Part shown: piece by piece, positions 1-62,411 of the stretch
How positions within the stretch are numbered: position 1 is the first letter of the stretch
Layout of the letters: the number at the start of each line of letters is the position of its first letter
Assembly: GCA_964513505.1 (NCBI GenBank)
Contig: CAZENL010000004.1
Location: 1-62,411 of the forward strand
Length of the DNA stretch: 62,411 nucleotides
Source: an uncultured Anaerolineaceae bacterium
GTDB taxonomy: Bacteria; Chloroflexota; Limnocylindria; Limnocylindrales; CSP1-4
Direction: 5' to 3'
Position numbers and translations under genes: made by a program
The notes under the pieces: generated by a model
Told to the model about the DNA's origin: nothing
What the model saw: the letters and a program-made list of their open reading frames with translations, nothing else
Database searches by the model: none

Positions 1-65
1 GCCGCTTAATTGCGGCGCGAAGTGTAAACGGCTTGGGACCGGCAATGTTCCGGGCGACGCCCAGC

Positions 66-434
66 TCAGGCCGGCGAGAAGACGCCCTCGCGGAGCCAGC
101 CATGCCAACCACACCCGGCATATTTTTCCGCCGGGTTCTCTGGATTGTGTGAAAGGCAGTTGATCGAGGGATGCAGCGTGGGCTTTTCGATATTGCCATC
201 CCAAGCCCAGACCTTGTTCTCGGGCGGCTTCTTTCCGTTGACGATCCAGATCGAGCCGCAGTTTCCATGCCCGAGCGGGCAACCGAAATTGAAGCGCCCG
301 CGCTGGCCTGGCGCCGGCGGAGCTGCCGCGCTCTGCCCCATAGTCTCGAAACGGAACTCGCCCGGAGCTCGCGGGAATGGCGTCATCACCGGATGCCCGG
401 GATCGAGAGCAATATGTTTTCCCTCGACGCTCAT
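66..434 (-). CDS. DUF6527-like Cys/His protein
   Basis: Start moved to MSVEGK (ATGA overlap at 431-434). Motifs FGCP..GNCG, WAWDGNIEKPTLHPSI, CGWHGWLREG. Confidence 0.7.
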   Translation of the reverse strand: MSVEGKHIALDPGHPVMTPFPRAPGEFRFETMGQSAAAPPAPGQRGRFNFGCPLGHGNCGSIWIVNGKKPPENKVWAWDGNIEKPTLHPSINCLSHNPENPAEKYAGCGWHGWLREGVFSPA

Positions 435-1585
435 GCCGCGATCAGCTTCCGCAGCTCGGGCCCACAATGCACATCGACGACAAGGTGGATGCGCTCCACA
501 TCGGATGGATTGACCACCGCATGAGGCTTGCGGGTGTCGATATAGCAGAGCGTCCCTTGCGGGAAGTGGAGCTGCCATTCCCGCCCATCGAGCGCCCAGG
601 AGCGGAAGACGCAGCGCGGATCGGTGACGATCGGGATATGCAGCCGGGCGATCTGGCCATCCTTGGTCCCGGCCTCGGGATCGGTGATATCGCTATGGCG
701 GGTGAGCTCGCCATTGCCGGCGGCCAGGCGCATGAAGCGCACGCGCTGCTTCTTGCCGGGGATGCGATCGACCAGCGCCATGGTGCTGACCATGATCTGC
801 CCGAGCGCCGTCAAGCCGCACTCGGCCTTCATGCGCTCCGGGTTCTTGGCCTTCCAGTCTTTCGACATTTCGGAGGGCTTGATGATGAAGCTGGTATCGG
901 ATGGATCGAAGCCGGCCAGGGCGAAGCTCGTCCAGCTCTTGCGCTTGTTGTAGCTGGAATAATGCTGAGCCCACCGGCCGCTCTCGATGTGGTCGAGCTC
1001 GCGCCGCACGCCGGCGAGATCTTCGGGGCTGGCGGCGCCATCGCCGCGGAGGCTGATCACCTTGATGCCGGGCACATCGGCCGGATCGAGCTGCTCGATG
1101 ACCGGCGGCGGCCCAAACCACCAAAGGCCCTTTAAGTCCGAGCTGGCGGCGATCTTCGTCATGGCGCGCCGGAAGCCCATGGTTTCGAGAAGCAGGCACA
1201 GCGCCGGGTTCTCGACATGGCCCTCCAGCCAGGCGCGCTTCGCGCCGGAGCGCTCGATCAGGGTGTTGATGATCTTCCGCTTCCCGCCAGGCGAGCCGGC
1301 GATCGAGCGGATGAAAAGATCGCCAGCCTCGATCTTGGCGACGCGGCCGGCGAAATCGGTGTGGCTGGAGCCGATCGTATGGTGGCGAAACATGGCGATC
1401 GCTTCGAGCTTGCCGTCGATCGCCGTCCACATGAGCTGCCCGGCCGCCCTGGCATCGGCGACGTCACGCTCTTTCGGCAGGCCGAAGGCGCCGTAGCAAT
1501 GGGCTTTGAACTCGGCGCGGTAGAGCGCGGCCGCTTCCTTGAGGAAGCTCATGGGAAATCCGCGGGACCATTCCGGCGCCGTCAT
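431..1585 (-). CDS. GNAT-like domain fused to Asp/Asn beta-hydroxylase-like 2OG-Fe(II) oxygenase
   Basis: N-half AWLEGHVENPALCLLLETMGFR fits the GNAT beta5-alpha4 end. C-half has RVRFMRL, HSD, RLHIPIVT and IDTRKPHAVVN..RIHLVVD (HxD...H jelly-roll). Confidence 0.7.
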   Translation of the reverse strand: MTAPEWSRGFPMSFLKEAAALYRAEFKAHCYGAFGLPKERDVADARAAGQLMWTAIDGKLEAIAMFRHHTIGSSHTDFAGRVAKIEAGDLFIRSIAGSPGGKRKIINTLIERSGAKRAWLEGHVENPALCLLLETMGFRRAMTKIAASSDLKGLWWFGPPPVIEQLDPADVPGIKVISLRGDGAASPEDLAGVRRELDHIESGRWAQHYSSYNKRKSWTSFALAGFDPSDTSFIIKPSEMSKDWKAKNPERMKAECGLTALGQIMVSTMALVDRIPGKKQRVRFMRLAAGNGELTRHSDITDPEAGTKDGQIARLHIPIVTDPRCVFRSWALDGREWQLHFPQGTLCYIDTRKPHAVVNPSDVERIHLVVDVHCGPELRKLIAA

Positions 1586-1586
1586 G

Positions 1587-1796
1587 TCAGCCGATATCGA
1601 TATCGGCGCGAGAGAGCATGTAGATCAAAAGGAGCAAGCAGATGAGCAGGATCGCCAAGAAGGCGACCGCGACCCATCCGGCGGTCCACCACCAATTCAG
1701 TCCGAAAACATGATGGGCCAACCAGCCGACGAAGCCGAGGAGTCCGGCGATGAGGGCCGCGCTGGTGATTTGAAATCCGAGAGTTTGCCAGTCCAT
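1587..1796 (-). CDS. small two-TM membrane protein
   Basis: Start MDWQTLG; two hydrophobic stretches; fills the gap between neighbours. Confidence 0.55.
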   Translation of the reverse strand: MDWQTLGFQITSAALIAGLLGFVGWLAHHVFGLNWWWTAGWVAVAFLAILLICLLLLIYMLSRADIDIG

Positions 1797-1828
1797 GAGC
1801 CACGCCCCCTTGATGCCGAGGCTCAGCT

Positions 1829-2569
1829 TTACACCGCCGGCGGCCGATCGCCCAGCACATTCCACATGAGCCGGCGGCCGCGCCCGCGCGCCATGAGCTG
1901 CTCCCATGCTTTGCGATCGTAGTTTCCGCAGCTCGGGAACGGGGAGCTGGCCGGCGTCTCCTCCGCGAAATCATAGGGGCAGGGCACCAGCTCGACGTTT
2001 GGCGGGAAGGCCTGCTTCTGATTCCGGCTGGCCAGCCCGACAGTCACGCCAAAGACCCGGCTCTGGGGGAAGGCCCGGCCGAGGCAGCGCGCCAGCATCC
2101 CCGAGCCCGTCGCGCACCAAACCTCGTCCACCGGCCCAGCCTGAGCGGCCACCCGGGCCATGACCGCCTCGAAGGGGCTGGTGGCGCCGGGGATATCGAA
2201 GCCCAGCGGCAGGAAGAGCGCGCCAGCCTGGGCGGCATAAGACCGGGCCCGGTGCTGGACAACGCTCATGCGGCCGGCCGGGACTTGGAAGAGCGTCGCG
2301 CCATTGCGGAAGGCCGCCTTCTGGCGCCAGTGGAATTCCTTGCGCTTGGCATAAAACAGCGTGACGGCCACGCCCTTGCGGCGCCCATAGACCGAGAGCG
2401 CATAGGGCGCGCCGCCGCAAAATGGACCGCCGAAGACGATTTCCTTCGCGCCGGCGACGATGTGCGGGAGAAACCTGATCTTGGAGCCGCCGTCGAGCAA
2501 ATCCTCGCGGACAACCAGCACGCCGCCATGCTCCTCGATGATCGGAGCGGCTTCGTACCACTCAGGCAT
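1829..2569 (-). CDS. PLP-dependent fold-type II enzyme (ACC deaminase/D-Cys desulfhydrase-like)
   Basis: Start MPEWYE. VVREDLLDGGSKIR (Schiff-base Lys) and VWCATGSGML (phosphate loop). Confidence 0.7.
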   Translation of the reverse strand: MPEWYEAAPIIEEHGGVLVVREDLLDGGSKIRFLPHIVAGAKEIVFGGPFCGGAPYALSVYGRRKGVAVTLFYAKRKEFHWRQKAAFRNGATLFQVPAGRMSVVQHRARSYAAQAGALFLPLGFDIPGATSPFEAVMARVAAQAGPVDEVWCATGSGMLARCLGRAFPQSRVFGVTVGLASRNQKQAFPPNVELVPCPYDFAEETPASSPFPSCGNYDRKAWEQLMARGRGRRLMWNVLGDRPPAV

Positions 2570-2939
2570 TGCCGGCGGCTTCTGCCAGCGTGAGGAAGCT
2601 GCTCGGCCGAGCATTGTCGCGCTGCCGCTCCATCGCCAGCTTGCAACACTTTTCGAGCTGGACGAGGAGCTCCTCATGCTTGTCGATGCCGAGCTGCTCC
2701 TTCAGAGCGGCGTTCATCGCCTTGGTGCTGCGATCGATATCCTCCCGCGTCTCGCGGATGAGCTGGCGGCCGACGCCTGGCGGGAACAAGTGCTTGCACC
2801 CATCGCATTGCAGCGCCGCCGCCCAGCATCCTTCGGCCACATCGTATTCGGCGCCGAAGAGAACCTCGCCGCTGCCCTTGGTGATGACGAAATGGAGGAA
2901 CGCCTTGAGGTTGGCCTTCAGCGCGGCGGTGTCAGTCAT
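2562..2939 (-). CDS. hypothetical protein with CxxC
   Basis: Start MTDTAA, ATGA-coupled; contains CDGC. Confidence 0.6.
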   Translation of the reverse strand: MTDTAALKANLKAFLHFVITKGSGEVLFGAEYDVAEGCWAAALQCDGCKHLFPPGVGRQLIRETREDIDRSTKAMNAALKEQLGIDKHEELLVQLEKCCKLAMERQRDNARPSSFLTLAEAAGNA

Positions 2940-3133
2940 GTCGTCTTCCTTAAACGCTCGGCGGCATCGGCCGCAATCACTTCCGCATCGGTCGCGAGCT
3001 GGAGCCATCCTTCGGCCACGGATGGATAGGGCGTCTCGGCGGCGCGTTGCCGGCAGCGCTCAGCCAACAGGCCCATCCGCTCTGGAATGCCAGGGAGCGC
3101 GGCGCGGGCGGCGGCGAGATCGGCTTCGATCAA
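2936..3133 (-). CDS. hypothetical protein
   Basis: TTGA overlap upstream and ATGA overlap downstream. Confidence 0.55.
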   Translation of the reverse strand: MIEADLAAARAALPGIPERMGLLAERCRQRAAETPYPSVAEGWLQLATDAEVIAADAAERLRKTT

Positions 3134-4749
3134 GTTATCTCGCCCCCGATATCCTTGGCCGTCACCTTCTCGCCGAACTCGCCCGGGGGAGCTGCTGGCT
3201 CCATGCCTTCCGGCTCGCCGAACTCGACGGGCCCGATCGCCTCGGTGGCTTTGACAGGATCGCCCTTCACGAAGATCAGAACGTCTTGATGGGTCTTTCC
3301 CAGCTTGCGGCTCGTCTCGAAGGCCCGGCCGGCGCGCATGGCGAGAGAGCCGGCGCTGGTGACGAGGATCGCATGGTTGTAGAGGCGCAGCCCGGCCTCC
3401 TCGAAGGCCCTGATCGTGTCCATGTGGAAGCCGCGGTAAAGACCCTTCTCATCGCGAAGATCGCCGACAACGAAGATGGCGAAGCGATCGTCGGCCAGAA
3501 GCTCGCAGCTCGCCTCGATGATCTTGTTGTAGGCCGCGATGAACTTCCCATATTCCATCGTGCTCAGGTCTTTGGGATCGTCGCTGTAGCGCTCGAGATC
3601 GGAATATGGCGGGCAGGAGAAGATCAGGTCGGCCGGCATTCCCTTCGCGCCCTTAGTGAGCTGACCGATCTTGAGGCTATCGCCTTTGATCCATTCGGGC
3701 GCCGGCGCCTTGCACAGCTTCTTGCCCTGGGCGCGGTTGGCGGCGATCTGCTCTTCCCGAAGATCGACGCCCATGTAGCGGCGCCCGAGCTTGCTGGCGA
3801 CGATGCCGCGCACGGAGCCGCCGGCGAAGGGATCGAGCACCAGCCCCTTGGGCGGGCAAAACCAGCGATAAGCCAGCTCGGCCAGGACCGGATCGAAGAT
3901 CGAAGTGCCACCGCCTGACTCTTCGTTTTCTCCGCCAGGGCCTTGGCGATAGATGCTATTGGGACCGCCGCCGCCGGGCGTGGCATCGCGAGCCGCTGTA
4001 TCGGCCTTTTTATTGCCGAACTCCTTGAGCGCCTTCTGCTCTATCGCGTCATCATCGAGGCCGTCAGTGCGGCACTTCGCAACATAAGCCACGACATTTC
4101 GGTAATGACCGGGAATGACAAGGGCGAGACGATCTTGCAGTGACTTCTTGAGCAGGTTTCCGCCGCGGCCGACTTCGCTCTCGATCCCCAGCGCCAGCCA
4201 GGCGCGCTTCCGATCCTGCCACCAGCCTTCGCGGGCATTGAGCACGGAGAAGGGCACGGCGAAGAACTTGTCGGCGAGGTTGCCGATCGTCGGCTTGCGG
4301 CCATCGGTGGGCGCGGCCGGGGCGCCGCTGGAGAAGACATTGAGCTCGGCCAGCTCGAAGCCGGTCAGCGAAAGATCGAAGGCGGCGGTTTGCAGCTCGC
4401 CGAGCTCGGTGCGCAACAGGCCCTCGTCCCACCCGCCGCTGAGCGTGCTCTTGTTGTCCCAAAGCCGGTAGGCCTTAACCTGATCGGAGTTCCAGCCGCG
4501 CGCCACCAGCACCGGGACTTCCTCCATCGGCGGATCGAGCTGGGAGGCGGCGAAGCGGCGATGGCCGGCGATGATCCCGCCAAGCTCATCGACGAGGATC
4601 GGATACGTCCAGCCATATTCGTCGATCGCGCGCCGGGCCGCGAGGATATCGGCCTCGCTATGGGTGCGGGCGTTCTTGGCATAGGGCTTGATGCGCTCGA
4701 CGCCCCAGAGCTCGACCTTCGTCGCGGGCCAGTCCTTCGGATCGATCAT
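3130..4749 (-). CDS. ParB/Srx domain fused to amino (N4/N6)-type DNA methyltransferase with CPPY motif
   Basis: Start MIDPKDW. ParB: IKPYAKNARTH, YGWTYPILVD, IIAGHRR. MTase: VLDPFAGGSVRG (motif I), LIFSCPPY (motif IV). Confidence 0.85.
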   Translation of the reverse strand: MIDPKDWPATKVELWGVERIKPYAKNARTHSEADILAARRAIDEYGWTYPILVDELGGIIAGHRRFAASQLDPPMEEVPVLVARGWNSDQVKAYRLWDNKSTLSGGWDEGLLRTELGELQTAAFDLSLTGFELAELNVFSSGAPAAPTDGRKPTIGNLADKFFAVPFSVLNAREGWWQDRKRAWLALGIESEVGRGGNLLKKSLQDRLALVIPGHYRNVVAYVAKCRTDGLDDDAIEQKALKEFGNKKADTAARDATPGGGGPNSIYRQGPGGENEESGGGTSIFDPVLAELAYRWFCPPKGLVLDPFAGGSVRGIVASKLGRRYMGVDLREEQIAANRAQGKKLCKAPAPEWIKGDSLKIGQLTKGAKGMPADLIFSCPPYSDLERYSDDPKDLSTMEYGKFIAAYNKIIEASCELLADDRFAIFVVGDLRDEKGLYRGFHMDTIRAFEEAGLRLYNHAILVTSAGSLAMRAGRAFETSRKLGKTHQDVLIFVKGDPVKATEAIGPVEFGEPEGMEPAAPPGEFGEKVTAKDIGGEIT

Positions 4750-5006
4750 GGCTCGATCCCCGGCATCTTGGCGTGGTGGGTGAAATGGTTGGCCTTGTCC
4801 GTGATGGCGGCGATGGCGATCGGCGTCACGCCATAGAGCGGGTCGTTGGCCCAGCCCGTTCCAACCCAGCAATTATTCTTCGCATCCCAGCGCAGCACGA
4901 AGGCCCAGCCTTCAGCATTGAAGCCGAGCCATTGCCCGGGAGCGCCAGGCGGCGGGAGGCCGGGATCGATGCGATAACCGCCGGTCATCGAGCACATGCC
5001 GAGCAT
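4746..5006 (-). CDS. hypothetical protein
   Basis: Start MLGMCS after an RBS-like AAGAAGG; ATGA-coupled to the MTase. Confidence 0.55.
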   Translation of the reverse strand: MLGMCSMTGGYRIDPGLPPPGAPGQWLGFNAEGWAFVLRWDAKNNCWVGTGWANDPLYGVTPIAIAAITDKANHFTHHAKMPGIEP

Positions 5007-5008
5007 GG

Positions 5009-5257
5009 TCAGGCCTTCTTCGCTGGATATTGGATTTCGACGGGAATGCCGCGCACCCGATATTCCTCCTCCAGCGCCCGGGAGAAGGGAATGTGGCCGG
5101 CGACGCTGGAGCGATTCTCGCCCGAATAGAGCACGCACCGGGTCGCGTTGATCGGAAACCATGAAGCCCAGACTTGGCCAGTCTTCGGCGCGCGGATCAC
5201 AGCCTGGATGGGCCATCCCATGATTGCGGCGATCGTGGCGTCCGGGCTTCTGCTCAC
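5009..5257 (-). CDS. hypothetical protein
   Basis: GTGA overlap with the upstream gene; tiles the operon. Confidence 0.5.
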   Translation of the reverse strand: MSRSPDATIAAIMGWPIQAVIRAPKTGQVWASWFPINATRCVLYSGENRSSVAGHIPFSRALEEEYRVRGIPVEIQYPAKKA

Positions 5258-5634
5258 TTCGGCCTCTGGCTTGGAAGCAGCGGCGGGGTCTTTTCCTCCG
5301 GCTTCATGTCCCCGGCATATACCAAAGCGCGCATGTCGTGAAGATGGTCGCGGAGGGCCGCGACTTCCCGGCCGTGGTCAGCCCAGCCGGCGGGGCGCAT
5401 CCCGTTCTCCCAAGCGCAATCGATCGCCGCCTGAAGGAAGGCGCGGGCCTCGTCGGCCTGCCCCCATCCTGAGCGGATCGCCTCGGGGCCGGGCGACATG
5501 GGCGCGATCGTCTCCATCTTGAAGCCGGCGACGAATTCCACCGGATCGCCGAAGGAGTGCTCGCCGCCCTTGCGGATGAGAAGGCGCGAGCTGGCGTCGA
5601 TCATCCGGCTATCGAGGAACATCTTCCAGCTCAT
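5254..5634 (-). CDS. hypothetical phage protein
   Basis: 126 aa with phage-like composition; tiles the operon. Confidence 0.65.
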   Translation of the reverse strand: MSWKMFLDSRMIDASSRLLIRKGGEHSFGDPVEFVAGFKMETIAPMSPGPEAIRSGWGQADEARAFLQAAIDCAWENGMRPAGWADHGREVAALRDHLHDMRALVYAGDMKPEEKTPPLLPSQRPK

Positions 5635-5647
5635 GACAGGCCCTCCG

Positions 5648-5842
5648 TTATCGCTTGGTGATTTTTAGACCGGCGGTGTTGAAAGCGCCCATCAGGGATG
5701 CGCCCGCTTCCGTCGCCGTCATGCCGAGCCGGGCCTTCATGTGCCACCATTCGGTGAAGGTGGCCTCGATAAGCTGGCGCTCCGCGTTGGCCTTTCGTGT
5801 GGCCTTCGCTGCGGCAACAGCACGTTTCATTCCTTCTCCCAT
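5648..5842 (-). CDS. hypothetical protein
   Basis: GGAG RBS before MGEGMK. Confidence 0.55.
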   Translation of the reverse strand: MGEGMKRAVAAAKATRKANAERQLIEATFTEWWHMKARLGMTATEAGASLMGAFNTAGLKITKR

Positions 5843-5852
5843 ATTCCGCTCC

Positions 5853-6197
5853 TCAATAACGCTGCTTGGGACGGGGATCGAAGCCAAGGGCCTTCATCCA
5901 GCCGCAGACCATTTCGCCAAAGGCGTGCATCAGCAGCAGGACCGGATAGAGCAGCCAGACCGACAGGCTCAAGCCAACCGTGATGCAAAGGTCGCCGGGG
6001 TCGCTCCAGTAGTCAAAAACAGCGTCTGCCACAGCACACTTTGGAACACCCGGTTTGCAATAAACTGGGTGATACAAAACCGTTGACAGGTGAACTGAGA
6101 AAACCACCCAGCCGACATAAGCCAGAATGAAAAGCAGCCCGGCAATCTGTTCCGTAATCTCGCGGCGCGGTTCCCGCCCCATGTTTGAAAGTGCCAT
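5853..6197 (-). CDS. two-TM membrane protein in AT-richer island
   Basis: GGAG RBS; two hydrophobic segments flank a Cys-containing loop. Confidence 0.6.
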   Translation of the reverse strand: MALSNMGREPRREITEQIAGLLFILAYVGWVVFSVHLSTVLYHPVYCKPGVPKCAVADAVFDYWSDPGDLCITVGLSLSVWLLYPVLLLMHAFGEMVCGWMKALGFDPRPKQRY

Positions 6198-6208
6198 GTT
6201 TTCGCTCC

Positions 6209-6382
6209 TTAGTCCTGTTCCACAGAAACGGCGTCTTCCTTGTCCGCCAGCTTTTCCAGCATGGCGAAAACCGTCGCGTAAAGCGCTGCCAGCATTGCCT
6301 CGCCATGCTCCGGGTCAGATGAGTATTTAGCATTATTAGTCTTTACCAAGTCTTCAAGCAGTTTGCGGTAGGTCGTGAACAT
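6209..6382 (-). CDS. 57-aa hypothetical protein (below ORF-track cutoff)
   Basis: Hand translation MFTTYRKLLEDLVKTNNAKYSSDPEHGEAMLAALYATVFAMLEKLADKEDAVSVEQD; GGAG RBS. Confidence 0.6.
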   Translation of the reverse strand: MFTTYRKLLEDLVKTNNAKYSSDPEHGEAMLAALYATVFAMLEKLADKEDAVSVEQD

Positions 6383-6390
6383 GGTCGCTC

Positions 6391-6585
6391 CTACTTTTCA
6401 GCCGCTGCAATGGCGGCGATATGCTTCTTCCTATCTTCCTGGCCTTGAACGTTCCCAAGCTGCCACGCGGCAGTAAGTTCTGGGACTGCAAAGAGAGCGA
6501 AGCGACAGTTTGAAATGTTGGGGCCATAAAATCCAGCATCGTGCCCGGCACGCTTGGCGCTTTCGATGCTTTCAGGATGGAACAT
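6391..6585 (-). CDS. hypothetical protein
   Basis: Start MFHPES; tiles the operon. Confidence 0.55.
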   Translation of the reverse strand: MFHPESIESAKRAGHDAGFYGPNISNCRFALFAVPELTAAWQLGNVQGQEDRKKHIAAIAAAEK

Positions 6586-6596
6586 CTTTCGTCCGC

Positions 6597-6800
6597 CTAT
6601 TCTTTCGGGAAGCATTGGATTTCGACCAGCTCGCCGGTCAGCGAGTCATCGAATTGCTCGACCTTCAGATTAAGCGCCTTGCACTTCGCGACGGCCGCGC
6701 CGACTTCTGCCGGCGTCATCGGCTTGTGGCATCCCGCGAGGAGGAGGAGCGCGCCGATAGCAATGGCCCAGCTCGCCAGCTTTGCGCTTTTGGCGCTCAT
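6597..6800 (-). CDS. small lipoprotein
   Basis: Signal peptide with lipobox LLAG-C. Confidence 0.7.
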   Translation of the reverse strand: MSAKSAKLASWAIAIGALLLLAGCHKPMTPAEVGAAVAKCKALNLKVEQFDDSLTGELVEIQCFPKE

Positions 6801-7009
6801 ACGATCACCCCTTCGACGCGATCAAAGACTTCGATTGCCGTGCAGCCTGGCGCGAGCATGATCGCGGCGCCCATGCGCCGCGCGCCGGCAAGATCGGGGC
6901 TCCAGCCGATCACGCTCTTCTCGGCCTTCGGATATCCGGTGGCGCGGACTTCGAACCGCTGGCCGCGATCGCCCACGTTGGTGTGCGGCTGGCCGCCGGA
7001 GTGCGTCAT
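6797..7009 (-). CDS. hypothetical protein
   Basis: Start MTHSGG; ATGA overlaps at both ends. Confidence 0.6.
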   Translation of the reverse strand: MTHSGGQPHTNVGDRGQRFEVRATGYPKAEKSVIGWSPDLAGARRMGAAIMLAPGCTAIEVFDRVEGVIV

Positions 7010-7251
7010 GCGCGCCTCATTGTCCTGGCCGCCACCAGCTCGTTGCGATAGGCGACGGCGAGATGATCCCAGCGCACGGCGGCCAGCATGTGATCGTCTT
7101 TGCCGCGAGGCGCCAAGCATTGCTCAGCAAAGCCACGCTCGTTGGCGGCCGCTTGCATGGCGCCGCAGATATCGGCCTCAATTTCAGCGTCGCTGCGGAT
7201 GCGCGGAGGAGCTGGCGGTTCATACCTTGGCCGCTTCGATCCGAGCCTCAT
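7006..7251 (-). CDS. hypothetical protein
   Basis: ATGA overlaps at both ends. Confidence 0.55.
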   Translation of the reverse strand: MRLGSKRPRYEPPAPPRIRSDAEIEADICGAMQAAANERGFAEQCLAPRGKDDHMLAAVRWDHLAVAYRNELVAARTMRRA

Positions 7252-7643
7252 TGCTTCGGCCCCTTCGCCGCCGCCATGTGGGCGAGATAGCCGATATACT
7301 TCGGATCATCGAGCGGGCGGCCGCCGGTGATGGCGCGCGAGAAGTCCGGCTTCGGCTTGGCCTGCTCGATGCAGGCGCGGATCACGGCGCGCTCCATGTC
7401 TGGATTGACAAAATCGGCCGCTTTGATTTCGGCGCCATGCGCCTTGCAGACCTCGATCCCGATGAAGAGCTGGAGCGGCTCCATCTCGCTTGTCGATGCC
7501 TGCCGGTTCTTCGGCGGCACGCCATATCCCTCGAAGGGGACGAGCAGCACGATCGTGCCGGTGGCGAAGTGCTGGCAATCCTTGCGCTGGCAGCGGCGCA
7601 GCGGCGTCTCGATGCCGAGGGCAATCCGGGAGGTTTCAGTCAT
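7248..7643 (-). CDS. hypothetical protein, possibly Zn-binding
   Basis: CQRKDC and CKAH; ATGA-coupled. Confidence 0.6.
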   Translation of the reverse strand: MTETSRIALGIETPLRRCQRKDCQHFATGTIVLLVPFEGYGVPPKNRQASTSEMEPLQLFIGIEVCKAHGAEIKAADFVNPDMERAVIRACIEQAKPKPDFSRAITGGRPLDDPKYIGYLAHMAAAKGPKQ

Positions 7644-7903
7644 GGCTTCGGCACCAGCGCAACGATGCGGGAGCGGAAGGCGGCATCGTTGGCTATTGTC
7701 TCGACGAGCTGGTCGAGCTGGCGCTGGAGCATGGCGGTGGATTGGCGCGCCCTGGCATAGAACTCAGCCTCGGCGCTGGGATGGCCGAGGAGCGCCGCCG
7801 GCACGATGAAGGCCTCGGCGATCTTCTGGCGCATGTGGGCCATCGATTCGTTGAGGCTATCGAGCGCCGGCCCACCACCGATCAATTCGACCGTGATGGT
7901 CAT
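7640..7903 (-). CDS. hypothetical protein
   Basis: ATGA-coupled. Confidence 0.55.
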   Translation of the reverse strand: MTITVELIGGGPALDSLNESMAHMRQKIAEAFIVPAALLGHPSAEAEFYARARQSTAMLQRQLDQLVETIANDAAFRSRIVALVPKP

Positions 7904-8271
7904 GATCCGCGCGCCGCTTTGCGGGCCAGCATCATCGCCTTGCCGAGCATGATGCCGGCGGAGCGCACGCCTTGCGCCATTTTGGATCGCACGCGGGCGG
8001 CCTTCTGGGCCTTGCGGTTGCGCGCGGCCTCAGCGGCCGCTTGGCGCTCACGATAGCCGCCAGAACTACCGCGGCCGCCTAGGCGGAGGAATGGCCGGCC
8101 GAAGCCGTGCTCCTTGCGCCAACGGGCGCCGATCACTTCGATCATGCTTTTGCCGTGGTTGCGCCGATCGATATCATTTTCGAGCTCAGCGATCACGCAA
8201 GGGGCGATGACACTGCGAAGCTGCTCGATCGGCGCGCCCTTGGCATGAAGGCGGAAGGCTTTGTTGGACAT
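7900..8271 (-). CDS. basic hypothetical protein
   Basis: Start MSNKAF after CAAGAGGAG RBS. Confidence 0.6.
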   Translation of the reverse strand: MSNKAFRLHAKGAPIEQLRSVIAPCVIAELENDIDRRNHGKSMIEVIGARWRKEHGFGRPFLRLGGRGSSGGYRERQAAAEAARNRKAQKAARVRSKMAQGVRSAGIMLGKAMMLARKAARGS

Positions 8272-8305
8272 TTCGCAGAACTCCTCTTGAAAACGGAAGG
8301 CTCGA

Positions 8306-8839
8306 TCAGGCGGCTTTGAGCTCCGAAGTGCGGGCATCGTAGGCCGCTGCCCAGAGCGGGAGAAGATCGCCGGCGTTCTTGGCGTTGGCCAGGGCGCCGC
8401 GGATATCCACATCGAGCTGGGCGAGCTGCTCGGCCGAGGCGCTCTTGGATTCCTCGATCGTCTTTTCGAGCAGGGCTTCGTTCAGATCGCCCTCGGCGTC
8501 TTCATCGGCCGTCACTTCCCGATCGCTGCCTGTCTTCTCGCCGGCGTTGTGCTCGGTGGTCTGCACGCGAGCCCCCGCCCGATCCTGCCGCTGCTGCTGC
8601 GGGTCTCTCCGCTGCTGATCGGTCAGCTCCAGCTCATCCTTGACTTCGGCGAAGCGGGCGACATTGGGCGGATCGCACGCGCGATAGGTGCGCACCGCCG
8701 GCGGGTCCAGGCCTGCCGCTGGCTCCAGCGTGAAGAGGCGGCCGTTGACATGGACGGCGGCGTGGGGATGGCCATCGTTCTCGATATCGTAATTTCCGGC
8801 ATCTTTGCCGGCGGCGTCGATGAGGCGGATGCGCTTCAT
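8306..8839 (-). CDS. hypothetical protein
   Basis: 177 aa with an acidic, low-complexity centre; ATGA-coupled. Confidence 0.6.
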   Translation of the reverse strand: MKRIRLIDAAGKDAGNYDIENDGHPHAAVHVNGRLFTLEPAAGLDPPAVRTYRACDPPNVARFAEVKDELELTDQQRRDPQQQRQDRAGARVQTTEHNAGEKTGSDREVTADEDAEGDLNEALLEKTIEESKSASAEQLAQLDVDIRGALANAKNAGDLLPLWAAAYDARTSELKAA

Positions 8840-9150
8840 GGGAGAATCTCCGGGTAGAGGGTTGGCCCTAACGAAACAGCCGGGCGAAGCATATCCATCG
8901 GCGCCGGGTGTTTGGCAAGGGGGAGGCGATAGTCGCCGCGCCCCAGCGACACAAAATCGGCCATGATCGATTGATTGATGGCGTACTCGATATCCGCCAA
9001 GATTTGCTCAGGAGTGGCGTCAACCCAAGGTTCGCCCAGCAGAAACCCGGGCCCGACAGACCAGCTTGCGGTGGTGCTTTCGGCCAGGACGATCGGCGCG
9101 ACCGCCGCGCTGGCCAGCATCCCGGCAAGGAAGCCGCGCCGCGTGGTCAT
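8836..9150 (-). CDS. Tat-signal protein
   Basis: N-terminus MTTRRGFLAGMLASAAVAP. Confidence 0.6.
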   Translation of the reverse strand: MTTRRGFLAGMLASAAVAPIVLAESTTASWSVGPGFLLGEPWVDATPEQILADIEYAINQSIMADFVSLGRGDYRLPLAKHPAPMDMLRPAVSLGPTLYPEILP

Positions 9151-9395
9151 GCGCCGCCCTGGCCATCGGCCAAGCGATTGGGCGTGAGCCGATCCTCAGC
9201 TCGCAGCTTCATCGGCTTCTCGAAGCGATAGGCCCAGCCACAGACCTTGCGGCCGCCGCCCTCGGTGAAGGCGACGAGGGGATGATCGATGCAGTAGGTT
9301 TCGCCGTCGAAGAGCACGGCGCGCGGCGGCGCATCGAGGCGGAGGAAGCCGAACTCGGCGACGGTTTGCTGGCCGTCGAAGAGGATCACTCGCAT
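9147..9395 (-). CDS. hypothetical protein
   Basis: Tiles the operon. Confidence 0.5.
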   Translation of the reverse strand: MRVILFDGQQTVAEFGFLRLDAPPRAVLFDGETYCIDHPLVAFTEGGGRKVCGWAYRFEKPMKLRAEDRLTPNRLADGQGGA

Positions 9396-9571
9396 CGGCT
9401 GAGGTTCCTGCGCTCGCGGTGGGTTTCATTGCTGATCGCGCCGCTCATCGATCGGCATGGGCGGCCAGGCTCAGCGGCGCAAAGCGGGCAATCGATCGAC
9501 CGCTCGCGCTGGAGCGAGGCGGTGACGGGCCGGCCGGGCGGCTTCGGGCGCGGATGGGCGAGCTCGCTCAT
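9386..9571 (-). CDS. small zinc-finger protein
   Basis: CPLCAAEPGRPC...H..R; start MSELAH by ATGA overlap. Confidence 0.6.
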   Translation of the reverse strand: MSELAHPRPKPPGRPVTASLQRERSIDCPLCAAEPGRPCRSMSGAISNETHRERRNLSRCE

Positions 9572-9954
9572 GCCGTGATCTTTTTCTGAGCGCTGCCGGG
9601 GAGCGCGCGGATGCGCGCTGCGATTTCGTCTGCTGTCTCGCAGGCATACTCCTTTGCGGTGCGCTCGCCTTCGCGGCCATAGGCGTCGCAGAGCTTCGCA
9701 GCTTCCTCCAGCGCCGCCTCGCGCGTCGGCTTCCTGATCTGATCGAGCGCGTCCTCCAGCGTGTCGTGCTTGATGACGCACGCCGGCTTCCGCATTGGGT
9801 TGCCTAGCGGAACAGGCTGGCCGCCGAAGACACACTCGTTGGGATTGGCGACCGCCAGCCTCCGGGCATCTTCGCCATCGGTGAAAAGACCGATGCAGAC
9901 GAAATCTTCGGCGGCCGTCTGCCATTGCCAAACCGAAATCAAAGGCAAGTTCAT
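9568..9954 (-). CDS. hypothetical phage protein
   Basis: REAALEEAAKLC...ADEIAARIRAL, a common phage motif. Confidence 0.6.
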   Translation of the reverse strand: MNLPLISVWQWQTAAEDFVCIGLFTDGEDARRLAVANPNECVFGGQPVPLGNPMRKPACVIKHDTLEDALDQIRKPTREAALEEAAKLCDAYGREGERTAKEYACETADEIAARIRALPGSAQKKITA

Positions 9955-10274
9955 GCCGCCCTCCGTGCGCGCTCGCCGGCGAAAGCCTTGGCGGCCGTCT
10001 CGTAGAAAACCCGGACGCTGAAGGGCGCGTGGGGCGAAAGCTTCAGGCGCTCGCCCATGATGCGGCCCTCGGCCTCGTTGAGCTCATCGCCGGTCAAATC
10101 CGGGAGCGGCTTGGCGCAATCCCCAGCCCAGACGCGGAAGCCATCGGCCAGATCGTCATCGATCGCGCGGAGGAACTGGCGGGCGAGCACCGCCTCATCC
10201 CGATCGGGATCGCGCCCGGGCATATCCAGCACGCGGCCGGCGATGAAGATCGCCCTTTCGCGCTCGTCGCTCAT
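9951..10274 (-). CDS. hypothetical protein
   Basis: ATGA-coupled. Confidence 0.6.
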   Translation of the reverse strand: MSDERERAIFIAGRVLDMPGRDPDRDEAVLARQFLRAIDDDLADGFRVWAGDCAKPLPDLTGDELNEAEGRIMGERLKLSPHAPFSVRVFYETAAKAFAGERARRAA

Positions 10275-10765
10275 GACTTGGCCTTTCGATTGGCTTGCTC
10301 CGCCAGCGCCCAGGCGGCGCCGCGAGCAAAGGCATCGGCGGCGATGAGACGGCCGAGCTCCCCAGCTCGATCGAGCGCTCGCCGGATTTCGGGATCGCGG
10401 GCATAGGCGTCGAAGGCCTCATGCGGGCCGCGCCGGCGCCCTTCGACGAGGAAGTGATACTGATCGCGGAAGAACTGGCGAGCGTGCGACATAGCTTTGC
10501 CGGCCGAGTCGCATGTCTTGCATCCGTCCGGGATATGATCGGAGCCGATCGCCAGCACAGCGTCGGCGGCTTGCGCCAGGCCGGCGGTGTTGAAGAACCC
10601 GAAGACGCGGCCCTCCCATTCCAGCCCATCCGCATCGTCGAGCGCCGGCAGGATCACCAGCACCGCGCCCTTCATGGTCAGGCCGTGGTCGCTGGCGATC
10701 ATCGCCGCCAGCTCGTTGACGAGGCGGCCGTGGCCGTGCTCGCAATCTTGGCGATCGACGCTCAT
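10271..10765 (-). CDS. hypothetical protein
   Basis: ATGA-coupled; CxxC. Confidence 0.6.
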   Translation of the reverse strand: MSVDRQDCEHGHGRLVNELAAMIASDHGLTMKGAVLVILPALDDADGLEWEGRVFGFFNTAGLAQAADAVLAIGSDHIPDGCKTCDSAGKAMSHARQFFRDQYHFLVEGRRRGPHEAFDAYARDPEIRRALDRAGELGRLIAADAFARGAAWALAEQANRKAKS

Positions 10766-11004
10766 AACGCGGCCTTCGCGATCGCCGCGCGGGCTTCCAG
10801 CATGGCCATCGCATCGATGTAGGCGATGCCGGCGCGCTGCTCAGGCGTGGCGAGGCCTTCGTCGAAGCAATCCCGCGCGTGAATTCCCGCCAGCGCTTGC
10901 CCCGCGAAATAGTCGAGGAGCGACATGCCGTGCCAGCCCTCGTCCTTCAGGCTCACATCAGGGTGAAGCGGAAACGCCGGGCCGCCAGCCTTCGCGCCGC
11001 TCAT
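10762..11004 (-). CDS. conserved phage hypothetical (GGPAFP...GMSLLDYFA family)
   Basis: Start MSGAKA; recognisable GGPAFP and GMSL.DYFAGQAL motifs. Confidence 0.75.
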   Translation of the reverse strand: MSGAKAGGPAFPLHPDVSLKDEGWHGMSLLDYFAGQALAGIHARDCFDEGLATPEQRAGIAYIDAMAMLEARAAIAKAAL

Positions 11005-11243
11005 GCTGGCCTCCGTGCCGTCAGCATGGCGCGAAGCCAGCCGCAAAGATGGAAGATGGCCTGCCATAAGCTGAAGATCGCCGTGATGCTGCCGACGAAG
11101 AACCGAGCGACGCCGAGCGGGCTGAGCACGCCGGGCGGCTCGATCGCGCCGGGAGCCCAGCTCGCCGCAACACTCGCGAGCGCGATGAATAGCAGCGCCA
11201 GCTCAAGCCGGTCCACGATTTCGTAGCGGTTGGGCGCTCTCAT
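11001..11243 (-). CDS. two-TM membrane protein
   Basis: Hydrophobic segments; ATGA-coupled. Confidence 0.55.
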   Translation of the reverse strand: MRAPNRYEIVDRLELALLFIALASVAASWAPGAIEPPGVLSPLGVARFFVGSITAIFSLWQAIFHLCGWLRAMLTARRPA

Positions 11244-11659
11244 GACGCGCTCGCTTCCGCCGCCAGGCGCCGGTTCTGGGCCACTTGCCGGATCGCGCGC
11301 ACCAGCCCCACCGTGATTTCCGGCTGCACCAGCGTGTCGGGCTTCACATCGTCGATATCGCTCGACATGAGCCCGAGGCCTTCGCCGCCGCCGTCGAATT
11401 CATGGAGAATCCAGCGCAGCAAGTAGGCCGTCTCCTCGCCGCATGTGCAGGGCCCGAGCTTTTCGGCGAGCTCGCAGCCCACATCGTGCTTGACGCCGGC
11501 GAGAGGCCGATCCTCCCGCGTCTCGGCGTATTGGTGGGCGCGCGTCGTGGCCAGCGGGCCGGTGAAGGACGTCACCATTTCGTTGCGGCCGAGAATACTC
11601 TCGACCACCCGCCACTCCTTGCCGTCCGCGGATTGAAGAATTTCCAGTTTGCCAGTCAT
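11240..11659 (-). CDS. hypothetical protein, first gene of the left accessory operon
   Basis: Start MTGKLE after AAGAGGAG RBS. Confidence 0.65.
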   Translation of the reverse strand: MTGKLEILQSADGKEWRVVESILGRNEMVTSFTGPLATTRAHQYAETREDRPLAGVKHDVGCELAEKLGPCTCGEETAYLLRWILHEFDGGGEGLGLMSSDIDDVKPDTLVQPEITVGLVRAIRQVAQNRRLAAEASAS

Positions 11660-11682
11660 GTCGCAAAGTCTCCTCTTGATGG

Positions 11683-11697
11683 TTAATGGATCGTTAA
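11683..11697 (-). promoter_or_regulatory. CtrA-type full binding site
   Basis: Minus strand reads TTAA-cgatcca-TTAAC, the TTAA-N7-TTAAC consensus, in the intergenic gap. Confidence 0.7.
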
Positions 11698-11716
11698 GCC
11701 TTCTCAAAAATCGCGG

Positions 11717-12067
11717 CTATCCTGCCCCGCCCTCTTCAGAATGAAAAGCCGCCAGTTCGGCCTCCGAAAATGGCTGGAAAATCCAAGGTTGCGAGCCGAG
11801 CGGCGCCTGGGCGTCGCAAAGCCCGACAATTTCGCCATCCCGGATCGCGAGCGACGGCTCAAGGCCGGATACCCAGCGGGACAGGAGAGCCCGCGCCAGC
11901 CGGGCTTGACGGCGCGCTCGGCGCAAATGCGCGGCCTCGATCATTTCCGCCAGCTCGCCCAGGGGAAGCGGCTCAAAGACCGGACAGTCGGAATAGCGGA
12001 AAGGCAGCTCCAGCTTTTTATGCACCGCAAGCTCAGGGGCGGCCGGGCCGGGCCGGTCGATCGTCAT
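11717..12067 (-). CDS. hypothetical protein
   Basis: Start MTIDRP, ATGA-coupled to the initiator. Confidence 0.5.
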   Translation of the reverse strand: MTIDRPGPAAPELAVHKKLELPFRYSDCPVFEPLPLGELAEMIEAAHLRRARRQARLARALLSRWVSGLEPSLAIRDGEIVGLCDAQAPLGSQPWIFQPFSEAELAAFHSEEGGAG

Positions 12068-13104
12068 GAGCCCCACCCGGGCGGAGGCGGATCAGTCTTC
12101 AGCGGCATCCGCAGCTTCTTCCGGTCCTGATTTCGGCTGAGCCGGGGCTGCTCGTCCAGCAGCACCTTGGGATAAGCGCAATCGGGCTCGTCGGGGTTTG
12201 GGCCGCCATCGAGGGGCCAGATGCCGTGCTTCCGCCAGCTATAGACCGAGAGGCGCATACTCCAGAGGCGATCGGCGTCGAATACCCCCGGTTGTGCGGT
12301 CGATGGCACTCGCGCTTTGACGGCGGCATGGAGCCAGCTCAGCCAGTCGGCGGGTTGGTTGTGCTCGGCGGTCTCGATGGCGGCGCGGAGGATGGCAGGA
12401 TCATCGCCGAGGGCCTTGAGCCATTTGCCGATGACGGGGCGGAGCTGCTGGCCGGTCTTTCCGGTGTTCGAATGCAGGGCGAAGAGGCCCTCGTTAAACA
12501 GCCAAGTCCGATCGTCGGGCGAGGGGGTGATGGGTGGGAGAATGACTTCGCCTTGCGGCGCTGGAGGCGCCGGTTCCGAAGGAACCGCCGTACTTACTTT
12601 CTTCTTTCTCTCTTCTCTATCCCTGTCCCTGTCTATTGCTAAAGGGTCGCTAAGGCCCGGCTTTGGGGTGGCTTTAGCCCTGCCATGATCCGTTTTTTGC
12701 TTATGTTCCCATAACTTAGCGGCGCCTTTTTTGCCGTTATCGCTCGCGGTGCGCTTTTCGGCCCATGCGGAGAGCACCAGCTCAGCGATCACGCGGTGGT
12801 AAAGGCGCCCATCGGAGCACCGAATCCAGCCGTGAAGAGCGCGCTCGCGCACCAGCGCCCAGGCGGCGGCGGGGAGCTCAGCCAGGCGGGCGAGCTGGGC
12901 GTCGCCGGCGGGCAGCGAGCCGGCGGGCACCTGATCGTAGGACTTGAGCCAGAGCGTCACCCCCGCCCGCCACTCGTCGCCGTTGGCGAGGGCATGGAAT
13001 TCCGACCCGAAGAGCCGGGCCCGATATAAGGGGGTGAAGCCGAAGGCGCGAAGATCGACGCCGGGCGGGACAAAAGGCTCAGGGGGATCGATTAGATCAG
13101 CCAT
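12064..13104 (-). CDS. DUF1376/YdaU-type phage replication initiator
   Basis: DLRAFGFTPLY..RLFGSEF, WRAGVTLWLKSYDQVPAGSLP..DAQLARLA, LHGWIRCSDGRLYH; adjacent to DnaB. Confidence 0.8.
   Translation of the reverse strand: MADLIDPPEPFVPPGVDLRAFGFTPLYRARLFGSEFHALANGDEWRAGVTLWLKSYDQVPAGSLPAGDAQLARLAELPAAAWALVRERALHGWIRCSDGRLYHRVIAELVLSAWAEKRTASDNGKKGAAKLWEHKQKTDHGRAKATPKPGLSDPLAIDRDRDREERKKKVSTAVPSEPAPPAPQGEVILPPITPSPDDRTWLFNEGLFALHSNTGKTGQQLRPVIGKWLKALGDDPAILRAAIETAEHNQPADWLSWLHAAVKARVPSTAQPGVFDADRLWSMRLSVYSWRKHGIWPLDGGPNPDEPDCAYPKVLLDEQPRLSRNQDRKKLRMPLKTDPPPPGWGS
12638..12720. repeat. candidate iterons/origin inside the initiator gene
   Basis: GCTAA(A/G) at 12638 and 12649 (+) and at 12672-12678 and 12715-12720 (-), within an AT-richer stretch. 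Confidence 0.35.
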
Positions 13105-13219
13105 GGCGTGCCCCTCCTATGGGCGGTGCGCCGGCGGCGGCCCCGGATAGGAGCCGGGCGAAGGGATGCCTCCCACCGCCGCCGGTGCCAAACCCTTTAA
13201 GCTGATTCGCGGCGATCAT
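13097..13219 (-). CDS. 40-aa bridging ORF between dnaB and initiator
   Basis: ATGA overlap with the dnaB stop; ends inside the initiator start. Confidence 0.35.
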   Translation of the reverse strand: MIAANQLKGFGTGGGGRHPFARLLSGAAAGAPPIGGARHG

Positions 13220-14715
13220 GGGCCGCCGCCCTGCATTTGGCGCCACAAGCTCATTTCCGCCTGCTCAGGCTTCGGCTCCAAGTCGCTGAATTGGGTGTAC
13301 TTTTCCTCGAAGTTGACGATCGCCGACCCGATCGCGCCCATGCGCTGCTTGGCGGCGAAGATTTCCGCCTTCCCTTCGTGCTTTTCGACCGCGGCGTCGT
13401 GCTTGCCCTTCTCCTCGCCGCTGGCGCGCTCGCCCGGGGGATTTCGATTGAGGTAGTAGATTTCCCGGTGAATGAACCAGACCGCGTCGGCGTTCTGCTC
13501 GATCGCCGCCGAGCCATAAAGATCGGTCAGCACCGGCCGATTGCTGTGCCGCTTGTTGGCATCGCGATTGACATGGGACACCAGCGCGATCGCGATATTG
13601 AACTCGGTCGCCATGTCCTTCAAATCACTGGTGATCTGCTGGATTTGATCCTTCTCATCGTCGCGCGGATTCTTGGGCTTGACGAAGCGAAGATGATCGA
13701 TCCCGACGAGCGAGACGCCGCGCTTCGATCGACGGCGCCTGGCCTGGACGCGGGCGCGCATCTGGGCCACGGAAAGCCGGCGCGAGCCGTCCACTTGATA
13801 GGGCAGCTCGGGGAATTGGCTGGCGGCCAGGGCGAGGCGCTCCATTTCCTTCGGGCTGGTGCGGCCCCGGCGCATGATATCGGACGGCACCTTGGCGATC
13901 ATCGCCAGCTCGCGGGTCGCGACTTGCTGGGCCATCATTTCCAGCGAGAAGAACATCGCCTCCTCCGGCATGGGCGCGCCGGCCTCCAGAGCTTCGATCG
14001 ATGCGTTGGCCATGAGAATGTGCTGGAGAAGGCTGGTTTTACCCATGTTGGGCGCGCCGCCGAGAATGGTCAGGTCGCCGCGGTACAGGCCGCCCAGCTT
14101 CTCGTCGACAAGCCAGAGCCCGGAAGTCAGGCAAACCCCCGCCGGCTGGTTCATCGCATCCTCCGCCTGCTGGGCGGCCTGCTGGACGGCTTCGCGGATC
14201 GGGATCGATACGACGCTGCGCTGGGAGCCTTGGCTGGCCTCGAAGAGCTGCTCGGCCGCCCGATCGGCGATCTCTTGCGCCTTCGTCTCCAGCGGCGGGT
14301 TGTAGGCTTCCTCGATCGCGATTTCGGCCGCGCGGATGATCGATCGCCGGATGGCCAGATCCCGGAGAATGTCGCAAAAGTCCCGTATGTTCGGGAGCGC
14401 CGGCGCCGCCTTCCGCAGCGCATCGAGGTAGGGCTGGCCGCCGACTTCCATGATGCCGGGATCGGCCTTCATGGCGGCGTGAAGGGTCAGCGCCGTGATC
14501 TTGCGGTCCTGCGCCGCCAGCTCGCCGATCGTCTTGTAGATGCGGCCATGGAGGGGATCGTAAAAGTGCTCCGGCTGGAGCAGCTCGACCGCCCGCCAAT
14601 AGCTGTTGCCGTCCTGAAGGAAGGAGCCGAGGAGGGCCTGCTCGACGTCGATATCATAGGGCACATGCTCGTAGGCCTTGGGCCCGGCCGGCTCGTCGCG
14701 CGGATCGCCGCTCAT
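13216..14715 (-). CDS. dnaB: replicative DNA helicase DnaB
   Basis: PYDIDVEQALLG; Walker A GGAPNMGKT; FFSLEM; GIDHLRFV; LVSHVNR; LYGSAAIEQNAD. Confidence 0.95.
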   Translation of the reverse strand: MSGDPRDEPAGPKAYEHVPYDIDVEQALLGSFLQDGNSYWRAVELLQPEHFYDPLHGRIYKTIGELAAQDRKITALTLHAAMKADPGIMEVGGQPYLDALRKAAPALPNIRDFCDILRDLAIRRSIIRAAEIAIEEAYNPPLETKAQEIADRAAEQLFEASQGSQRSVVSIPIREAVQQAAQQAEDAMNQPAGVCLTSGLWLVDEKLGGLYRGDLTILGGAPNMGKTSLLQHILMANASIEALEAGAPMPEEAMFFSLEMMAQQVATRELAMIAKVPSDIMRRGRTSPKEMERLALAASQFPELPYQVDGSRRLSVAQMRARVQARRRRSKRGVSLVGIDHLRFVKPKNPRDDEKDQIQQITSDLKDMATEFNIAIALVSHVNRDANKRHSNRPVLTDLYGSAAIEQNADAVWFIHREIYYLNRNPPGERASGEEKGKHDAAVEKHEGKAEIFAAKQRMGAIGSAIVNFEEKYTQFSDLEPKPEQAEMSLWRQMQGGGP

Positions 14716-14915
14716 TGGCCGCGCTCCCGCTTCTCAGCCGCCAGCTTCTCTTGATGATAGGTCTGCATTCGCGCCCGGAATTCCTCTTCGGGCGTGCGCT
14801 CGATGATGTGCGGGAAATGGCCCCGATCCTGCTGGTGGCGCGCCAAATCCTCGGGCGTCCGAAATTGCTTCGGGCACATCGGGCAGCGCGGGCCCTGGCC
14901 ATGCTTATTCGCCAT
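14712..14915 (-). CDS. C2H2 zinc-finger protein
   Basis: CPMC-PKQ-F-RTPED-L-AR-H-QQDRG-H. Confidence 0.7.
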   Translation of the reverse strand: MANKHGQGPRCPMCPKQFRTPEDLARHQQDRGHFPHIIERTPEEEFRARMQTYHQEKLAAEKRERGQ

Positions 14916-15081
14916 GTTTAGGCCGCCTGTATCGCCCGAGGTCTGGATCAAACACGCGGCCGCTTTCCTTCTGCTCGGGCTGCTCCGGCGCATCGCCCAG
15001 GATTTGATCGATCGAGCGCGGCCGCCGGCGGTGAGCGTGAAACTCTTCCGCCGCTTTCTTCAGGCCGGGAGGGAGAGCCAT
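14905..15081 (-). CDS. hypothetical protein
   Basis: Start MALPPG by TGATG overlap. Confidence 0.45.
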   Translation of the reverse strand: MALPPGLKKAAEEFHAHRRRPRSIDQILGDAPEQPEQKESGRVFDPDLGRYRRPKHGE

Positions 15082-15698
15082 CACGGCCAGTCCGTCTTGC
15101 GATCGAGCGCGGCGCGGCAGGGCGGAATCCAGGCCAGCCGGGGCTCGCCGCGGGCGCGCTGTTCCCAGACGAGCCAGCAATAGCTCGTCGCCGTCGAAGC
15201 CTTGCGATCGAGGCGCCCCTTCACCATCGCGACGCGCTCGACGAATTGGGCCATGACGCTGGGCGGCCGCCGGCGGAAGAGCCGCTCATACCGGCCGCTG
15301 CTCTCGATGAAGACGCTGCGGACGAGGATGGCGACGCCTTCTTCGGCCAGCTCCAGGCCTCGATCGACGAATTCCTCGGCCAGGCGGAAGGGCGGGTTGG
15401 TGATTATCCAATCGACGCGCCCACACCAATCGGGCGTGAAGCGCTGAAGGAAATCATGGATCGGCGTCTCGCCGTAATCGTGCACATCGCTCGATCGGAC
15501 AGAGCGCATATATTCGGCCATGGGCCGCGCCATCGCGCCATCGCCGCAGGCCGGGTCCCAGCCGACCTCAGCATGGCGGGGGCCGATCACATGCTCGAAG
15601 AGAGCGCGCGTCGCCCAGGGTGGGGTGGGAAAGAAGTCGAGAGAATCGTTCGGTTCCGAACGCTGGGCCATTACCGCATGGGAACGGTTCTGGCTCAT
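15081..15698 (-). CDS. N6-adenine-type DNA methyltransferase
   Basis: DFFPTPPW, WDPACGDG, WIITNPPF. Confidence 0.85.
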   Translation of the reverse strand: MSQNRSHAVMAQRSEPNDSLDFFPTPPWATRALFEHVIGPRHAEVGWDPACGDGAMARPMAEYMRSVRSSDVHDYGETPIHDFLQRFTPDWCGRVDWIITNPPFRLAEEFVDRGLELAEEGVAILVRSVFIESSGRYERLFRRRPPSVMAQFVERVAMVKGRLDRKASTATSYCWLVWEQRARGEPRLAWIPPCRAALDRKTDWP

Positions 15699-15787
15699 CC
15701 GGCTCGCCGCCCGAGCGGCAAGGGGGCTGCGGCGGCTTCCGCAAGCTGTGTGGGGGCCGGTAGGCCCTGACCGTTAAGGATTGGCAT
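15695..15787 (-). CDS. 30-aa ORF coupled to the MTase
   Basis: AAGAGG RBS; MPILNGQGLPAPTQLAEAAAAPLPLGRRAG; ATGA overlap. Confidence 0.4.
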   Translation of the reverse strand: MPILNGQGLPAPTQLAEAAAAPLPLGRRAG

Positions 15788-15850
15788 TTTCGCAAACTGC
15801 CTCTTGGTGGTGGACGGTTCGCTGATTCGCGGCAGGCGTGGCAAGCGGAA

Positions 15851-16348
15851 TCACCCGGCCAGGATGCCCGATCGGCGGTAATGCTTGGCGATCCCGAAGT
15901 CCCAGATGCCGCCGGCCTCGGCCGCATTATGGTCCTGATAGGTGTAGCCGAGCTGATCGCAGCGCTTCATCGCCCCGCGCTTCCCCTCTTCGGTGGAGAC
16001 GCGGGCGGTGCCGAGGAAATGGCGGCGCCAGATGCCGCACTCGACTGTTTCGACGGAGGCCCCAGCTCGGCAGGCGGCCTCGCGCGCCACGGCTTGGAGG
16101 CTTATCAGGAGGAACGCGCTGTAGGCACTATGCTCGGAGTCGACCACTTGCATGGCGGCCTCGATGAGGACGCGCTCGATCTTTTCAAATCGGCATGTCA
16201 TGGCCACCCATTCGCGGAGGCCGACGAGCGCGCGATCGAGGTTGAGCTGGCCTTCGGGCAGCTTCACCACGGCCGTGCGCGGGCGGGGCGCATCGGCCCC
16301 GCCCCACGCTGCGCCGGTTGTCAGGCTTATATCCAGCGCGAGAAGCAT
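15851..16348 (-). CDS. RuvC-like Holliday junction resolvase
   Basis: LLALDISLTTG, VLIEAA, W+RHFLG, HNAAEAGGI. Confidence 0.8.
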   Translation of the reverse strand: MLLALDISLTTGAAWGGADAPRPRTAVVKLPEGQLNLDRALVGLREWVAMTCRFEKIERVLIEAAMQVVDSEHSAYSAFLLISLQAVAREAACRAGASVETVECGIWRRHFLGTARVSTEEGKRGAMKRCDQLGYTYQDHNAAEAGGIWDFGIAKHYRRSGILAG

Positions 16349-16956
16349 TACTGCGTCGCGGTGCCGGCCGGCCTGGCCGCGGCCGCTTCGCCCGGGCTTT
16401 GCGCCATGGCTTTGCGGATTTCCTCGGCGCTCAGATTCTCGGCGCCGGGCGCCATCGAGGCGTTGACGAAGCGATATTCGTCCAGATAGGCCTCGGCCGC
16501 CGCCGAACCTTCAGCGAAGCGGCATTCCGGGGCTTTGCCCTGCCGGGCGGCGATGCGCGCTTCGGCTCTCGCCTGGGCGATATCATCGTCAAACATGGCG
16601 TCGAAGACGTTGAGCTGGAAGGGCGCGCCGATCGCCTTGAGGCCGACGCCGAAGGATTCCAGATAATGCCGGGCCGAAATCGGGTCGCCGTCTTGGAGGT
16701 GCATCAAATCCTTGAGCAGCTCCTTGGAAATCATTTCGGCGGCCGCGGCCTCATAGGCTTTCGAGACGCTGGCCTTCATGTCCTTGAGCTTCTTCTCCCA
16801 GGCGCGCACGTTGGAAAGATGGTGCTCGATGCGCGGCCCCTCGGGGAGCTTCATCTGCTTCGACGGGCCGACTTTCGTCTCGACCGTCTCGTCTTGCGTT
16901 GGGGCTTTGGCGCGCCGGGCGCCTTGCTTCTTCCTTGATCCTTTGGATTTCGCCAC
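16348..16956 (-). CDS. GapR-like nucleoid protein with RMF-like C-terminus
   Basis: EKKLKDMKASVSKAYEAAAAEMISKELLKDLMHLQ resembles the DUF2312 helix pattern. C-terminal ARIAARQGKAPECRF..GS...AY. Confidence 0.5.
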   Translation of the reverse strand: MAKSKGSRKKQGARRAKAPTQDETVETKVGPSKQMKLPEGPRIEHHLSNVRAWEKKLKDMKASVSKAYEAAAAEMISKELLKDLMHLQDGDPISARHYLESFGVGLKAIGAPFQLNVFDAMFDDDIAQARAEARIAARQGKAPECRFAEGSAAAEAYLDEYRFVNASMAPGAENLSAEEIRKAMAQSPGEAAAARPAGTATQ

Positions 16957-17013
16957 TCGGGCCTCCTGATTGCGTTGCGGAACGCTGAGGAGACACCGGC
17001 GTGGTGGAAATTG

Positions 17014-17241
17014 CTACCGGGCGCCGGTGTATTTTTCGCCCTGCTTGGCGCACCAGCCCCGAAGGATATCGGCCTCCCGGACCCGCTTCTTCGACCACGC
17101 CATGATCTTCAGGATCGTTTCGGGCATGGGGTATCGACTCCCCGTCTCGGCGGTGTGGAAGGCGGCCGGCGATATTTTTGCCTGAAAAGCGGCGGTTTCT
17201 TGGGAAATCCCAAGCTTCAATCGATAGGAGCGCAGGTTCAT
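17014..17241 (-). CDS. XRE-family HTH regulator (Cro-like)
   Basis: MNLRSYRLKLGISQETAAFQAKISPAAFHTAETGSRYPMPETILKI; no peptidase domain. Confidence 0.85.
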   Translation of the reverse strand: MNLRSYRLKLGISQETAAFQAKISPAAFHTAETGSRYPMPETILKIMAWSKKRVREADILRGWCAKQGEKYTGAR

Positions 17242-17247
17242 GGCGCC

Positions 17248-17276
17248 CTTATCCAGCATCCGCCGGGCCCCTTCAA
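17248..17276 (-). promoter_or_regulatory. sigma70-like promoter, probably leaderless, for the XRE gene
   Basis: TTGAAG-N17-GATAAG, then 6 nt and the ATG; no SD. Confidence 0.5.
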
Positions 17277-17291
17277 GCTGAAAAGCTCGCC

Positions 17292-17320
17292 TTGCTACCT
17301 CTCCCGGGCTTGGCCATATT
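17292..17320 (+). promoter_or_regulatory. sigma70-like rightward promoter
   Basis: TTGCTA-N17-CATATT, divergent from the XRE promoter. Confidence 0.55.
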
Positions 17321-17372
17321 CGGCGCCGGTCAAGGGGCGAATCTCCGCCCCGGTACTTTTGAGAGGCAAGCC

Positions 17373-17528
17373 ATGCGACACCCGATCACCCGCCGCCCCC
17401 TGAATTGGCGGTGGCCAATGCGGCTCCCCTTCAAGAACCCCGACGAAATGTGGTGGACGCTGACGAGCTGGGCGGTCGCCGCCATTCTCATCGCCTTCGG
17501 CTTCATCATCATCCACTCGCCAGGCTGA
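17373..17528 (+). CDS. small single-TM protein
   Basis: GAGAGG RBS; C-terminal WAVAAILIAFGFIII. Confidence 0.45.
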   Translation: MRHPITRRPLNWRWPMRLPFKNPDEMWWTLTSWAVAAILIAFGFIIIHSPG

Positions 17529-17530
17529 GC

Positions 17531-17998
17531 GTGTCGCCCACGCTCCGCCAGCCGACGCCGGCCGCCGCCGCATATCGGTGGTATGCCGCCGCGCTCAGCG
17601 CGAAGCCGGGCGATGATGCGCGGGCCTTCGATGAAGACGAGCCGCAGCCCGGGTTCTATAAGCGCCGGTTCAATCGGGAAGGCGTCTTCGTTCCGGCGAG
17701 GATCTGGCTGATCCAATATGTCGCCGATGGGGAGCTGATCGCTCCTGAGCTGATCGCCTGCGAAATCGGCGGCGATCGCTTCGATCCTCGTCACGCGGAG
17801 GGCCCTTTCGGCCTGCCGCTATGGTGCGTGCTGGCGGAGAACCCCATCACGAAAGCAGAATATGACCACATGATGCGCGTCCGGGCATGGGCGAAGACAT
17901 TCCGCCCCGATCAGCCTGAAGCCGCGCCGATGAAATCCGTGGATTTGTTCACGGTTAAACCGCCCACATGGGGCAAACGCAGCAAGAGGAAGCCATGA
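17531..17998 (+). CDS. conserved alphaproteobacterial phage hypothetical
   Basis: DEPQPGFYKRRFNREGVFVPARIW; GTG start assumed. Confidence 0.65.
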   Translation: MSPTLRQPTPAAAAYRWYAAALSAKPGDDARAFDEDEPQPGFYKRRFNREGVFVPARIWLIQYVADGELIAPELIACEIGGDRFDPRHAEGPFGLPLWCVLAENPITKAEYDHMMRVRAWAKTFRPDQPEAAPMKSVDLFTVKPPTWGKRSKRKP

Positions 17999-19125
17999 GC
18001 GAAGCACACGAAATCCCCCCGACCGTCGATAGCGCCATCAAGAAGGCGGTGCTCGGCGACAATTCCAGCAATGTGCCGGAAGATTTCCGCATCACCGTCA
18101 CGCCGCCCGAGGACATTACGCCCTATCTCGGCCGGCAATATGCCGATATCACCACCCGCTTCGCTGAGCTCTCCGCCTCGGCCGAGGCGATGCCCGACAC
18201 CATCGAGAACGATATCGAATCCGGGAAGGCCGGCGACTTGGTGAAGGAAATCCGCCTCTGGGACAAGAAGGCGGATGGCGCACGCTCGATCGAGAAGGAG
18301 CCATTCCAGAAGGGCGGCGCGACGGTGGACTCCTTCTTTAAGAACATGACCGAGAAGCTGGAGAAGGCGAAGAAGCGCGTTCTCGAAGTGCAGACCACCT
18401 ATCTCAACAAGAAGAAGGACGAGGAGCGCCGCCGGCTTGAGGCCGAGGCCCTGAAGAAGCGCGAGGCTGAGGAAAAGGCGCGCGTCGAAGCCGCCCAGGC
18501 CGAGGAGCGCAAGCGTGTGGCAGAAGAAGCCCGCGTCGCCGCTGAGGCCGCCGCCACCGAGGCCCGCGAAAACAAGGACGAGCTTGAGCAAGGGCGCCTC
18601 GATGCCGAGACCGCGCTGGCCAACGCCAAGCTCAAGAAGGCCATCGCTCGGCGGGATCGTGACGAGGATGCCTTCAGTGCCGCCTCTGTTGAGGTCACCA
18701 ACGCCATCGCCAGTCTCGCCGACGCCAAGGAGCGTCTGCGGGGCGCGCGTGAGGCTCAGCGCGTGGCCCTGGCCGATGCGGAGAAGAAGGCCAAGGAGCT
18801 GCGCACAGCCACCACCGCCGCGAACAATGCCGGTGACACCGCTGAGCGCGAAGGCGCCGGCGCGGCCAAGATCGAGAAGAAGCTGGAGAAGGCCAGCGAC
18901 GGCGATCTTTCCCGCACTCGCGGCGAGCATGGCAGCGTCAACACGCTCGCAAGGCATTGGGAGGCGACGATCGTCGATATGCAGCTCGTTCACGAGAACG
19001 TCGCGCTCATCATCGGCCTGATCGATCCCGATGTGATCCAAGTCGCCGTCAATAAGCGCATGAGGGCCGGCAACCGCGATGTGCCCGGCGTCACCTACGA
19101 AGAAGTCTCAGACGCCCGTTCCTAA
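17995..19125 (+). CDS. Gp157/Gam-like coiled-coil protein of the recombination module
   Basis: Start MSEAHE (ATGA). N- and C-terminal parts resemble Bet-associated proteins; long Ala/Glu coiled coil. Confidence 0.5.
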   Translation: MSEAHEIPPTVDSAIKKAVLGDNSSNVPEDFRITVTPPEDITPYLGRQYADITTRFAELSASAEAMPDTIENDIESGKAGDLVKEIRLWDKKADGARSIEKEPFQKGGATVDSFFKNMTEKLEKAKKRVLEVQTTYLNKKKDEERRRLEAEALKKREAEEKARVEAAQAEERKRVAEEARVAAEAAATEARENKDELEQGRLDAETALANAKLKKAIARRDRDEDAFSAASVEVTNAIASLADAKERLRGAREAQRVALADAEKKAKELRTATTAANNAGDTAEREGAGAAKIEKKLEKASDGDLSRTRGEHGSVNTLARHWEATIVDMQLVHENVALIIGLIDPDVIQVAVNKRMRAGNRDVPGVTYEEVSDARS

Positions 19126-19153
19126 TCCACCAACCCCCGAAAGGATTTTCAGC

Positions 19154-20500
19154 ATGAATACCCAAACCGCAAAGCCGTCGCAGACCGCAGAGCAAGCCCA
19201 GCCCGCTCAGCCGCTGGCGGTCGCCGGCACCGGGAAAGCCGTCGCGCGCATCGCGCCGGCGCGCCTTCCCTATCATCCGGCGATCGAGGGCACCTTCGGC
19301 GTCGATCGCAGCCAATGGCGAGCGCTGACCGATAGTATCTTCCCGATGGCCAAGACCACGGAAGCGGTCATCTTGGCGCTCTCCTACTGCAAGGCCCGCC
19401 ACCTCGATATTATGAAGAAGCCGGTCCATATCGTGCCGATGTGGAACAGCGAGCTCAAGAAGGAGGTCGAGACTGTTTGGCCTGCCATCACCGAGCATCG
19501 CATCACGGCGCACCGCACCGGCCAATATGCCGGCACCGATGCGACGCTCTTCGGCGAGCAGAAGACGAAGCACTTCGAGGCCAAGGTCCAGTCGGGAAAG
19601 AACGCCGGCAAAATCTATAAGGCCGATGTGACGTTTCCAGAATGGGCTCAGGTAACGGTCTATCGCCTTGTCGCTGGCCAGCGCTGCGCCTTCCCGGGGC
19701 CGCGGGTTTACTTCGAGGAATTCTTCGGCATGACGGCCGGCCTGCCGGTGCCGAATTCCCGCTGGGCGCGCTCGCCCTCGCAAATGCTGGAGAAGTGCGC
19801 CGAGGCCGGCGCGCTCCGCAAAGCCTTCACCGAGGAAATCGGCGCCGATCCGATCGCCGAGGAAATGGAAGGCCGGATCATCGATCAAGTGCTCTCGCAA
19901 ATGAAGAAGGCGCGCCCCAACCAGCCGCTCAACACTTCGGCGCATTTCGTGCCGGAGAACGAAGTGGTCGACTCCAGCGCTGAGGCGGCGGCCGAGGATG
20001 GCGAAGCGGCTGAAGAAGGCCACGATCCCGAAACCGGCGAAGTGGTCGAGGAAGGCTCGGCCGCCACGGCGGAAGCCGCCAAGCCCGATCGCGGCGCCGA
20101 CTGGCTGGCGGCCCGGATCGCCTCGATCGCCGGCGTCACCGATCGCGCTCTGCTGGCCCAGAAGGACAAGGCGGTGCGCGAAGTGATCGCCAACGAAGAG
20201 CGGCCCGATCTTCTCCCGAAATGGGAAGAGGCGCTCAAGGCCGCGCTCGATGCGCTGCCGGCGGAGACGGTCAAGGCGGCCGAGGCTCCGAAGGGCGAGA
20301 CGAAGGCGCTCAGCGCGGCCGATCAGGAATACGAGGACTGGAAGGCCGATCAATACGCGCTGCTCAAGAACGCCAAGCTCACGCGGACGGTCGATGATCT
20401 TCAGGAGCTCACCGTCAAAGAGCTCCGCGAGGCTGATCGTCCTGCCTACGTCGAGGCCTGCAACGCCAAGGCGAAAGAGCTGCTGAGCGGCAAGAAGTAA
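19154..20500 (+). CDS. bet: Red-beta (Bet) single-strand annealing protein
   Basis: YCKARHLDIMKKPVHIVPMW, RITAHRTGQYAG, WARSPSQMLEKCAEAGALRKAF. Confidence 0.85.
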   Translation: MNTQTAKPSQTAEQAQPAQPLAVAGTGKAVARIAPARLPYHPAIEGTFGVDRSQWRALTDSIFPMAKTTEAVILALSYCKARHLDIMKKPVHIVPMWNSELKKEVETVWPAITEHRITAHRTGQYAGTDATLFGEQKTKHFEAKVQSGKNAGKIYKADVTFPEWAQVTVYRLVAGQRCAFPGPRVYFEEFFGMTAGLPVPNSRWARSPSQMLEKCAEAGALRKAFTEEIGADPIAEEMEGRIIDQVLSQMKKARPNQPLNTSAHFVPENEVVDSSAEAAAEDGEAAEEGHDPETGEVVEEGSAATAEAAKPDRGADWLAARIASIAGVTDRALLAQKDKAVREVIANEERPDLLPKWEEALKAALDALPAETVKAAEAPKGETKALSAADQEYEDWKADQYALLKNAKLTRTVDDLQELTVKELREADRPAYVEACNAKAKELLSGKK

Positions 20501-20533
20501 ACCCACCAACCAATCCTCAAGAGGAATTCCATC

Positions 20534-21994
20534 ATGCAATCAATTCAGAATGTCGCCCTCGACAAGCTCCGCTTCGGCCATGAATTCAAAGGCGGCTCGC
20601 TTAATGTCCGGCAATCCGGCCGCGATGATGTTGACGCCCTGATCGCTTCCATCAAGGCCGAGGGGCTGCTCCAGCCTCTCGCCTCATGGGAGCGTGAAGG
20701 CGTTTTCTATATCTTAGACGGCAACCGCCGCCTGGCCGCGCTGAAAAAGATCGGCAAGCCAGTGCCGGAGAATTGGCTGCATGTCATCGAGGCCGACAGT
20801 ATCGAAGACGCCCAGGCGAAGAGCTTGGCGGCCAACATCATGGCCGTGCCGCTCGATCCGGTTGACCGCTTCGAGGCCTTCGCCTCTCTCCAGCCGAAGT
20901 TCACCGCCGAGCAGATCGCGGCGCGATATGGCACCACGAAGAAGCTGGTCGAGCGCAGCCTCATCCTCGCAAAGCTCTCGCCGACGATCAGGACGGCGCT
21001 CCGCAAAAACGAGCTCGATTACGAGGCCGCCTGCGCCTTCACCATCGAGCCCGATCCGAAGCGCCAGGAGGCCATCTTCAAGAAGCTGAAGGCGCGCGGA
21101 AACTGGTGCCTGCGTCGCTATGATATCCGCGAGGCAATCACCGGCGATCAGGATGATATCGCCGGCATGTTGAAATTCGTCGGCGCCGCGGCCGCCAAGG
21201 AGGCGGGCGTGACGGAAGTGGACGATCTATTCGCCGAAAAGGGCGACGCGCCCAAAGTGGTGCAGAATGTCGGCGCGCTGGAGAAGCTCGTCCAGGCGAA
21301 GATCAGCAGCACGAAGAGCAAGCTGCTGGCCGAGGGCTGGGGCAGCGTGGTGATGGAAGACAGCCTCGAATATGGCTGGGAGCGTTGGGCCCGCTCGCCG
21401 GCAGCAAAGGGCGCCGATCGCAAGAAGCTCATGGTGGTGCTGGAGCTCAAAGGCGGAGTTCTCAAGCAGCATCTGGGCCTCCATAAATCGAAGCAGCGCG
21501 TCGCCGTCGAGCAGAAGGCCGAGAAGAAGAAGGCCAGCCCGAACGCGCTGAGCAATGCGCTCAAGGAGCGGCTGGAGTACGTTCTCATCAAGGCCACCCG
21601 CACGGCGATCTTGAACGAGAGCTGGAAAGACCCCCGGGCGGCCATCTTCACCGCGATCGTCGCTGCGGATATTGACCGCCATCGCTTCATCCAGCAGATG
21701 CCAACCTATTTGGGCTCGAAGCTGGCCAGCATCCGGGACTCAATATCGGCCGATGTGATGAAGGCGGCGCTGCTCAAGCACTTCGATCCGAAGGACTACT
21801 TCCCGCGCGCCCCCAAGGGCGTGGTGCTGAAGGCGATCGCGGAATCCCTTGTCCAGGCCCCGGCCGATCTGAAAACGAAAACCAAGGCCGTGATCTGGAA
21901 ATTCGCCATCGCCCATGTCGGCAAGACCGAATGGTTGCCGCCTGAGCTGCGCACCGCCCACTATGCCGCCAAGAAGGGCGCGAAGAAGCGCTGA
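20534..21994 (+). CDS. ParB/RepB/Spo0J-family protein
   Basis: LIASIKAEGLLQPL, YILDGNRRLAAL, ANIMAVPLDPVDRFEAF, followed by an HTH. Confidence 0.85.
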   Translation: MQSIQNVALDKLRFGHEFKGGSLNVRQSGRDDVDALIASIKAEGLLQPLASWEREGVFYILDGNRRLAALKKIGKPVPENWLHVIEADSIEDAQAKSLAANIMAVPLDPVDRFEAFASLQPKFTAEQIAARYGTTKKLVERSLILAKLSPTIRTALRKNELDYEAACAFTIEPDPKRQEAIFKKLKARGNWCLRRYDIREAITGDQDDIAGMLKFVGAAAAKEAGVTEVDDLFAEKGDAPKVVQNVGALEKLVQAKISSTKSKLLAEGWGSVVMEDSLEYGWERWARSPAAKGADRKKLMVVLELKGGVLKQHLGLHKSKQRVAVEQKAEKKKASPNALSNALKERLEYVLIKATRTAILNESWKDPRAAIFTAIVAADIDRHRFIQQMPTYLGSKLASIRDSISADVMKAALLKHFDPKDYFPRAPKGVVLKAIAESLVQAPADLKTKTKAVIWKFAIAHVGKTEWLPPELRTAHYAAKKGAKKR

Positions 21995-22035
21995 TTGATC
22001 CCTCCATCATTTCCACCAACCGAAAGGACTTCACC

Positions 22036-22404
22036 ATGAAACGCTTTTCCATCCTCGCCGCCTGCCTCCTGCTCTCCGGCTGCGTCGGCTCTCCCGCTCA
22101 GAACTACGTCCCGGCGATCGATCTTCAGGGCGTCGATATGAGCCGCTACCAAGCCGACTTGAAGGATTGTCAGGGCTACGGCGCGACCCATGATCCGGCC
22201 AGGGCGGCGGCGAACAGCGCCATCGCCGGCGCGATTGTCGGCGCTCTCCTCGGCGCCGCGATCGGGGGCGGCCGCATGGTCGCGACTGGCGCGGCGATCG
22301 GCGGCACGGAAGCCGGCGCCGCCGGCGGAGTGCGGGCGGCCGAGACAGCCCAGCTCGTAGTTCAACGCTGCATGGCCGGCCGCGGCTACCGCGTGTTGGA
22401 TTAG
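22036..22404 (+). CDS. glycine-zipper lipoprotein
   Basis: Lipobox LLSG-C; AIAGAIVGALLGAAIGG zipper; QRCMAGRGY. Confidence 0.8.
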   Translation: MKRFSILAACLLLSGCVGSPAQNYVPAIDLQGVDMSRYQADLKDCQGYGATHDPARAAANSAIAGAIVGALLGAAIGGGRMVATGAAIGGTEAGAAGGVRAAETAQLVVQRCMAGRGYRVLD

Positions 22405-22407
22405 GCC

Positions 22408-24261
22408 ATGAGCAAAACGGCGATCCCGGACGAGGCCCTCGACGATCGGCTGGGCTTCGTCGGCACCAGCGGCAGCGGCAAAACCTACGGCGCGAAGGGG
22501 CGCGTCGAGCGCCTCCTCAAGCTGGGCCATCGGGCGGTGATCGTCGATGCTCTCGATGTGTGGTGGGGGCTTCGCCTTTCGCCGGATGGCAAGAAGGCCG
22601 GCTTCGATGTGGCGGTGCTGGGCGGCAAGCACGGCGACATGCCGATCAACGAGCATTCGGGCGCCCTGATCGGCGAGGCGGTGGCCACCAGCTCGGAGAG
22701 CTGCATCGTCTCGCTCGGCGGGATGAAGACGCAGGCGGCCAGGCAGCGCTTCATGCTGGCCTTCCTCGACGCCGTTTATGAGCACACCGATCCCGATCGC
22801 GGCGATCCCTATCATTTCGTGGTGGATGAGGCCGATCTTTGGGCGCCGCAAAAGCCCATGGGGAATGAAGCGATGCTCTGCCACTTGATGGAGGAGATCG
22901 TGCGGCGCGGCCGCGTGAAGGGCTTCATCCCTTGGGTGATTACCCAGCGGCCGGCGGTCATTAACAAAAACGTGCTGAGCATGGTGGACGGGCTTATCGC
23001 CTTGAAGCTGACCAGCTCGCAGGATCGCGACGCGCTCTGGGCGTGGGTCGAGGGCCAGGGCGATCGGCAGGAGGGAAAGGCGATGATCGCCCAGCTCCCG
23101 GCGCTCCAGCGCGGCGAAGGCATCATCTGGATACCCAGTCGCCACATTCTGAAGACGGCGCAATTCCCGGAGAATTCGACCTTCGATAGCTCGCGCACCC
23201 CGAAGCGGGGCGAGAAGAAGATCGACGCCAAGCTCCAGCCGCTCAATATCGAGGCGCTGAAATCCCGGCTCGTCACCGTCGAGCAGGAGGCGAAGGCGAA
23301 CGATCCCAAGTCCCTCAAGATCAGGATCGCCGAGCTGGAGCGCGAACTGGCGAAGGCGTCCATCCCGAAGGGCGGCTTAAAGGAAATCGATCATGGCATG
23401 ATCTTTGCCGCCGCCCAGGAGGCGCGCGCGATCGGCCGGGAGGAAGGCTTCCTCGTCGGCCACCATGTCGGCGCCGGACTGGCTGGAGTGGTCGGCAAGT
23501 GGATGCGCGAGAGCATCAAGGGGATCGGCGATCAGCTCAACGGCCGGCTGGACGAAGGGATCGCGCTCGCCCAGGCGCAAGAGTTTACCGAGGAGCAGGC
23601 AGGCTTTGCCGGTGTCGGCGGCGAGGCGGTGCTCAAGAAGCTCAGGAAGGGCCTGATCGTCGAGAAGGGCAGCGAGCGGGCGAAGCTCTTGTCGGCCGCT
23701 CCAGCCGCGCCGGCTCCGCGCGCCGCTACCGACCGGATGCCGCTCCCGGTCCGGGCCGCCCCGCCGCCCGCCGCCATCGATCCCGAGCTCGGCCGGGCAA
23801 AGCAGGCGATCCTCGATGCTCTGGCATGGTGGGAAAGCATCGGCCGCCACGCGATCGATAGAGTGGTGCTGGCCTTCCTGATCGGCGTTTCCAACAAGAG
23901 CTCAGGGCATCAAAACAACCTCGGCGCCCTCCGCACCGCCGGCCTGATCGAATATCCCCCAGGCGGCGGCATGGCGGAGCTCACGCCGGCGGGCCGGGCC
24001 AAGGCCAACCCGCCCGAGGCGGTGCTGGATTCCGCCGCCCTCCAGCAGCGCATCCTCGGCAAGCTCAACCCGCCCATGCGCGCGATCGTCGAGCTGCTCC
24101 TCGATGGCCGCGAGCGATCGAAGGATGAGCTGGCCGAAGAGCTGGGCGTCTCGGCGAAATCCAGCGGCCACCAAAACAATCTCGGCTCACTTCGCACCAT
24201 GGGCTTCATCACCTATCCCAAAGCCGGATCGGTGGTGATCGGCTCTTCCATGTTTATCTGA
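22408..24261 (+). CDS. HerA/DUF87-like P-loop ATPase with tandem C-terminal wHTH domains
   Basis: GTSGSGKT, FVVDEAD, RGRVKG..VITQRPA; KSSGHQNNLG occurs twice at the C-terminus. Confidence 0.8.
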   Translation: MSKTAIPDEALDDRLGFVGTSGSGKTYGAKGRVERLLKLGHRAVIVDALDVWWGLRLSPDGKKAGFDVAVLGGKHGDMPINEHSGALIGEAVATSSESCIVSLGGMKTQAARQRFMLAFLDAVYEHTDPDRGDPYHFVVDEADLWAPQKPMGNEAMLCHLMEEIVRRGRVKGFIPWVITQRPAVINKNVLSMVDGLIALKLTSSQDRDALWAWVEGQGDRQEGKAMIAQLPALQRGEGIIWIPSRHILKTAQFPENSTFDSSRTPKRGEKKIDAKLQPLNIEALKSRLVTVEQEAKANDPKSLKIRIAELERELAKASIPKGGLKEIDHGMIFAAAQEARAIGREEGFLVGHHVGAGLAGVVGKWMRESIKGIGDQLNGRLDEGIALAQAQEFTEEQAGFAGVGGEAVLKKLRKGLIVEKGSERAKLLSAAPAAPAPRAATDRMPLPVRAAPPPAAIDPELGRAKQAILDALAWWESIGRHAIDRVVLAFLIGVSNKSSGHQNNLGALRTAGLIEYPPGGGMAELTPAGRAKANPPEAVLDSAALQQRILGKLNPPMRAIVELLLDGRERSKDELAEELGVSAKSSGHQNNLGSLRTMGFITYPKAGSVVIGSSMFI

Positions 24262-24271
24262 GGAGGAAAGC

Positions 24272-24640
24272 ATGACACCCAATCGACAAAGACAGGCGCA
24301 CGAATATCTTGAGCTCAAGCAGCGCGGCTTCTCTTTCGCCGAGGTCGCCGCGATGAAGGGCCTCACGCCGGCAGCGGTGACAGGCTGTGTCGCCGAGCTC
24401 AGGGCTGAGCTCAAGCGCATCCATGGCCCCCAGCATCTTGTCGCCCATAACGCGGCGCTTTCGGTGCGGGCCCGGTGGATTCTCCGCAATGTCGGGGTCG
24501 CCTCGCTCTTCGATCTTCCCAGCCTCCAGCCATCGCCGGAGGCCTATCTCATGCGGACGCCATGCTGCGGCGGCAAAACCGTCAAGGAGATAATGGCCGC
24601 CCGGGCTGCGGTGGTGGCAGGGATGAAGGCGGCGGAATGA
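24272..24640 (+). CDS. HTH plus RNA polymerase alpha-CTD-like protein
   Basis: N-terminal GFSFAEVAAMKGLTPAAV. LSVRARWILR..DL..LMRTPCCGGKTVKEI aligns to alphaCTD LTVRSANCLK..DL..LLKTPNLGKKSLTEI. Confidence 0.7.
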   Translation: MTPNRQRQAHEYLELKQRGFSFAEVAAMKGLTPAAVTGCVAELRAELKRIHGPQHLVAHNAALSVRARWILRNVGVASLFDLPSLQPSPEAYLMRTPCCGGKTVKEIMAARAAVVAGMKAAE

Positions 24641-24828
24641 AGCCGGTCAAGCACAGCGAGATTTGCGCGCGGTGCGGCAAAGCCCGGCAAGTGATCTGGC
24701 ATGGGCGCTATACTGCGTCGGAATTCTACCCGCCTGGCGCTTGCACCCAGACAGACCAATGCGAGCGGGAAATGCTGGCGGCCGCGAAGAAGATCGAAAA
24801 ATCAAGAGGAGAGAAGAATGCGAGTTGA
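24637..24828 (+). CDS. small Cys-rich protein
   Basis: Start MKPVKH (ATGA); CARC...C...C. Confidence 0.5.
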   Translation: MKPVKHSEICARCGKARQVIWHGRYTASEFYPPGACTQTDQCEREMLAAAKKIEKSRGEKNAS

Positions 24829-25570
24829 AACAGATGTGATGCTGGTGCTGGAGCGGTCGGGCACGCATGGGAACGAGCTGCACTTGCCGCCAGAGAAGCT
24901 CGATCGGCCGATGTATGAGCGCGTCGCCAAGGTGATCGAGGCCTGCGGCGGCAAATGGAACCGAAAAGCGAAAGCCCACCTGTTCGACGGGCCGGCGGTC
25001 GATGCGATCGATGCGGTGCTCTTGAACGGCGAAGTCGCGAAGCCGCAGGATTTTGGCTTCTTCGAGACGCCGCCCGAGTTGGTGGTGCGCGTGATGTACG
25101 AGGCGCAAATCAGCGAGGGCATGGAAGTGCTGGAGCCCTCGGCCGGCACCGGCCGCCTAGCAGATGCGGCGCGCGATGTTGGCGCTAATGTCCTGTGCGT
25201 CGAGCTCCAGCAAAAGAATTGCGAGGCGCTCCGGGCCAAGAAGCATCACTTCATCCCCACCACGGATTTCCTCACCTTCGAGCGGCCGATCCTGCCGGCG
25301 CGCTTCGATCGCGTGGTGATGAACCCGCCCTTCGCGCGCTCGGCCGATGTGAAGCACATCTTGCACGCCTATTCGATGCTCAAGCCAGGCGGCCGTCTGG
25401 TGTCGATCGCCGGCGCCGGCGTCCTCTTCCGGCAGGACCGGCTATATCAGGAGCTCCGCCAGCTCGCGGCCGCGCACGGCTCGATGGAGCCGCTCCCGGA
25501 GGGCAGCTTCAAGAGCGCCGGCACGATGGTGAATACGGCGCTGGTGATTCTCGATGCCGATCCGGCCTGA
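24818..25570 (+). CDS. N6-adenine-type SAM-dependent methyltransferase
   Basis: FGFFETP, VLEPSAGTG, VVMNPPF. Confidence 0.85.
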   Translation: MRVETDVMLVLERSGTHGNELHLPPEKLDRPMYERVAKVIEACGGKWNRKAKAHLFDGPAVDAIDAVLLNGEVAKPQDFGFFETPPELVVRVMYEAQISEGMEVLEPSAGTGRLADAARDVGANVLCVELQQKNCEALRAKKHHFIPTTDFLTFERPILPARFDRVVMNPPFARSADVKHILHAYSMLKPGGRLVSIAGAGVLFRQDRLYQELRQLAAAHGSMEPLPEGSFKSAGTMVNTALVILDADPA

Positions 25571-25985
25571 GAACGCAGCGCGCTACCCAAAGGACTGGCC
25601 GGAAATCAGCCGGCGGGTGCGCGATGCCGCCGGCAACAAGTGCGAATGGTGCGGCGTGCCGAACGGCGAGCTCGGCGGCCGCCTTCCTTCCGGGACATGG
25701 TGCCGCGCTGCCGGCTGGGATCATCCTGCCGATCGGCCGGTCGAGGGCGGAAGCCACCCATGCCATGCCCCCGGCTCGGACAAGTGCGTGATGCTGAGGA
25801 TTGTCCGCATTGTGTTGACCGTCGCCCATCTGGATCACCAGCCCGAGAATTGCGATCGTGCGAACCTGAAGGCGCTCTGTCAGCGCTGCCATAATAGCTA
25901 CGACATGCCGCACCGCCGCGCCGGCATCGAAGAACGGGCTCGGGTCGGCCGGGCGCTCGGCGATCTATTCGAGGAGAAGCCTTGA
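25554..25985 (+). CDS. HNH endonuclease-like protein
   Basis: RYPKDW, CEWCG, LTVAHLDHQPENC..NLKALCQRCHNSYD. Confidence 0.85.
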   Translation: MPIRPENAARYPKDWPEISRRVRDAAGNKCEWCGVPNGELGGRLPSGTWCRAAGWDHPADRPVEGGSHPCHAPGSDKCVMLRIVRIVLTVAHLDHQPENCDRANLKALCQRCHNSYDMPHRRAGIEERARVGRALGDLFEEKP

Positions 25986-26221
25986 TGCAACGGGCCGATC
26001 TCTTCCCAACGGCGCCGCGCTTCTACAAAAAGCGGCGCGGCGTTCTGGGCCATGTGATTGACGCGGGCAATGGCTGCGGCGGCGCCGAGCCCGGCCGGAA
26101 CATTTGGGCTCGGTTGCGGTGCAGACGCGGGCACGAATGGGAAGTATTTTCAGGCCATACCGTCACCGAACTCAAGCGCGGCATTCCGTGCCCGACATGC
26201 AATGAGGAGAAGAGCGAATGA
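25985..26221 (+). CDS. zinc-ribbon protein
   Basis: CRRGHEW...CPTC. Confidence 0.6.
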   Translation: MQRADLFPTAPRFYKKRRGVLGHVIDAGNGCGGAEPGRNIWARLRCRRGHEWEVFSGHTVTELKRGIPCPTCNEEKSE

Positions 26222-26619
26222 TGAAGTCGCTGGCAGAGCACACCGCGGCCGTCGCCGCCTTCCTCGCCGAGCTGGCCGAGACGATGGGGGTGGATCTGGA
26301 GCCCGAAGGCGAGAAGATCAGCGTCGCCGAAATGTGCCAGCTCATCCTCGGCCGCGCCCGCGCCGATCGGGAGGCCGCCGTGGTGATATGCCCGCTGCGC
26401 CTCCAGCTCGTCGATCCGGGGAGCCTGAGCTGCCGCCATCAAGCCGGCACCACGCCGGCGTCTAATTTCGGAATGGTCGAATTCCTATTCGCTGGCCGCG
26501 ACGCGCTCGATCGGGCGGATGCCCTGCACGATGCGCTGCTGGCCCTCATCGCTTTCGTCGATCCCGCCAGGCCCGGGCCCGATGATCACCGCAACCGGCC
26601 GATCGAGAGGAAGACATGA
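26218..26619 (+). CDS. hypothetical protein
   Basis: ATGA-coupled. Confidence 0.55.
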   Translation: MMKSLAEHTAAVAAFLAELAETMGVDLEPEGEKISVAEMCQLILGRARADREAAVVICPLRLQLVDPGSLSCRHQAGTTPASNFGMVEFLFAGRDALDRADALHDALLALIAFVDPARPGPDDHRNRPIERKT

Positions 26620-27125
26620 CGAAGAAAGCCACCGCACGGCTCAGCGCCGCCGCATCCGCCAAGCTGCTAGAAGAAGTCGAAGAATGGCGCCGCGAAGCAA
26701 AGGCCAGCGATCAACAAGTCACCCGCCGGACTGAAGAGCTGCTCCAAGCCCAGCAGCGCATCCGGGATATGGGGAAGGAGCTCGACGAGGCGCGCGGCAA
26801 GATCACCGAGCGCGAGAAGGATTTGATGGGCGATCTGCAATCGAAGGAGCGGGCGGTCAACAAGCTCAAATCGAAGCTGTTCTCCTGCCTTCAGGAGCTG
26901 TGGGCGACGAAAGGCTATCTCGCCCGGGTGGCCGAGGACGATGCGATCCGGGAGCTGGGGCCTTCAGCGCCGGCGCCCGTCTCGGAGGCCCGGCTTCCAC
27001 CCCCGGCGCCAGTCAGCCGGCGCATGGGCCCGGGCTTCCTTGCCCCGGAGGAGCCCGCCCCGGTCGATCCCCATGCTTTCGGCCGGGATCAGCGCCCTCC
27101 GCCCACGCCTTGGTTCAATCTCTGA
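26616..27125 (+). CDS. coiled-coil hypothetical protein
   Basis: ATGA-coupled; heptad-rich with a Pro-rich tail. Confidence 0.6.
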   Translation: MTKKATARLSAAASAKLLEEVEEWRREAKASDQQVTRRTEELLQAQQRIRDMGKELDEARGKITEREKDLMGDLQSKERAVNKLKSKLFSCLQELWATKGYLARVAEDDAIRELGPSAPAPVSEARLPPPAPVSRRMGPGFLAPEEPAPVDPHAFGRDQRPPPTPWFNL

Positions 27126-27233
27126 GGCCAGCGCCTCACAGCCACGGCGATCCCCCTGCTCCGGCAACGGTGCAGGGGGCCCGGCCCAGCCGGCCGCTGT
27201 AGCCCCTCCCTAGAGCCAGGTCCCTGATCGACC

Positions 27234-27258
27234 GGAACCGGCCCGGCCGGGGGGCGTT
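27234..27258 (+). promoter_or_regulatory. EcfG (sigmaT/RpoE2) general-stress promoter
   Basis: GGAAC-N16-CGTT, 38 nt before the DUF3309 ATG. Confidence 0.7.
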
Positions 27259-27296
27259 CCTTCTGATCGATTTCCCGCGAAAAGAAGGATTTCCCC

Positions 27297-27452
27297 ATGC
27301 TCGGCCCGATCCTGCTCGTCTTGCTTGTTCTCGCCCTGATCGGCGCTTGGCCTTCCTGGCCGCATTCCGCCGGCTGGGGATACGGCCCCTCCGGCGGCCT
27401 GGGCCTTCTCCTGATCGTTCTGCTGGTGCTGCTATTCGCCGGCCGCCTCTGA
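27297..27452 (+). CDS. DUF3309-family small membrane protein (below ORF-track cutoff)
   Basis: Hand translation MLGPILLVLLVLALIGAWPSWPHSAGWGYGPSGGLGLLLIVLLVLLFAGRL; AAGGA RBS. Confidence 0.85.
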   Translation: MLGPILLVLLVLALIGAWPSWPHSAGWGYGPSGGLGLLLIVLLVLLFAGRL

Positions 27453-27555
27453 GGCTTGTCCCGATCGATTGACCGTGCGACCAATCGATTCGCGGGTGCC
27501 GAGACGGGCGGCCTCGGCCCGCCCCTGATCCAGCCGCCAGCAGCAAGGGCATCCC

Positions 27556-27762
27556 ATGAGCGGCCAGCAGACCGGCAAAGTGAAGTTTTTCAACGAGGCG
27601 AAGGCCTTCGGTTTCATCGCCCCCGATGGCGGCGGGAAGGATATCTTCGTGCACAAGACCGGTCTCGGCCGGGGCGTCGTTCTCACCGAAGGCCAGAAGG
27701 TGAGCTTCCGGACCGAGAGCGATCAGAAGGGCGTCAAGGCGGTTGACGTCGAGCTGGGCTGA
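27556..27762 (+). CDS. cspA: cold-shock domain protein (CspA family)
   Basis: TGKVKFFNEAKAFGFI (RNP1), DIFVH (RNP2), GQKVSF. Confidence 0.95.
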   Translation: MSGQQTGKVKFFNEAKAFGFIAPDGGGKDIFVHKTGLGRGVVLTEGQKVSFRTESDQKGVKAVDVELG

Positions 27763-27835
27763 AAAGAAAAAGGCGGCCGGGGATTAAGCCGGCCGCCAGT
27801 TAAGGGAGGAAACGCCCAGGAAGGGCGGCGGCTTC
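27763..27835 (-). ncRNA. alpha-r8/suhB (MmgR-like) small RNA
   Basis: Minus strand: hairpin CGCCC-UUCCU-GGGCG, then UUUCCUCCCU, UAACU, and terminator GGCGGCCGG-N8-CCGGCCGCC-UUUUU. 5' end is approximate. Confidence 0.75.
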
Positions 27836-27890
27836 GCAATCAAGGATCGCAATACCGCGCGGGAGTTCTCTACCACATCGCCGGAAAGAA

Positions 27891-27919
27891 AAAAGGCCCC
27901 GAGCTGATCGGGGCCTTTT
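27891..27919. terminator. bidirectional intrinsic terminator ending the late operon
   Basis: AAAAGGCCCC-N9-GGGGCCTTTT. Confidence 0.8.
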
Positions 27920-27941
27920 GAGTTTCGAGCATGGAGGAGTG

Positions 27942-28391
27942 CTAGGGACACGACTGAAGTGGATACTGAAGCCCGGCCGACACCCTCATATAGCTGACCT
28001 GAAGGTCGCTGATTTGCGCCGATATACTTTCAGCCAAAGGGGTATTGTTGGCGCGCCGAGCGGAACACTCCGTCGCGTGCATCCCGATAATCTGCCCGGC
28101 GATGATCGTCGCCTTTAGATCGTTGGTGTCAGCGCGCATCGCCGTCTTCATTTCAGCAATGCTCGCCTCGGCAGTTTTGAAGCGGGCGTTTACATCGGCC
28201 GCCTGGGCGAAGCCCATAAAACCGAAGGTGTTGAGGAAGCCCCACATCGCCGCCGCCTGAAGCATCGCCAGGCCATAGCCGCAGACGATCGAGTAGGCCA
28301 CTGTGGTGCGCCAGCGATACTCCGGCGTCGGGGCGCCATCCTCCGGCGGCTTCAGAGCCGCGGCGACGTCTTTGATGAAATCGGTCGGCAT
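27942..28391 (-). CDS. membrane protein of the lysis region
   Basis: N-terminal TM followed by a helical domain. Confidence 0.6.
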   Translation of the reverse strand: MPTDFIKDVAAALKPPEDGAPTPEYRWRTTVAYSIVCGYGLAMLQAAAMWGFLNTFGFMGFAQAADVNARFKTAEASIAEMKTAMRADTNDLKATIIAGQIIGMHATECSARRANNTPLAESISAQISDLQVSYMRVSAGLQYPLQSCP

Positions 28392-28403
28392 GGCGATCGA
28401 TCC

Positions 28404-28739
28404 TTATTTGATGAAACTGTGGAAGAGGGAAATGGCTGCGAAGATCATCGCGGCGGCCCCAACGATCCAGCCCCAGCCATCGCTAATCCCGCGGCCGCGC
28501 CCTTCTCTCTGATCGCTGTTGGAAGTCACCCGCGAAAGGCGGTCGTTTATGGCGGCGGTGATCCCGCTGGAGGCATTCTCAGCTTTGAGATTGGCTTCCT
28601 TCGCGGCGGCGAGAGCGGCGTCAACGGCTTTGCCGTTGTCTTCAAATCGCTGCGAATGGCGCTTGTCTACCGCCTCGATCTTTTCTTCGAGGCGGAGGAC
28701 GATCTGGTCGATGAGTTCGCGCGAATGGCGCTTCGACAA
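28404..28739 (-). CDS. coiled-coil protein with C-terminal TM
   Basis: TTG start with GGAG; ends WGWIVGAAAMIFAAISLF. Confidence 0.6.
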   Translation of the reverse strand: MSKRHSRELIDQIVLRLEEKIEAVDKRHSQRFEDNGKAVDAALAAAKEANLKAENASSGITAAINDRLSRVTSNSDQREGRGRGISDGWGWIVGAAAMIFAAISLFHSFIK

Positions 28740-28762
28740 GACCGTCTCTCCATGGGTAGCAT

Positions 28763-29089
28763 TTAAGAGGTTGCGGCGGCCGCCTGCTTGGCCTTGATAT
28801 CGGCCATGAGAGTTTCGTAGGCCGATTCCTCGCCCACCGCATAGGCGTCGAGCTCGGTCTGCGTCGGCGGCGTGCTGCTCTGGAACTGAGCGTAGAGCTT
28901 CTCGGCCTCCGGGATGCCGGCCTCGATGCCCTGGGCGATCTTCACGCCGATGGCGATCGCGGCGCCGGAGCCGGGGAAGGCGACGCCAAGCACCGTCTCA
29001 AGGACGGGCAGCGCGTCGGAAAGAACGGAGACGGCTTGGTCGAGCTCGGAGGGGGCCGCGGCGGCGGCCTGGGTGGCGGGATCGCTCAA
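28763..29089 (-). CDS. hypothetical protein of the lysis region
   Basis: ATGA/TGA-coupled to the lipoprotein. Confidence 0.6.
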   Translation of the reverse strand: MSDPATQAAAAAPSELDQAVSVLSDALPVLETVLGVAFPGSGAAIAIGVKIAQGIEAGIPEAEKLYAQFQSSTPPTQTELDAYAVGEESAYETLMADIKAKQAAAATS

Positions 29090-29472
29090 TGGGAAACTCC
29101 TTGCAAGGTGGCGTAGCTGTTGTAAGCGGCGAGCGCCTCGTTGAAGGCGGCCAGCGCGATCGCGGTCAGCGCGCTATTGCCGGAGCTGTTCGCCTGCTCG
29201 GCCTTGACGAGGGCGTTGTGGACGGCCGGCACCAGCACGCTCAGCTCGGAGAGCACCGCCGGGCTGGGGTTGCCGTTCTTGACATAGAGATCGAGCGCCT
29301 TCTCGGCGAGCGTTGTGGCCTGGGCGGCTTCGGCGACCGTCTTCGCCTGCGTCGGCGATGCGCCGCTGGTGGCGACCACCACATCGGAGACGGCGCTGCT
29401 GAACCATGTGCAGCCGGAAAGAGAGAACGCGGCGGCGAGGGCCAGGCCGGCGACGAGGGTCTTGAGGCGCAT
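29086..29472 (-). CDS. lipoprotein, possible spanin component
   Basis: Lipobox SLSG-C; lies after holin and endolysin. Confidence 0.65.
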   Translation of the reverse strand: MRLKTLVAGLALAAAFSLSGCTWFSSAVSDVVVATSGASPTQAKTVAEAAQATTLAEKALDLYVKNGNPSPAVLSELSVLVPAVHNALVKAEQANSSGNSALTAIALAAFNEALAAYNSYATLQGVSH

Positions 29473-29481
29473 GGGGACTCC

Positions 29482-29733
29482 TTAGAGCTTGGCCGCTGCC
29501 GAGGGCGTGACGGTCGTGGTGTAGAAGGTCTTGGCGATGATGGTCGACAGGCCGCCGATGATGGTGATGGCGATCGTCGCGTCATGTGCATAAGGCGCCG
29601 GCAGGAAAGGGGCGACCTGATTGAGCAGCTCGTTTGCCGAGACGAGGAAGGCGGTCGCGCCGGCGAGCCAGTTGACCTTCGAGGCCCAGGCTGACTTGAC
29701 GGTGACGGTGACTGGCTGGCCGCTTGAGCTCAT
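29482..29733 (-). CDS. putative holin
   Basis: 83 aa, two TMs, KSAWASKVNW motif, next to the endolysin. Confidence 0.6.
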   Translation of the reverse strand: MSSSGQPVTVTVKSAWASKVNWLAGATAFLVSANELLNQVAPFLPAPYAHDATIAITIIGGLSTIIAKTFYTTTVTPSAAAKL

Positions 29734-29786
29734 CGATCGATCCCCTTCGATTCCTTCGGCAAGCTACGTCCGGGGATGGCTCCGGG

Positions 29787-30314
29787 TCAATGCCCGTCAA
29801 CAGACCAGTGCGGCGCGTCGGCCGGCAGCTTTATGACGCCGAAGCTGGCCCCGATCGGCCAAAGATCGGCCTGGGCGGCGCAGGAATGAACGATCCCGCG
29901 CGCATCGGCCACCCGGATGGAGCCCTTCCATGAAACCGTCATGTCGATCGCCTGCCGCTTGGTGTGCTGGCTTACGAGCGCGGCAGGATAGGCGATCCCA
30001 TACCCCTCCTTCATGGCGGTGGCCGCCAGCCTGGCGCCGGTGTAATCGCCGGCATGGGTCCAGTCGATATCGACGCCGGCGAGCACAGGCACATCGGCCG
30101 GCTGCACTTCGCCGCTGGCGATCATGCAGCACCAGTGCATGAGGAAGGCCCGCTCGCTCGGCCGCCATGTCGCCCCGATCGAGATGGCGGCGCCGGCGCC
30201 CTCCAGCGACGCGATGAAGGAACGGACGCTATTCTGGAAGGGCTGGGCCAGATCCTCGATCGCCGCGCTGCCGGGGAAGCGAGGGCACCATTGCGGTCCT
30301 GAGAATTCCAGCAT
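29787..30314 (-). CDS. peptidase M15-like endolysin
   Basis: ATWRP, SQHTKRQAID (SxHx6D), DAPHWS. Confidence 0.75.
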   Translation of the reverse strand: MLEFSGPQWCPRFPGSAAIEDLAQPFQNSVRSFIASLEGAGAAISIGATWRPSERAFLMHWCCMIASGEVQPADVPVLAGVDIDWTHAGDYTGARLAATAMKEGYGIAYPAALVSQHTKRQAIDMTVSWKGSIRVADARGIVHSCAAQADLWPIGASFGVIKLPADAPHWSVDGH

Positions 30315-30323
30315 GTCGCGCTC

Positions 30324-33300
30324 CTAGTTATAGATGAAGGTGGCGGTGGCCACGCCGCCGTCGCCGGGGACGTTACCAGAACCGCCGCCGCCATCGGCGC
30401 CGCCGCCGCCCGAGCCGCTCCCTGATCCGCCGCCGGCGCCAACGCTGCCAACGCCACCGGGTGTGCCGGCTGCGCCGCCAGTCTGCACCGAGCCAGTCGG
30501 CACGGCCGTGCCGGTTTGCGTCGCTGTCCCGCCGGCGCCAAAGCCGGCCGCCACGGCGCCAACGCCGCCATGGCTGGTCAGCGTGAGCGTGCCGGCATGG
30601 ATCGGGCCCGTCACGGTCGAAACGACGCCGCTGGTCCCGGTGGTATTGGTGCCCAGAGCGCCCGGCCCGGCCGCGCCCAGGGACCAATTCAAGCTGCCCC
30701 CATTATCGAAAGCCGGCGTGAGCGGATAGGTGACGTCATTGAGGCCGCCTTCGCCAGAGCCGCCGCCCCATGTGGTGCCATCGCCGCAGGCGCCGGCGGC
30801 GCCGGAGCCCTGAAGAAGTATCTGCACGGAAGTCGCGCCGGCGGGAATGGTGTCGGTTCCGGTGAGAGCTGCTCCCCCAACCGCGCCCATATAGCTCCGC
30901 GTGACAGGGAAGGCGGGCGTGCCGCCGCTGATATTCAGGTTGAAGGTGGCGAGGTTGCCGAGCTGGAAGGAAATGTCCTGAGCGGCGATGACGAAATCCC
31001 AATTCCCGGGCCCGACCGCGGCCGTGGTGGCGGCGGTGGTGCGGCTGGCCGTGCTCAGCAGCGTGAAGCCGGTCGGGAAGACATTGCCGTGCGGCCCATA
31101 ATAGATGTTGTAGCCGCGCACCGAATTGAAGGGCAGATCAATCCAAGTCAGGTTGACCACGTTGCCGCTCTGCGTCGCGCCGAAGCCGGAGACGGCTGGG
31201 AGCTTCGGGGGCGCGCCCAGGGTGATCGTATAGGGCGAAACATCGCTCAGGCTTTGCAGGCCGCCGCCGCGATTGTTGATCGCCAAGATTTTGAAATACA
31301 TCGTCTGCCCGACCTGATCGGGCGTGAAGGGGATGCGGCCGAGGAGGGCGTCGATCTTGACGAAGGGATCGCCGGTCAGATGGCCGACGATCGCCGAGCC
31401 CTGCTGGCCGCGCCGCAAATAGGTTGTGAGGTCGTAATGGTTCGCCGAGGTCAGCGTCGCCGTCGAATAGCTGACATACTCGAGCCCGGCCGCGCCGCCC
31501 ACCATGCAGACGGTGTTGCCCTGATCCGCGTCGGTATTGCTCCCGCTCCCCAGCTCGCCCGCGCTCTGGGCGAGATTGACGGAGAGCGTGTTGACGCCAT
31601 CGGGATCGGCGCCGGCCGGGAAATTGGCCGTGAGGAGGCCCATGGTGGTGGCGCCATTCACGGAGTCGATCAGCTTGTAGGGGCCGCCGGAATCGCTGGC
31701 GCCCCAGATTTGCGCGCCGCCGAAGATCGCCGGGCTGCTCCCGGAAATCGCCACGCCCATTTCGAGGCCTTGGTTGGTGGCCAGCGCCGGCGGAATGGCG
31801 AAGACGATCGGATCATTCACATCGCCCGGGTCCACATCAAAGTCCGGATCGAAGCCGCTGCCTGGCTTGAGCGTGAACTGCGCCGGCAGGCCCGCGCTAT
31901 CGACGAAAATCTCGGCGGTGCAATCGAAGCCGCCATCATCGCGCTCGTCGATCTGGGTCAGCCGCACCGGAATGCGGGTGATGCCGGGGAAGTTCGGATC
32001 GGTGACAGTCTCGAAATCCATCGGGTCGAAAAGGACATATCGCGGATCGACGGAGAATTTGGCGGTGTTGCTGATCGCCTCGTCTTGGAGCTGGAGGAAG
32101 GCGCTGGTGTTGGCCGCATTGAGGTCGCAAAACATCTGCGCCGAAGCGGTGCCCTGCGGCGAGCGCTCCCCATATTGCTGGCGATGGGCCATATCGAAGG
32201 CGGTGGCCTCCGCCGGCGCGTACTGATTGGCGCGATCGAGGCAATCGAGGCGAAAGGTGTTGACCTGATCGAGGATGTTCTTGCGGCTGATCTGGACCGG
32301 ATCGTTGCCCGTCTCGATAAAATCGTCATATCCAAGATCGAAGTCGGGCGCGGTGTCGGGCGTGAAAGTGTAGCCATTCGCGGTCAGGGCATTGACGCTG
32401 CGCGGGATGAACTGGATCACGCCTGAGGACTCGACCACATCGGCATAGGTGTTCGTGACAATCTCGTCGATCATCGAGCTCGCATTGGTCTGCGAGCTAT
32501 AGGCGGGGGAAATCCAGAGCCCCAGCGCCAGCGATGAGTTCTGATATTTGGTCAGCGCGACGATCGAGGCATATCGGACATGTGGGTGCGTGCCGGAGAG
32601 CGAGCTGTGGAAGGTATATTCGCCCGTTGTCTCGTTGAAGGCATACTCGGTGGCGGCCGCCGGCACGCCGGCGACGCATGTCAGGAGGGCGCCCGCGGCG
32701 TTGGTGGCATTGATGTTGAAAAGGAAGTTCGGGACCGTCACCTTGTAGGGCGCGCCCGGCACTGTCACGGCATCATTGACGGTCGCCACATCGCCCACAT
32801 CGCCGGCCTGAAGGCCAGCGCCCTCGATCGGATCGGTGAGCAGGAAGGCGACGATCAGGCTGGGATCGGCATCGCCGCCATTCTGGCATCCGTTGCCGCC
32901 ATAGGTGCCCGGCGCGCTGCCGGCGAATATCCAGCCGCCCTCGAAATTGTAGCTCGGGATATTGGCCGAAGTGCCGAGATTGGCGTCGGGCACGCCCAGA
33001 TAGGCGATCCCGCTGTAGCCGATCGCCTCGGTCGGATGGTTGGAGACGAGGAAGCTCCAGGGCGATTGCCCGATCAGCCCGTCGAATAGGCTGAAGGGCG
33101 CGTAGCCAGCTTGGAGGGTCTGGGAAATCCAAGTGTTGTAGATGTTCGCGATCCCGCTCGGGCCGCCTGAGCTGAGCCCGTAAGCGAAGCTGGCGAGATA
33201 CTGCGTTTGTGATCCAGCGCCGCCGCCCTTGCCGCCGCCGCCGATGATGCCGCCCTTGCCGCCGCCGCTGCTGGGATTGTTGACGGTGATGGATTTAAAA

Positions 33301-33449
33301 TCACCATACCAAAGCAGATTGCCCGCCTGGCGCGATGTGCCGAAATAAAGCGGGATGCAAATGCCATAGACCGAAGACTGGATCGGCATCTTCGTGAGCG
33401 TTGGCGGCGCGGTGGTTTTGAGGCTGGTCCCAGCTCCGAAGAACGCCAT
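30324..33449 (-). CDS. tail tip/host-specificity protein (J-like)
   Basis: SVYGICIPLYFGT..AGNLLWYGDF; phage-tail_3-like centre; FN3-like domain; Gly-rich C-terminus. Confidence 0.85.
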   Translation of the reverse strand: MAFFGAGTSLKTTAPPTLTKMPIQSSVYGICIPLYFGTSRQAGNLLWYGDFKSITVNNPSSGGGKGGIIGGGGKGGGAGSQTQYLASFAYGLSSGGPSGIANIYNTWISQTLQAGYAPFSLFDGLIGQSPWSFLVSNHPTEAIGYSGIAYLGVPDANLGTSANIPSYNFEGGWIFAGSAPGTYGGNGCQNGGDADPSLIVAFLLTDPIEGAGLQAGDVGDVATVNDAVTVPGAPYKVTVPNFLFNINATNAAGALLTCVAGVPAAATEYAFNETTGEYTFHSSLSGTHPHVRYASIVALTKYQNSSLALGLWISPAYSSQTNASSMIDEIVTNTYADVVESSGVIQFIPRSVNALTANGYTFTPDTAPDFDLGYDDFIETGNDPVQISRKNILDQVNTFRLDCLDRANQYAPAEATAFDMAHRQQYGERSPQGTASAQMFCDLNAANTSAFLQLQDEAISNTAKFSVDPRYVLFDPMDFETVTDPNFPGITRIPVRLTQIDERDDGGFDCTAEIFVDSAGLPAQFTLKPGSGFDPDFDVDPGDVNDPIVFAIPPALATNQGLEMGVAISGSSPAIFGGAQIWGASDSGGPYKLIDSVNGATTMGLLTANFPAGADPDGVNTLSVNLAQSAGELGSGSNTDADQGNTVCMVGGAAGLEYVSYSTATLTSANHYDLTTYLRRGQQGSAIVGHLTGDPFVKIDALLGRIPFTPDQVGQTMYFKILAINNRGGGLQSLSDVSPYTITLGAPPKLPAVSGFGATQSGNVVNLTWIDLPFNSVRGYNIYYGPHGNVFPTGFTLLSTASRTTAATTAAVGPGNWDFVIAAQDISFQLGNLATFNLNISGGTPAFPVTRSYMGAVGGAALTGTDTIPAGATSVQILLQGSGAAGACGDGTTWGGGSGEGGLNDVTYPLTPAFDNGGSLNWSLGAAGPGALGTNTTGTSGVVSTVTGPIHAGTLTLTSHGGVGAVAAGFGAGGTATQTGTAVPTGSVQTGGAAGTPGGVGSVGAGGGSGSGSGGGGADGGGGSGNVPGDGGVATATFIYN

Positions 33450-33450
33450 C

Positions 33451-33957
33451 TTATGTCCACCCCTTGAGGGCGAAGAAGCGCCGCGGCCGTGGCTGATTGC
33501 GGAGCGCCCTTATCTCAAAGACGCTGTTCAGATAGCCGGCTCTGTCCGCATCCTCGAAGCTGACCGGCCGGGCGGTATAGGCATGGAGGACGCGGGGCCA
33601 TTCGACCACGATCGCGCCATGGGAGAATGTCCAGCCCATCCGCCAGAGCACAAGATCGCCGGGCTTGACGGCGCGCTCCGGCGGGGCGGCAACCTCGTCG
33701 CAATATCGCAGGATCGCGTTCATGTAGAGCTCGGCCTCGGCTTCCTTGCCGGGCTCCGGCTTGTTCATGTGCCAGTCTTTTGAATAGTGCGGCAGCTTGG
33801 CGATCGGCGGGATCAGCCCAGCGTTCTCGAAGGCACCGACGAGGAATGTCAGGCAATCGGCGCCGGCGCCCTTAACGCGCGCCTCCGGGTGATAGGGCGT
33901 GCCCTGCCATTCGATCGCCTCGGCGACCAGCTTCGCGCGCTCCAGCTCCTCGGTCAT
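33451..33957 (-). CDS. NlpC/P60 tail peptidase
   Basis: WQGTPYH..GADCLTFL, SHGAIV; start MTEELE. Confidence 0.9.
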   Translation of the reverse strand: MTEELERAKLVAEAIEWQGTPYHPEARVKGAGADCLTFLVGAFENAGLIPPIAKLPHYSKDWHMNKPEPGKEAEAELYMNAILRYCDEVAAPPERAVKPGDLVLWRMGWTFSHGAIVVEWPRVLHAYTARPVSFEDADRAGYLNSVFEIRALRNQPRPRRFFALKGWT

Positions 33958-34865
33958 ACGCCCACCACCGGCTGAGGGATGAAGGGCTGTCCGCGATAGC
34001 GCAGCGCGACATTCGTGGCGTTGTAGAATTTCGGGCACCCGTTGACGCCGGTCAGGGATTTATCGCAGCCCTGATAAAGCGTGAAAGTGTCGCCGACGCC
34101 CAGCGCGCCAGGCAGCGGGTTCAAAAGCGTGATGTTGGCATTCGCGCCGGCGCCGCATGTCCGCACCGTGCGCTTATTCCCGTTCAAGGCTCCGCTGGTG
34201 ATCAGCACCATCCCGAGATTGTAGAGCCCGGCCGGCGCGTTGCCGGCGACATTGGCCGCCACGATCTTGTTCGGCGTGCAGCCGGCGGCGGCCGCGCAAT
34301 TCTCCTTAAAGGCGTTGATGTTCACGCCGCAGGCGGTGTCGCCCAGATTGTTCAAGCACCCCGACTCATAGACATTCCGCGGGAGCTGCTGGTTGAGGAG
34401 CTGCTTCTTGCTGTTGACGGTGAAGGTGACGAAGGACTGGCCGATCGGATCGGGCTGGGCGATCAGGCCGATGAATTTGCGGATCAGGCCGACGCGGGTA
34501 TCGCCATAAGTCGGCATGTTGGCCTGAAGGAGCTGGACCTTCGCGCCGTCGAATATCCCCTCATAGCAGGCTTGGAGGAAAGGCAGCGAGCCGATCATGG
34601 CGGCGCCGGGAATCACATCGAATGTCAGCGTGTCCACTTCGGTGCCGACGCGCCAAGAGCACTTCGCCTTGCTCCCGCTCCGATCGAAATATGGCCCCGT
34701 TTGCCCGCCGGCGGAATAGAGCTCGCCATCGCCGGTCACATCGACGTCGCCATTGGTGTAGAGCAGCCGCCCGCCGCCGTTGGCCAGATCGATCTTCCAA
34801 AGATCGACTTGGAAATAGCGCCGGGTGGCGAAGAGGGTGAGGAGCTCCGGGCTGACTGGCTTCAT
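33954..34865 (-). CDS. DUF2163 hub protein (GTA-like)
   Basis: Start MKPVSP; CLNNLGDTACGVN, GDTFTLYQGCDKS...C..F..RGQPFIP. Confidence 0.85.
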   Translation of the reverse strand: MKPVSPELLTLFATRRYFQVDLWKIDLANGGGRLLYTNGDVDVTGDGELYSAGGQTGPYFDRSGSKAKCSWRVGTEVDTLTFDVIPGAAMIGSLPFLQACYEGIFDGAKVQLLQANMPTYGDTRVGLIRKFIGLIAQPDPIGQSFVTFTVNSKKQLLNQQLPRNVYESGCLNNLGDTACGVNINAFKENCAAAAGCTPNKIVAANVAGNAPAGLYNLGMVLITSGALNGNKRTVRTCGAGANANITLLNPLPGALGVGDTFTLYQGCDKSLTGVNGCPKFYNATNVALRYRGQPFIPQPVVGV

Positions 34866-35071
34866 CCGGCGAGCTTCTCGTCTTTGGCGATGCTGGAGAG
34901 GATGGCCGGCGTCTCGATCGAGCAATCCTCGCCGAAGAAGGCCAGGATGCCGCCCGGCTTGCCGAAGGCCTTCCCGATGAGCCGGCGCGCCTCGATGACA
35001 GTCGGCGCCGCGACGCGGGCGCTTACGAGCTGCCGATCCTTGTCCGTGCAGTTGAAAATCCAAAGCTTCAT
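34862..35071 (-). CDS. small hypothetical inserted in the tail-tip module
   Basis: ATGA overlaps at both ends. Confidence 0.6.
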   Translation of the reverse strand: MKLWIFNCTDKDRQLVSARVAAPTVIEARRLIGKAFGKPGGILAFFGEDCSIETPAILSSIAKDEKLAG

Positions 35072-35706
35072 TTCAGGCTCGTGAAGGTTTGCTTGTCCAG
35101 CTTGTAGATATTCTGCCCGAAGCGGCCGAAGTCCATCGTGTCATCGTCGAAGGAGCAGGGGAAGTAGTAGCTGAAGTCAGCGGTGATCGGCAACGCGGCC
35201 GCCGGCACATGGCCGGCGAGGAAGGTGACGAGGCCCGGCGTCCCTGAGCTCCAATCCGTCACCGAATAGTCCACCCCCTGCGTCTTCAGGACGGCGTTCA
35301 CATAGAGGTTGAAAGTGGCGCCGAGGTTGGGCGCGAGGATCGGCGCCGTCGCGCCGCCCGATGTGCGCTGGAGCTGATAGGTGGTGGCCAGCAGCCCGCT
35401 GGTGTTGGCGATCGCCTGGCCGACTACGACATTGTCGTTCGGGTCTTGGAAGAGGAAGGAATCGAAGGCGCCCTTGAGCTTCTCGAAGAAGCCGCGGAGC
35501 TGCTCCAGCTCGGTGAAGGTGCTCGGCCCGAACAGGCCTGTGCGGAGGAAGTTGAAAGTAACCGTCCACTGATACAGCGGCGACGCCCATTGCGCGATCG
35601 AGACGATCTTGCCGCTGACCGCCTTCGGCTTGCGGGTCGAGAACATCGAGGTCCGGTCGATCGTAATGTCGCGGCCCTTGAGGGTCGGGAAAACGGTGGT
35701 GCTCAT
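35068..35706 (-). CDS. DUF2460 distal tail protein
   Basis: GFFEKLKGAFDSFLFQDPND, ITADFSYYFPCSFDDD. Confidence 0.85.
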   Translation of the reverse strand: MSTTVFPTLKGRDITIDRTSMFSTRKPKAVSGKIVSIAQWASPLYQWTVTFNFLRTGLFGPSTFTELEQLRGFFEKLKGAFDSFLFQDPNDNVVVGQAIANTSGLLATTYQLQRTSGGATAPILAPNLGATFNLYVNAVLKTQGVDYSVTDWSSGTPGLVTFLAGHVPAAALPITADFSYYFPCSFDDDTMDFGRFGQNIYKLDKQTFTSLK

Positions 35707-38186
35707 GACGCCATCGCCTTCATCGCCCGGGAGCCGTTCCGCATCTTGCCGGCCAGCATCCCAACCAGCGTGTCGGCATGATCCTCCAGCTTGCCGGCGA
35801 AGCTGGCGCTGTCGAGCGTCTCCGCATGAACATGGGCGTGCAGGTTGTAGGTATCCCCGCCGCCGCCACCACCGCCCCCGCCGCTTTCGAAGAAGTCGCG
35901 CATGGGATCGGCGATGTTGCGCGGCATGACGCTCTCCTCCTCATGGAGGTTATAGAGGCCGCCGCCGCCGACATTGTAGGAGCCGCCCTGGGCGGAAGTC
36001 AGCACATCGAAAGCCGAGACGGCCGTGAAGGCCACGCCGGCGGCGATCGGCGCGAGGATGGGGCCGACGATCGGGATGCCGACCACGGCGGAATAGGCAC
36101 CCGCCGCCGCCTTGTAGGCATCATTGAGGATCGAGGCGCTTCCCGACGCCACATCGGCGGCCGCGCCGGCGGCATGGGCCGCTTCCTTCGTGGCCAGGCG
36201 CGCGGCCTCGCCGGCAGCGGTGGCGCCCGTCTTCTGGCCTTCGGTGAGCAGATGGACGAGGAGGCCGCCCTTCGCCGTCATTTCATCCGAATTGAGGCCG
36301 AGCTGATTGTAGAGAACCTTGGCGGTGTAATACTCCAGATCCGAGGCAATCTCGTCCTCGACTTCCCGCTGGGCGAACTGCGCCAGCGATTGCGTGAGGT
36401 TGCCGCGGCCGGAGAAGATGCCCTGCACAAGCTGGCGCTCGGCCGAAGTGATGGTGTTGACCATCGACTTATAATCGGCCGTCCGCTTGTTGAGCTCCTT
36501 GTTGTTATCGTCTGTTTCCTGCCGGCCGAGCGCCGCAAGCTCGGCGTGCTCGCGAGCCTTGATTTCCGCGATCTGATTTTCGGCCTTGTCGGCCGCCACC
36601 ACATCAGTCTCGTTGGCGAGCAGATCGGCATTGACGGCCAGAATGTCGAGGTCGGCCATTTCCTCGACGAGCTTCTCCTCGATTTTGAGCTTCTGCTGCG
36701 CGGTGATTTCATGGGCGGCAACCTCGCGATCGAGGTCTTGTTTCTTGGCCTCCAGCCCGATCTTGGAAATCGCGATCGTGCTCGCCAAATCCTGCCGGCG
36801 GATGGCGTCTTCCTGCTCCCCCTCATGCTTGAGCTCGGCGATGAGCTTCTCGCCCTTTTCCTTGCTGGTACGCGCCTCGTCGTTCATTTCCAGAACGGCG
36901 ATTTCGAGCTCCTCGGCCGCCAAGCGGCGGCGCTCGGCGAGGGTTTTCGCGTTGGCCGTCGCGTCGATCTTGTTGAGCTCTTCGGAGAGCTTCTGGGCGG
37001 CGGCAAGGAATGGCGAGGCGTCCTGGCCGGATAGCTGGGCCGCGGCAGCATTGGCCTGCTGCTGGATTAACTCCTTTTGGAGCGTCTGCTGTTCGGTGAG
37101 CTTGTCGTTGATCTTCGCGGCCGCTTCTAGCTGGGCCTTATAACCAGCGGCCGCCTCCTGCTGGCCCTGCGTTGCCTCATCCTTGCGGATCTGCGCTAGG
37201 CGTTGCTCGGCCGCCTCTAGCTGGTTAAGAAGCGCGAGCTGTGTCTGCCCGGATGATGGTCCGATCCCGACAGTGGCGAGCTCAGCTTTGATCGATTTTA
37301 TGTTCTGGAGTTCGTCATAGACCTTGTCGCCCAGCGACTTTTCATAGGTGCCGGTATTCTGGAAGAGGTCTTTCAGAATTTCCGAGACGGCCTTCGCTTG
37401 CTGGCCCGTCTCGATCAAGTTCTGGATGTTCTGAAACTGCTGCGGCTGTAGATTGAGCAGCTCCCGGTCGAGCTTCTCGAAGCCCTCCATGTTGAGATTG
37501 GTCAGGCTCTCGCTCAGCTTGCCGACCGCCTCCGGGCCTTCCTTGCCGTAAAGGCGGATAAAGGCGGGAAGAAGCTGCTCTGTTTCGGCAGCGAGCGTCG
37601 CGCTGATATCGGCGTGGGTGGCGATGAAGTGCTCGAAGGCGTTCGCGGCGTCCTTCGTCACCCCGGGCATCTGCCGCATCAAATCAAGATTGAGCGCAAC
37701 CTCTTCCTTGGAGAATGTCGCGCCCCGGCCAGTCAGCTCGAAGCCACTGGCTAGATTGTCGAGGTTTTTCTTTGCCTCTAGCGACTCATAAATCAGGTAG
37801 CCGATACCACCGACGAGCGCGAGCGTGGCCGCGCCAGCGATCAGCATGGCCGAGGAGGCGCCGGTCAGCGCCTGCACTTCGATCATCAAGGAGCCGGGGA
37901 TGCGGGAGAGGCGGCCGGAGAGCGCTTCGTGGGCGATAACCATCGCCTCGGTGACGGCGCGGTTCTTCCCCATGTGGCCGCTTGCCACTTCGGCCGCGTC
38001 GCCGACTTCCTGAATTGCCGGCGCGACTTTCTGGGCGGCGACGGCGCCGGCCGTGAGCTTGGCGCCCCAAGCCTCGGCCGCGACATTCATCGCATTGATT
38101 TCATCCGTCGCCGCAGCGGTGCTCGCCGCCAGGCTGGGATCGATCGTGCCGGTAATCCTGACTTCAACCGTTCCGCCGGATGACAT
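35703..38186 (-). CDS. tape measure protein
   Basis: 827 aa, Ala-rich and helical, between the chaperones and Dit; ends AQGGSYNVGGGG..LHEEESVMP. About 120 nm tail by the ~0.15 nm/aa rule of thumb. Confidence 0.9.
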   Translation of the reverse strand: MSSGGTVEVRITGTIDPSLAASTAAATDEINAMNVAAEAWGAKLTAGAVAAQKVAPAIQEVGDAAEVASGHMGKNRAVTEAMVIAHEALSGRLSRIPGSLMIEVQALTGASSAMLIAGAATLALVGGIGYLIYESLEAKKNLDNLASGFELTGRGATFSKEEVALNLDLMRQMPGVTKDAANAFEHFIATHADISATLAAETEQLLPAFIRLYGKEGPEAVGKLSESLTNLNMEGFEKLDRELLNLQPQQFQNIQNLIETGQQAKAVSEILKDLFQNTGTYEKSLGDKVYDELQNIKSIKAELATVGIGPSSGQTQLALLNQLEAAEQRLAQIRKDEATQGQQEAAAGYKAQLEAAAKINDKLTEQQTLQKELIQQQANAAAAQLSGQDASPFLAAAQKLSEELNKIDATANAKTLAERRRLAAEELEIAVLEMNDEARTSKEKGEKLIAELKHEGEQEDAIRRQDLASTIAISKIGLEAKKQDLDREVAAHEITAQQKLKIEEKLVEEMADLDILAVNADLLANETDVVAADKAENQIAEIKAREHAELAALGRQETDDNNKELNKRTADYKSMVNTITSAERQLVQGIFSGRGNLTQSLAQFAQREVEDEIASDLEYYTAKVLYNQLGLNSDEMTAKGGLLVHLLTEGQKTGATAAGEAARLATKEAAHAAGAAADVASGSASILNDAYKAAAGAYSAVVGIPIVGPILAPIAAGVAFTAVSAFDVLTSAQGGSYNVGGGGLYNLHEEESVMPRNIADPMRDFFESGGGGGGGGGDTYNLHAHVHAETLDSASFAGKLEDHADTLVGMLAGKMRNGSRAMKAMAS

Positions 38187-38878
38187 TTATTCCTCAAACT
38201 CTGGGAGTGTTGCAGCCTCGGGGATTTGGGGCTCTGGCTCAGGCTCGGTGCTTGGGCGACGCCAGCCAAGGCGCGCCTCGAAATACATCGCGAGGAAATA
38301 CTCGGGCGGCGGGTCTTGGGCGAGAACCTTTCGCTGAGCTCGCAGGCGCCGCATCGTCAGAGCGTCTTCCCAATAATCCGGCGTGCAGCCGAAATATCGG
38401 CAGGATCGGGCGATGATCGCGTCCCAATCCCACTCAGGCTCTAAGCGACGGGCGCGGGCACTTCCCCCGGCTCTTCGCCCTCCTGGGGCGCGTCGCCGTC
38501 TTTGGGCGCATCTGGCGCCTTCCTCGGCACCAGCACGAAGAGGCCGGATTGCCGGCGCACGATCAGGAAGGCGGCGAAGAGCTGGGAGTCCTTGGGCTTC
38601 AGCTCGTCGAAGGCCTCGCGGGTGAGCTCGGGCTCGGCGCGGGTCAGGCCCCAGAATACCACATCGAGCATATCGCCATACATTGCGTCCGGCATGTGGA
38701 CGAAGCGATAGCCGGCGGTCTGCCCTTCCTTCGTCTCGGCGTTGGTGCCGTCGAGAAAATCGGTGATGGCGATGATCTTCGCCCGCACATTCCTGAGCTG
38801 CTTGGCGCCCAGCTCGGGGAGTTGCCATTCGCGGCCGCCATAAATGACGGGTAAAACTTCCTCTTGCTGCTCACTCAT
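38187..38878 (-). CDS. tail assembly chaperone, -1 frameshift-extended (GT) form
   Basis: The -1 frame is open to 38187 (EWDWDAIIARSCRYFG..WEDALTMRRL) and has no start of its own. Confidence 0.65.
38441..38878 (-). CDS. tail assembly chaperone (G form)
   Basis: 145 aa, upstream of the TMP. Confidence 0.75.
   Translation of the reverse strand: MSEQQEEVLPVIYGGREWQLPELGAKQLRNVRAKIIAITDFLDGTNAETKEGQTAGYRFVHMPDAMYGDMLDVVFWGLTRAEPELTREAFDELKPKDSQLFAAFLIVRRQSGLFVLVPRKAPDAPKDGDAPQEGEEPGEVPAPVA
38462..38468 (-). other. programmed -1 frameshift slippery site GGGGGAA
   Basis: CCG GGG GAA lies 7 codons before the G stop, as in other G/GT chaperone pairs. Confidence 0.6.
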
Positions 38879-39228
38879 TGAAAAGCTCGGACCTTTCGGG
38901 CCGCCTCCTTGGCTTCGGGAACGCTCGCGACTCCTTGTACCCCAACCTTTGGGATTATCAAGGAACTGTCGAGGTACTTATCCCCGAGCCGCGTGAGCGC
39001 CTCCAGAAGAGCGTGGCGGTTAAGCGCGATATCGATCGGCGTCTCGTAGCGGAGCGGCGGCTGCATCCGGCGGAAGCGATATTCCGCGATCTTCTTGCCG
39101 ACGAAGGCGATCGCGGCGCGGGCCTCCAGCTCCGAAAGCGAAAACGCCACCATGATATCCGCGATCGGGACACCATTGATGGCGTTTTCAAAGACGAGCC
39201 GGCGCATCGCGCCGGTGATGACGGCCAC
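38875..39228 (-). CDS. hypothetical between tail tube and chaperone
   Basis: Start uncertain (GTG 39228 or ATG 39207); ATGA-coupled to the TAC. Confidence 0.55.
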   Translation of the reverse strand: MAVITGAMRRLVFENAINGVPIADIMVAFSLSELEARAAIAFVGKKIAEYRFRRMQPPLRYETPIDIALNRHALLEALTRLGDKYLDSSLIIPKVGVQGVASVPEAKEAARKVRAFQ

Positions 39229-39232
39229 GGCT

Positions 39233-39985
39233 TTATGCCGCTTCGGCGAAGGACATGGTGCCGAGCTGGCCGGTGGTATCGACGGCCGACATGAAGCCAA
39301 AGGTCGGCTTGGTGTAATCGTCCAGCTTGGTGGCCAGGCCGGTATCCGTCGCGATGTTGTTGTTGAGGGTGAGCACGGACTGTTCCGTTCCCCAAACGAA
39401 CTGCATCACGGCGGTGAAGTTGCCGATCTTTCCCATCGGCTGATTGGTGATCGTCACCAGCTCGCCCGGGGTGGCCACCGTGTATTGATAGCTGATCGCC
39501 ACCGGCGTGTTGGCATCGGCCGCCGCGAAGGTATAGGTGCCGGCAGCGACCGAATACTGGCCAGTGACGGGGCCCGCGGCGACGCGGACCATCATCAAGC
39601 CAGTGGTCAGATTGCGGACGCCGAGGTTGACGGTCCATGTGCCGGCATTCGTCACCGCCACGGTATAGGGGCCAGCGCCCGGGATGGCCTGAAGCTCGCT
39701 GTTGGCGATATTGATCTGGCCAGCCACGCCCGTCACGCCGAAGAGAAGATCGGCGAACATGCGGGCATTGAGCGTGCCCATCGTCACCTTGCCGGAGATT
39801 TCCATCGTGCCAGAGCAAACATCCTCGGCGAGCTGGTTTTCGCCGAAGAGCGACTTGCCCGAGCGCTTGAAGTCGATCGATTGATCCTGCGGCACGGAGA
39901 AGCGCGTCGGCGTCGGCACCACCACGTTGTTGATGCCGAAGAAGCGCCCGGCGGCGAAGGCCTTCTGGCCATTAACTGCGGTCAT
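39233..39985 (-). CDS. major tail tube protein
   Basis: Position plus beta-rich sequence (QDQSIDF...LFGENQ...ISGK); no sheath gene nearby. Confidence 0.8.
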   Translation of the reverse strand: MTAVNGQKAFAAGRFFGINNVVVPTPTRFSVPQDQSIDFKRSGKSLFGENQLAEDVCSGTMEISGKVTMGTLNARMFADLLFGVTGVAGQINIANSELQAIPGAGPYTVAVTNAGTWTVNLGVRNLTTGLMMVRVAAGPVTGQYSVAAGTYTFAAADANTPVAISYQYTVATPGELVTITNQPMGKIGNFTAVMQFVWGTEQSVLTLNNNIATDTGLATKLDDYTKPTFGFMSAVDTTGQLGTMSFAEAA

Positions 39986-40028
39986 GATTTCAAATCCTCT
40001 TCAAGTTGGAACGGGTTGCGGGCGGCCT

Positions 40029-40202
40029 TTAGGACTTCGGGGCCAGGAGAGCCTTGAGCTTCTCCTTCGCCGTGAAGGCCTGATTGTAGGTTTCGGTGTT
40101 CTGGGCGATCGGCCCGTTGGAGAAGCTGGCCAGAAACCACGCATCGATCTGCGCCGCGGTTGTCGGGGCGGCGGCGGTCTGGGTGTCGGTATCGTTCGGC
40201 AT
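40029..40202 (-). CDS. 57-aa hypothetical (below ORF-track cutoff)
   Basis: Hand translation ...IDAWFLASFSNGPIAQNTETYNQAFTAKEKLKALLAPKS; GGAG RBS. Confidence 0.6.
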   Translation of the reverse strand: MPNDTDTQTAAAPTTAAQIDAWFLASFSNGPIAQNTETYNQAFTAKEKLKALLAPKS

Positions 40203-40212
40203 GGCTCAGCTC

Positions 40213-40695
40213 CTAGCTGTTGGGAAGGATGATTTCGACGGGAAGATAATACGCCGACTGGCGCTGGTCTGTCTTGGTGGAATTGTCGCCGTGATCCTTG
40301 GCGGCTGTGCCCTTGACCACGACGCGGGTGACGAGGCCGCCGAGCGTCTGCTCATCATCCTGCGGATTTGGCGGCAGGAGCGCCGCCTCGACGGCATCGG
40401 CCAGCGGATTGAGAATGGTGGAGCCAGGCACATCGGGCGGGTGGGTCGCGCCGATGATGAAGATCGTTGTCCACTTCTTCGAGCTGAGGCTGGTGCCTTG
40501 AAACAGCGTCTCCTCATTCCACTCGTACATCATCAAGATCGGCTGATCGGCCGGATCGATGCGCTGGACTTCCTTGATGGTCCGCGTCACCAGCCGGAAG
40601 GGCTTGGGGGCCAGGAGCTTTCCCTGCGGCAAGCCCTGAAGCGGGAGCACCAGCTTGAATAGGGCCTGATAAATGGCCTCGCGCGGCGCCGTCAT
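40213..40695 (-). CDS. tail terminator-like protein
   Basis: REAIYQALF..., TLGGLV; canonical position. Confidence 0.7.
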   Translation of the reverse strand: MTAPREAIYQALFKLVLPLQGLPQGKLLAPKPFRLVTRTIKEVQRIDPADQPILMMYEWNEETLFQGTSLSSKKWTTIFIIGATHPPDVPGSTILNPLADAVEAALLPPNPQDDEQTLGGLVTRVVVKGTAAKDHGDNSTKTDQRQSAYYLPVEIILPNS

Positions 40696-40696
40696 T

Positions 40697-41224
40697 TTAT
40701 CGAGTCCCCAGCGATGAGCCCAGAATTACGTCATCGACGATCGCGCGCATCCCGTTATTGAACGGGCCGAGCTGGCGGGCGAGCGCAAAGCGCATGTAAG
40801 GGTGCTCCGGGATCGGGATCGGGTGCGGCTTGGTCTTGCGGGTAAAGACCATCGTGCCTTGCTGGATGCCGCCTGAGAAGCCCCCGCCATTGCCGACGAA
40901 GAAAGCCTGAAACTTGTCGGAGCCGGGGTGCTGGATAACGCCCCCCTCCTCCTGAATTCTGGCGTAGGGAATGGCGATGCCATCGATCCAAACGACGCCG
41001 CTGATCCGGCCGGCCGTCTCTTCCTGCATTTGAGCCTGGACGGCGTTATACATCGGCCCTTCGCCGGTGCGGAACATCGAGAGGATGTTGGACTTCACGC
41101 CATCGCGGAGGGCGAGCGTTTGGTCGGCTATGAAGCCGCGCATCCGGGTTTGTATTTCCGGCGCCAATCCCATGAGGTTGACCATCGCCTCGCGCGCACC
41201 GATGAGAACCGCCCGGATCGGCAT
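40697..41224 (-). CDS. HK97 gp10-like tail completion protein
   Basis: IPYARIQEEGG, IPEHPYMRFAL. Confidence 0.7.
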   Translation of the reverse strand: MPIRAVLIGAREAMVNLMGLAPEIQTRMRGFIADQTLALRDGVKSNILSMFRTGEGPMYNAVQAQMQEETAGRISGVVWIDGIAIPYARIQEEGGVIQHPGSDKFQAFFVGNGGGFSGGIQQGTMVFTRKTKPHPIPIPEHPYMRFALARQLGPFNNGMRAIVDDVILGSSLGTR

Positions 41225-42066
41225 TAGATCGGCGGCGTCTCGTTGCCCGATTGCGACACCGGGATTTCGTTATCGTCCATGCCGATATTGAACTGCGGCG
41301 TGACGCGATCGGGATTGAGCTCCTGAAGGAGCTTGTCCGACTGGCTGATCCCGCCGGCATAGGGCATCGCGCCGGCGCCGGTGAGGAGCGCCTGATTGTC
41401 ATACTCGATCGCCGCCTGCCGATAGGCGCGGGACCGGGCGCTGAGCGTGGTGCGGAGGTCGCGATCGACGGTATCGGCTTCCCGGGCGAACTTGGCGGCC
41501 AGGCTCCGGCAGAGCACGGCGGCGGCGCCATAGGAGGAGGAGCGAAGATTGATCGCGTGCAGGATTTCCGGGTCCGTGAACTGCTGATCCTTATAAACCG
41601 TGTCGCCGATCAGGAAGCGCACGCTGTCCTTGGCGCACAGGCGCGGATCGCCGGAATAAGTCCAGAGCGGCGACTGGCGCACCGAAAGGCGGCCGATCTG
41701 GCTGGTGGCCACCTGATCGTCCAGCGTCGTGAGCCGGATCGAGTAGATGTAGAAGGCCATGAGCGCGGCCGTCTCAGCCGCGGTCAGGATGAGCTTGAAC
41801 TGGCCAGAGCTGCCATCGCCAACCACCGTGATGCCGTCGCCGACCGTCTTGGTGATGACGGCGGCGCTTTGAAGATCGCGCTGGATCGTGAAGGCGATGC
41901 CGAGGGTCGAAAGATTGACGGGCTCGGGCGGATCATCGCCGTTCTGGACGGTGAAGAAGAAGCAAACGGAGTCGCCGGTAAAGAAGTTGATATCGGCTTC
42001 CGTCACCGCGACGAGGAGCCCCGCGGAGTTCTGGAAGAAGAAAAAGAAGATCGGGCCGGTTGCCAT
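41224..42066 (-). CDS. head-tail adaptor with extra N-terminal BppU-like beta domain
   Basis: C-half WTYSGDP..VRFLIGDT..FTDPEI..AAAVLCRSLAAKFAR. N-half GDS..F.V...GITV.....GQFKLILTAAETAAL..YSIRL. Confidence 0.65.
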   Translation of the reverse strand: MATGPIFFFFFQNSAGLLVAVTEADINFFTGDSVCFFFTVQNGDDPPEPVNLSTLGIAFTIQRDLQSAAVITKTVGDGITVVGDGSSGQFKLILTAAETAALMAFYIYSIRLTTLDDQVATSQIGRLSVRQSPLWTYSGDPRLCAKDSVRFLIGDTVYKDQQFTDPEILHAINLRSSSYGAAAVLCRSLAAKFAREADTVDRDLRTTLSARSRAYRQAAIEYDNQALLTGAGAMPYAGGISQSDKLLQELNPDRVTPQFNIGMDDNEIPVSQSGNETPPI

Positions 42067-42525
42067 TTAGGCGAAGAAGCCGGCCGCGAAGTGGCCAGTT
42101 GCGATCGTGCTGAAAAGCTGGATGGCCCCGAGATAGGCGGGCGAGCCGCCATCGTCCCACTTGCCGCCGGGATAGTCCTGAGCCCCGGCCGGCTCCAGCC
42201 ACACCACCGCGCCGCCGTCGAATGTCAGCCTCAGAGGGGCCACATCGAGGTTCTGCACATAGCGGCGCTTGGCGGTCGGCTGGTCAGGAAGCGTCGCTGC
42301 CCCGGCAACGAGAGCGCCTGATCCATCCACTGTGCCAGCCGTTGCGGTGGCCGGGCTGAAAGAGACCGGCAGGCGGTAGCCTGGCGCATCATCGACCACA
42401 ACCTCGGAGCCATCCGGCCCCCACGCCATGAGGTTGATGACGGAATAAACGCTGCCGGCGACGCGGGCCCAGAATGTCGGGCCCGTTCCGATTTGTGCGC
42501 CAGCTTCAACGCCTGTTTTCGGCAT
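42067..42525 (-). CDS. putative virion accessory beta-sandwich protein
   Basis: Beta-rich; lies between the fibre and the adaptor. Confidence 0.55.
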   Translation of the reverse strand: MPKTGVEAGAQIGTGPTFWARVAGSVYSVINLMAWGPDGSEVVVDDAPGYRLPVSFSPATATAGTVDGSGALVAGAATLPDQPTAKRRYVQNLDVAPLRLTFDGGAVVWLEPAGAQDYPGGKWDDGGSPAYLGAIQLFSTIATGHFAAGFFA

Positions 42526-42540
42526 GGGGAAAGGCTCCTG

Positions 42541-45500
42541 TTAGCTGGCTTTGCGGAGGGTGGCGTGGATCGGCTGAGGATTGTCGTTCGCAGCCTTCAT
42601 CTTGAGCACGATGGCCGTCAAGGCCTCGACCTTGGCGCTGAGCTGGGCGCTCGCCTTGAGCTGGCCCTGGAGCTGGGCGATCTGCGCGCCCTGCTTCTTG
42701 ACCGTCGCCTCCAGCGCCGTGATCCGGCCGTCCTCGACCGCCTTAAGCGAGTAGAGGTCTTTGACGCCCCAGAGAGCGAGGAAAGCGAACGGCTCAGAGG
42801 CGGCGTGCCATAGGTCGTTCTTTTCCTGCGGGGGGGTAACGGCCCATCTTAGAGCCGCCGGCAGTGACGTATAAGCCTGCTGTGCGAAGACGCCAAAACG
42901 ACGCTCGGAAGGTCCGGTTTTTTGTATGTTCTGGTAGCGGTCGAACTCCGAAAGGTCGAGCGCTGCAATAGATTTGCGATACTCAGATTGATCCATTGCG
43001 CGCCTGATCTTTGTCCGAGCGTCAGAGATCGTCCCGTAGGTTCCGGTGATGTTGAAGGTTGATCCGGTCTGAGTAGCCTCAAGAACGGCGGCGCCACCGC
43101 CCTCGTAGAGCTTCCAAAAATTGTTGCCGGTGCCCTGATAGAAAACATACGTTCCGTCAGAGATACCAAAGGCGTATTGGCCTCCCGTAACGTAGAGTTT
43201 GTTTGTTGGGGTCGGAAAGGTCGTGGCGCCGATCAAAACACCGCCCGATGAATAAATTGTCCCCGCGCCAGTATTCGTCGTGCCGCCGACGAGGAAGCTG
43301 CCGTCAGTGCCAAGGTGAACCTTCTCGAAGCCATTGATATATAGCTTGATCGGTGCGGCAACATTTGTGCCAATCCCAATTCCATTCGTCCCCGTCGTTT
43401 GGATAGAGAGGCTGTCAACGATATTCAGTCCTGTGCCGCCGCTGCCCGTACCCCAATGAACCATATAGCTGTCTGTTGAGCCATTGTTGGCATGGAAACC
43501 AGCGTAGGCATTTGCGCCTGAACTTGTATTTATGGTTTTAAATTCGGTCGCAGCAGTTTGGTTGATCGTCTGTGTTACCAAACCGCTGAAGGTTGCCGCC
43601 GGCGCTGCGATAGTGCCAGTGAATGTTGCCGCCCCCGACGAGAAAGAACCGTCTGCACCACCCGCGCCGTAAACCTTTAGATTGTAAGATGTTTGCGAAG
43701 CCGGCGCGCCTCCAATACTGACCGTCGAATTACCGCCATTCGGGTTCCACAAGATCGTGGTGTAGCCGCCATTGCCTTTCAGGATATTGTTGTCAAATTC
43801 TACTTGACCGCTAAACGTCGCCGCCGCCGCCGTCAGCGTCCCGGTAGTGGTCGGGCTGGCCGAGAACATGAAATTGCCGGTGCCCGTCGCTCCCGTGCTG
43901 GTCACACCCTCGAACGTGGTGTGGCCGGTGACCGAAAGGGTGCCACCCAGCTTGGTTGCGCCGGCACCGACCCAAAGCGCATAGGGGTTGGTGATTGTGA
44001 CGCTGCCGGCGGCGAGCGGCGCGTTGTCGATATAGAGCGAGGCCGCGCTGTCGATCGTGACGGCCGAGCCATCGGTGATCGTCGGCTGATAGATCGAGAA
44101 CTTGTTGAAGCCCTTCGCCGTGGTGATGTGCGTGGTGCCGGTGACGGTGGTGGTCGCGCCGGTAACGTCCACATCATCGAGCGTGGCCGAGGCGGATGAG
44201 GCGATCGAGCTGGAGGCATTCGCCACCATCTGGGCCGTGCCGGTCAGGATGCCGGAGAAGTTGGCGGTCGCGGCGGTGAGTGTGCCCGTCAAAGTCTGAT
44301 TGGCGGAGAAGAGCAGGTTGCCCGTTCCGCTGGCGCCGGTCGGGGTGACGCCCTCGATCGTGGCATGGCCGGTGATATTCGGCGCATTGATGGTGGGCGT
44401 GGTCAGCGAGCCGTTGGTCGCGAAGACGAGGTTGCCGGTGCCGGTCTTGCCGGAGGCCACCGCCGTGTAGAAATCCGCGCCCGCCCCGCTGTTGAGGAAG
44501 GTCGCCATCCCCGCCGCCAGGCTGGAGACGCAGGAGCTGATCGAGCAGGCGGTGGCGTTAGTCAGGGTCAGCGAGGAGGGCGTGCCGCCCGCGCCATTGA
44601 ACAGCACCGGGGCGCCGGCCGAGCCGACATTGACCGCGAGCGCGGTCCCCACGCCGGTGCCGAGCCCTGTCAGGCCGCCGATCGGAAGGCCCGTCGCATT
44701 GGTCAGCGTGATCGAGGCCGGCGTGCCATAGGCGTTCGCGCCGCTGAAGGTCAGGGCGCCGGCGAGCGTCGAGCTGGAGGCGCCCAGCGCGATCGTGGTC
44801 GAGCCGATCGTGACGCTGGAATTGGTCAGCGACGCGTTGGCGATATTGCTGAGCGTGTTGCTGGAGCCGCTAATCGCCTTATTGGTCAGCGTCTGCGATC
44901 CGGTCAGCGTGGCGACGGTGCTGTCGATCGCGAACTGATTGGCGGAGAGCGTGAGGCCGGTGCCGGCGCTGTATTCGTTGACTCCCGCGATCTGGCCGAA
45001 GGTGATGTTTGTGACGCCGACCGTGATCGCGCTGGTGTTGGTATTCGTCCAGGCGGAGTTCTTCCAGAGCGTGCCGTTCTGGATGAAATAGGTCGAGGAG
45101 AGGATCTGCACCCCGGTGGTTGAGTCGGCGCAGCGCGTCCAGGCGCCGGCCGCCGAGACATAGCAGCCGTTGGTGGTCTGATCGGTTTCCGCCATGGCCA
45201 GCACGCGGCTGGCGCTGGTGAGCTGGCCGTCGATCGTCTGCTCGCCCGAGAGCGTGATGTTGGCCGTGGTGCGGACGAAAACCGCCTGCTTCCACTGGAT
45301 GCCATTGAGGGCGTTGGTGACGAAATTATAAACCGCGCTCTGAGTGGGGATGCGCGTCGCGCTCTGGGCCGCCAGCGCCGGATCATTGTCCACCACATTG
45401 GCCGCGAACATGGCCGTGGTCAGATTGGTGATCGAATTGTTGCTGGCGTTGATGCCCTTGTTGGTGAGCGTCTGGGAGCCCGAAAGCGTCGCCAGCGTCG

Positions 45501-46659
45501 CCACATCGCTCAGATCGGCCGAGGAGAGCACCACGGCGCCGGTCCGGCCGGCGACGGTGGTCACATTGGCGGTCAGCGCGCCGCCGGAGAAGCCCAGCCC
45601 GGCGCCCACGGTGACGTTGGAATTCCCGCCCGCCCCGTTGCCATAAAGGATCGAGGAGCCGGAAGTGGCCGGGTCATAATCGACCCCGGCCGTGGTGTTG
45701 GAGAAGCCGCCCGCGCCGTTGCCCTTCAGGATGGCCGAGCCGGAGGTCGCCGGGGCGTAGTCCGTGCCGCTGAGGGCGGCGGAGACGGTGCCGGCGGTTG
45801 CCTTGAGCAGGCCGGTCAGGCTGGCCGCGCCGCCCTGGGCGGCCGCCAAGTGCCCGCTGGTGATGTTGGAGGCGTTGGTGGTGTCCGTGGTCGCCGAGGC
45901 GGCCAAGCCGCTCACATCGCTCGCGGCGGGCTGGGCCTGAGCGACCGAGCCGTCCGTCCCGATTTGGGTAAGGAATTGATGGGAGACGGCCGCGAGGCTC
46001 TTGACGCCGCCCAGCGTGGTGGCGGCCGGGTTCGGCAAACGGGCGGCCGGGACCGTGCCGCTGGCCAGCGCCGAGGCGTTGAGGCTGGTCAGGGCGGCGC
46101 CGCTCAGGGCCGGGATATTGACCAGCGTGGTCGCGATCGAGCCGGCCGATGTGGTGACGTCGCCGGTCAGCGCCGGGAAGCGGGCGGCCGGGACCGTGCC
46201 GGTGATCAGATCGGTCGCCGAGCCGCTGGTGGCGATCGCCGCGAGCGTGGCGGCGCAGCCGGTGCTGCTGTCCGAAAGATCGGCGCAAGCGGGGCGCGCC
46301 TGGCCGACGCTGCCATCGGCCGTGAGGATCGAGGTCAGGAAGTTGTGCGAGACGGCCGCCTTGGAGAAGACGCCGCCAAGGCTGGCGACGCCCGGCAGGG
46401 GCAGGCGCGCGGCGGGCACGGTGCCGGTGGAAAGATCGGAGGCGCTCCCGCTCGTCGCGATCGGCGCCAAGCCCGACACATCGCCGGCCGCAAGGCTGAT
46501 CGATCCGCCCAGCGCAACGGCATGGGTGGAGATCGTGATTTGCGGGTTGGCGATGAAGCTGTTCGGGACCGGGACCGGGATGGCCTGCTTCAGGCCGGCC
46601 GAGCTGGCCGGGAGGGCCAGCGCCAGCAGCGCGAGTGCCGGGATGAGGAGCTTTTTCAT
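42541..46659 (-). CDS. large fibre/spike with N-terminal signal peptide and C-terminal peptidase S74 chaperone
   Basis: Start MKKLLIPALALLALALPASSA. Fibre motif VRTTANITLSGEQTIDG. S74 motif SDARTK..GVFAQQ plus a terminal coiled coil. Confidence 0.85.
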   Translation of the reverse strand: MKKLLIPALALLALALPASSAGLKQAIPVPVPNSFIANPQITISTHAVALGGSISLAAGDVSGLAPIATSGSASDLSTGTVPAARLPLPGVASLGGVFSKAAVSHNFLTSILTADGSVGQARPACADLSDSSTGCAATLAAIATSGSATDLITGTVPAARFPALTGDVTTSAGSIATTLVNIPALSGAALTSLNASALASGTVPAARLPNPAATTLGGVKSLAAVSHQFLTQIGTDGSVAQAQPAASDVSGLAASATTDTTNASNITSGHLAAAQGGAASLTGLLKATAGTVSAALSGTDYAPATSGSAILKGNGAGGFSNTTAGVDYDPATSGSSILYGNGAGGNSNVTVGAGLGFSGGALTANVTTVAGRTGAVVLSSADLSDVATLATLSGSQTLTNKGINASNNSITNLTTAMFAANVVDNDPALAAQSATRIPTQSAVYNFVTNALNGIQWKQAVFVRTTANITLSGEQTIDGQLTSASRVLAMAETDQTTNGCYVSAAGAWTRCADSTTGVQILSSTYFIQNGTLWKNSAWTNTNTSAITVGVTNITFGQIAGVNEYSAGTGLTLSANQFAIDSTVATLTGSQTLTNKAISGSSNTLSNIANASLTNSSVTIGSTTIALGASSSTLAGALTFSGANAYGTPASITLTNATGLPIGGLTGLGTGVGTALAVNVGSAGAPVLFNGAGGTPSSLTLTNATACSISSCVSSLAAGMATFLNSGAGADFYTAVASGKTGTGNLVFATNGSLTTPTINAPNITGHATIEGVTPTGASGTGNLLFSANQTLTGTLTAATANFSGILTGTAQMVANASSSIASSASATLDDVDVTGATTTVTGTTHITTAKGFNKFSIYQPTITDGSAVTIDSAASLYIDNAPLAAGSVTITNPYALWVGAGATKLGGTLSVTGHTTFEGVTSTGATGTGNFMFSASPTTTGTLTAAAATFSGQVEFDNNILKGNGGYTTILWNPNGGNSTVSIGGAPASQTSYNLKVYGAGGADGSFSSGAATFTGTIAAPAATFSGLVTQTINQTAATEFKTINTSSGANAYAGFHANNGSTDSYMVHWGTGSGGTGLNIVDSLSIQTTGTNGIGIGTNVAAPIKLYINGFEKVHLGTDGSFLVGGTTNTGAGTIYSSGGVLIGATTFPTPTNKLYVTGGQYAFGISDGTYVFYQGTGNNFWKLYEGGGAAVLEATQTGSTFNITGTYGTISDARTKIRRAMDQSEYRKSIAALDLSEFDRYQNIQKTGPSERRFGVFAQQAYTSLPAALRWAVTPPQEKNDLWHAASEPFAFLALWGVKDLYSLKAVEDGRITALEATVKKQGAQIAQLQGQLKASAQLSAKVEALTAIVLKMKAANDNPQPIHATLRKAS

Positions 46660-46661
46660 GT

Positions 46662-47132
46662 TTACCATTTCGCAAAGCCGGTGACGATCGGCGCGCCGGC
46701 GATGCAATAGATCGCCCCGCTATAGCCGGTGAAATCGTAGGAGCTGCCCTGAGGGATCGGGAAGCCGGTGCCGGTGGTGACGCCCGAGGTCTTGCCCCAA
46801 TAAACGACGCCGGTCGCCAGATTGTTGATGAGCTCGCGATGGATCGCGGCCGTGTCGCCATTGGCTACCAGTGTGGCCGATGTGCCGCAGCTTATCTGCG
46901 TCGGGGCGGTGGAATCGTTGCTCGTCTGTGGAGTGATCCAAACCGGCAAGCCGGTGGCGCCGCACGCGCCCGCCGTGAAGTTCGGGCTCGATGCCGGGTT
47001 GTAGCAATAGAGGATCGAGCGGCCGGGCGGCCACGCCGTGGTGAGCGGAATGCTCGCCGGCTGCGCCATCGCCGGGATGGTCGCGCCCAGGATGAGGAGG
47101 GCGGCCACGAAGAAGCTGCGGAAGGATTTCAT
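46662..47132 (-). CDS. signal-peptide protein in the structural operon
   Basis: MKSFRSFFVAALLILGATIPAMA-Q; 4 Cys. Confidence 0.7.
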   Translation of the reverse strand: MKSFRSFFVAALLILGATIPAMAQPASIPLTTAWPPGRSILYCYNPASSPNFTAGACGATGLPVWITPQTSNDSTAPTQISCGTSATLVANGDTAAIHRELINNLATGVVYWGKTSGVTTGTGFPIPQGSSYDFTGYSGAIYCIAGAPIVTGFAKW

Positions 47133-47196
47133 GCGGAGTATCTCCGGGAAGCTGAGCTGCCGCCGACCCGCGAGGGCCGGCGGCGAGCTGGGAGGC

Positions 47197-48225
47197 TTAG
47201 AGCTCGAAGGCCGAGACGCTCAAGTTCGCCAGGCCGATATGCGAGGCGTTGGCGACCGCCTTCGCCGCCAAATCGTACCAATAGGCGGTGCCGAGCGTAA
47301 GCCCGGTCACAACCACCTGCATCGAGAACGGCGTGAACACATCGGCGGCAACGACCGTCGCCGGGTTGGTGTATTCGAGAATGTTGCCAACCTGCGTTCC
47401 GGCGAGCGCCGCATTGCTGCCCGGCGCGGCGCCGGTTCCATACGAGAGCTGCGCCAGAATGCCGTCGCCGGCGGTGGTGACCGAGCTGATAAGATTGCCC
47501 GAGATCATCAAAACCACCTTGCCCGACTTGTTCGGGGTGATGGCGCCGGCAATGCCCTGCATCGTGAAGGCCGCGGTGCTGTTGGGCGCGGTCGGATTGG
47601 CCGGCTGCGCCTGATAAGTGGCAGCGGCCGAGGCGATCGTGGCGTTCCATTTGCCGGCGACCGTGCTCCAGAGAACGACCGTCTGACCCGGGGCCAGCCA
47701 ATAGGCGGTGGCGGTGGCGACGCCGTTGATGGTGTCGTTGACAGCGCCATAGACGGCGCAGCCTGCCGCGCCATTGTTGGTGATGACAGCAACGCCACCA
47801 CCACCAGCCGGCGGAGCGAGAACGCTATCCAGCGCCGTCGCGCAAACCGAAATGGTGTTGATGTTGGCCACAAGCGGGAGAGCGGCCGCCTTCGTGCCGC
47901 CGGCATGAGCGGTCAGCGCATCGGCAGAGGAGAACACCACATTGCCGCCAGCGGCCTCGAAGATCGTCCAAGTCGGCGACACGCTGGTGTTCGTGTTCAT
48001 GTAGAGCTTCTTGTTGGTCGTATCGACCAGCAGATCGCCCGGGAGCGCGATGCCGAAGAGCGTGCCCGCGCCGCCGTTAACCGGCGCGCCGGCATTGCTC
48101 CAGACATTCGGCATCTGAATGTTGGTGCCGCCGGCGTTGATCCAGATTGCGCTCGTCGAGAGCAGCAAGAGCTTGGCTTTGATTTTGCCCTTGAAGCGTT
48201 GCATTACGCCTGAATTGGAAGCCAT
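47197..48225 (-). CDS. putative head fibre/decoration protein
   Basis: Start MASNSG (AAAAGGAG RBS); Ala/Gly/Thr-rich and beta-rich; follows the capsid gene. Confidence 0.6.
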   Translation of the reverse strand: MASNSGVMQRFKGKIKAKLLLLSTSAIWINAGGTNIQMPNVWSNAGAPVNGGAGTLFGIALPGDLLVDTTNKKLYMNTNTSVSPTWTIFEAAGGNVVFSSADALTAHAGGTKAAALPLVANINTISVCATALDSVLAPPAGGGGVAVITNNGAAGCAVYGAVNDTINGVATATAYWLAPGQTVVLWSTVAGKWNATIASAAATYQAQPANPTAPNSTAAFTMQGIAGAITPNKSGKVVLMISGNLISSVTTAGDGILAQLSYGTGAAPGSNAALAGTQVGNILEYTNPATVVAADVFTPFSMQVVVTGLTLGTAYWYDLAAKAVANASHIGLANLSVSAFEL

Positions 48226-48281
48226 TGAAATCTCCTTTTGTCGTTGGAATTGTGGTTGTTGAGGGAGAGCGAAGTGGCGCT

Positions 48282-48743
48282 TTACTTCCCCGGCGCCGGC
48301 GGAGTGCGGCCCGCGCACAGGGCGTGGGCTTCTTCCTTGTTGAGCGGCGCCGGATTGAGGCGCAGCCCTTCGATTACATCATACCGGCCGAGGCCAGTGT
48401 GGATCGCATAGCGGAAGCCAGCAGCGCCGCCCTGGGCGAGCTGCTTCTCCAGCTCGGCGCAGCGGGCGAGAGCGGCCGCAAGCTGGGCGCTCCCATCGGC
48501 GCCGCCGGGCCGCATCGAGGTCAGCCGGATATAACCGGCGCTTTCGAGTTCGCGGCGGTTCTTCATCCGCAGGAGAACGTCGCTCGGGATATAGCGGCCG
48601 ACGCGGGCGCGGGCGGTGTTGCCCGGCTGGCGGCAATCATCCGGTGCATAGACCGGGAGCTCGAAGGATTTGCAGATCAGCGCGCCGGCGACTTGGGCGG
48701 CGGGGATTGGCGCGGGGGTAGCGCGTTGGTTGCGGTTGGCCAT
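48282..48743 (-). CDS. hypothetical head-module protein
   Basis: Start MANRNQ (AAGAGGA RBS). Confidence 0.6.
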   Translation of the reverse strand: MANRNQRATPAPIPAAQVAGALICKSFELPVYAPDDCRQPGNTARARVGRYIPSDVLLRMKNRRELESAGYIRLTSMRPGGADGSAQLAAALARCAELEKQLAQGGAAGFRYAIHTGLGRYDVIEGLRLNPAPLNKEEAHALCAGRTPPAPGK

Positions 48744-48765
48744 TGGTTCGTCCTCTTGCGATCGG

Positions 48766-48818
48766 AAAGAAAAGGAGGGCAAGGGCGCAGCAGCTCAGCC
48801 GCCGCGCCCCGCCTGCCC
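48766..48818 (-). terminator. intrinsic terminator/attenuator after the capsid gene
   Basis: GGGCGCGGC/GCTGCGCCC stem followed by CCTTTTCTTT on the minus strand. Confidence 0.5.
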
Positions 48819-48822
48819 CGGC

Positions 48823-49818
48823 TTAGTTGTTGGTGATGTTGTAGAAGAAGAAGCCCAGATCGGAGCCGACGAGCTTCATGTCGAAGCTCATTTCGGTTTC
48901 GATGCGGACCGTGCCCAGGCCGCGCAGCGGCACCGGGATATTGCTCACGCGGACGCCCATGTTGTTGAGGCCGGTGAAGCCCGCCCATGGGAAGACATAC
49001 CCCGCGCTCGGCACCATCAAGCCAGGCGCCGGCGCCGCATAAGCGAGCAGGGCATGGTTGCCGGTGACGAAGGAGAAGCTGTCAGCGGCGCCTTCCGCGG
49101 CGGAATTGTAAACCGCCTTGGAGACAACGACCTTCTCCACATCGAAGGCCTCGGCGAGGAGCTGCGGGGTGATTTTGCCCGCATAGGCCGGCGAGGTGTA
49201 CTTGATGCGATCGATCACCAGCGGGTGCTTCTTCAAGGCCTTATAGACCTTGTAGCCGAGCACCAGCACATTCGGCTCCATGCCGGTATTTTCCAGCACC
49301 ACAGTCTGGGCGTCGGAAATATCGGTGAAGGGATCGCCGTCCGCATCATTGTTCCAATAGGTGCGGGTGGTGGTGCCGTTGCCATTGGCCGCGCCGGCGA
49401 CTTCGTTCGCCCACAGGCCGGTGGTGAAGTACTTCGTGACGAAGATGCGGTCCTTCTTGATGAGCATCTTCTGCATGAGCATCCGGGTCGCCCCGATTTC
49501 CGGCTCGACGGCCGGATCGGCATTGCGGCGCATCTGCTCGCCGATATCCTGATGGAGCGCATAAACCGCCGCCAGATAGGAATCGGTGTCGAGGTTGTAG
49601 CCAGTGCCAGCCGACTCGGTGGCATCCGCGCGCTGCTGGGCTTCATCGCGGAAGAAGTCGCCCTTGCGATACCGGAAGTATTTGTCGGACTGGTGCTGGA
49701 CGGGCACCGGCGGGAAAACCACATCGGCGATGTAGGAGTCCGCCTTCTGAAGATAGGCGGTGGCGATCATCGATAGCGCTGCGTCAATATGGACAGCGCC
49801 CTGTGTTGGTTGCGGCAT
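48823..49818 (-). CDS. major capsid protein
   Basis: VHIDAALSMIATAY, IADVVFPPVPVQHQSDKY, PNVLVLGYKVYKALKKHPLVIDRIKY. Confidence 0.9.
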   Translation of the reverse strand: MPQPTQGAVHIDAALSMIATAYLQKADSYIADVVFPPVPVQHQSDKYFRYRKGDFFRDEAQQRADATESAGTGYNLDTDSYLAAVYALHQDIGEQMRRNADPAVEPEIGATRMLMQKMLIKKDRIFVTKYFTTGLWANEVAGAANGNGTTTRTYWNNDADGDPFTDISDAQTVVLENTGMEPNVLVLGYKVYKALKKHPLVIDRIKYTSPAYAGKITPQLLAEAFDVEKVVVSKAVYNSAAEGAADSFSFVTGNHALLAYAAPAPGLMVPSAGYVFPWAGFTGLNNMGVRVSNIPVPLRGLGTVRIETEMSFDMKLVGSDLGFFFYNITNN

Positions 49819-49919
49819 AGTCGTACTCCGATCTTTTCTGGGAGCGCTGCCCTTCAGCAGCTATTGAGAGGGGATCGCCCGGCTGGGATCAGCCGGGCTT
49901 CCCTCGGATGGCGAAAGGC

Positions 49920-50291
49920 TTAGGCGGTTGGGCCGGTCAGCATGACGGTGCCGAGCGTGCCGGCGGCCGCAGCTTCGAGAGCGACGCCAACCTGTACGCC
50001 GGCGCCCTTGGTGATCAGCTTGCCGCTGGCCGCCTCGACCTGAAGGGCATCGCCGGCGACAACGCCTGCGGTGCCGATCTGGGCCTTCGTGATGCCGACG
50101 AAGCCGATATCCGCAGCCTGGCCGGCGAGCGGCTGGTTCTGGAGGATGCCGGAAATGCCAACGGCGGCGCTGGCGAGAATGACCTGCCGGTCAGTGGTCG
50201 ATTGCACCACCGCGAAGAACTGCTTCGCGGAAAGATCGGTGCCGGCGACGCGCTGGCCGCCATCGTGCAGAAGAGGGCCTTCAGTGGCCAT
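49920..50291 (-). CDS. capsid cement/decoration protein (DUF2190-like)
   Basis: 123 aa; GILQNQP.AGQAADI..GITKA..G. Confidence 0.75.
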   Translation of the reverse strand: MATEGPLLHDGGQRVAGTDLSAKQFFAVVQSTTDRQVILASAAVGISGILQNQPLAGQAADIGFVGITKAQIGTAGVVAGDALQVEAASGKLITKGAGVQVGVALEAAAAGTLGTVMLTGPTA

Positions 50292-50357
50292 GGTGAACTC
50301 CTTGGGTTTTGCTGTTTCGGAAATGGACGGCCGGGAAGCCCGCGCCGCAGGCGCAGG

Positions 50358-51839
50358 CTAGGAGGGGCGGCCGACTTCGCTCTTGTAGAGCGCCACAGCC
50401 TCGGCCATGCCGTAAGTAGCCGGCGTCTCGTACACTTTGGCGAAGGCCTGATCGATGGTCAGGCCCTTCTCGATGCCCTGGAGCTCCTTGGCCTTGGCCA
50501 TGAGCTGATCGTAGCCCTTGCCGCCGGTCTGGGCGTTGGAGCCGCTCTCGCCGAAAAGCTTGCCGACGCGGATCTGCTCGCGCATCGCCTTGATCTCGGT
50601 TTCGAGCTTGCCGATCGACACCGCATCGCCGGTGAAGGCCTTGCGGAGCGTCTCGCCGAAATCGGCCGTGAAGCCCATGTCCGTGGCGCGCTTGGTGAAG
50701 TCGGCCACGGCGGCCGCCTCGTCGCGCTTCAGGATATCGGCCGCCTGGCTGGCGATCTTGGCGGCTTGGCTCTTGGCGAAATTGAAGCCGTTCTCGGTGG
50801 GGAAATCGGCCTTCGTGAGCACCGTGCCGTCTTCCGCCCGGAAGGCGTTGCCGGCGGCGATCGACTTGTTGATCTTCTCGACGCTCTCATCGTCATCGTC
50901 CATGGGATTGTCGGACATGTGCTTGTCGCGCTCGGCGGCCGACATGGCCTGGAAGGCATCCTTGCCGCCCTTCGGCATCTTGGCGCCCTTCTTGCCCATG
51001 AAGTCGGCGTGCTTGTCGCTCATCTTCTCGACCTTGCCCTCGGCGCCCTTCTTCTTGTCGGCCTCTTCCTTCTCGGCCATCGCCTTCAGAACATCGGCCT
51101 CGGTCGCCGTGGCGGGGAGCCCCAGCAGTTTCTTGATCGCTTCCATGTTGTGAACTCCGTCAGCATTCTCCGCGATCCCAGCGGCCAGGGCCTTCTTCAT
51201 CTCGTCGGGCATGACGCCCTTTAGATGGTCTGCAAACTGCTCGATGGTTTCCTCGATCAGCTTTTCCTTGTCGGCGGCATCGTCGCACAGGATCGAGCAG
51301 ATCGATTCCCGGAGCGTGTCCGTCGCTTCCCAGAACTCCGTGTAAAAGTCCTGGCTGATTTCCTTCGCCTTCAGCGCGTCATCGAAGAGCGTCGCCTCCT
51401 CGGGATCGCCGGCGCCCACATCCTTGGCGATCGCCGCCGCAAGGGCGCTCCCATCGCCGCCCAGCTCGGGGAAGAGCTTGGCGATCGGCGCCTCGATGGC
51501 CTTGACGAAGGCGGCGCGATCGACGCGCCAGGCTTCCGGCAGCTCCAGCTTGAGCACGGCCGCGCGCTCGATGATGTGCTTCTTGATCGCCGGCCGGGCT
51601 TTGGCCTTGACCAGCTCGTAGCCCTGCACCGCGAGCGGCAGATCGGCCGCCTTCTCGATCGGGAACATGCCGTGCGCGTCGATGCGCTTCATGTAGGCCG
51701 TCACTTCGGCCGGGACGGTCTTGGCCTTCTTGCTCAGCATGACCTTGACGCCTTCGCCGGCGCCGCGGGTGACGCTGGAGACTTCCTTCACCACGATATT
51801 GCGAAGGATATGGTGGGCGATCTTCTTGAAGTCGATCAT
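50358..51839 (-). CDS. capsid scaffold protein
   Basis: Start MIDFKK; KEVSSVTRGAG; FPI..AIKKHIIERAAVL (DUF6582-like); charged helical body. Confidence 0.7.
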   Translation of the reverse strand: MIDFKKIAHHILRNIVVKEVSSVTRGAGEGVKVMLSKKAKTVPAEVTAYMKRIDAHGMFPIEKAADLPLAVQGYELVKAKARPAIKKHIIERAAVLKLELPEAWRVDRAAFVKAIEAPIAKLFPELGGDGSALAAAIAKDVGAGDPEEATLFDDALKAKEISQDFYTEFWEATDTLRESICSILCDDAADKEKLIEETIEQFADHLKGVMPDEMKKALAAGIAENADGVHNMEAIKKLLGLPATATEADVLKAMAEKEEADKKKGAEGKVEKMSDKHADFMGKKGAKMPKGGKDAFQAMSAAERDKHMSDNPMDDDDESVEKINKSIAAGNAFRAEDGTVLTKADFPTENGFNFAKSQAAKIASQAADILKRDEAAAVADFTKRATDMGFTADFGETLRKAFTGDAVSIGKLETEIKAMREQIRVGKLFGESGSNAQTGGKGYDQLMAKAKELQGIEKGLTIDQAFAKVYETPATYGMAEAVALYKSEVGRPS

Positions 51840-51841
51840 TT

Positions 51842-52735
51842 TCAGGCTCCAGCCGGGATGAGGTGGCCGGAGCCACCGATCGAGAATTCGGCGCGCTCGC
51901 CGCGCTTGTGGGCCGCCCAAACATCGGCATCGTCCACCTTGAAGCCGGTCCACCAGCCTTCCATGCCGAGGTCGATGCCGAGCGCGTCCTGCTTCTGCTT
52001 CGTGAACATCATGCTTTCGACGAGCCGGCCGACGCCAATCTGATCGTGCATGTCGCCCTGAAGGCGCGAGTTCAAAACATAGTTGTAGGCAGCGGGCTCC
52101 ATTTCCTCGGGCGGAATGGCGTGGCCCTGCTTGTCGATGATGAGCTCGCCGCCCTTGGTCATCACGGAGGCCCAGCCGAAGAGGAGCTGCTGATCCTCGA
52201 CCGCCTTCGCCAGCTTGAAGGGGATCGAAATCCCCTTGAGCACATTGGTGACGGGCTCCAAATCCTTGAAGCGGACCGAGGCGGTTGTCTCGCCATTGAG
52301 CCATTGGGCGGCGAGGCGATGATGGCCGTCGCCGATATAGTTCTTGCCGGCATGGCGCACCACCACCGGGAGCTTCGCAGCCGCAACGCCGCTATCTTGG
52401 ATCGCCTTCACTTTCACCGGATCGACGCGATCCTGCATGGCATGGAGACTATCGAGCGGCACTTCGACCTGCGGAAGCTTCTCGCTATCGGTCAGCGCGC
52501 CGAAGAAGCGCGGAACCTGATCGGGGCGAAGCGAGCCCAGGGCGTTGGGATCGTAGAGGAAGGGCGATTTCGCGGTGCTCTCATCGTGCGGCTGGAGATC
52601 GCGCTTGGCGATGCCCGTCTTCAGCTCCGTGAATGAGCGCGCCTTCTTCTTGCCCCCGTTGCCGAGGGCGGTATCGACATGCACCGAGGCCGCCGAAATG
52701 TCCTTTACGAGCTGGGCGAAAGAGCGAGCGCTCAA
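51842..52735 (-). CDS. ParB/Srx domain fused to XkdF-like prohead protease
   Basis: TTG start (TTGA overlap). LHAMQDRV..PVVVRHAGKNYIGDGHHRLAA (ParB). QLLFGWAS..DKQGH..GDMH..GRLVES..FSIGG (XkdF). Confidence 0.75.
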   Translation of the reverse strand: MSARSFAQLVKDISAASVHVDTALGNGGKKKARSFTELKTGIAKRDLQPHDESTAKSPFLYDPNALGSLRPDQVPRFFGALTDSEKLPQVEVPLDSLHAMQDRVDPVKVKAIQDSGVAAAKLPVVVRHAGKNYIGDGHHRLAAQWLNGETTASVRFKDLEPVTNVLKGISIPFKLAKAVEDQQLLFGWASVMTKGGELIIDKQGHAIPPEEMEPAAYNYVLNSRLQGDMHDQIGVGRLVESMMFTKQKQDALGIDLGMEGWWTGFKVDDADVWAAHKRGERAEFSIGGSGHLIPAGA

Positions 52736-53196
52736 TTCAGAACCGAGCCGCCGATTGTGCCGGTGACATGGGCGGTGCCGGCATTGTTGGCTACCACCAC
52801 CGTGACGCGCCATGTCAGCGGGAGAGGCGAATTCGCGGCCGTGTTGGCGGCAACAACCACGCCGGGGTAAACCACCATTTCGATCGTGCCGGTTCCGGTC
52901 TGCGCCGCGCCGGCGAGGAGCGTGTAATACTTGCCGCTCGCCGCATCCTTGCCCTCGATCGTCACGGTGACGGTGGCGGTGGTCATCGTGGTCAGATCGA
53001 CGATGAAGATGCCGCCGCGCACCGAGCAGTTGGTTTGATCGGCGGAATGCAGCGTGGCGGCGAGCTGGGCCGTCATCGTCAAAAGCGGCGTGTCGGAATT
53101 CTTCCCCGAGCAGTTGTTGTCGGCCATCGCCGGCGAGCTGGCCAGCAGCGCGAAGGCGAACAGGAACGGGACCGCGAGGGCCTTGAGGAGGCGCAT
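52732..53196 (-). CDS. signal-peptide beta-sandwich protein in the head module
   Basis: MRLLKALAVPFLFAFALLASSPAMA-D; 2 Cys. Confidence 0.7.
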   Translation of the reverse strand: MRLLKALAVPFLFAFALLASSPAMADNNCSGKNSDTPLLTMTAQLAATLHSADQTNCSVRGGIFIVDLTTMTTATVTVTIEGKDAASGKYYTLLAGAAQTGTGTIEMVVYPGVVVAANTAANSPLPLTWRVTVVVANNAGTAHVTGTIGGSVLN

Positions 53197-53216
53197 GGGG
53201 TTTCCTTTCGGGAAAA

Positions 53217-54263
53217 CTAGAACGGGATCGCGGGAAGCTGGATCGGCGGGAGCTGTGCCGGGCGGCGAACGCCTGGCGCCGGCGCGCCGGTGAAGGGATT
53301 GGCAGAAACCCGGGAAAGATCGGTCACATACTTTTCCGAGCAGCGGCAGTTGACATGCGCGAGCGGCGCCATGATCGGGCCGTCCGCGCTCATATAGGGC
53401 TGGAAGACAGTCACGCCCCGGGGATTGAGCAGCGGGATCGAGGCGCAGATCGGGCAGAGCCGCTCGTCGATCGTCACTTGCCAGAAGCGCGTCACTTCGC
53501 TTTCGCGGAGCCGGCCGCCGCCAACCGCCTGCACATAGGCGTCGCGGATGCCGCCCACGGCCGCCTGCAAACTTTCCTGCTGGGCGATCGTCTGCGCCCG
53601 ATACATCAAGCGCCGCTCGGCCGAGGCCAGAACCAGTCGATCGACCGTCTCCTGCTTGGCCGGCGCGCCGTCCACTATGCTGCGGACGATCGGATCGAAG
53701 CGCGGATCGCGAAGAGCCCGGACAAGGGCCTGCGGATCGCCGTTCTCCAGCATCCGCCGGTAATTCGACAAGGCCAGAGCATCGCGCGGCGTCAAGCCGA
53801 TCACTTGCTTAAGCGCGCCGGCAATCTCAGCCGGATCGGCGCCCAGGCGAAGGGCCTGAAGGAGCTGCTGCCGCACCACATCGGCGGCCGGCCCGAGGAT
53901 GGAGCCGATGAATGTCTGCTGTGCGCCGGCGAGCTGGGCGGCGGCGACCAAAGGATCATAGACCACCAAGCCGCCAAGGCTCCCGGCCGTCTCAGCTTCG
54001 GCCGCATCGACGAAAGTATCGGCGACCGGCTTGTAGGCCTGCTTGAGCGCGTCGGCCACGCCCGGGCCGCCGAGGATGGTGGCGAGGCCGATCGTGTTGC
54101 CGCTGGCGATCATGCCCTTGAGATCGGCATGATCGAGGGCAGTTCCAAGGGCGGCCAGGCCGGCGGCGATGGCTTTGGTGATCCGGCTTTCCCGCTGCTC
54201 GGCGATCTGGATCGCAAGATCGTCGGGCCGCTGGTAATGCTCGGCCGCGAGAAGGCTAGGCAC
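53217..54263 (-). CDS. MuF/gp7-like minor head protein
   Basis: YRAQTIAQQES, RFWQVTIDERLCPIC, PLAHVNCRC. Confidence 0.85.
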   Translation of the reverse strand: MPSLLAAEHYQRPDDLAIQIAEQRESRITKAIAAGLAALGTALDHADLKGMIASGNTIGLATILGGPGVADALKQAYKPVADTFVDAAEAETAGSLGGLVVYDPLVAAAQLAGAQQTFIGSILGPAADVVRQQLLQALRLGADPAEIAGALKQVIGLTPRDALALSNYRRMLENGDPQALVRALRDPRFDPIVRSIVDGAPAKQETVDRLVLASAERRLMYRAQTIAQQESLQAAVGGIRDAYVQAVGGGRLRESEVTRFWQVTIDERLCPICASIPLLNPRGVTVFQPYMSADGPIMAPLAHVNCRCSEKYVTDLSRVSANPFTGAPAPGVRRPAQLPPIQLPAIPF

Positions 54264-55899
54264 CGGAACTTTTCCTGAAGTACCCGCGGAGCTTCTTCTT
54301 CGGCCGGGCCTTCGCGATCAACCCCTGCTTCTCCATGCGGCGGAGCAGGCTGGCGCGGATCATCTTCTGAAGATCATCGCCGGCGCCCTGATCGCCGACG
54401 CCCTCAGCGCCAGCGTCGCCAGCGGCGTCGAGGATCGAGCGGGCCTGCGAGTCCTCCGAAATGTCCGGGATGCCGGCGGCGTCGCGGAGATAATTCTCCA
54501 CCTCGTCATCCGGGAAGAGCCGGGCGCCCGCCTGCGACATGCGGAGGACGAAGTTGCTGAGCCCGTCCAGATCGATGCGCTGCGGCATGTCGGGCTGGAA
54601 GCGCGGCATGGTGTCGTAGCTGAAACCGTTCAGGCGCCAGAGCCGCGGCAGCAAATGATCGTTGAGCACATCGGCGTTTGACTGAAGCCAGCCCTCGATC
54701 GCCTGGAAGAAAAGATCGACCTTCGTCTCGGCGAGGTTTTGCGCGCCGCGCGAGGTATGGCCCATCGAAAGGAAGTCGGCCAGGACGCTGGTCATGATAT
54801 CGAGCTTGTAGCGCTCGATACTCTTGTCGCCATCGACGGAGCCTTTGCCGGCAGTCGGCGTTACCAGCTTGAAATCATACATCGGGATATTCGTCGGCTT
54901 CCCGTCCGCATCCCGGTAAGGCGTGCTCGGCAGGAGCGCGCCCATCTGCTCATCGATCCGCACGTTGGTGACGATGCGCCGATACATGGCCATGGCCGCC
55001 TGCGCCGGCCCGGCAATCGTCTCGTCATTGCTCGCCGCGTTCTCCACCAGCTCTTGCGGGATGGTGATGACCGGGAAGCCGGAGAAGCGCTCGAACATGA
55101 TCGCTTCCTGCTCTTCCATCCGCTTGGTGAAGAACCAAGGGCGATAGGCGGTGCGGAGGATCGAGTATCCCTCCGGGTTGTTCTTATGCGAGCGCGGCCG
55201 GAAGAGCAGCAGCTTCTCGATCGGAATGTCGATCAGCGGGCCGACCCATGGCTGCTGGGTCATGCCGAGGATTTCGCCATCGGTGTCGAAGAACCATTTC
55301 AGGACGGTATCCTGCCCGCGGATCGGGAGCTTGCGGATGCCGATCAGGCCGTCCTTGTACTTCGAGCGCGGGAGCTGCTTGCCGCCGGGGCCGTTGCCGG
55401 GATCGGGGCCGAGGCGGCGCTTGTAGCAAATCTCGTGCGGCGCATAGCCGTAGGGCAGCATCGAGAGCGTCTCGGTGATGAAATCGCTCCAAGTGTGGCT
55501 CATGTCCGACATAAGGCTTTCGACAAACTCGGCGCCGAATTGCGCTTCGGGTTTGTCGCTGGCGGCTTCCACCCGCCACTCGACTTGGCGCATGGATTGC
55601 TGGATCGCGAAGTTGATCGCCCCGATCGTGGGCGAGTTGTCCAGCATTTCGCGGTATGTCCGCGCGGCCTGGCGGCCGACGAGCTGGGGCAGGAATTCTT
55701 CCCGGACCCATCCGCCCCACTGGCGCAGGCCGGAAGAGCCAACATCGGAGAACGTCATCCCGGCCGACATGACAGGGATCGGCCAGCCGCCGGAGCCGTC
55801 CATCAAGGGATCGCGCGTCGGCAGCGGCGCGTCGCCGGGCTTCGGCACCGGCGTGGGCGGGAAGGCGTCGGGATTGAGGGGGCCGGCGGGATCGCTCAT
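54256..55899 (-). CDS. portal protein
   Basis: WGGWVREEFLPQL.G, YREMLDNSPTI, MLPYGY..HEI, NNPEGYSILR. Confidence 0.9.
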   Translation of the reverse strand: MSDPAGPLNPDAFPPTPVPKPGDAPLPTRDPLMDGSGGWPIPVMSAGMTFSDVGSSGLRQWGGWVREEFLPQLVGRQAARTYREMLDNSPTIGAINFAIQQSMRQVEWRVEAASDKPEAQFGAEFVESLMSDMSHTWSDFITETLSMLPYGYAPHEICYKRRLGPDPGNGPGGKQLPRSKYKDGLIGIRKLPIRGQDTVLKWFFDTDGEILGMTQQPWVGPLIDIPIEKLLLFRPRSHKNNPEGYSILRTAYRPWFFTKRMEEQEAIMFERFSGFPVITIPQELVENAASNDETIAGPAQAAMAMYRRIVTNVRIDEQMGALLPSTPYRDADGKPTNIPMYDFKLVTPTAGKGSVDGDKSIERYKLDIMTSVLADFLSMGHTSRGAQNLAETKVDLFFQAIEGWLQSNADVLNDHLLPRLWRLNGFSYDTMPRFQPDMPQRIDLDGLSNFVLRMSQAGARLFPDDEVENYLRDAAGIPDISEDSQARSILDAAGDAGAEGVGDQGAGDDLQKMIRASLLRRMEKQGLIAKARPKKKLRGYFRKSSGA

Positions 55900-55905
55900 C
55901 GCGCG

Positions 55906-57510
55906 TCAGCTTCCCATATCGGGGCGCGGCGCCGTCACGATGATCGGGGCCATGATCGGCGCTGTCATTCCCTCAATCTCCAAAATATCATTGAACGCGC
56001 CCGATGCGCCGTCAACCTGATCGTCATGTGGCGCGCCGGGGAAGAGCTCCAGCTCCTCCAGAAAGGTTTCGTTCCAAGGCCCCTTCACAAGATAGACGTT
56101 TTCGCCTTCCGCTTGCACCGATAGGGGCTCGGCCCGATCAACCTTGCTGCCCGTCTCGGGCCTGATCCGCACCTTCCAGCCCGCCAACATTTGAATGAAG
56201 GAGAGCTTCTGAGATTTGCCCGCCTGGCCCGGGTCTTGGGGAAGGCGAACGTAAACGTCTTTGCCGTCTGTCTCGGCGGTGTTCCTGATCGTGTTCGCGA
56301 CCAGCTTCGCGGAACCACGGAAGCGGATCACATGCTCGATATAGTAGGCCCCGCCGGATTTGACCATCTTCAGGCCGACCGTCCAGTCAGGATCGGTGCC
56401 CGGCGTCCGCTCGGAGGCCGCCAAATCCCAGCGGCGAACCCGGATGCCCTTCGCCGGCGCGGCGCCAACGATGGCGAAATTGCCCCGCTTGAAGAGGCCG
56501 CCTTCGCGCGGCACCGGCCGCTGCTGATACTGGCCGGCCGCGGCATAGGAGCCGAGCGTGGCCTTGTCGCGCTCGACCGCCGCCTTCGGGAAGCGGGCTG
56601 GGAAGAGCAGCTCGCCCTCCTCGGTGCGCGGATCGACGAAGCCGATTTCCGGGATCGAGCAGCGCCGGGCCAGCTCGAATTCCATCGGGCACATGAAATG
56701 AACATAGCCGCCCAGGGCGATGATCACCCCCGAAAGATCGTTGGAGTGAAGCCGCTGCATCACCACCACGATCACGGAGGCCATCGCGTCATTGACGCGG
56801 CTCGTCACCGCCTCGCGGAATGTCCGCGCCGTCTTTGCCCGATCGGTGTCGCTCTCGGCCGTATCGACGGAATGGGGATCGTCGATGATCACGCGATCGC
56901 CGCGGCCGACCGTCATGCTGGCCATCGGCACGGCCATTCGGCCGCCGTGCATCGAATTCTCGAAGTCAGCCTCTCCGGTGCGGATCAGCGTGATTTTGTC
57001 GCCCCATAGGGCCTGATACCAAGGCGAGGCCACAAGATCGCGCATCTTGCGGGAATCGCGCGTCGCCCATTCCTCCTTGTAGGAGGCGGTGAAATATCGC
57101 AGCCCCGGCTTGCCGCCCGGGCCCCATTCCCAAGCCGGCCAGAGCACCCCGATGAGGAGGGATTTCATCATGCCCGGCGGAATGTTGATGAGCAGGCGGG
57201 TGATCTTGCCGGCCGTCACGGCTTCGAGGAGCGTGCAGATCCACCGGATATGCCAGTTATCGACGAAGGCGGTGGTGGGCTCCAGCACATGCCAGGCGCG
57301 CTTGACGAATTCGTAAAAGGTTTTGCACTCGGCGCGGATGGCCTCGGCGTTGGCCTTGGTCTTTTCTAGCTCTTCAGCCTGTAAGCGCCGGACGCGCTCG
57401 GCCTTCAATCGTAACGCCCACTCCGCACTTGCTGAGAAGCCACGCGAGCTGCTCAAATTCCTTGACGGTGAGCTTGGTGAGGTCGAGGTCATTGAAAAGC
57501 GGCGCGCCAT
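55906..57510 (-). CDS. terL: terminase large subunit
   Basis: LLINIPPGMMKS, VIIDDPH, RRWDLAAS, HDDQVDG. The true start may be TTG at 57408. Confidence 0.95.
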   Translation of the reverse strand: MARRFSMTSTSPSSPSRNLSSSRGFSASAEWALRLKAERVRRLQAEELEKTKANAEAIRAECKTFYEFVKRAWHVLEPTTAFVDNWHIRWICTLLEAVTAGKITRLLINIPPGMMKSLLIGVLWPAWEWGPGGKPGLRYFTASYKEEWATRDSRKMRDLVASPWYQALWGDKITLIRTGEADFENSMHGGRMAVPMASMTVGRGDRVIIDDPHSVDTAESDTDRAKTARTFREAVTSRVNDAMASVIVVVMQRLHSNDLSGVIIALGGYVHFMCPMEFELARRCSIPEIGFVDPRTEEGELLFPARFPKAAVERDKATLGSYAAAGQYQQRPVPREGGLFKRGNFAIVGAAPAKGIRVRRWDLAASERTPGTDPDWTVGLKMVKSGGAYYIEHVIRFRGSAKLVANTIRNTAETDGKDVYVRLPQDPGQAGKSQKLSFIQMLAGWKVRIRPETGSKVDRAEPLSVQAEGENVYLVKGPWNETFLEELELFPGAPHDDQVDGASGAFNDILEIEGMTAPIMAPIIVTAPRPDMGS

Positions 57511-57880
57511 CTGCCCCGGTATGCTCGGTCCGTTCGGACCAACCGAACTTCTTGCCTTGGGTCTTGAGGACGAAGAAGCACGCGGCCTGCTCCGGCTTCA
57601 CTTCGGCTCGTATCTGGTTGCCGCCGGCGTCGAATTCCGCCTTCGCACCATACACGAAGCGGGCGGTCTGGGTAGCGGCGGCGCCGAGCAGCTTGGCCCG
57701 GCCCTGATCGATGTGCTCCCGATAGTGCTTGGTGAGCGTATTCTCGGCGATCCCGATCGTCTTGGCGATCAGCTCCAGAGGGAGGTTGGCCAGGGCCATT
57801 CCCCGAACCTGCCCTTGGAGCTCCGGCGTCGGCTGGTGTGCCCGCTGGCGGTGCTGAGACTTGGGCTTTCGCTTGGTCAT
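57374..57880 (-). CDS. terS: terminase small subunit
   Basis: HQPTPELQGQVRGMA..IAKTIGIAENTLTKHYRE, FVLKTQG..GWSE. Confidence 0.85.
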   Translation of the reverse strand: MTKRKPKSQHRQRAHQPTPELQGQVRGMALANLPLELIAKTIGIAENTLTKHYREHIDQGRAKLLGAAATQTARFVYGAKAEFDAGGNQIRAEVKPEQAACFFVLKTQGKKFGWSERTEHTGADGAPLFNDLDLTKLTVKEFEQLAWLLSKCGVGVTIEGRARPALTG

Positions 57881-57943
57881 CTATCGATCGATTTTCCGAG
57901 TGGCGGGAAGCCTGCGGCGGACCGGGTGAAAACCCCCAGCCCG

Positions 57944-58528
57944 CTAACCCATGAGCGCAATCGACTCTCGCGGAATCGAAATAGCACCTTTGCGCCCGAG
58001 CATGTCAAGCAGGATGCCGACCCGCTCCCGTCGATCGAAGGCGACGAGGCCGACCAATCCTTCGAGCGGCCCATCGATCACGCGGACGCGCGAGCCGGGT
58101 TTAAGCTGTTGTTTTTTCGGCGCGAGGAGCCGGAAGACGCCGCCAGAGGATGCCATCGCCTCCTTGAGGGCCGGAACGACCCGCGCCGGCAGGGCGAGCG
58201 GCGCCTTCGGTCGAAAGCGCCGGGCGATTTCCTCGCGGCTGGTCGGAATGCCGCTCGCTCGCTGGATGCCGAGGATCGTATGGACGCCCTTGAGCTGGAG
58301 GATTTTGGGCCAATCGTCCTCCGCATCCTCGGCGGCATCGAATTCGGCGAAGATGTAGCTGGGATAAAGCGGCCGCTGGACGATCGACTTCCGGCGGGCG
58401 TGGCTGATTTCCCGCTCCATGAGGGGGAGGAAGCTGCCGAAGCGCTGCTCTGGGATTTCGGCGATCGCTTGGCTGACTCTGGCCTCGTTGCCGGGAACGG
58501 TCTGGACAACATACCAAGCCCGCGCCAT
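57944..58528 (-). CDS. NusG/RfaH-family transcription antiterminator
   Basis: NGN domain WYVVQTVPGNE, PLYPSYIFAEF; KOW domain LKPGSRVRVIDGPLEGLVG. Confidence 0.9.
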   Translation of the reverse strand: MARAWYVVQTVPGNEARVSQAIAEIPEQRFGSFLPLMEREISHARRKSIVQRPLYPSYIFAEFDAAEDAEDDWPKILQLKGVHTILGIQRASGIPTSREEIARRFRPKAPLALPARVVPALKEAMASSGGVFRLLAPKKQQLKPGSRVRVIDGPLEGLVGLVAFDRRERVGILLDMLGRKGAISIPRESIALMG

Positions 58529-58847
58529 TCGTGCCTCAATCGATCAACCCCGGGCGGTTGTCGCACGGCTGGCGGCCGGCGGGCAAGTCGATCGATTGGG
58601 AAGGTGCCGGTCTTTCCCGGCTGTCAGACCGTCATCACGCTTTCTGCCGGCGCTCCGGCACCTGCCTCGGTCAGCGAGCTGGTTTCGAACCAGCAGATTA
58701 GTTGCCGGGCATTCCACCCAGCGGCGGCGATGATGGCCGCTCCACCCGCCTGCATGTCCAGGCGCGGCCCGTACCCGGGGCGCGGGGATACGATTGTCGA
58801 AAGTCTTGGCGGCCGGAGAATGCCGCGCGCCGTGGCCAGGCGCAAGC

Positions 58848-58878
58848 AAAAGGGGGCGCCCGATTGCCGAGCGCCCCC
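58848..58878 (-). terminator. intrinsic terminator in the late leader
   Basis: 8-bp GGGGGCGC/GCGCCCCC stem, then TTTT on the minus strand. Confidence 0.55.
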
Positions 58879-58974
58879 ACTTCTTCGCAGCCATGAGCGG
58901 GGGAAGCACCCCCCGGCGCCTTGCGGCGCAACAGCTCCTCTAACCGGGCCATCCTACTCCGCCGGCCGGAAATG

Positions 58975-59003
58975 AAAAGGCCCTGAGCATCGCCCAGGGC
59001 CTT
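58975..59003 (-). terminator. intrinsic terminator in the late leader
   Basis: AAGGCCCTG/CAGGGCCTT stem running into a T tract (..TTTTCATTT) on the minus strand. Confidence 0.6.
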
Positions 59004-59127
59004 CGCTTCATTCATCGGATGCTCACGGAGAAACGGTGGACCCGGGCGCATCTTTGCCCGGCATGAGGCCGGGACTTTGCTATCAGCGCAGGATCATGGC
59101 GGCCTCCTCTCGATCGAGGGAGCCAGC

Positions 59128-59307
59128 CTATCCGCCCAGCTCGGCAATCGCCAGATCGACGATATCCTGCCCGAAGCGGGCGATCAGGGAGCGCCGGGCC
59201 TGCCCGCCCCGGAATAGTCGCTGGATCAGGGCGATCCGGGCTGGGTAATGGGCGCGGAGCGCCGCTAGATGCCGCTCCTCCTCCAGCCATTCCCCAGAAA
59301 GCCCCAT
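59128..59307 (-). CDS. small hypothetical, first leftward gene
   Basis: GGAG RBS before MGLSGEW. Confidence 0.5.
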   Translation of the reverse strand: MGLSGEWLEEERHLAALRAHYPARIALIQRLFRGGQARRSLIARFGQDIVDLAIAELGG

Positions 59308-59400
59308 TTTCCGCTCCGACCGGCCCCGGCGACATAAAAGACCGGGGGGCTGAAAGATTAACACGAAAAGGGGCCATTACCCCAAGGGTTAGTCCGGGGA

Positions 59401-59428
59401 TTGCGACCACCGAGTAAAGACCTAGATT
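59401..59428 (+). promoter_or_regulatory. sigma70-like promoter of the right early operon
   Basis: TTGCGA-N16-TAGATT. Confidence 0.5.
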
Positions 59429-59477
59429 TTCAGGCTGAAGAGGCCCGATCCCCGGGCCTGATTCGAGAGGGCCTACC

Positions 59478-59657
59478 ATGCGAAAGATTTCCATCATCCT
59501 CGACGGCGGCGCCGGCGAGCTCGATCGCCGCGATATCGAAATCCCCAGCGCGGCGACTGGCGATCAGGCGGCCGAGGCCATCCGCGCCGCTGTAATCGAG
59601 CTTGCCGATTGCTCGATCCTCACGCCGGGCGACACGATCAAGATCGAGGAGGGCTGA
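59478..59657 (+). CDS. 59-aa hypothetical
   Basis: GAGAGG RBS; MRKISIILDGG...TIKIEEG. Confidence 0.6.
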   Translation: MRKISIILDGGAGELDRRDIEIPSAATGDQAAEAIRAAVIELADCSILTPGDTIKIEEG

Positions 59658-59660
59658 GCC

Positions 59661-59903
59661 ATGAAGGTGCGCCTTATCCAAATGATCGACGGCCAAATGG
59701 TGAAAAGCGAATTCGACAGCGCCGGCATGGTCGCGGCGATCGAGCTTCGCGGCTTCAAGCAGCGCGGCTTCAACAACCGCTCCGGGCAAATGCGCGAAGA
59801 GCTGCGGGGCTGGGCCACATTCGAGCGCCTTTGCGGCCCGATGTGGGATGGCGATGCCATCCGCTACGAGGACAAGGCCAGTTACGAGGCGCTTTCAACA
59901 TGA
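59661..59903 (+). CDS. hypothetical protein
   Basis: GGAGG RBS; tiles the operon. Confidence 0.65.
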   Translation: MKVRLIQMIDGQMVKSEFDSAGMVAAIELRGFKQRGFNNRSGQMREELRGWATFERLCGPMWDGDAIRYEDKASYEALST

Positions 59904-60112
59904 GCCGCGATCTTAGCGACAAGCAATTCCGCGAGGCTTTGAAGCGGAACGACTTCGGGCGGCCGATCCTCTTTTGGTGCGAGGACAAGAAGAACCCCGG
60001 CCATTCCTACGGGATGGTGGTCGGGAAAAGCGGCAAGCTCTACAAGCGCGAAACCATCGCGCATCTGCTGGCCAGCCGCAAAGCAACTGAGCTCGCGAAG
60101 GTGAAGCCATGA
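59900..60112 (+). CDS. hypothetical protein
   Basis: Start MSRDLS by ATGA overlap. Confidence 0.6.
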   Translation: MSRDLSDKQFREALKRNDFGRPILFWCEDKKNPGHSYGMVVGKSGKLYKRETIAHLLASRKATELAKVKP

Positions 60113-60318
60113 GCCAAGAGGACGCGAAAGACCTTGTGCATCAAGCGATGGTGGAGGCCACCAACCTCCTCGATCTTCTCGTCCGCGCCAATGTGGCGAA
60201 GACGGCCAAGGAGCGCACTGAGCTCATGGCGGGAAGCTCCAGCCGCGCGAGCAGGCTGGCCGAGGCGATCTATGCCGCCGAGGAAGCCGCCGCCGGCGCC
60301 GCCGGGGTGGCCGGATGA
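60109..60318 (+). CDS. hypothetical protein
   Basis: ATGA-coupled. Confidence 0.6.
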   Translation: MSQEDAKDLVHQAMVEATNLLDLLVRANVAKTAKERTELMAGSSSRASRLAEAIYAAEEAAAGAAGVAG

Positions 60319-60581
60319 GCAAGCCCATCCACCCCTCCGAGCTCGATGCGCGCCAGCGGATCGCCCGCGCCCAGAGCTTCTCGGTTTATCAATACCGCTA
60401 CCGGGCCCGCTACATGCGCGAAGGTTTCGGCTCGATCGCCGAGGCCGACGCCCATTCCAAAACGGTCGAAGCCGAATGGCCCGGCCGCCCGACGCTGATT
60501 TATGCGATGTGCGATGGCGTCGCTCTTCCCGTCCCTGCCGATCTGCGCGCGGCAGCTTCCGCGCAATCCTCGAAGGAATAG
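60315..60581 (+). CDS. hypothetical protein
   Basis: ATGA-coupled. Confidence 0.6.
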   Translation: MSKPIHPSELDARQRIARAQSFSVYQYRYRARYMREGFGSIAEADAHSKTVEAEWPGRPTLIYAMCDGVALPVPADLRAAASAQSSKE

Positions 60582-60585
60582 CCCC

Positions 60586-61032
60586 ATGAGAAAACTGCGC
60601 TTTGAAATTGAAGTCGATCTTGATGAGCTGCCGGCGCAAGAGCGCGCCGATCTGCTTCACAATTTGGGGGGAGCTGATAGCGAGCTCGGCACGATCGCCG
60701 ATATCGATATCAAGGAGCTCGGCGGCATGATCGCCTGCTCGATCGGCTGGGCTGAGGATTCCAAGGAGGCCGAATTCTGGGCCGGCTCGGATATGTTCGC
60801 CAAGTTCGCCGGCGTCAAGCTGGTGGGCGTCCGCGATATGGGCGCGATCGCGGCCGATCCGCGCTCGGCCTGGGGAACATGCGAGGCGCATCGGAACACT
60901 CTGGCGGCGCTCAAGGCGCTCCTGGCCGCGAAGCAGCATGGCAACGGGCTGGAAGCCTGGAACAAGATCACCGAGGCGGCGGAGCGCGCGATCGAGCAAT
61001 CCGAAGCGCTGCTCCCGAAGGCCACGCCATGA
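60586..61032 (+). CDS. hypothetical protein
   Basis: Start MRKLRF (AAGGA RBS). Confidence 0.6.
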   Translation: MRKLRFEIEVDLDELPAQERADLLHNLGGADSELGTIADIDIKELGGMIACSIGWAEDSKEAEFWAGSDMFAKFAGVKLVGVRDMGAIAADPRSAWGTCEAHRNTLAALKALLAAKQHGNGLEAWNKITEAAERAIEQSEALLPKATP

Positions 61033-61208
61033 GCCAGCTCGACACGCTCACGCACATCGTCCAGCGCCGCGAAACCGGCGGGGGCGGCGGCCAGTGGTGG
61101 CATACCATGGCCGCCTTCGATTGCGAGCCGGCGGCGATCGCCTATCTGGAGCGGATGCGGCCGCTCACCGCGGATTATCGCATCGAGCCGATCGAGGGGG
61201 CGAAATGA
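61029..61208 (+). CDS. hypothetical protein
   Basis: Start MSQLDT (ATGA). Confidence 0.55.
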   Translation: MSQLDTLTHIVQRRETGGGGGQWWHTMAAFDCEPAAIAYLERMRPLTADYRIEPIEGAK

Positions 61209-61429
61209 GCCAGCTCAAACTCTTCGTCTGGGACAATCCCTATCGCATCCCTTTCGGCGGCACGGTTTGCTTCGCCGTTGCCGAAAGCGTCGAGGCCGCC
61301 AAGGCTCAGCTTAAGGTGTCGGCCGGCTATTACGCCGGCATGGAAAGCCAAACGCCCCAGGAGAAGCTCGGCGATCCCGATCGAGTTCTCGATTTGCCGG
61401 CGGGGGAGTGGCATTCATGGAGCGAATGA
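61205..61429 (+). CDS. hypothetical protein
   Basis: Start MSQLKL (ATGA). Confidence 0.55.
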   Translation: MSQLKLFVWDNPYRIPFGGTVCFAVAESVEAAKAQLKVSAGYYAGMESQTPQEKLGDPDRVLDLPAGEWHSWSE

Positions 61430-61566
61430 CATGGCCAGAGAAGATCGAGGCGCGAGGCACTTTCAAGATCACATACATCGATCAGAAAGCCCTTTACCGC
61501 TTGATGCGAGCGGCGGGGTGGCGCGCTCTGGACGCCTGGAATTACGTCAAGGCGATGACGCCATGA
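61426..61566 (+). CDS. 46-aa hypothetical
   Basis: MTWPEKIEARG...VKAMTP; ATGA at both ends. Confidence 0.55.
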   Translation: MTWPEKIEARGTFKITYIDQKALYRLMRAAGWRALDAWNYVKAMTP

Positions 61567-62012
61567 CCCGCTACATCTTCCGATGCCAGAAGAAGGGCGG
61601 CTGCGGCAATGTCTGGGGCTTCGACTATGAGGAGCGCCGGGGGAAGAACTCTCCACCGACGCGCCTCTGGAAGCGGCCGAGCGATGGCGCCGAGATCCAG
61701 ATCGAGCCCGCCAGCGATCAGCGCGGCGGATGCCCGAAATGCGGGATCGGCGGCGTCCTTTCCAATCGGGTGGTGGGTGTCTTCTCCCATGCCGTGGGCT
61801 GCGATGCCCGATGCCGGGAGAGCGTCACCGGCAAATGCACTTGCGCCTGCGGCGGGGCCAATCATGGCTCGGCCTATATGCCCGCCAAGAAGGAGCCGAT
61901 CTGGGCTGAAACCGCTGGCAGGATCGCCGAGCTCCAAGCCGAGGGCCGCGCGATCGGCCGAGCCTTCGGCGATATGGCGGCCAAGGCTTGCGACCCAGCC
62001 GAAAAGACTTAG
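61563..62012 (+). CDS. Cys-rich (Zn-binding) protein
   Basis: CQKKGGC, CPKC, CDARC...CTCACGGANHG. Confidence 0.65.
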   Translation: MTRYIFRCQKKGGCGNVWGFDYEERRGKNSPPTRLWKRPSDGAEIQIEPASDQRGGCPKCGIGGVLSNRVVGVFSHAVGCDARCRESVTGKCTCACGGANHGSAYMPAKKEPIWAETAGRIAELQAEGRAIGRAFGDMAAKACDPAEKT

Positions 62013-62042
62013 ACCACCAACCACAAGAGGAGACTTTGCGAA

Positions 62043-62288
62043 ATGAAATTCCTTCTTTGCAGCTTCAACGACCTATGCCACGGCGCCGGCAATCTCGGGG
62101 CCAATCGGATCGGGCTCCAGCACGTTCCATTTACCGAAGATTCCATCATCCGCGCCGATGTGGTGGCGGTGCTCGGTTCCAACCGCGCGCTCATCCTGAA
62201 AAACAGGACAGGCCTGTTGGGCGTCGTTACCGGCGTAGCGAATGCGGCTGAGCTCACCGCTCTGATCGAGAGCGAGGCCTCGAAATGA
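62043..62288 (+). CDS. hypothetical protein
   Basis: AAGAGGAG RBS. Confidence 0.6.
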   Translation: MKFLLCSFNDLCHGAGNLGANRIGLQHVPFTEDSIIRADVVAVLGSNRALILKNRTGLLGVVTGVANAAELTALIESEASK

Positions 62289-62411
62289 AGCCGCTCGGCC
62301 GGCCGCCGGGACCTGGCGGCCCCTACAACCGCAAGAAGCCGAAGTCCGTCCGCGCCTGGGCGGTCATCACGGCAGACGAGAAGATCGATCCCAACCGGAT
62401 CAAGCTGCGCC
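62285..62411 (+). CDS. hypothetical protein running off the window end
   Basis: ATGA-coupled; no stop before 62411. Confidence 0.5.
   Translation, partial: MKPLGRPPGPGGPYNRKKPKSVRAWAVITADEKIDPNRIKLR

Follow-up and report, generated by a model that had tools for sequence, protein, structure and literature searches.

What does an enzyme with a DNA methylase fold transfer when it is encoded in one operon with a PLP enzyme and with a fusion of an acetyltransferase and a hydroxylase? This question is raised by positions 66-4749 (minus strand) of the 62,411-nt stretch of DNA analysed here, called the window, which is the genome of a tailed phage of about 63 kb. We regard the operon, on balance, as a post-replicative DNA hypermodification module around a ParB-tethered methylase-fold enzyme. 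Our preferred reading, with a probability of about 0.55, is that this enzyme would attach the 3-amino-3-carboxypropyl (acp) arm of SAM to a DNA base and that the PLP enzyme, the hydroxylase and the GNAT domain would tailor the adduct.

The region is a single translationally coupled operon. The junctions are, in operon order, TTGA, ATGA, an 8-nt overlap, a 32-nt gap, a 1-nt gap and ATGA, and the original prediction was therefore right to call it mostly overlap-coupled. It also placed the three enzymes correctly (Table 1), in reading frames that are supported by a GC3 of 0.74-0.85. Although they lie inside 66-4749, orf65, orf125, the two-TM ORF and the DUF6527 gene are outside the conserved module: orf65, orf125 and the DUF6527 gene are not kept with it at the other loci compared, and the two-TM ORF is lineage-specific. 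Among the compared loci the latter was found only in the nearest relative (L317), as an ORF of equal size and position with an identical C-terminal motif.

Table 1. Genes, domains and motifs of the operon, in positions of the window
Feature	Positions	Strand	Remarks
ParB-transferase gene	3130-4749	-	539 aa
ParB/Srx N-terminal domain	~4324-4722	-	PHROG ParB families, E 5e-43
Class-I methylase-fold transferase domain	~3190-3927	-	Pfam N6_N4_Mtase, E 5e-11
Transferase motif I LDPFAGGSVRG	3805-3837	-
Transferase ribose-binding GVDLRE	3754-3771	-
Transferase motif IV FSCPPY	3604-3621	-
Transferase family signature DLERYSDDPKDLS	3562-3600	-
orf65	2936-3133	-	TTG start overlaps transferase stop codon; no family in Pfam or PHROGs
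orf125	2562-2939	-	translationally coupled, between orf65 and PLP gene; no family in Pfam or PHROGs
PLP enzyme gene	1829-2569	-	246 aa, stand-alone minimal fold-type II
PLP Schiff-base Lys in GGSKIR	2474-2491	-
PLP phosphate loop TGSGM	2096-2110	-
PLP family motif NYDRKAW	1904-1924	-
Two-TM ORF	1587-1796	-	69 aa, between PLP and GNAT-hydroxylase genes
GNAT-hydroxylase gene	431-1585	-	384 aa, two-domain fusion
GNAT-fold N-terminal domain (predicted)	1091-1585	-	AlphaFold pLDDT 92-94 and Foldseek
GNAT beta4-alpha3 loop IRSIAGSPGGKRK	1274-1312	-
GNAT RimI-like segment WLEGHVENPALCLLLETMGF	1172-1231	-
2OG/Fe(II) beta-hydroxylase domain	434-1033	-	PF05118
Hydroxylase H-x-D in RHSDITD	680-700	-
Hydroxylase distal His in RKPHAV	515-532	-
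Hydroxylase 2OG-binding Arg in ERIHLVVD	473-496	-
DUF6527 gene	66-434	-	ATGA overlap with 3' end of GNAT-hydroxylase gene

The ParB-transferase is the element common to all variants of the module. It had been described as a SAM-dependent transferase with a CPPY motif fused to ParB, and the PHROG ParB and Pfam N6_N4_Mtase matches bear this out. A ParB/Srx domain is fused in nearly every member of the family, and the SAM-binding motifs are fully conserved among the relatives compared. Motif IV is CPPY throughout the family and not D/N/S-PPY; it is present at 70 of 73 related loci and in every cultured-phage relative with a readable motif (15 of 16 loci, with ZRG1 read separately). The best sequence matches are the beta-class N6A/N4C DNA methyltransferases (TTHA0409/2zie, CcrM, M.PvuII), which share the SAM-binding motif I, the PPY motif and a similar xxLxRY segment behind it. 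The window enzyme differs from them in its permuted order (motif I before motif IV), in the Cys that replaces D/N/S of motif IV, in the motif I loop (GGSVRG versus GSGTT) and in its partners, which are amino-acid-tailoring enzymes.

The assignment of the PLP enzyme to the ACC-deaminase/D-Cys-desulfhydrase fold holds as well. It matches Pfam PALP with an E-value of 2.4e-8 and 34.1 bits, slightly below the cut-off of 35 bits, and the PHROG 'threonine dehydratase' with an E-value of 9e-32. Its nearest solved sequences are O-acetylserine sulfhydrylase, which gives the best matches among solved structures, D-cysteine desulfhydrase and ACC deaminase. Neither the Lys of GGSKIR nor the GSG loop varies within the family, and relatives of the window gene occur on 542 IMG/VR contigs and at 75 genome loci.

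Both halves of the predicted acyltransferase and 2OG-Fe(II) beta-hydroxylase fusion were recovered. The hydroxylase domain scores 39.9 bits with PF05118 (cut-off 22.6 bits), its H-x-D...H triad and Arg are invariant in the family, and its closest structures are L-proline cis-4-hydroxylase, Cpz10 (TM-score normalised to the target 0.72) and AspH. Sequence profiles detect no GNAT family in the N-terminal domain, with weak matches at most; the predicted GNAT fold comes only from the AlphaFold model (pLDDT 92) and Foldseek, where 50 of the 50 best matches are GNAT N-acetyltransferases (Ard1/RimI, ArsN/PAT/BAR/YncA, SbzI). These structural neighbours are alpha-amine acetyltransferases that act on 2-amino-4-X-butanoates and protein N-termini.

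Comparison of about a thousand related phage contigs shows that the genes for the transferase, the PLP enzyme and the GNAT-hydroxylase make up a module that is conserved and separable and that occurs widely among tailed phages and prophages. Of the partners of the transferase, the PLP gene is the most frequent, and it almost always adjoins the transferase on the 542 IMG/VR contigs. The co-occurrence of homologues, proposed as a check in the original prediction, is found: at loci selected via the PLP gene the transferase is adjacent in about 74 of 82 and the GNAT-hydroxylase is present in 44-48 of 82 (about 60% of sampled loci), and of the 74 genome loci with a match to the window PLP enzyme, about 60 also have one to the transferase. 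The PLP domain is also often inserted within the transferase, between motif I/II and motif IV, as in the Erythrobacter phages R6L/ZS04 (37% identity to the window PLP enzyme), Pseudanabaena phage Pam4 and at least 60 protein clusters.

Three forms of the module were found: transferase with PLP enzyme, transferase with GNAT-hydroxylase and PLP enzyme, and transferase with GNAT-hydroxylase but without a PLP gene, none lying within 7 kb. Since all three exist, the product of the transferase must already suit amino-acid-type enzymes. There are also stand-alone family members without a partner, which share the CPPY motif, in Listeria, Enterococcus, Haloarcula and M. abscessus phages. Mycobacterium phage LilMcDreamy encodes a full-length homologue of the GNAT-hydroxylase after an amino acid:DNA transferase (Pfam: PF18724), an order repeated in 8 metagenomic relatives, and the related phage Vincenzo carries the ParB-transferase and PLP enzyme in the identical genomic slot.

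A sister clade of the CPPY transferase (421 contigs) has a SAM decarboxylase (AdoMet_dc) directly downstream in 74 of 80 sampled loci, and an AdoMet_dc neighbour occurs in 0 of 234 other loci. All readable ORFs linked to the PLP enzyme or the GNAT-hydroxylase have the cofactor loop FAG-G-S-V-R-G, with a few conservative variants such as GGSIRG and GGPVRG, and the decarboxylase-linked ORFs have FAG-D-S/T-V-F-G (G-to-D, R-to-F). An Asp in the glycine-rich loop of spermidine synthase binds the amine of decarboxylated SAM (PMC6514230), and motif alignment suggests that the loop Asp of the sister clade is its equivalent; this clade would then move an aminopropyl group from decarboxylated SAM. The covariation of G/R versus D/F splits the two clades and may be one evolutionary event and not repeated co-adaptation. 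Both clades adjoin terminase genes.

We favour acp transfer because the sister clade is coupled to a SAM decarboxylase with matching loop changes, and because clusters of the mycobacteriophage type again pair a GNAT-hydroxylase of this family with an amino acid:DNA transferase. These two independent observations support the earlier idea that a SAM side chain other than methyl is transferred. The transferase would bind SAM with the carboxylate retained, flip the base out via its CPPY pocket and pass the acp arm to it, likely to an exocyclic amine, with release of methylthioadenosine. The 2OG/Fe(II) domain would hydroxylate the beta carbon of this DNA-borne amino-acid stub, as Cpz10 hydroxylates a SAM-derived acp arm on a nucleoside (PMC9814697). 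The GNAT domain would acetylate the alpha-amine of the stub and the PLP enzyme would act at its free alpha-amino-acid end. The most economical guess for the PLP step is decarboxylation to an aminopropyl group, comparable to Mur23, which would yield the same product as the prior SAM decarboxylation of the sister clade; alternatively, the enzyme would produce a 2-oxo acid by deamination. We know of no decarboxylase among the fold-type II PLP enzymes, so the proposed decarboxylation would be without precedent for the fold. Which base is the target, how the tailoring steps follow one another and what the PLP enzyme contributes are matters of inference. There are precedents for acp transfer by the Rossmann-fold enzyme Tyw2 and for aminopropyl transfer from modified SAM (PMC10491745), as well as for amino acids on DNA that serve as substrates of a PLP decarboxylase and a GNAT (PMC8989533); the searched literature holds no description of such a module attaching the SAM amino-acid arm to DNA. 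The modification would likely shield phage DNA against restriction and other nucleic-acid-targeting defences, and possibly neutralise charge for packaging.

Several points count against acp transfer: the loop covariation may go back to one event, the PLP step would be new for its fold, the stand-alone CPPY proteins could be plain methylases, and the hydroxylase resembles Cpz10 at family level only, with about 19% sequence identity. The ParB fusion may simply be an ordinary orphan N6-adenine/N4-cytosine DNA methyltransferase, whose neighbours manage the cofactor or are unrelated auxiliary metabolic genes; the PLP enzyme might, for example, destroy ACC or another compound to which SAM breaks down, or the inhibitory product S-adenosylhomocysteine. 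Such a plain methylase would agree with the Pfam, NCBIfam and PDB similarities, all to DNA amino-methylases, with the partnerless members, with a PLP enzyme that resembles ACC deaminase and D-Cys desulfhydrase, both of which take small free amino acids as substrates, and with the published and database annotations consulted, as methylases or methyltransferases (the gene of the carrier phage R6L is labelled CcrM-like methylase in the one published account consulted on a carrier). We nevertheless consider it unlikely, as it leaves unaccounted for the GNAT-hydroxylase that recurs beside an amino acid:DNA transferase, the SAM decarboxylase, which would use up the methyl donor, and the matching cofactor-loop changes. 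The Cys at the canonical D/N/S position across the family also speaks against it, and the fact that the PLP domain is inserted into the catalytic domain suggests that the two are tightly coupled.

This insertion, right next to the cofactor pocket, would also fit a PLP enzyme that makes the electrophile itself, with the methylase fold only binding the cofactor and flipping the attacking base. The electrophile could be vinylglycine-PLP from SAM, as in Mur24, or aminoacrylate from serine or O-acetylserine, modelled on cysteine-synthase-like enzymes that alkylate heterocycles. PLP-dependent transfer of the SAM acp arm to an amine is known from Mur24, Cpz13 and SbzP (PMC10491745). The frequency of the PLP gene as a partner and the top matches to O-acetylserine sulfhydrylases point the same way, but loci with transferase and GNAT-hydroxylase lacking a PLP gene within 7 kb, stand-alone transferases, a sister clade that needs no PLP enzyme and the fully conserved SAM-binding motifs make this route improbable. 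Moreover, the Mur24-type enzymes are ACC-synthase-like (aspartate-aminotransferase type) and presumably belong to fold type I, whereas the window enzyme is of fold type II. Hardly probable at all, in our view, is an acceptor other than DNA, be it a small molecule, a polyamine, a protein or RNA. SAM decarboxylase and aminopropyltransferase make up the spermidine pathway and could form a phage polyamine pathway for DNA packaging, with ParB merely localising; the position beside terminase genes in both clades and weak Pfam similarities to RNA guanine-N2 methylases are consistent with this. However, the decarboxylase is the sole polyamine-pathway partner found near the module, the DNA-binding ParB/Srx domain is fused in almost all members, the nearest relatives are DNA amino-methylases with the PPY base-binding motif, and the GNAT-hydroxylase turns up again in a cluster that contains an amino acid:DNA transferase.

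Acp transfer to DNA with subsequent tailoring would resemble the phage thymidine hypermodification pathways of ViI, M6, PaMx11, SP10 and PhiW-14 (Lee et al. 2021, PMC8989533). Like them, the module would work post-replicatively, putting an amino-acid-like group on a base that a PLP enzyme and a GNAT acetyltransferase then remodel. Viral metagenomes hold combinatorial gene sets of both kinds, and the GNAT-hydroxylase family of the window is also found beside PF18724. The systems differ in the entry enzyme, which is a methylase-fold SAM-binding transferase in the window, and in the PLP enzyme, which is of fold type II and not of the classical decarboxylase fold. In the window operon (66-5634), tblastn finds no amino acid:DNA transferase and Pfam and PHROGs give no kinase family match, and a text search of PMC8989533 found no 2OG/Fe(II) beta-hydroxylase.

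The caprazamycin and muraymycin pathways (Mur24/Cpz13, Mur23, Cpz10) likewise place the SAM acp arm on a nucleoside amine, where it is beta-hydroxylated by the PF05118-type Cpz10, the closest small structural match to the window hydroxylase, or decarboxylated to aminopropyl by a PLP enzyme. Their product is a small-molecule antibiotic and not DNA, though, and acp transfer is by an ACC-synthase-like PLP enzyme without a methylase-fold protein. Spermidine synthase with SAM decarboxylase shares the class-I methylase fold and the transfer of aminopropyl from decarboxylated SAM to an amine, as presumed for the sister clade with its decarboxylase and loop Asp; the window enzyme has Gly/Arg in the loop, no decarboxylase partner, a PPY base-binding motif and a ParB domain, and its presumed acceptor is DNA instead of a polyamine. 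The RNA acp transferases Tyw2 (wybutosine), TapT (acp3U) and Tsr3 (m1acp3-pseudouridine), compared with the window enzyme by function, also attach the SAM acp arm to the bases of a nucleic acid, Tyw2 on a Rossmann methylase fold (PMC10491745), but their substrates are tRNA and rRNA and they have no tailoring enzymes; the literature searched gave no counterpart that acts on DNA. In the CmoX system of Synechococcus phage S-B43 (PMC12783734), a phage methylase homologue takes a non-methyl group from a modified SAM and places it on DNA, where further hypermodification can start from it; the enzyme differs in belonging to the C5-cytosine methylase family, in its donor carboxy-SAM and in its adduct, carboxymethyl-cytosine.

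The window is the genome, about 63 kb long, of a tailed phage and encodes a portal protein, a large terminase, a DnaB-type helicase, RecT and an exonuclease. The nearest relatives of its terminase are found in Rhizobium phages and in the Erythrobacter phage R6L/ZS04. Positions 66-4749 hold seven minus-strand genes, whose reading frames are backed by third-position GC and whose coordinates are given after refinement of the start codons. Their junctions, in order from the transferase gene, are TTGA, ATGA, an 8-nt overlap, a 32-nt gap, a 1-nt gap and ATGA, so the seven genes form a translationally coupled operon, as the original prediction had proposed. All three enzymes it had named there, a ParB-CPPY transferase, a PLP enzyme of fold type II and a GNAT/beta-hydroxylase fusion, were confirmed by the domain checks.

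Genes of the window module and of the comparable gene series in Mycobacterium phage LilMcDreamy (locus L159)
Gene	Position	Strand	Annotation
ParB-transferase	3130-4749	-	
orf65	2936-3133	-	
orf125	2562-2939	-	
PLP enzyme	1829-2569	-	
Two-TM ORF	1587-1796	-	69 aa, between the PLP and GNAT-hydroxylase genes
GNAT-hydroxylase	431-1585	-	
DUF6527 gene	66-434	-	Pfam E 1.7e-9; PHROG 15183 E 5e-18
LilMcDreamy gp1			ParB-like
LilMcDreamy gp2	L159:855-1787		annotated queuine tRNA-ribosyltransferase; weak Tet/JBP similarity
LilMcDreamy gp3			PF18724 amino acid:DNA transferase, E 2.7e-12
LilMcDreamy gp4			GNAT-hydroxylase homologue, followed by terminase genes

The four remaining genes of the operon (orf65, orf125, the two-TM ORF and the DUF6527 gene) had no tblastn matches across the related loci and were therefore rejected as conserved parts of the module. 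The two-TM ORF is the only one of them retained in the nearest relative of the window, where a counterpart (L317:6749-6958) has equal length and position and shares a C-terminal '..LS..D.DIG', with no BLAST similarity between the two. The DUF6527 gene, which an ATGA overlap couples to the stop codon of the GNAT-hydroxylase gene, accompanies the module in no other locus.

The transferase carries a ParB/Srx domain at its N-terminus (PHROG E 5e-43) and a class-I methylase domain (Pfam: PF01555, E 5e-11, profile positions 165-217). The SAM-binding motif I is present as LDPFAGGSVRG, followed by GVDLRE with the acidic ribose-binding residue. At the catalytic motif IV, canonically (D/N/S)PP(Y/F/W), the window enzyme reads FSCPPY, and [ST]CPPY is the form seen in 70 of the 73 related loci as well as in every cultured relative with a readable motif (15 of 16 loci, with Pseudomonas phage ZRG1 read separately). 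The nearest solved relative is the beta-class amino-methylase TTHA0409 (PDB: 2zie), in which motif IV precedes motif I and contains Ser (TSPPY), whereas in the window enzyme motif I (residues 305-315) precedes motif IV (residues 377-382), which contains Cys379 (SCPPY). Both halves of the transferase match 2zie in swapped order; the two motifs I align with each other, and SCPPYSDLERY aligns with TSPPYWTLKRY. Given the swapped halves and the Cys in place of the canonical D/N/S, the alignments identify the family as a permuted relative of the N6A/N4C methylases. Longer transferases of about 650-790 aa have no additional identifiable Pfam domain. One metagenomic ParB-transferase with a PLP insert (P0280, 1129 aa) has an intein (Hint_2 and LAGLIDADG_3) in its C-terminal catalytic half.

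The PLP protein is a minimal fold-type II enzyme. Its match to PF00291 (34.1 bits, E 2.4e-8) falls 0.9 bit short of the gathering cut-off of 35 bits, which its homologues exceed, and it matches PHROG 7093 with an E-value of 9e-32. The family profile matches OASS, DcyD and ACC deaminase at E 1e-3 to 6e-3. The Schiff-base Lys of GGSK.R, Lys30 of the window enzyme, and the G-S-G phosphate loop are invariant in 13 diverse members, fused forms included, and both are also found in gp2 of phage Vincenzo.

In the third enzyme, the C-terminal half is a 2OG/Fe(II) oxygenase (Pfam: PF05118, 39.9 bits against a cut-off of 22.6 bits), with the H-x-D...H iron triad, which begins at His297, and the 2OG-binding Arg invariant among 30 sequences. 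Foldseek matches to 4p7w, 7v4f and AspH (E down to 1.6e-10) agree with a double-stranded beta-helix fold. For the N-terminal half, neither NCBIfam nor PHROGs gave a match, Pfam GNAT models were silent or very weak, and the only match among PDB profiles was RimI (E 0.73), so its fold is settled by structure prediction. In the AlphaFold model (pLDDT 92-94) this half has a GNAT fold (alpha1-alpha2-beta2-4-alpha3-beta5-alpha4-beta6-7), and its top 50 Foldseek matches are all GNAT N-acetyltransferases (E down to 7e-7, TM-scores mostly about 0.5-0.63). As a candidate for motif A (Q/R-x-x-G-x-G/A), which binds the pyrophosphate of acyl-CoA, the segment IAGSPGGKRK has only its A-G nearly invariant.

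A pattern scan found relatives of the PLP enzyme encoded on 542 IMG/VR contigs, and we compared the loci of the best 80 of these together with three cultured phages. The co-occurrence across phages that the original prediction had named as a check was found: the transferase adjoins the PLP gene in about 74 of the 82 compared loci, most exceptions being truncated contigs, and the GNAT-hydroxylase is present in 44-48 of the 82, usually in the order transferase, GNAT-hydroxylase, PLP enzyme. The scan further gave 75 loci in bacterial or MAG assemblies, 74 of which match the window PLP enzyme by tblastn. They belong mostly to Rhodobacterales and Hyphomicrobiales, and also to Bacteroidota, Vampirovibrionales and cyanobacteria. 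The GNAT-hydroxylase is absent from all 74, and a transferase match was found in about 60, in most cases directly upstream of the PLP gene. In at least 60 protein clusters, and in the phages Pam4 (Pseudanabaena) and ZS04/R6L (Erythrobacter), the PLP domain lies inside the transferase polypeptide, with '...GVDLREEQI.ANRAQ' directly before the insert and 'PEW..GDS...FSCPPY' directly after it. Microcystis phage Mae-JY30 encodes ParB, transferase and PLP enzyme in three genes that overlap. Some loci combine transferase and GNAT-hydroxylase with no PLP gene within 7 kb; thus the transferase is the core of the module, and the PLP enzyme and GNAT-hydroxylase are separable accessories. When the ORFs lying within 3 kb were clustered, the only conserved neighbours were the genes for the PLP enzyme, the GNAT-hydroxylase, SAM decarboxylase (AdoMetDC) and terminase. 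Terminase genes usually adjoin the module (loci L004-L316) and are the commonest neighbour shared by the PLP- or GNAT-hydroxylase-linked clade of the window and the decarboxylase-linked sister clade (108 loci). Directly after the module, several variant loci have a further small methylase gene, a C5-methylase fragment or of N6_N4 type (L170:8146-8808, L203:8112-8726 and L234:3326-3967).

In the sister clade, represented by Croceibacter phage P2559S and Pseudomonas phage ZRG1, a SAM decarboxylase gene (Pfam: PF02675, E 1e-19 to 1e-23) either comes directly after the ParB-CPPY-transferase gene or overlaps it. This clade comprises 421 IMG/VR contigs, and the decarboxylase was found in 74 of the 80 loci fetched from them, compared with none of the 234 other loci, which represent the window clade. 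Conversely, no PLP or GNAT-hydroxylase gene was found in loci of the decarboxylase type. The two clades share about 40% identity between the window enzyme and the sister enzymes in the catalytic half and the common signature CPPY.DLE.YS. The motif I loop reads FAG-G-S-V-R-G in about 160 ORFs linked to the PLP enzyme and/or GNAT-hydroxylase and FAG-D-S/T-V-F-G in 82 sister-clade ORFs, 76 of them with the decarboxylase alongside; this covariation separates two clades and may go back to a single evolutionary event, and its weight lies in the type of substitution, not in these counts.

Decarboxylated SAM has an established role as aminopropyl donor. In spermidine synthase, the terminal amine of this cofactor forms a hydrogen bond with an Asp in the glycine-rich loop (PMC6514230). 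The sister clade likewise has Asp in its cofactor loop, whereas the window clade has Gly and Arg there. Gain of an Asp and loss of an Arg are what a cofactor without the carboxylate would lead one to expect, so the sister clade most likely uses decarboxylated SAM. The window enzyme has neither the Asp in the glycine-rich loop nor an AdoMetDC partner. With its G/R loop and no AdoMet_dc gene in its clade, it would use SAM itself: by homology to the sister clade, it would bind intact SAM and transfer the carboxylated 3-amino-3-carboxypropyl (acp) arm. A role of the PLP enzyme as a decarboxylase of free SAM that feeds the transferase was also considered and discarded, since the loop in the PLP-linked clade is still Gly/Arg and not Asp/Phe.

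The GNAT-hydroxylase occurs in a second context. LilMcDreamy gp4 is a full-length homologue with both domains (28% identity, 92% coverage), encoded beside an amino acid:DNA transferase (ADDT). Eight metagenomic contigs have most or all of the gp1-gp4 series, with identities of 43-75%; among them, three complete contigs carry all four genes in unchanged order. With the LilMcDreamy ADDT as query, only loci L159-L169 were matched. The annotation of gp2 may be wrong, since it has no TGT Pfam match and weakly resembles Tet/JBP dioxygenases (PF12851, E 2e-3; NgTet, PDB: 5cg8, E 0.85). In Vincenzo, a phage related to LilMcDreamy, the corresponding genomic slot is occupied by a ParB-CPPY-transferase together with a PLP enzyme from the same family. 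In thymidine hypermodification, ADDTs put amino acids on DNA, and PLP decarboxylases and GNATs then act on them (PMC8989533). This precedent and the neighbouring ADDT tie the GNAT-hydroxylase to a function in which a DNA-borne amino-acid stub is tailored. The general logic, by which a phage places an amino-acid-like group on its DNA and modifies it further, is known from thymidine hypermodification; what would be new for DNA is the entry chemistry of the window module, and likewise its enzyme family. Among the ORFs of window 66-5634, there was no Pfam or PHROG match to the aGPT-Pplase/ADDT and 5-hmdU kinase families.

We propose that the ParB domain would hold the transferase on DNA and that a base would be flipped into the CPPY pocket and alkylated there; SAM would donate its acp arm and leave as methylthioadenosine. 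We infer this side-chain transfer from the partner genes and the loop covariation alone; Tyw2 is a precedent for acp transfer by a Rossmann fold (PMC10491745). The oxygenase domain would then hydroxylate the beta carbon of the acp stub. Its closest small structural match is Cpz10, which hydroxylates the beta carbon of a SAM-derived acp arm on a uridine nucleoside in caprazamycin side-chain synthesis (PMC9814697). The GNAT domain, whose structural neighbours include N-alpha-acetyltransferases and acetylases of 2-amino-4-X-butanoates, would acetylate the alpha-amine. The PLP enzyme would work on the free amino-acid end, either by decarboxylation to aminopropyl after transfer or, alternatively, by deamination to the 2-oxo acid. 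Since the PLP enzyme and the SAM decarboxylase are mutually exclusive counterparts in the minimal two-gene systems, post-transfer decarboxylation is the most economical guess, and the Mur23 step of muraymycin biosynthesis is a precedent for PLP-dependent decarboxylation to aminopropyl. We know of no decarboxylase among fold type II PLP enzymes, which makes the PLP step the weakest part of the model. Taken as a whole, the reading is that the CPPY ParB-transferases may be the first family of DNA side-chain alkyltransferases, with acp transfer and tailoring by PLP enzyme, hydroxylase and GNAT in the window clade and aminopropyl transfer in the sister clade. We give it a probability of about 0.45.

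A plain methylase with neighbours that handle its cofactor would agree with the current annotation and with the stand-alone transferase members, but it leaves the GNAT-hydroxylase partner, the decarboxylase partner and the loop covariation unexplained, and we regard it as unlikely. The insertion of the PLP domain into the transferase would suit an alkylation driven by PLP itself, either Mur24-like (as in muraymycin side-chain synthesis) or of the aminoacrylate type. This does not fit the PLP-less variants, which together with the stand-alone transferases led us to downgrade the PLP enzyme as an obligatory transfer catalyst, and such chemistry seems to us distinctly improbable. An acceptor other than DNA, such as a polyamine, has only a slim chance of being correct: the pairing of a decarboxylase with an aminopropyltransferase and the position beside terminase genes are compatible with it, while the ParB fusion, the PPY motif and the link to an amino acid:DNA transferase are at odds with it.

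Phage DNA hypermodifications shape the co-evolution of phages and host defence, defeat restriction enzymes and CRISPR, and have repeatedly been a source of new enzymology and tools. To our knowledge, all amino-acid-type DNA hypermodifications known so far start from 5-hydroxymethylpyrimidines, and SAM serves as an acp or aminopropyl donor only for RNA, polyamines and natural products. If side-chain alkylation is true, the module would open an independent second pathway to such modifications: with SAM as the source of the alkyl group (acp or aminopropyl), a methylase-like enzyme would alkylate DNA directly. Both clades would then define a new class of DNA base modifications, cationic or zwitterionic and widespread, spanning roughly a thousand IMG/VR contigs and also prophage-like loci (prophage state unconfirmed) in Alphaproteobacteria, Bacteroidota, Cyanobacteria and Actinobacteria. 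The searched full-text literature yielded no account of a module of ParB-methylase, PLP enzyme and GNAT-hydroxylase, nor of DNA that carries acp or aminopropyl groups. In the paper on phage R6L, the fused gene is named a CcrM-like methylase, and the PLP insert goes unmentioned. As this abundant module is currently annotated as 'DNA methylase', methylome and defence-evasion predictions for the phages that carry it may be wrong. If confirmed, the enzymes could install amines or carboxylates on DNA in a sequence-directed way. Variants of the module are carried by nine cultured phages, which makes it directly testable by nucleoside mass spectrometry: Erythrobacter R6L and ZS04 (transferase and PLP enzyme fused), Microcystis Mae-JY30, Pseudanabaena Pam4 and the Mycobacterium phages Vincenzo and AlanGrant (transferase and PLP enzyme), Croceibacter P2559S and Pseudomonas ZRG1 (decarboxylase type), and Mycobacterium LilMcDreamy (ADDT and GNAT-hydroxylase).

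Elsewhere in the window, a second ParB-like protein (HTH_ParB, 20534-21994) and a second class-I methyltransferase (24701-25570) are encoded on the plus strand, opposite to the module; the latter is similar to domains (PHROG 9133 and 15406) that occur in giant methylase proteins of phages. A 617-aa protein at 22408-24261 (+) partially matches PHROGs of large terminases (E 3e-14); the gene for the true large terminase lies at 55906-57510 (-). Just upstream of the terminase gene, a NusG-like protein (Pfam: PF02357, E 2e-15) is encoded at 57944-58528 (-).

Follow-up and report, generated by a model that had tools for sequence, protein, structure and literature searches.

Related Systems in Phages and Alphaproteobacteria

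DicF is a regulatory RNA encoded by phages and prophages, and single-domain cold-shock proteins of the CspA family are carried as cargo by Escherichia phages Tritos, 2H10, and PHB10 and by Streptomyces jumbo phages. In alphaproteobacteria, carbon use and stress tolerance are controlled by small RNAs (sRNAs) of the alphaR8 family, whose recognition as global regulators is recent (SisA and its sponge CrfA in Caulobacter; SuhB, with its role in stress resistance, in Sphingopyxis). Members of this family have a weak 5′ hairpin, an invariant unpaired 10-mer, and a Rho-independent terminator; SisA uses the 10-mer, together with Hfq, to repress transporter mRNAs (PMC12559287). The stress sensitivity of a suhB deletion mutant is the same as that caused by deletion of ecfG1 and ecfG2, and CspA is lower in both mutants (bioRxiv 10.64898/2025.12.09.693200). 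EcfG promoters of Sphingopyxis granuli have a nearly invariant AAC triplet and a flexible −10 box, with −35 boxes of the GAAAC type among those of the direct regulon; the EcfG dependence of the csp genes of this organism is only indirect, and they are not direct targets (PMC7083833).

The cassette described here combines an EcfG-type promoter-like site, a DUF3309 gene, a csp gene, and a convergent alphaR8-family sRNA gene (Table 1). It lies in the window, i.e., the whole stretch of 62,411 nucleotides that was analyzed. In the explanation that we favor, and consider moderately probable as a whole, it is a three-part accessory unit (“moron”) at the convergence of the early and late operons, in which DUF3309 is read by EcfG, csp is co-transcribed with it, and the opposing gene encodes a host-like alphaR8 riboregulator. 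Through this cassette, the phage may tap into the stress regulation of its host.

Genomic Setting and Components of the Cassette

The window is a new, uncultured siphophage, apparently devoid of an integrase, that comes from rhizosphere metagenomes. It has genes for TerL, portal, MCP, tail proteins, and a DnaB-like helicase, and the approximately 35 window proteins scanned include no integrase. A rhizosphere alphaproteobacterium is the probable host. The cassette is located mid-genome, where the early (plus-strand) and late (minus-strand) operons converge, and six further contigs, all from other samples, carry it with 100% identity in the same phage context, so it cannot be regarded as an assembly artifact. 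A blastn search of 50,697 phage records returned no match to the cassette, and the relatives of the tail protein in IMG/VR, which are only 30 to 33% identical, come without csp, DUF3309, or the sRNA. In the RNA-seq runs searched, at most 4% of the sampled phage words were present.

Table 1. Features of the cassette and its surroundings (positions in the window)
Feature	Coordinates	Strand	Details
GGAAC-N16-CGTT, second match	27..51	-	No gene behind
Early operon, stop of last gene	27125	+	
GC-rich hairpin	27153..27180	+	CCCCCUGC...GCAGGGGG; after last early-operon gene; U tract absent
EcfG (ECF15)-type promoter-like site	27234..27258	+	−35 GGAAC 27234-27238, 16-nt spacer, −10 CGTT 27255-27258
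Predicted transcription start	~27264-27267	+	
DUF3309 gene	27297..27452	+	51 aa; small hydrophobic protein; conserved loop WPxWPHSxGWGYGPSGGLG
csp leader/intergenic region	27453..27555	+	103 nt; conserved; terminator absent
Inverted repeat in csp leader	27464-27471/27482-27489	+	ATCGATTG/CAATCGAT
csp, cold-shock-domain protein	27556..27762	+	68 aa; divergent lineage from phage-like contexts
alphaR8-family sRNA gene (Rfam RF00519, suhB/MmgR)	27757..27833	-	3′ end abuts/overlaps csp stop codon
sRNA, U tract	27762-27771	-	
sRNA, terminator stem	27772-27797	-	
sRNA, seed	27803-27812	-	
sRNA, 5′ hairpin	27814-27826	-	5 bp
Block directly upstream of sRNA	27834..27860	-	27 nt; 100% identical in L059
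Bidirectional intrinsic-terminator-like hairpin	27885..27928	both	Stem 27891-27919; A/T runs on both sides; z −4.5
Late operon, stop of last gene	27942	-	
NusG-like gene	57944-58528		

The initial annotation had proposed an exact GGAAC-N16-CGTT promoter, a DUF3309 gene, cspA, and a convergent sRNA, forming one unit set apart from the late operon and tied to the alphaproteobacterial stress response. Each of these features was found at the coordinates given there. All four identities are supported, as is the arrangement, with the unit lying where the two phage operons converge. The promoter motif is present, both of its boxes and their spacing matching the GGAAC-N16/17-CGTT consensus exactly. 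The DUF3309 protein (PF11752, E = 5.5e-20, 71.7 bits versus a gathering score of 22.3, profile positions 1 to 50 of 50) contains all 16 invariant columns of a 28-sequence alignment. The csp product (PF00313 cold-shock domain, E = 2.4e-18, 66.2 bits versus a gathering score of 27) has, as read from its translation, RNP1 in the form KAFGFI (5 of 6 residues of KGFGFI) and RNP2 in the form IFVHK (3 of 5 residues of VFVHF). The sRNA is a full-length member of RF00519 (58.7 bits versus a gathering score of 41, model positions 1 to 77 of 77, E = 1.6e-9 for the whole window). The alphaproteobacterial link is supported as well, since alphaR8 sRNAs and EcfG are both specific to this class.

A tblastn search of plasmids found no match to the DUF3309 protein, probably because the query is short and of low complexity. 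DUF3309 is a widespread protein to which no function is assigned, and only two papers in the literature searched mention it.

Relatives and Origin of the Module

Two diverged relatives, the phages L044 and L059, were compared with the window. The csp gene and its leader are present in all three phages, DUF3309 together with EcfG-like boxes in two of them, and a canonical sRNA likewise in two: at the corresponding operon junction, L044 carries DUF3309 and csp, with an sRNA copy whose seed is mutated (19.9 bits only), and L059 has csp and the sRNA and no DUF3309. Nucleotide identity to the relatives is 79 to 82% in the cassette versus 66 to 69% in the flanking phage genes. The term “self-contained,” applied to the cassette earlier, overstates the case: each of the three parts varies on its own among the three phages, and none of the 98 bacterial DUF3309 loci has an adjacent csp gene, which argues that the module was built up within the phage lineage rather than captured from a host as one block. 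The position between operons, promoter and terminator signals at the flanks, and variable presence in L044 and L059 are those of a moron.

Both protein-coding genes are under purifying selection, with dN/dS of 0.15 to 0.24 at dS of 0.57 to 0.87 (0.24 for DUF3309 versus L044; 0.15 to 0.21 for csp among the phages). The nearest homologs of csp are those of L044 (82% identity in a global alignment, 89% in local BLASTP) and L059 (82 to 84%); identity to bacterial csp products is at most 68%. Matches to csp genes were found in 43 phage records. The window gene encodes the same single-domain CspA-family cargo as the known phage and prophage csp genes but is only 43 to 54% identical to them, and none of the latter, among the matches listed, comes from a phage of an alphaproteobacterium. 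Unlike them, it has a conserved 103-nt leader, a DUF3309 partner, and a convergent sRNA opposite. This leader contains an inverted repeat and a GC hairpin, and its pairwise identity among the three phages is 78 to 84% (84% between the window and each relative), a conservation that stands despite the csp dS of 0.57 to 0.87. No Rfam family, the cspA thermosensor element included, matched the leader, even at E values of up to 1; a search of IMG/VR for the leader motif gave one match, inside a large open reading frame (ORF) with no csp nearby, apparently by chance.

The Promoter-Like Site

The GGAAC-N16-CGTT motif ends 38 nt before the DUF3309 ATG, in the sense orientation. Two such motifs occur in the window versus 0.63 expected, and at least two were seen in 13 of 100 shuffles, which makes the motif without its position weak evidence. 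For one given gene, a sense-strand match would fall by chance in the 100 nt upstream with a probability of approximately 5e-4 (0.63 per 124,822 strand positions), so it is the position that carries weight. That the motif belongs to DUF3309 is supported indirectly by bacterial loci, three with the exact motif and one with a near match: it precedes DUF3309 in Reyranella (at −50), Pseudolabrys (−91), and metagenome contig L124 (−74), and Rhizomicrobium has GGAAC-N16-TGTT. Among the phages, L044 has both DUF3309 and a similar motif (see below), and L059 has neither. The scan of bacterial genome contigs with DUF3309 covered at least 10 loci; the Geminicoccaceae locus has no such motif, and neither do the taxonomically labeled nonalphaproteobacterial DUF3309 loci. 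Only 1 of the 41 unlabeled metagenomic loci has it; this set, 41 ORFs recovered by a strict regular expression in a scan of 80 loci without taxonomy, is too diluted by nonalphaproteobacteria to be a good measure of the association.

Like known EcfG general-stress promoters, the site has exact boxes and spacing and a sensible distance to the gene, and a small membrane protein gene downstream is common to it and to several direct EcfG targets of S. granuli (PMC7083833). It differs from them in being located in a phage genome. In the literature searched, no report of an EcfG-dependent phage promoter was found, and DUF3309 is not mentioned in the EcfG-regulon supplements searched.

Under the favored explanation, the DUF3309 gene would have arrived with, or kept, the promoter typical of its family in alphaproteobacteria, and, because of this typical promoter, its transcription by host RNA polymerase with EcfG is expected once the infected cell comes under stress. 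The csp gene, a cold-shock-domain gene of the phage lineage with a long conserved leader, would be on the same transcript, since no plus-strand terminator was found in the 103-nt gap, and its product is likely an RNA chaperone. The earlier claim that the promoter probably drives CspA goes further than this: the terminator-free gap no more than permits it, and csp can do without the motif, which is missing from L059 although csp and the leader are kept there.

The strongest alternative, clearly less probable than the favored explanation yet deserving serious attention, is that the site is vestigial or resembles the consensus by chance and that DUF3309 and csp are transcribed independently of EcfG, by read-through from the early operon or from an unrecognized promoter. 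No canonical terminator was found between the early operon and the cassette; the GC-rich hairpin in this interval is seen in both MFE and centroid folds, is not significant versus shuffles (z −1.1), and may act as a weak terminator of early transcription. The motif-less csp and leader of L059 and the nonsignificant frequency of the motif in the window point the same way, as does the L044 counterpart, GAAAC-N17-CGTT, in which CGTT and the AAC triplet are retained but the −35 box is imperfect and lies across a stop codon. Against this alternative, the motif is correctly placed and oriented before the ATG, and it accompanies DUF3309 both in phages and in alphaproteobacterial genomes. Moreover, homology between the window and L044 begins at the −35 box: identity is 59% from there onward versus 46% (the level of alignment noise) in the 60 nt upstream. 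Counted against the favored explanation are the nonsignificant motif count, the 1-in-41 metagenomic frequency, the Geminicoccaceae locus, the L044 box, the motif-less csp of L059, and the S. granuli csp genes, which are not direct EcfG targets, as well as, on the side of the sRNA (see below), the failure to find a consensus promoter, the mutated seed of the L044 copy, and the lack of excess seed complementarity to phage translation starts.

The Convergent sRNA

The predicted fold (z −3.9) shows all the traits of alphaR8 sRNAs: a hairpin at the 5′ end, the 10-mer left unpaired, and a terminator. The seed, UUUCCUCCCU, is exactly the family-invariant 10-mer and is unpaired in both MFE and centroid folds; the terminator has 9 GC pairs followed by UUUUUCUUUU. 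The sRNA is conserved in L059, where the stem of the terminator differs in sequence yet still pairs, and the phage comparison shows a 58-nt block of 100% identity. The existence of this sRNA had been recognized initially, its homology to the core host regulator MmgR/SuhB/SisA had not, and that homology is the most informative fact of the locus. The match to this family, which comprises MmgR of Sinorhizobium meliloti, SuhB of S. granuli, and SisA-D of Caulobacter crescentus, is full-length and above threshold. Unlike chromosomal alphaR8 genes, this one is phage encoded and has only 27 nt of the upstream region in common with them. The ancestral linkage to the N-formylglutamate amidohydrolase (FGase) gene is absent, the neighbors being csp and phage late genes; such linkage does not define every family member, as the paralogs sisB-D also lack it (PMC12559287).

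Like the prophage regulatory RNAs AsxR and AgvB of enterohemorrhagic Escherichia coli (cited in PMC12559287), the sRNA is encoded by a small gene in a phage and plausibly acts on host Hfq networks. In contrast to AsxR, AgvB, and DicF, which are phage-specific sequences, it is a recognizable homolog of a core, class-wide host family, and therefore a mimic rather than a sponge of novel sequence. Further alphaR8 sRNAs occur in at least 21 other viral contigs, several of them inside packaging or tail modules, and tRNA-sRNA tandems are seen in other phages; no paper describing phage-borne alphaR8 sRNAs was found in the literature searched.

As a convergent copy of the host riboregulator, the sRNA, if expressed, would bind Hfq and repress host mRNAs through its unpaired anti-Shine-Dalgarno 10-mer, in the way its cellular homologs act on transporters, TonB-dependent receptors, and carbon-storage genes. 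Targeting of the phage itself is not supported: when 80 phage translation start regions were scanned with RNAduplex, pairing with the seed showed no enrichment (mean of −8.6 versus a background of −8.35 kcal/mol).

The 27-nt block upstream, nearly identical in nonphage alphaR8 loci of the same metagenomes, presumably represents the core promoter or a 5′ extension of the sRNA. No match to a sigma-70 promoter, to a sigma-54 promoter (inspected by eye), or to the PhaR/AniA box YGCRNYGCR (motif from PMC12542648) was found upstream of the phage sRNA. Homology to the nonphage loci extends no further than 27860, the expected place of a −35 box, and the phage copies are without the region in which chromosomal copies would place it. 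An alternative that we consider unlikely is that the sRNA has no promoter of its own and is processed from late transcripts that read through the hairpin at 27891-27919 and end at the sRNA terminator, making it a late 3′-derived sRNA. Apart from the missing sigma-70-like promoter and the end of homology at the expected −35 position, this is favored by the location of the sRNA directly downstream of the late operon on the same strand, by the NusG-like gene, whose product would perhaps aid the read-through, and by the tRNA-sRNA tandems of other phages, which suggest co-transcription and processing. On the other hand, a strong terminator separates the late genes from the sRNA, and the upstream 27 nt, unchanged in L059, also match chromosomal loci, which is what a core promoter would be expected to show.

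Transcript Ends and a Possible Antisense Overlap

The initial annotation had the unit end at a hairpin shared with the sRNA and insulated from the late operon by a bidirectional terminator. The shared hairpin at 27772-27797 is a canonical terminator on the sRNA strand only, the T run following it on the minus strand only, and lacks a U tract on the csp strand. The second hairpin, with its A/T runs on both sides, is listed by the scan tool on the minus strand only, so its plus-strand tail, TTTTGAGTTT, rests on reading the sequence. Its structure is kept, with a different sequence, in both L059 and L044, and, as read from the sequence, it ends the late operon and probably also the csp transcript. 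The 55-aa ORF at 27784-27951 on the minus strand, which overlaps the sRNA, was treated as spurious because its codon-position GC is flat (0.64/0.48/0.64).

A further alternative, which we rate as improbable, takes the overlap as an antisense switch: csp transcripts would pass the U-less hairpin, end at 27919-27928, and pair with the phage sRNA, to which their 3′ untranslated region (UTR) would then be fully complementary. It is similarly doubtful that this 3′ UTR, via GGGAGGAAACGCCCAGGAAGGGC, also pairs with the host alphaR8 core and works as a stress-induced, CrfA-like sponge. In favor of such a switch are the absence of a U tract on the plus strand, the next plus-strand terminator-like site being at 27891-27928, the same layout in L059, and the precedent of CrfA, which sponges SisA-D through the same 10-mer (PMC12559287). 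The csp 3′ region likewise bears the exact complement of the 10-mer targeted by CrfA; in CrfA, however, pairing involves a dedicated G/A-rich loop, whereas here the complementarity would come from the cis-antisense overlap, if the transcript reaches it. Against it, the switch is a structural inference alone, GC-rich hairpins may terminate transcription even where the U tract is poor, and the L044 csp gene has its own plus-strand terminator before the sRNA-like element, so the csp-sRNA overlap is not conserved.

The least credible alternative, that the cassette is bacterial rather than viral, owing to a false join of host DNA with a phage contig or to a position at a prophage edge, has in its favor the host-type character of all three parts and contig breaks at 27813-27842 in assembly graphs (due to the sRNA core being common to other genomes) but fails on the mid-genome position of the cassette between phage operons, its identity in independent assemblies, and the homologous cassettes at the same junction in two diverged phages, on which grounds an assembly chimera was rejected.

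Possible Roles

A more far-reaching reading, which we put forward as speculative, is that phages of alphaproteobacteria repeatedly carry working alphaR8 copies, placed here face to face with an EcfG unit, the csp 3′ end being antisense to the sRNA and to the seed that is invariant in all host alphaR8 RNAs. In unstressed cells, according to the same rather doubtful scheme, the sRNA would mimic the host regulator, repress transporters or receptors, and redirect carbon; under stress that activates EcfG, in an equally improbable step, the convergent transcript would work like the sponge CrfA and neutralize the alphaR8 RNAs of phage and host alike. Phage-borne alphaR8 copies as such would mean that viruses borrow a core host sRNA, beyond proteins or novel anti-sRNAs. 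TonB-dependent receptors and transporters are common phage receptors, and the alphaR8 targets (receptors, transporters, carbon storage) point to superinfection exclusion or metabolic takeover as possible benefits to the phage. If the favored explanation is correct, the EcfG-read phage promoter would be the first case, in the literature searched, of phage genes being tied in their expression to the alphaproteobacterial general stress response, and DUF3309 would gain a defined regulatory context.

Genomic setting of the cassette

The window is a phage genome of 62,411 nt with 64% GC, in which a plus-strand operon (last stop codon at 27125) and the minus-strand late operon (last stop codon at 27942) converge on a short cassette. 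The initial annotation had placed an exact GGAAC-N16-CGTT promoter motif, a DUF3309 gene, a CspA-type gene (csp), and a convergent small RNA (sRNA) there, and all four are present (see the table). On balance, this cassette is probably an accessory module whose DUF3309 gene, and probably csp as well, would be transcribed by the host general-stress sigma factor, EcfG, and whose host-mimicking sRNA would act on host mRNAs, a reading that is based on sequence comparisons.

Main features of the cassette and of the phage genome
Feature	Position	Strand	Evidence
EcfG-type promoter-like site	27234-27258 (GGAAC 27234-27238, 16 nt, CGTT 27255-27258)	+	exact match
DUF3309 gene	27297-27452	+	full-length DUF3309, E 5.5e-20
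csp (cold-shock domain protein)	27556-27762	+	E 2.4e-18
alphaR8 sRNA (RF00519 suhB/MmgR)	27757-27833	-	full length, 58.7 bits vs threshold 41
Terminator-like hairpin	27772-27797	-	T-run on minus strand only
Bidirectional terminator-like hairpin	27891-27919	both	z -4.5, A- and T-runs flanking both sides
RecT-like annealing protein, ParB-like protein	within 17405-27125	+	
Major capsid protein	48823-49818	-	
Large terminase (TerL)	55906-57510	-	
Portal; 1,041-aa tail protein		-	
DnaB-like helicase		-	

The capsid protein shares no more than 42.5% identity with that of any deposited phage (the best matches are to Pseudomonas KPP23/RSP, Roseobacter RDJL, and Rhizobium phages). Its uncultured relatives are numerous, on contigs of 60-69 kb, and the window sequence itself was detected solely in rhizosphere metagenomes. 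No integrase was found among the ~35 window proteins scanned.

Promoter-like site, DUF3309, and csp

Exact GGAAC-N16-CGTT sequences occur twice in the window (0.63 expected), and the frequency of the motif alone is barely informative, because at least two copies are also reached in 13 of 100 shuffles. The copy in the cassette has the sense orientation and lies 38 nt ahead of the DUF3309 ATG codon, with a chance probability of ~5e-4 for one given gene. The second copy (27-51, minus strand) points off the window start and is probably due to chance; even on a circular genome, no minus-strand gene would follow it closely. That the motif is inert, with DUF3309 and csp being read from the early operon, is a possible but rather unlikely alternative.

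DUF3309 is widespread, with 3,991 matches that include beta- and gammaproteobacteria. Among the taxonomically labelled loci in the matches listed, the exact motif was found at -50 of DUF3309 in Reyranella (L034) and at -91 in Pseudolabrys (L041), and GGAAC-N16-TGTT in Rhizomicrobium (L036); no motif was seen upstream of the gene in Geminicoccaceae (L043) or in the listed loci from Terriglobia, chlamydiae, and gammaproteobacteria. One of the 41 unlabelled metagenomic loci (L124) carries the exact motif at -74, and ~79 kb of metagenomic DUF3309 loci, scanned on both strands, contained two sense and no antisense matches. Promoters of the EcfG regulon of Sphingopyxis granuli almost always keep the AAC triplet and tolerate variation in the -10 box, GAAAC -35 boxes occur in the direct regulon, and the direct targets include small membrane proteins (PMC7083833). 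The promoter-like site most likely belongs to DUF3309 and arrived with it. DUF3309 is also found on 13 other viral contigs (L061-L073, IMG/VR), all 13 of which lack both the motif and csp, and seems to be recurrent phage cargo; one of these contigs, L071, encodes a TerL that is 43% identical to that of the window phage. At a further locus (L155:1762-2287), the gene immediately before DUF3309 encodes a collagen-like protein of Gly-X-Y repeats.

The 103-nt leader between DUF3309 and csp (27453-27555) has no terminator, so the DUF3309 transcript may extend into csp. The earlier suggestion that the promoter probably drives CspA is thus allowed but not required, since L059, a contig from a diverged relative, retains csp without the motif. 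In the S. granuli ecfG1 ecfG2 mutant, cspA and cspA2 are down 16- to 20-fold, yet both are outside the direct regulon (PMC7083833). DUF3309 and csp were neighbors in none of the 98 bacterial loci examined, which argues that their pairing arose in phages. The leader also contains an inverted repeat, ATCGATTG-N10-CAATCGAT (27464-27489, plus strand), intact in L059 and broken in the other relative, L044, that could act as an operator for a protein or fold into a hairpin in the RNA.

The alphaR8 sRNA

The sRNA is the sole match in the whole window above a curated Rfam threshold. It folds (z -3.9) into a 5-bp hairpin, an unpaired stretch with UUUCCUCCCU, and a 9-bp GC terminator followed by a U tract, the traits that define the alphaR8 family, as described for SisA-D of Caulobacter (PMC12559287). 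The terminator-like hairpin is physically shared with csp, as had been proposed, but serves as a canonical terminator for the sRNA only; the predicted bidirectional terminator corresponds to the second, very stable hairpin. At the late operon's 3' end (27880-27955, minus strand), CUCCUCC lies 12 nt past the stop codon, ahead of the terminator, and the weak second suhB-like match there (18.1 bits, E 0.64) probably reflects no more than the terminator and a fortuitous anti-Shine-Dalgarno-like word.

Upstream of the sRNA, neither the window nor L059 shows a recognizable sigma-70-like promoter or PhaR box, so the sRNA may have a promoter of its own or may be released from late-operon transcripts by 3' processing, an origin that we regard as doubtful. 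In the source metagenomes, contigs from outside this phage match 27798/27808-27860 with 1 or 2 mismatches and diverge further upstream, so the phage copy retains the proximal 27 nt of a native alphaR8 upstream region and nothing beyond. A csp transcript running antisense through the sRNA and acting as a switch or sponge would be compatible with the accessory-module reading and is itself improbable.

The seed, the unpaired anti-Shine-Dalgarno stretch of the sRNA, shows no excess pairing to the start regions of phage genes, so the targets, if any, would be host mRNAs. MmgR limits PHB accumulation. Together with Hfq, SisA uses its 10-mer seed to repress transporters and TonB-dependent receptors (PMC12559287). 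SuhB is as necessary for stress tolerance as EcfG, and CspA drops in both mutants (bioRxiv 10.64898/2025.12.09.693200); in uniting an EcfG-type promoter, CspA, and SuhB, the phage would therefore combine networks that converge in a host.

Conservation in related phages

Exact DUF3309 and Csp proteins were found only on contigs of the same phage from other samples, where the cassette is 100% identical, which makes an assembly artefact scarcely credible. The search of related phages proposed in the initial annotation yielded two diverged relatives. All three phages have csp and its leader, two of the three have DUF3309 together with the promoter-like site, and two of the three have the canonical sRNA.

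In L044, a 28-kb contig with a capsid protein 92% identical to that of the window, DUF3309 (75% identity by global alignment, 76% by BLASTP) and csp (82% by global alignment, 89% by local BLASTP) occupy the equivalent junction; beyond them come convergent late genes and a tail protein of 1,042 aa. The L044 DUF3309 gene is preceded by GAAAC-N17-CGTT, which keeps the AAC triplet and CGTT with a different spacer, and similarity to the window sets in at the -35 box (59% identity onward vs 46%, the level of alignment noise, in the 60 nt upstream). Its csp has its own plus-strand terminator, behind which lies a weak suhB match (1821-1960, minus strand, 19.9 bits) with the seed altered to UUUCCCCAGA and CCUCCC in the terminator loop, either a decaying or a re-targeted copy. 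Ahead of this element stands TGCAGCGCA, a fit to the operator core of PhaR/AniA (YGCRNYGCR for S. meliloti PhaR; PMC12542648).

The 2-kb contigs L059/L060 carry csp (82% by global alignment, 84% by BLASTP), the same leader, a structurally equivalent bidirectional terminator, and an sRNA (53.7 bits) that shares with the window an identical 58-nt block (seed, 5' hairpin, and 27 nt upstream) and has a terminator stem that differs in sequence and still pairs. They have no DUF3309 ORF or EcfG-like motif, and homology to the window resumes ~10 nt before the DUF3309 stop codon.

Nucleotide identity is 79-82% in the cassette vs 66-69% in flanking phage genes, and both DUF3309 and Csp are under purifying selection (dN/dS 0.15-0.24 at dS 0.57-0.87). 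Against such silent divergence, the identity of the leader (78-84% among the phages) and of the sRNA block (58/58) points to constraint or recent exchange.

alphaR8 sRNAs in other viral contigs

At least 21 IMG/VR contigs contain the core motif GCCCTTCNTGGGCGTTTCCTCCC, all with the hairpin, 10-mer, and terminator architecture. Of nine IMG/VR loci re-tested against Rfam together with L059, eight passed the threshold, as did L059; L015 had no match above it. Several copies sit within unmistakable phage modules: between TerL and portal (L004), beside TerL and portal (L016), near a TerL homologue (L013), and beside a tail fibre gene (L001) or a CI-like repressor (L019). In two unrelated viral contigs (L004:2825-3020, plus strand, and L013:2097-2319, minus strand), the sRNA follows a tRNA gene of the same orientation at a distance of 45-60 nt, which suggests a processed tRNA-sRNA co-transcript.

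Each part of the cassette belongs to a known family, and phage-borne csp genes and phage-encoded sRNAs are already known; in the literature searched, no paper was found tying MmgR, SuhB, or alphaR8 to phages. What is new is a phage copy of a core, class-wide host sRNA family that recurs across unrelated viral contigs, a predicted EcfG-type promoter in a phage, and the convergent arrangement of the two with csp.

Additional features of the phage genome

A 194-aa protein that carries a NusG N-terminal domain (57944-58528, minus strand; Pfam E 2.3e-15) is encoded immediately upstream of the terminase and the late operon and is a possible phage antitermination factor for the 30-kb late transcript. 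Two genes at the window start (431-2677, minus strand) could have auxiliary metabolic roles: one product resembles Asp/Arg beta-hydroxylases (E 4.8e-10), and the other resembles PLP-dependent enzymes (E 2.4e-8, slightly short of the Pfam cut-off). Small proteins without family matches are encoded by the final five late genes (27942-29733, minus strand), one with a lipoprotein-type signal, MRLKTLVAGLALAAAFSLSGC (29086-29472, minus strand), and others hydrophobic; these genes may form a lysis cassette adjoining the accessory module. One low-depth contig of run X1 carries a population variant of the 169-aa gene that precedes the cassette, with 91 nt within this gene swapped for 91 others (26690-26782).

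Follow-up and report, generated by a model that had tools for sequence, protein, structure and literature searches.

A predicted alphaR8/MmgR-family small RNA gene in a rhizosphere siphophage and its near-identical cellular counterpart

Introduction

Does the short intergenic region between a cold-shock-domain gene (csp) and the last late gene of a rhizosphere phage encode a host-type regulatory RNA and, if so, where did the gene come from, how would it be controlled, and what would it do in an infected cell? The question was raised by an initial annotation of a 62,411-nt stretch of DNA (hereafter the window, i.e., the whole stretch that was analyzed). That annotation proposed a phage-encoded alpha-r8/suhB (MmgR-like) small RNA (sRNA) at positions 27763-27835, with a 5' hairpin, an anti-Shine-Dalgarno 10-mer at 27803-27812, a linker and a Rho-independent terminator, and named an Infernal cmscan comparison with Rfam suhB as a check. 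As possible roles it suggested a redirection of host carbon storage or sponging of host targets.

The mechanism of alphaR8 RNAs was described only recently, in 2025, for Caulobacter SisA and the sponge that acts on it, CrfA (PMC12559287). SisA represses TonB-dependent receptors, transporters and metabolic genes through Hfq-dependent pairing of its 10-mer with 5'UTR/ribosome binding site (RBS) sequences; compensatory mutations proved this pairing, and it is the same 10-mer that CrfA masks (PMC12559287). Mutants of mmgR and suhB over-accumulate PHB (PMC7143759; bioRxiv 10.64898/2025.12.09.693200). SuhB of Sphingopyxis granuli TFA, from the same Rfam family, represses thnR translation, and its deletion raises PHB (bioRxiv 10.64898/2025.12.09.693200). 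This SuhB is chromosomal and LysR-type-regulated and has no phage link. A literature search found no paper linking mmgR/alphaR8 with phages, and an earlier mention may exist. The family's 2016 phylogeny paper reportedly invokes lateral transfer.

Results

Phage Identity and Genomic Setting

The window belongs to a rhizosphere siphophage and carries terminase, portal, capsid, RcGTA-like tail, RecT and DnaB genes. In total, 72 genes in four blocks were predicted by a GC3-based gene call, and proteins were identified by PHROG and Pfam searches (Table 1). Further assignments included a Mu-F-like protein, a RecT-like annealing protein, a ParB-like protein, DnaB, a tail-assembly protein and two DNA methyltransferases. 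Terminases of Rhizobium/Sinorhizobium and Erythrobacter phages were the closest relatives of the large terminase (TerL; 41-47% identity), and no DNA-level relative of the window was found among GenBank phages by near and distant BLAST searches. For the 149-aa neighbor and the 1041-aa tail protein, viral and metagenome collections contained only relatives of 36% identity or less; none of the six viral loci scanned around such relatives had the sRNA within 8 kb. Terminal repeats were not found in the window, and a scan of 50 predicted proteins, every one longer than 180 aa among them, revealed no integrase, serine recombinase or transposase.

The same phage was present in rhizosphere metagenome assemblies (ENA ERZ27245396, a 54-kb contig; ERZ27245402; and Logan SRR8464957), with identical gene order and 99.98-100% identity to the window. 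Because the phage contigs were this similar, population variation was uninformative. At 27 kb from each window end, the RNA gene has phage genes on both sides, a layout repeated in the independent metagenome assemblies. Its mid-window position and its neighbors place it inside the phage and not in a host flank, and the description of the RNA as phage-encoded is thereby upheld.

Upstream of the sRNA on the same strand, a roughly 30-kb late operon ends with a gene that is terminated by the hairpin at 27891-27919. On the other side, csp and a DUF3309 gene are encoded on the plus strand. Together, DUF3309, csp and the sRNA resemble a host-type stress/regulatory cargo cluster located where the early and late arms meet. 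At the left end of the window, the genes at 431-2677 (minus strand) encode an Asp/Arg beta-hydroxylase-like protein and a PLP-dependent enzyme-like protein; either these are auxiliary metabolic genes or the left end is non-phage.

Table 1. Coordinates of the sRNA gene, its parts and selected genes in the 62,411-nt window
Feature	Position	Strand	Basis or remark
Predicted alphaR8/MmgR-family sRNA gene, ~72-76 nt	27762..27837	minus	RF00519 match and fold
sRNA 5' end (inferred)	27833-27837	minus	Model position 1 and the S. meliloti PhaR box-TSS distance of 13 nt (PMC12542648)
sRNA 3' end (predicted)	U-tract 27771-27762	minus	
Weak 3-bp hairpin	27837-27828	minus	RNAfold MFE
5' hairpin CGCCC-UUCCU-GGGCG, 5 bp; the family's weak hairpin just upstream of the seed	27827-27813	minus	MFE and paired columns of the Rfam consensus
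10-mer UUUCCUCCCU, anti-Shine-Dalgarno seed, exact family match	27812..27803	minus	Unpaired in MFE and centroid structures
Linker UAACU	27802-27798	minus	
Rho-independent terminator	27762..27797	minus	Terminator scan and fold
Promoter-proximal block shared with dw_265	27834..27860	minus	Alignment; soil/root contigs match 27798-27860
PhaR/AniA-type operator position; phage retains right half only	27850..27870	minus	Consensus score
Hairpin with T-runs on both sides	27891..27919	both	Minus-strand terminator scan; plus-strand 12-bp hairpin, then UUUUGAGUUU
Last late gene, upstream of sRNA on the same strand	27942-28391	minus	
csp, cold-shock-domain gene, 68 aa, convergent with sRNA	27556..27762	plus	Pfam CSD, 66.2 bits
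DUF3309 small membrane protein gene, 51 aa	27297..27452	plus	Pfam PF11752, 71.7 bits
Tail module, phiJL001/RcGTA type	35068-35706 (DUF2460-like), 33954-35063, 30324-33449		PHROG/Pfam
Major head protein	48823-49818		PHROG/Pfam
Portal	54256-55899		PHROG/Pfam
Large terminase (TerL)	55906-57510		PHROG/Pfam
NusG-like protein	57944-58528	minus	First gene of the ~30-kb minus-strand late operon, which ends just upstream of the sRNA

Family Match, Fold and Parts of the sRNA

The whole 62,411-nt window was compared with Rfam 15 by cmscan at the gathering threshold (GA). A single match was returned, RF00519 (suhB/mmgR, "Makes More Granules Regulator RNA"), at 27833..27757 on the minus strand. It covered model positions 1-77 of 77; its score of 58.7 bits exceeded the gathering score (41), with an E-value of 1.6e-9 for 62 kb and 4227 families. 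The limits first proposed for the RNA (27763-27835) differ by only a few bases from those set by the Rfam match and the terminator. Hairpin, 10-mer, linker and terminator were each found where the initial annotation had placed them, to which the minus strand is now added: with AGGGAGGAAA on the plus strand at 27803-27812, the family 10-mer is encoded by the opposite, minus strand.

The minus-strand segment 27840..27757 folded at -33.5 kcal/mol (RNAfold; z = -3.25), and none of 200 shuffled sequences was as stable. In the MFE structure the seed and linker form a run of 15 unpaired nucleotides, UUUCCUCCCUUAACU (27812-27798). The terminator consists of a 9-bp all-GC stem, GGCGGCCGG/CCGGCCGCC, with an 8-nt loop (27797-27772), followed by the tail UUUUUCUUUU (27771-27762). 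This is the U-tail type typical of Hfq-dependent sRNAs. The layout is that of Sinorhizobium meliloti MmgR (RF00519, alpha-r8), i.e., about 77 nt with a weak 5' hairpin, a single-stranded UUUCCUCCCU and a Rho-independent terminator, and the 10-mer is identical to that of Caulobacter crescentus SisA-D (PMC12559287).

With an above-threshold score over the full model, a single-stranded 10-mer, a weak hairpin upstream of it and a terminator, the phage RNA is almost certainly a member of the alphaR8/MmgR/suhB (RF00519) family. The alpha-r8/suhB (MmgR-like) label thus stands, on an end-to-end match above the curated threshold and on the structural hallmarks of the family (PMC12559287), and the 27,757-27,837 intergenic region should be labeled as ncRNA (RF00519). 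The N-formylglutamate amidohydrolase neighbor that defines the canonical single-copy synteny was absent at the phage sRNA, where the adjoining genes are csp and the phage late gene. Its absence is usual for paralogous or transferred copies and is not an exclusion criterion (PMC12559287).

A Near-Identical Cellular Copy

Soil, root and rhizosphere contigs from unrelated runs matched 27798-27860 with 0-2 differences, beyond which, on either side, their sequences were unrelated. When one genome per species was scanned for a 30-mer from this block, a sole genome contained it, Rhizobiales bacterium dw_265 (JAAVUU010000005), whose copy scored 65.7 bits for RF00519. Phage and dw_265 were identical over 58 nt (27860→27803), comprising 27 nt upstream, the 5' hairpin and the 10-mer. 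Over 27860..27798 the identity was 62/63 nt, with a mismatch at 27802 followed by four matches and unrelated sequence beyond. The first 36 nt of the phage RNA are identical to those of the alphaR8 RNA of the candidate host. The terminators were unrelated (GGCCGCUC-UUCG-GAGCGGCC in dw_265 versus GGCGGCCGG-N8-CCGGCCGCC in the phage), and the two sequences also diverged further upstream of the shared block.

Flanks of the dw_265 type co-occurred with the phage in the same rhizosphere runs, at a depth of 5.7-7.9 compared with 12.7 for the phage in X1. Contigs from RNA runs (metatranscriptomes) matched the cellular variant only. These data are compatible with a co-occurring host lineage that transcribes its own alphaR8 copy.

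Given the 62/63 nt identity, the phage gene looks to have been recently captured from a Rhizobiales host lineage. By the same near-identity, purifying selection in this phage lineage is undemonstrable. The phage copy differs from MmgR in having a viral carrier, no N-formylglutamate amidohydrolase neighbor and an unrelated terminator; the amidohydrolase gene was also absent from the 8 kb examined around the dw_265 copy, which is neighbored by an LpxH-like phosphoesterase and a secreted beta-propeller protein. At the dw_265 locus (L132), a perfect 14-bp inverted repeat, GGACGGACTTTGTCC-TTGC-GGACAAAGTCCGTC, lies upstream of the alphaR8 promoter (975-1010, minus strand); it either terminates the upstream gene or serves as an operator.

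Control Region

The consensus for PhaR (AniA) is WNWDDNYGCRNYGCRNHHWNW; in S. meliloti, 13 nt separate the end of the mmgR site from the transcription start site (TSS) (PMC12542648). Like mmgR, the dw_265 copy has a PhaR/AniA-type operator just upstream, and both match the consensus at 20/21 positions (PMC12542648): the dw_265 box is TATTGTTGCAGCGCGGTATTG, with a core of 9/9, and the S. meliloti site is the published one. At the same place (27870→27850) the phage has GAGAACTCCCGCGCGGTATTG, which matches at 16/21 positions with a core of 7/9. Matches of at least 20/21 are rare, occurring at 4 of 124,782 window positions. Three further cellular variants, found as loose ends, kept the 9/9 core (TGCGGTGCG or TGCAGCGCG) and varied in the 10 nt downstream of the box.

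The upstream border of the identity falls within the PhaR-type motif, and the left half-site and the TTGTTG (-35-like) element of the cellular copy have been replaced in the phage, a difference from mmgR as well. Their loss, evident from the sequence, may free the phage gene from PhaR or weaken its promoter. By homology, the TSS should be near 27833-27837.

The promoter scan detected no sigma-70 consensus promoter upstream of the sRNA. A sigma-54 promoter was considered by eye and rejected on spacing. A CTTGAT within 27834..27860 (minus strand) is a weak -10 candidate, since this stretch varies among the cellular variants. An alternative route of expression would be read-through from the late operon headed by the NusG-like gene. 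With no sigma-70 promoter and without the -35-like element, the gene is therefore possibly silent, or dependent on read-through or on a phage factor.

The same region contains a direct repeat, ATTGCGA-N6-ATTGCGA (27834-27853, minus strand), that is unique in the window; degenerate matches occurred at chance level. It may be the site of a regulator other than PhaR. In the dw_265 copy (L132, 927-975, minus strand) a third unit, TTGC(A/G), is spaced by the same 13 nt.

The Convergent csp Gene

The csp stop codon (27760-27762) abuts the sRNA U-tract, the last U of which coincides with the last base of the stop codon. On the plus strand, the hairpin at 27772-27797 is followed by AGUUAAGG and has no U-tract, and the hairpin at 27891-27919 does have one; the latter probably terminates the convergent csp transcript as well, according to the predicted structure. 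If not stopped at 27772-27797, the csp transcript would be antisense to the whole sRNA. In that case its 3'UTR would be fully antisense to the phage RNA, and likewise to nucleotides 1-36 of the host RNA.

This arrangement permits a reading in which the plus strand is the active one, i.e., the csp mRNA reads through the weak first hairpin and its 3'UTR acts as an anti-sRNA sponge that titrates or destroys host alphaR8. The convergence of csp on the sRNA, with its stop codon touching the U-tract, and the order of the two plus-strand hairpins (27772-27797 without a U-tract, 27891-27919 with one) would suit such a sponge, and both a natural alphaR8 sponge, CrfA, and phage-encoded anti-sRNAs, AgvB and AsxR, are known (PMC12559287). 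A sponge would, however, have no need of an intact minus-strand terminator and U-tract or of a conserved promoter-proximal block, and at most other phage loci the RNA gene is co-oriented with its neighbors with no convergent gene. A promoter for csp was likewise undetected. We regard a sponge as distinctly improbable here.

alphaR8 Genes in Other Phages

At least 120 IMG/VR contigs contained an exact match to the 15-mer GGGCGTTTCCTCCCT, and at least 84 of these contigs (84/120 among the matches listed) had the full architecture of hairpin, seed and terminator, defined as a GCCC/GGGC-type hairpin and a GC-rich hairpin with a T-run at the right distance. Because the loci were ascertained by the 15-mer, seed conservation among them is uninformative, and some of the IMG/VR entries are predicted prophages with possibly imprecise borders. 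The Rfam GA was passed by 21 of the 27 tested loci of the full-architecture type. Genes flanking the viral loci formed clusters that included TerL, HNH endonuclease, NusG-like, S24 repressor and capsid proteins.

Seven of the 120 listed viral matches belonged to one coding family in which the 15-mer is the reverse complement of an RBS (and start codon), without hairpin or terminator. Matches of this kind speak for a chance resemblance, in which an intergenic terminator merely lies beside a Shine-Dalgarno-like run. For the window such an explanation has a negligible probability, being refuted by the full-length covariance match (E 1.6e-9) and by the 62/63 nt identity to a 65.7-bit cellular gene.

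Among GenBank phages, three scored above GA: Bradyrhizobium phage ppBeUSDA76-1 (62.8 bits), "Microcystis" phage Mwe-JY08 (62.8) and vB_MweS-yong2 (47.0). Two others, BDU-MI-1 (37) and ppBdUSDA122-1 (32), scored just below the threshold because of long hairpin insertions. None of these GenBank phages had an RNA annotated at the alphaR8 locus. The results suggest that dozens of phage or prophage genomes carry an unannotated Rfam-grade sRNA.

To our knowledge, the RF00519/alphaR8 family is restricted to Alphaproteobacteria (non-Rickettsiales). The phages deposited as infecting Microcystis, in which RF00519 was found at PP395640 42319-42402 (62.8 bits; L133) and OM681334 26411-26491 (47.0 bits; L134), may thus really infect alphaproteobacteria that live alongside Microcystis in culture.

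In one lineage the RNA gene was immediately downstream of a NusG-like gene although the NusG-like proteins were only 21-60% identical, and an upstream TAGGGT (-10-like) motif was conserved. A position kept across this much protein divergence suggests that phages have retained the gene over the long term. Nine phage loci besides the window (L084, L029, L115, L034 and related) had the gene order NusG-like, alphaR8, HNH, TerS, TerL. There, the sRNA and its terminator could form a terminated late-operon leader that is read through by the NusG-like antiterminator. The 6S RNA of the lambda pR'-tR' region is an analogue of such a leader. In another phage group (L054, L087, L016 and related loci), alphaR8 was found between scaffold-like and major capsid genes in the same orientation (21 nt after the former, 89 nt before the latter); this element sits within a highly expressed structural operon. 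At two loci alphaR8 was found with tRNA genes: it abuts one at L114 (6071-6216, minus strand), where the two Rfam hits overlap by 8 nt, and it is near a three-tRNA array at L112 (108-398 and 2033-2106, plus strand).

In vB_MweS-yong2, alphaR8 (positions 2497-2577 of L134) has the lysis genes on one side and, on the other, a convergent integrase gene (2799-3932 of L134, minus strand), 222 nt from the 3' end of the latter. At this distance it may coincide with attP, making alphaR8 a candidate attachment site in that phage. Phages that integrate into tRNA genes rebuild the target gene at the junctions, and in lambdoid phages attP is located where the late and early arms converge. The equivalent proposal for the window is that the 58-63-nt shared block is the core of an attP, and that the phage integrates into the host alphaR8 gene and rebuilds it. 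Its appeal lies in the sharp block of identity (58 identical nt; 62/63) with unrelated flanks on both sides, in the location at the convergence of late and early arms, and in the yong2 arrangement. Against it, the site is neighbored by csp and DUF3309, and hybrid junction contigs were absent from runs with both forms, though short-word assemblies are unable to resolve such contigs. An integration site was rejected for this phage on the absence of a recombinase among the 50 scanned proteins, and we consider it very unlikely.

Discussion

The RF00519 family itself is known; what sets this member apart is that a virus carries it, that half of the operator has been lost, that the terminator has been exchanged and that csp converges on it. 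We favor, and hold to be reasonably probable, a reading in which the phage RNA mimics the host regulator: as an anti-Shine-Dalgarno repressor that depends on Hfq, it would supplement the alphaR8 RNAs of the host under control specific to the phage. This reading predicts transcription, Hfq dependence, host targets and a benefit to the phage, as follows. The minus-strand gene would be transcribed into an RNA of 72-76 nt ending at its own intrinsic terminator. Together with Hfq, and by analogy with SisA, the single-stranded UUUCCUCCCU would pair with Shine-Dalgarno regions of host mRNAs and repress their translation. Since the seed is identical to that of the host copy, the phage RNA would enlarge the host alphaR8 pool during infection or carriage, and its control would be uncoupled from the carbon/PHB status of the host. 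The cell would be held in an alphaR8-on state, with less uptake and receptor protein made and less carbon directed to PHB.

The identity of the seed to the cellular copy fits this mimicry, and a replaced terminator that is still a perfect 9-bp GC stem with a U-tract is as expected if minus-strand termination is selected. No complement of at least 9 nt to the seed region exists elsewhere in the window, hence the phage has neither a second copy nor a sponge site, and the targets are presumably host mRNAs. Duplex predictions for the 72 phage start regions gave only loop-rich, unconvincing self-targets.

A different account makes the gene a neutral, recent passenger, weakly or not expressed, that was picked up by illegitimate or homologous recombination with the -35/operator part left behind. 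An identity of 62/63 nt to the cellular copy does mean a very recent transfer, the host TTGTTG (-35-like) element and left operator half are missing with no promoter consensus in place, and the searches found no close relatives showing retention. The 3' part, however, is no truncated host fragment; it is a perfect intrinsic terminator, different from that of the host and correctly oriented with its U-tract, and full-length copies recur in many unrelated phage contexts, with retention in one lineage across 21-60% protein divergence. Taking both sides together, a passenger appears unlikely.

As a mimicking repressor, the phage RNA would stand apart from the known members of its family and from known phage riboregulators. 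DicF is one of the phage/prophage riboregulators of enterobacteria. Like the enterobacterial anti-sRNAs AgvB and AsxR (PMC12559287), the present RNA is a phage-carried small RNA that would enter host post-transcriptional networks, often via Hfq (here predicted). Whereas AgvB, AsxR and DicF are phage-specific RNAs or sponges, the phage copy described here is a near-identical core host sRNA. SisA-D are siblings at separate loci with unrelated promoters, to which the phage copy would be an extra sibling with its own control; SisA-D are chromosomal and sponged by CrfA, whereas the window has no CrfA-like site (at least 9 nt complementary to the seed).

A host regulator carried by a phage with an identical seed and altered control would, if true, be a clear case of post-transcriptional viral mimicry in Alphaproteobacteria, an idea that the mutants and reporters already available allow to be tested directly. 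The survey of viral contigs also suggests that phages may carry some of the extra "sibling" copies, and account for part of the "lateral transfer", invoked for the alphaR8 family. Beyond this phage, we offer as a tentative suggestion, possible but short of probable, that alphaR8 is a widespread auxiliary regulatory gene of alphaproteobacterial phages, captured or kept repeatedly with a rewired promoter, in this phage through loss of the PhaR operator half and the -35 element, by which the host feast/famine-transporter-PHB regulon is locked in a state favorable to the phage. A phage alphaR8 could also block superinfection via repression of TonB-dependent receptors. In some lineages the alphaR8 element may double as an antiterminator-read late-operon leader or as an integration site. 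CspA abundance is lowered in the suhB mutant of Sphingopyxis (bioRxiv 10.64898/2025.12.09.693200), which, beside the csp neighbor of the phage sRNA, is a curious coincidence.
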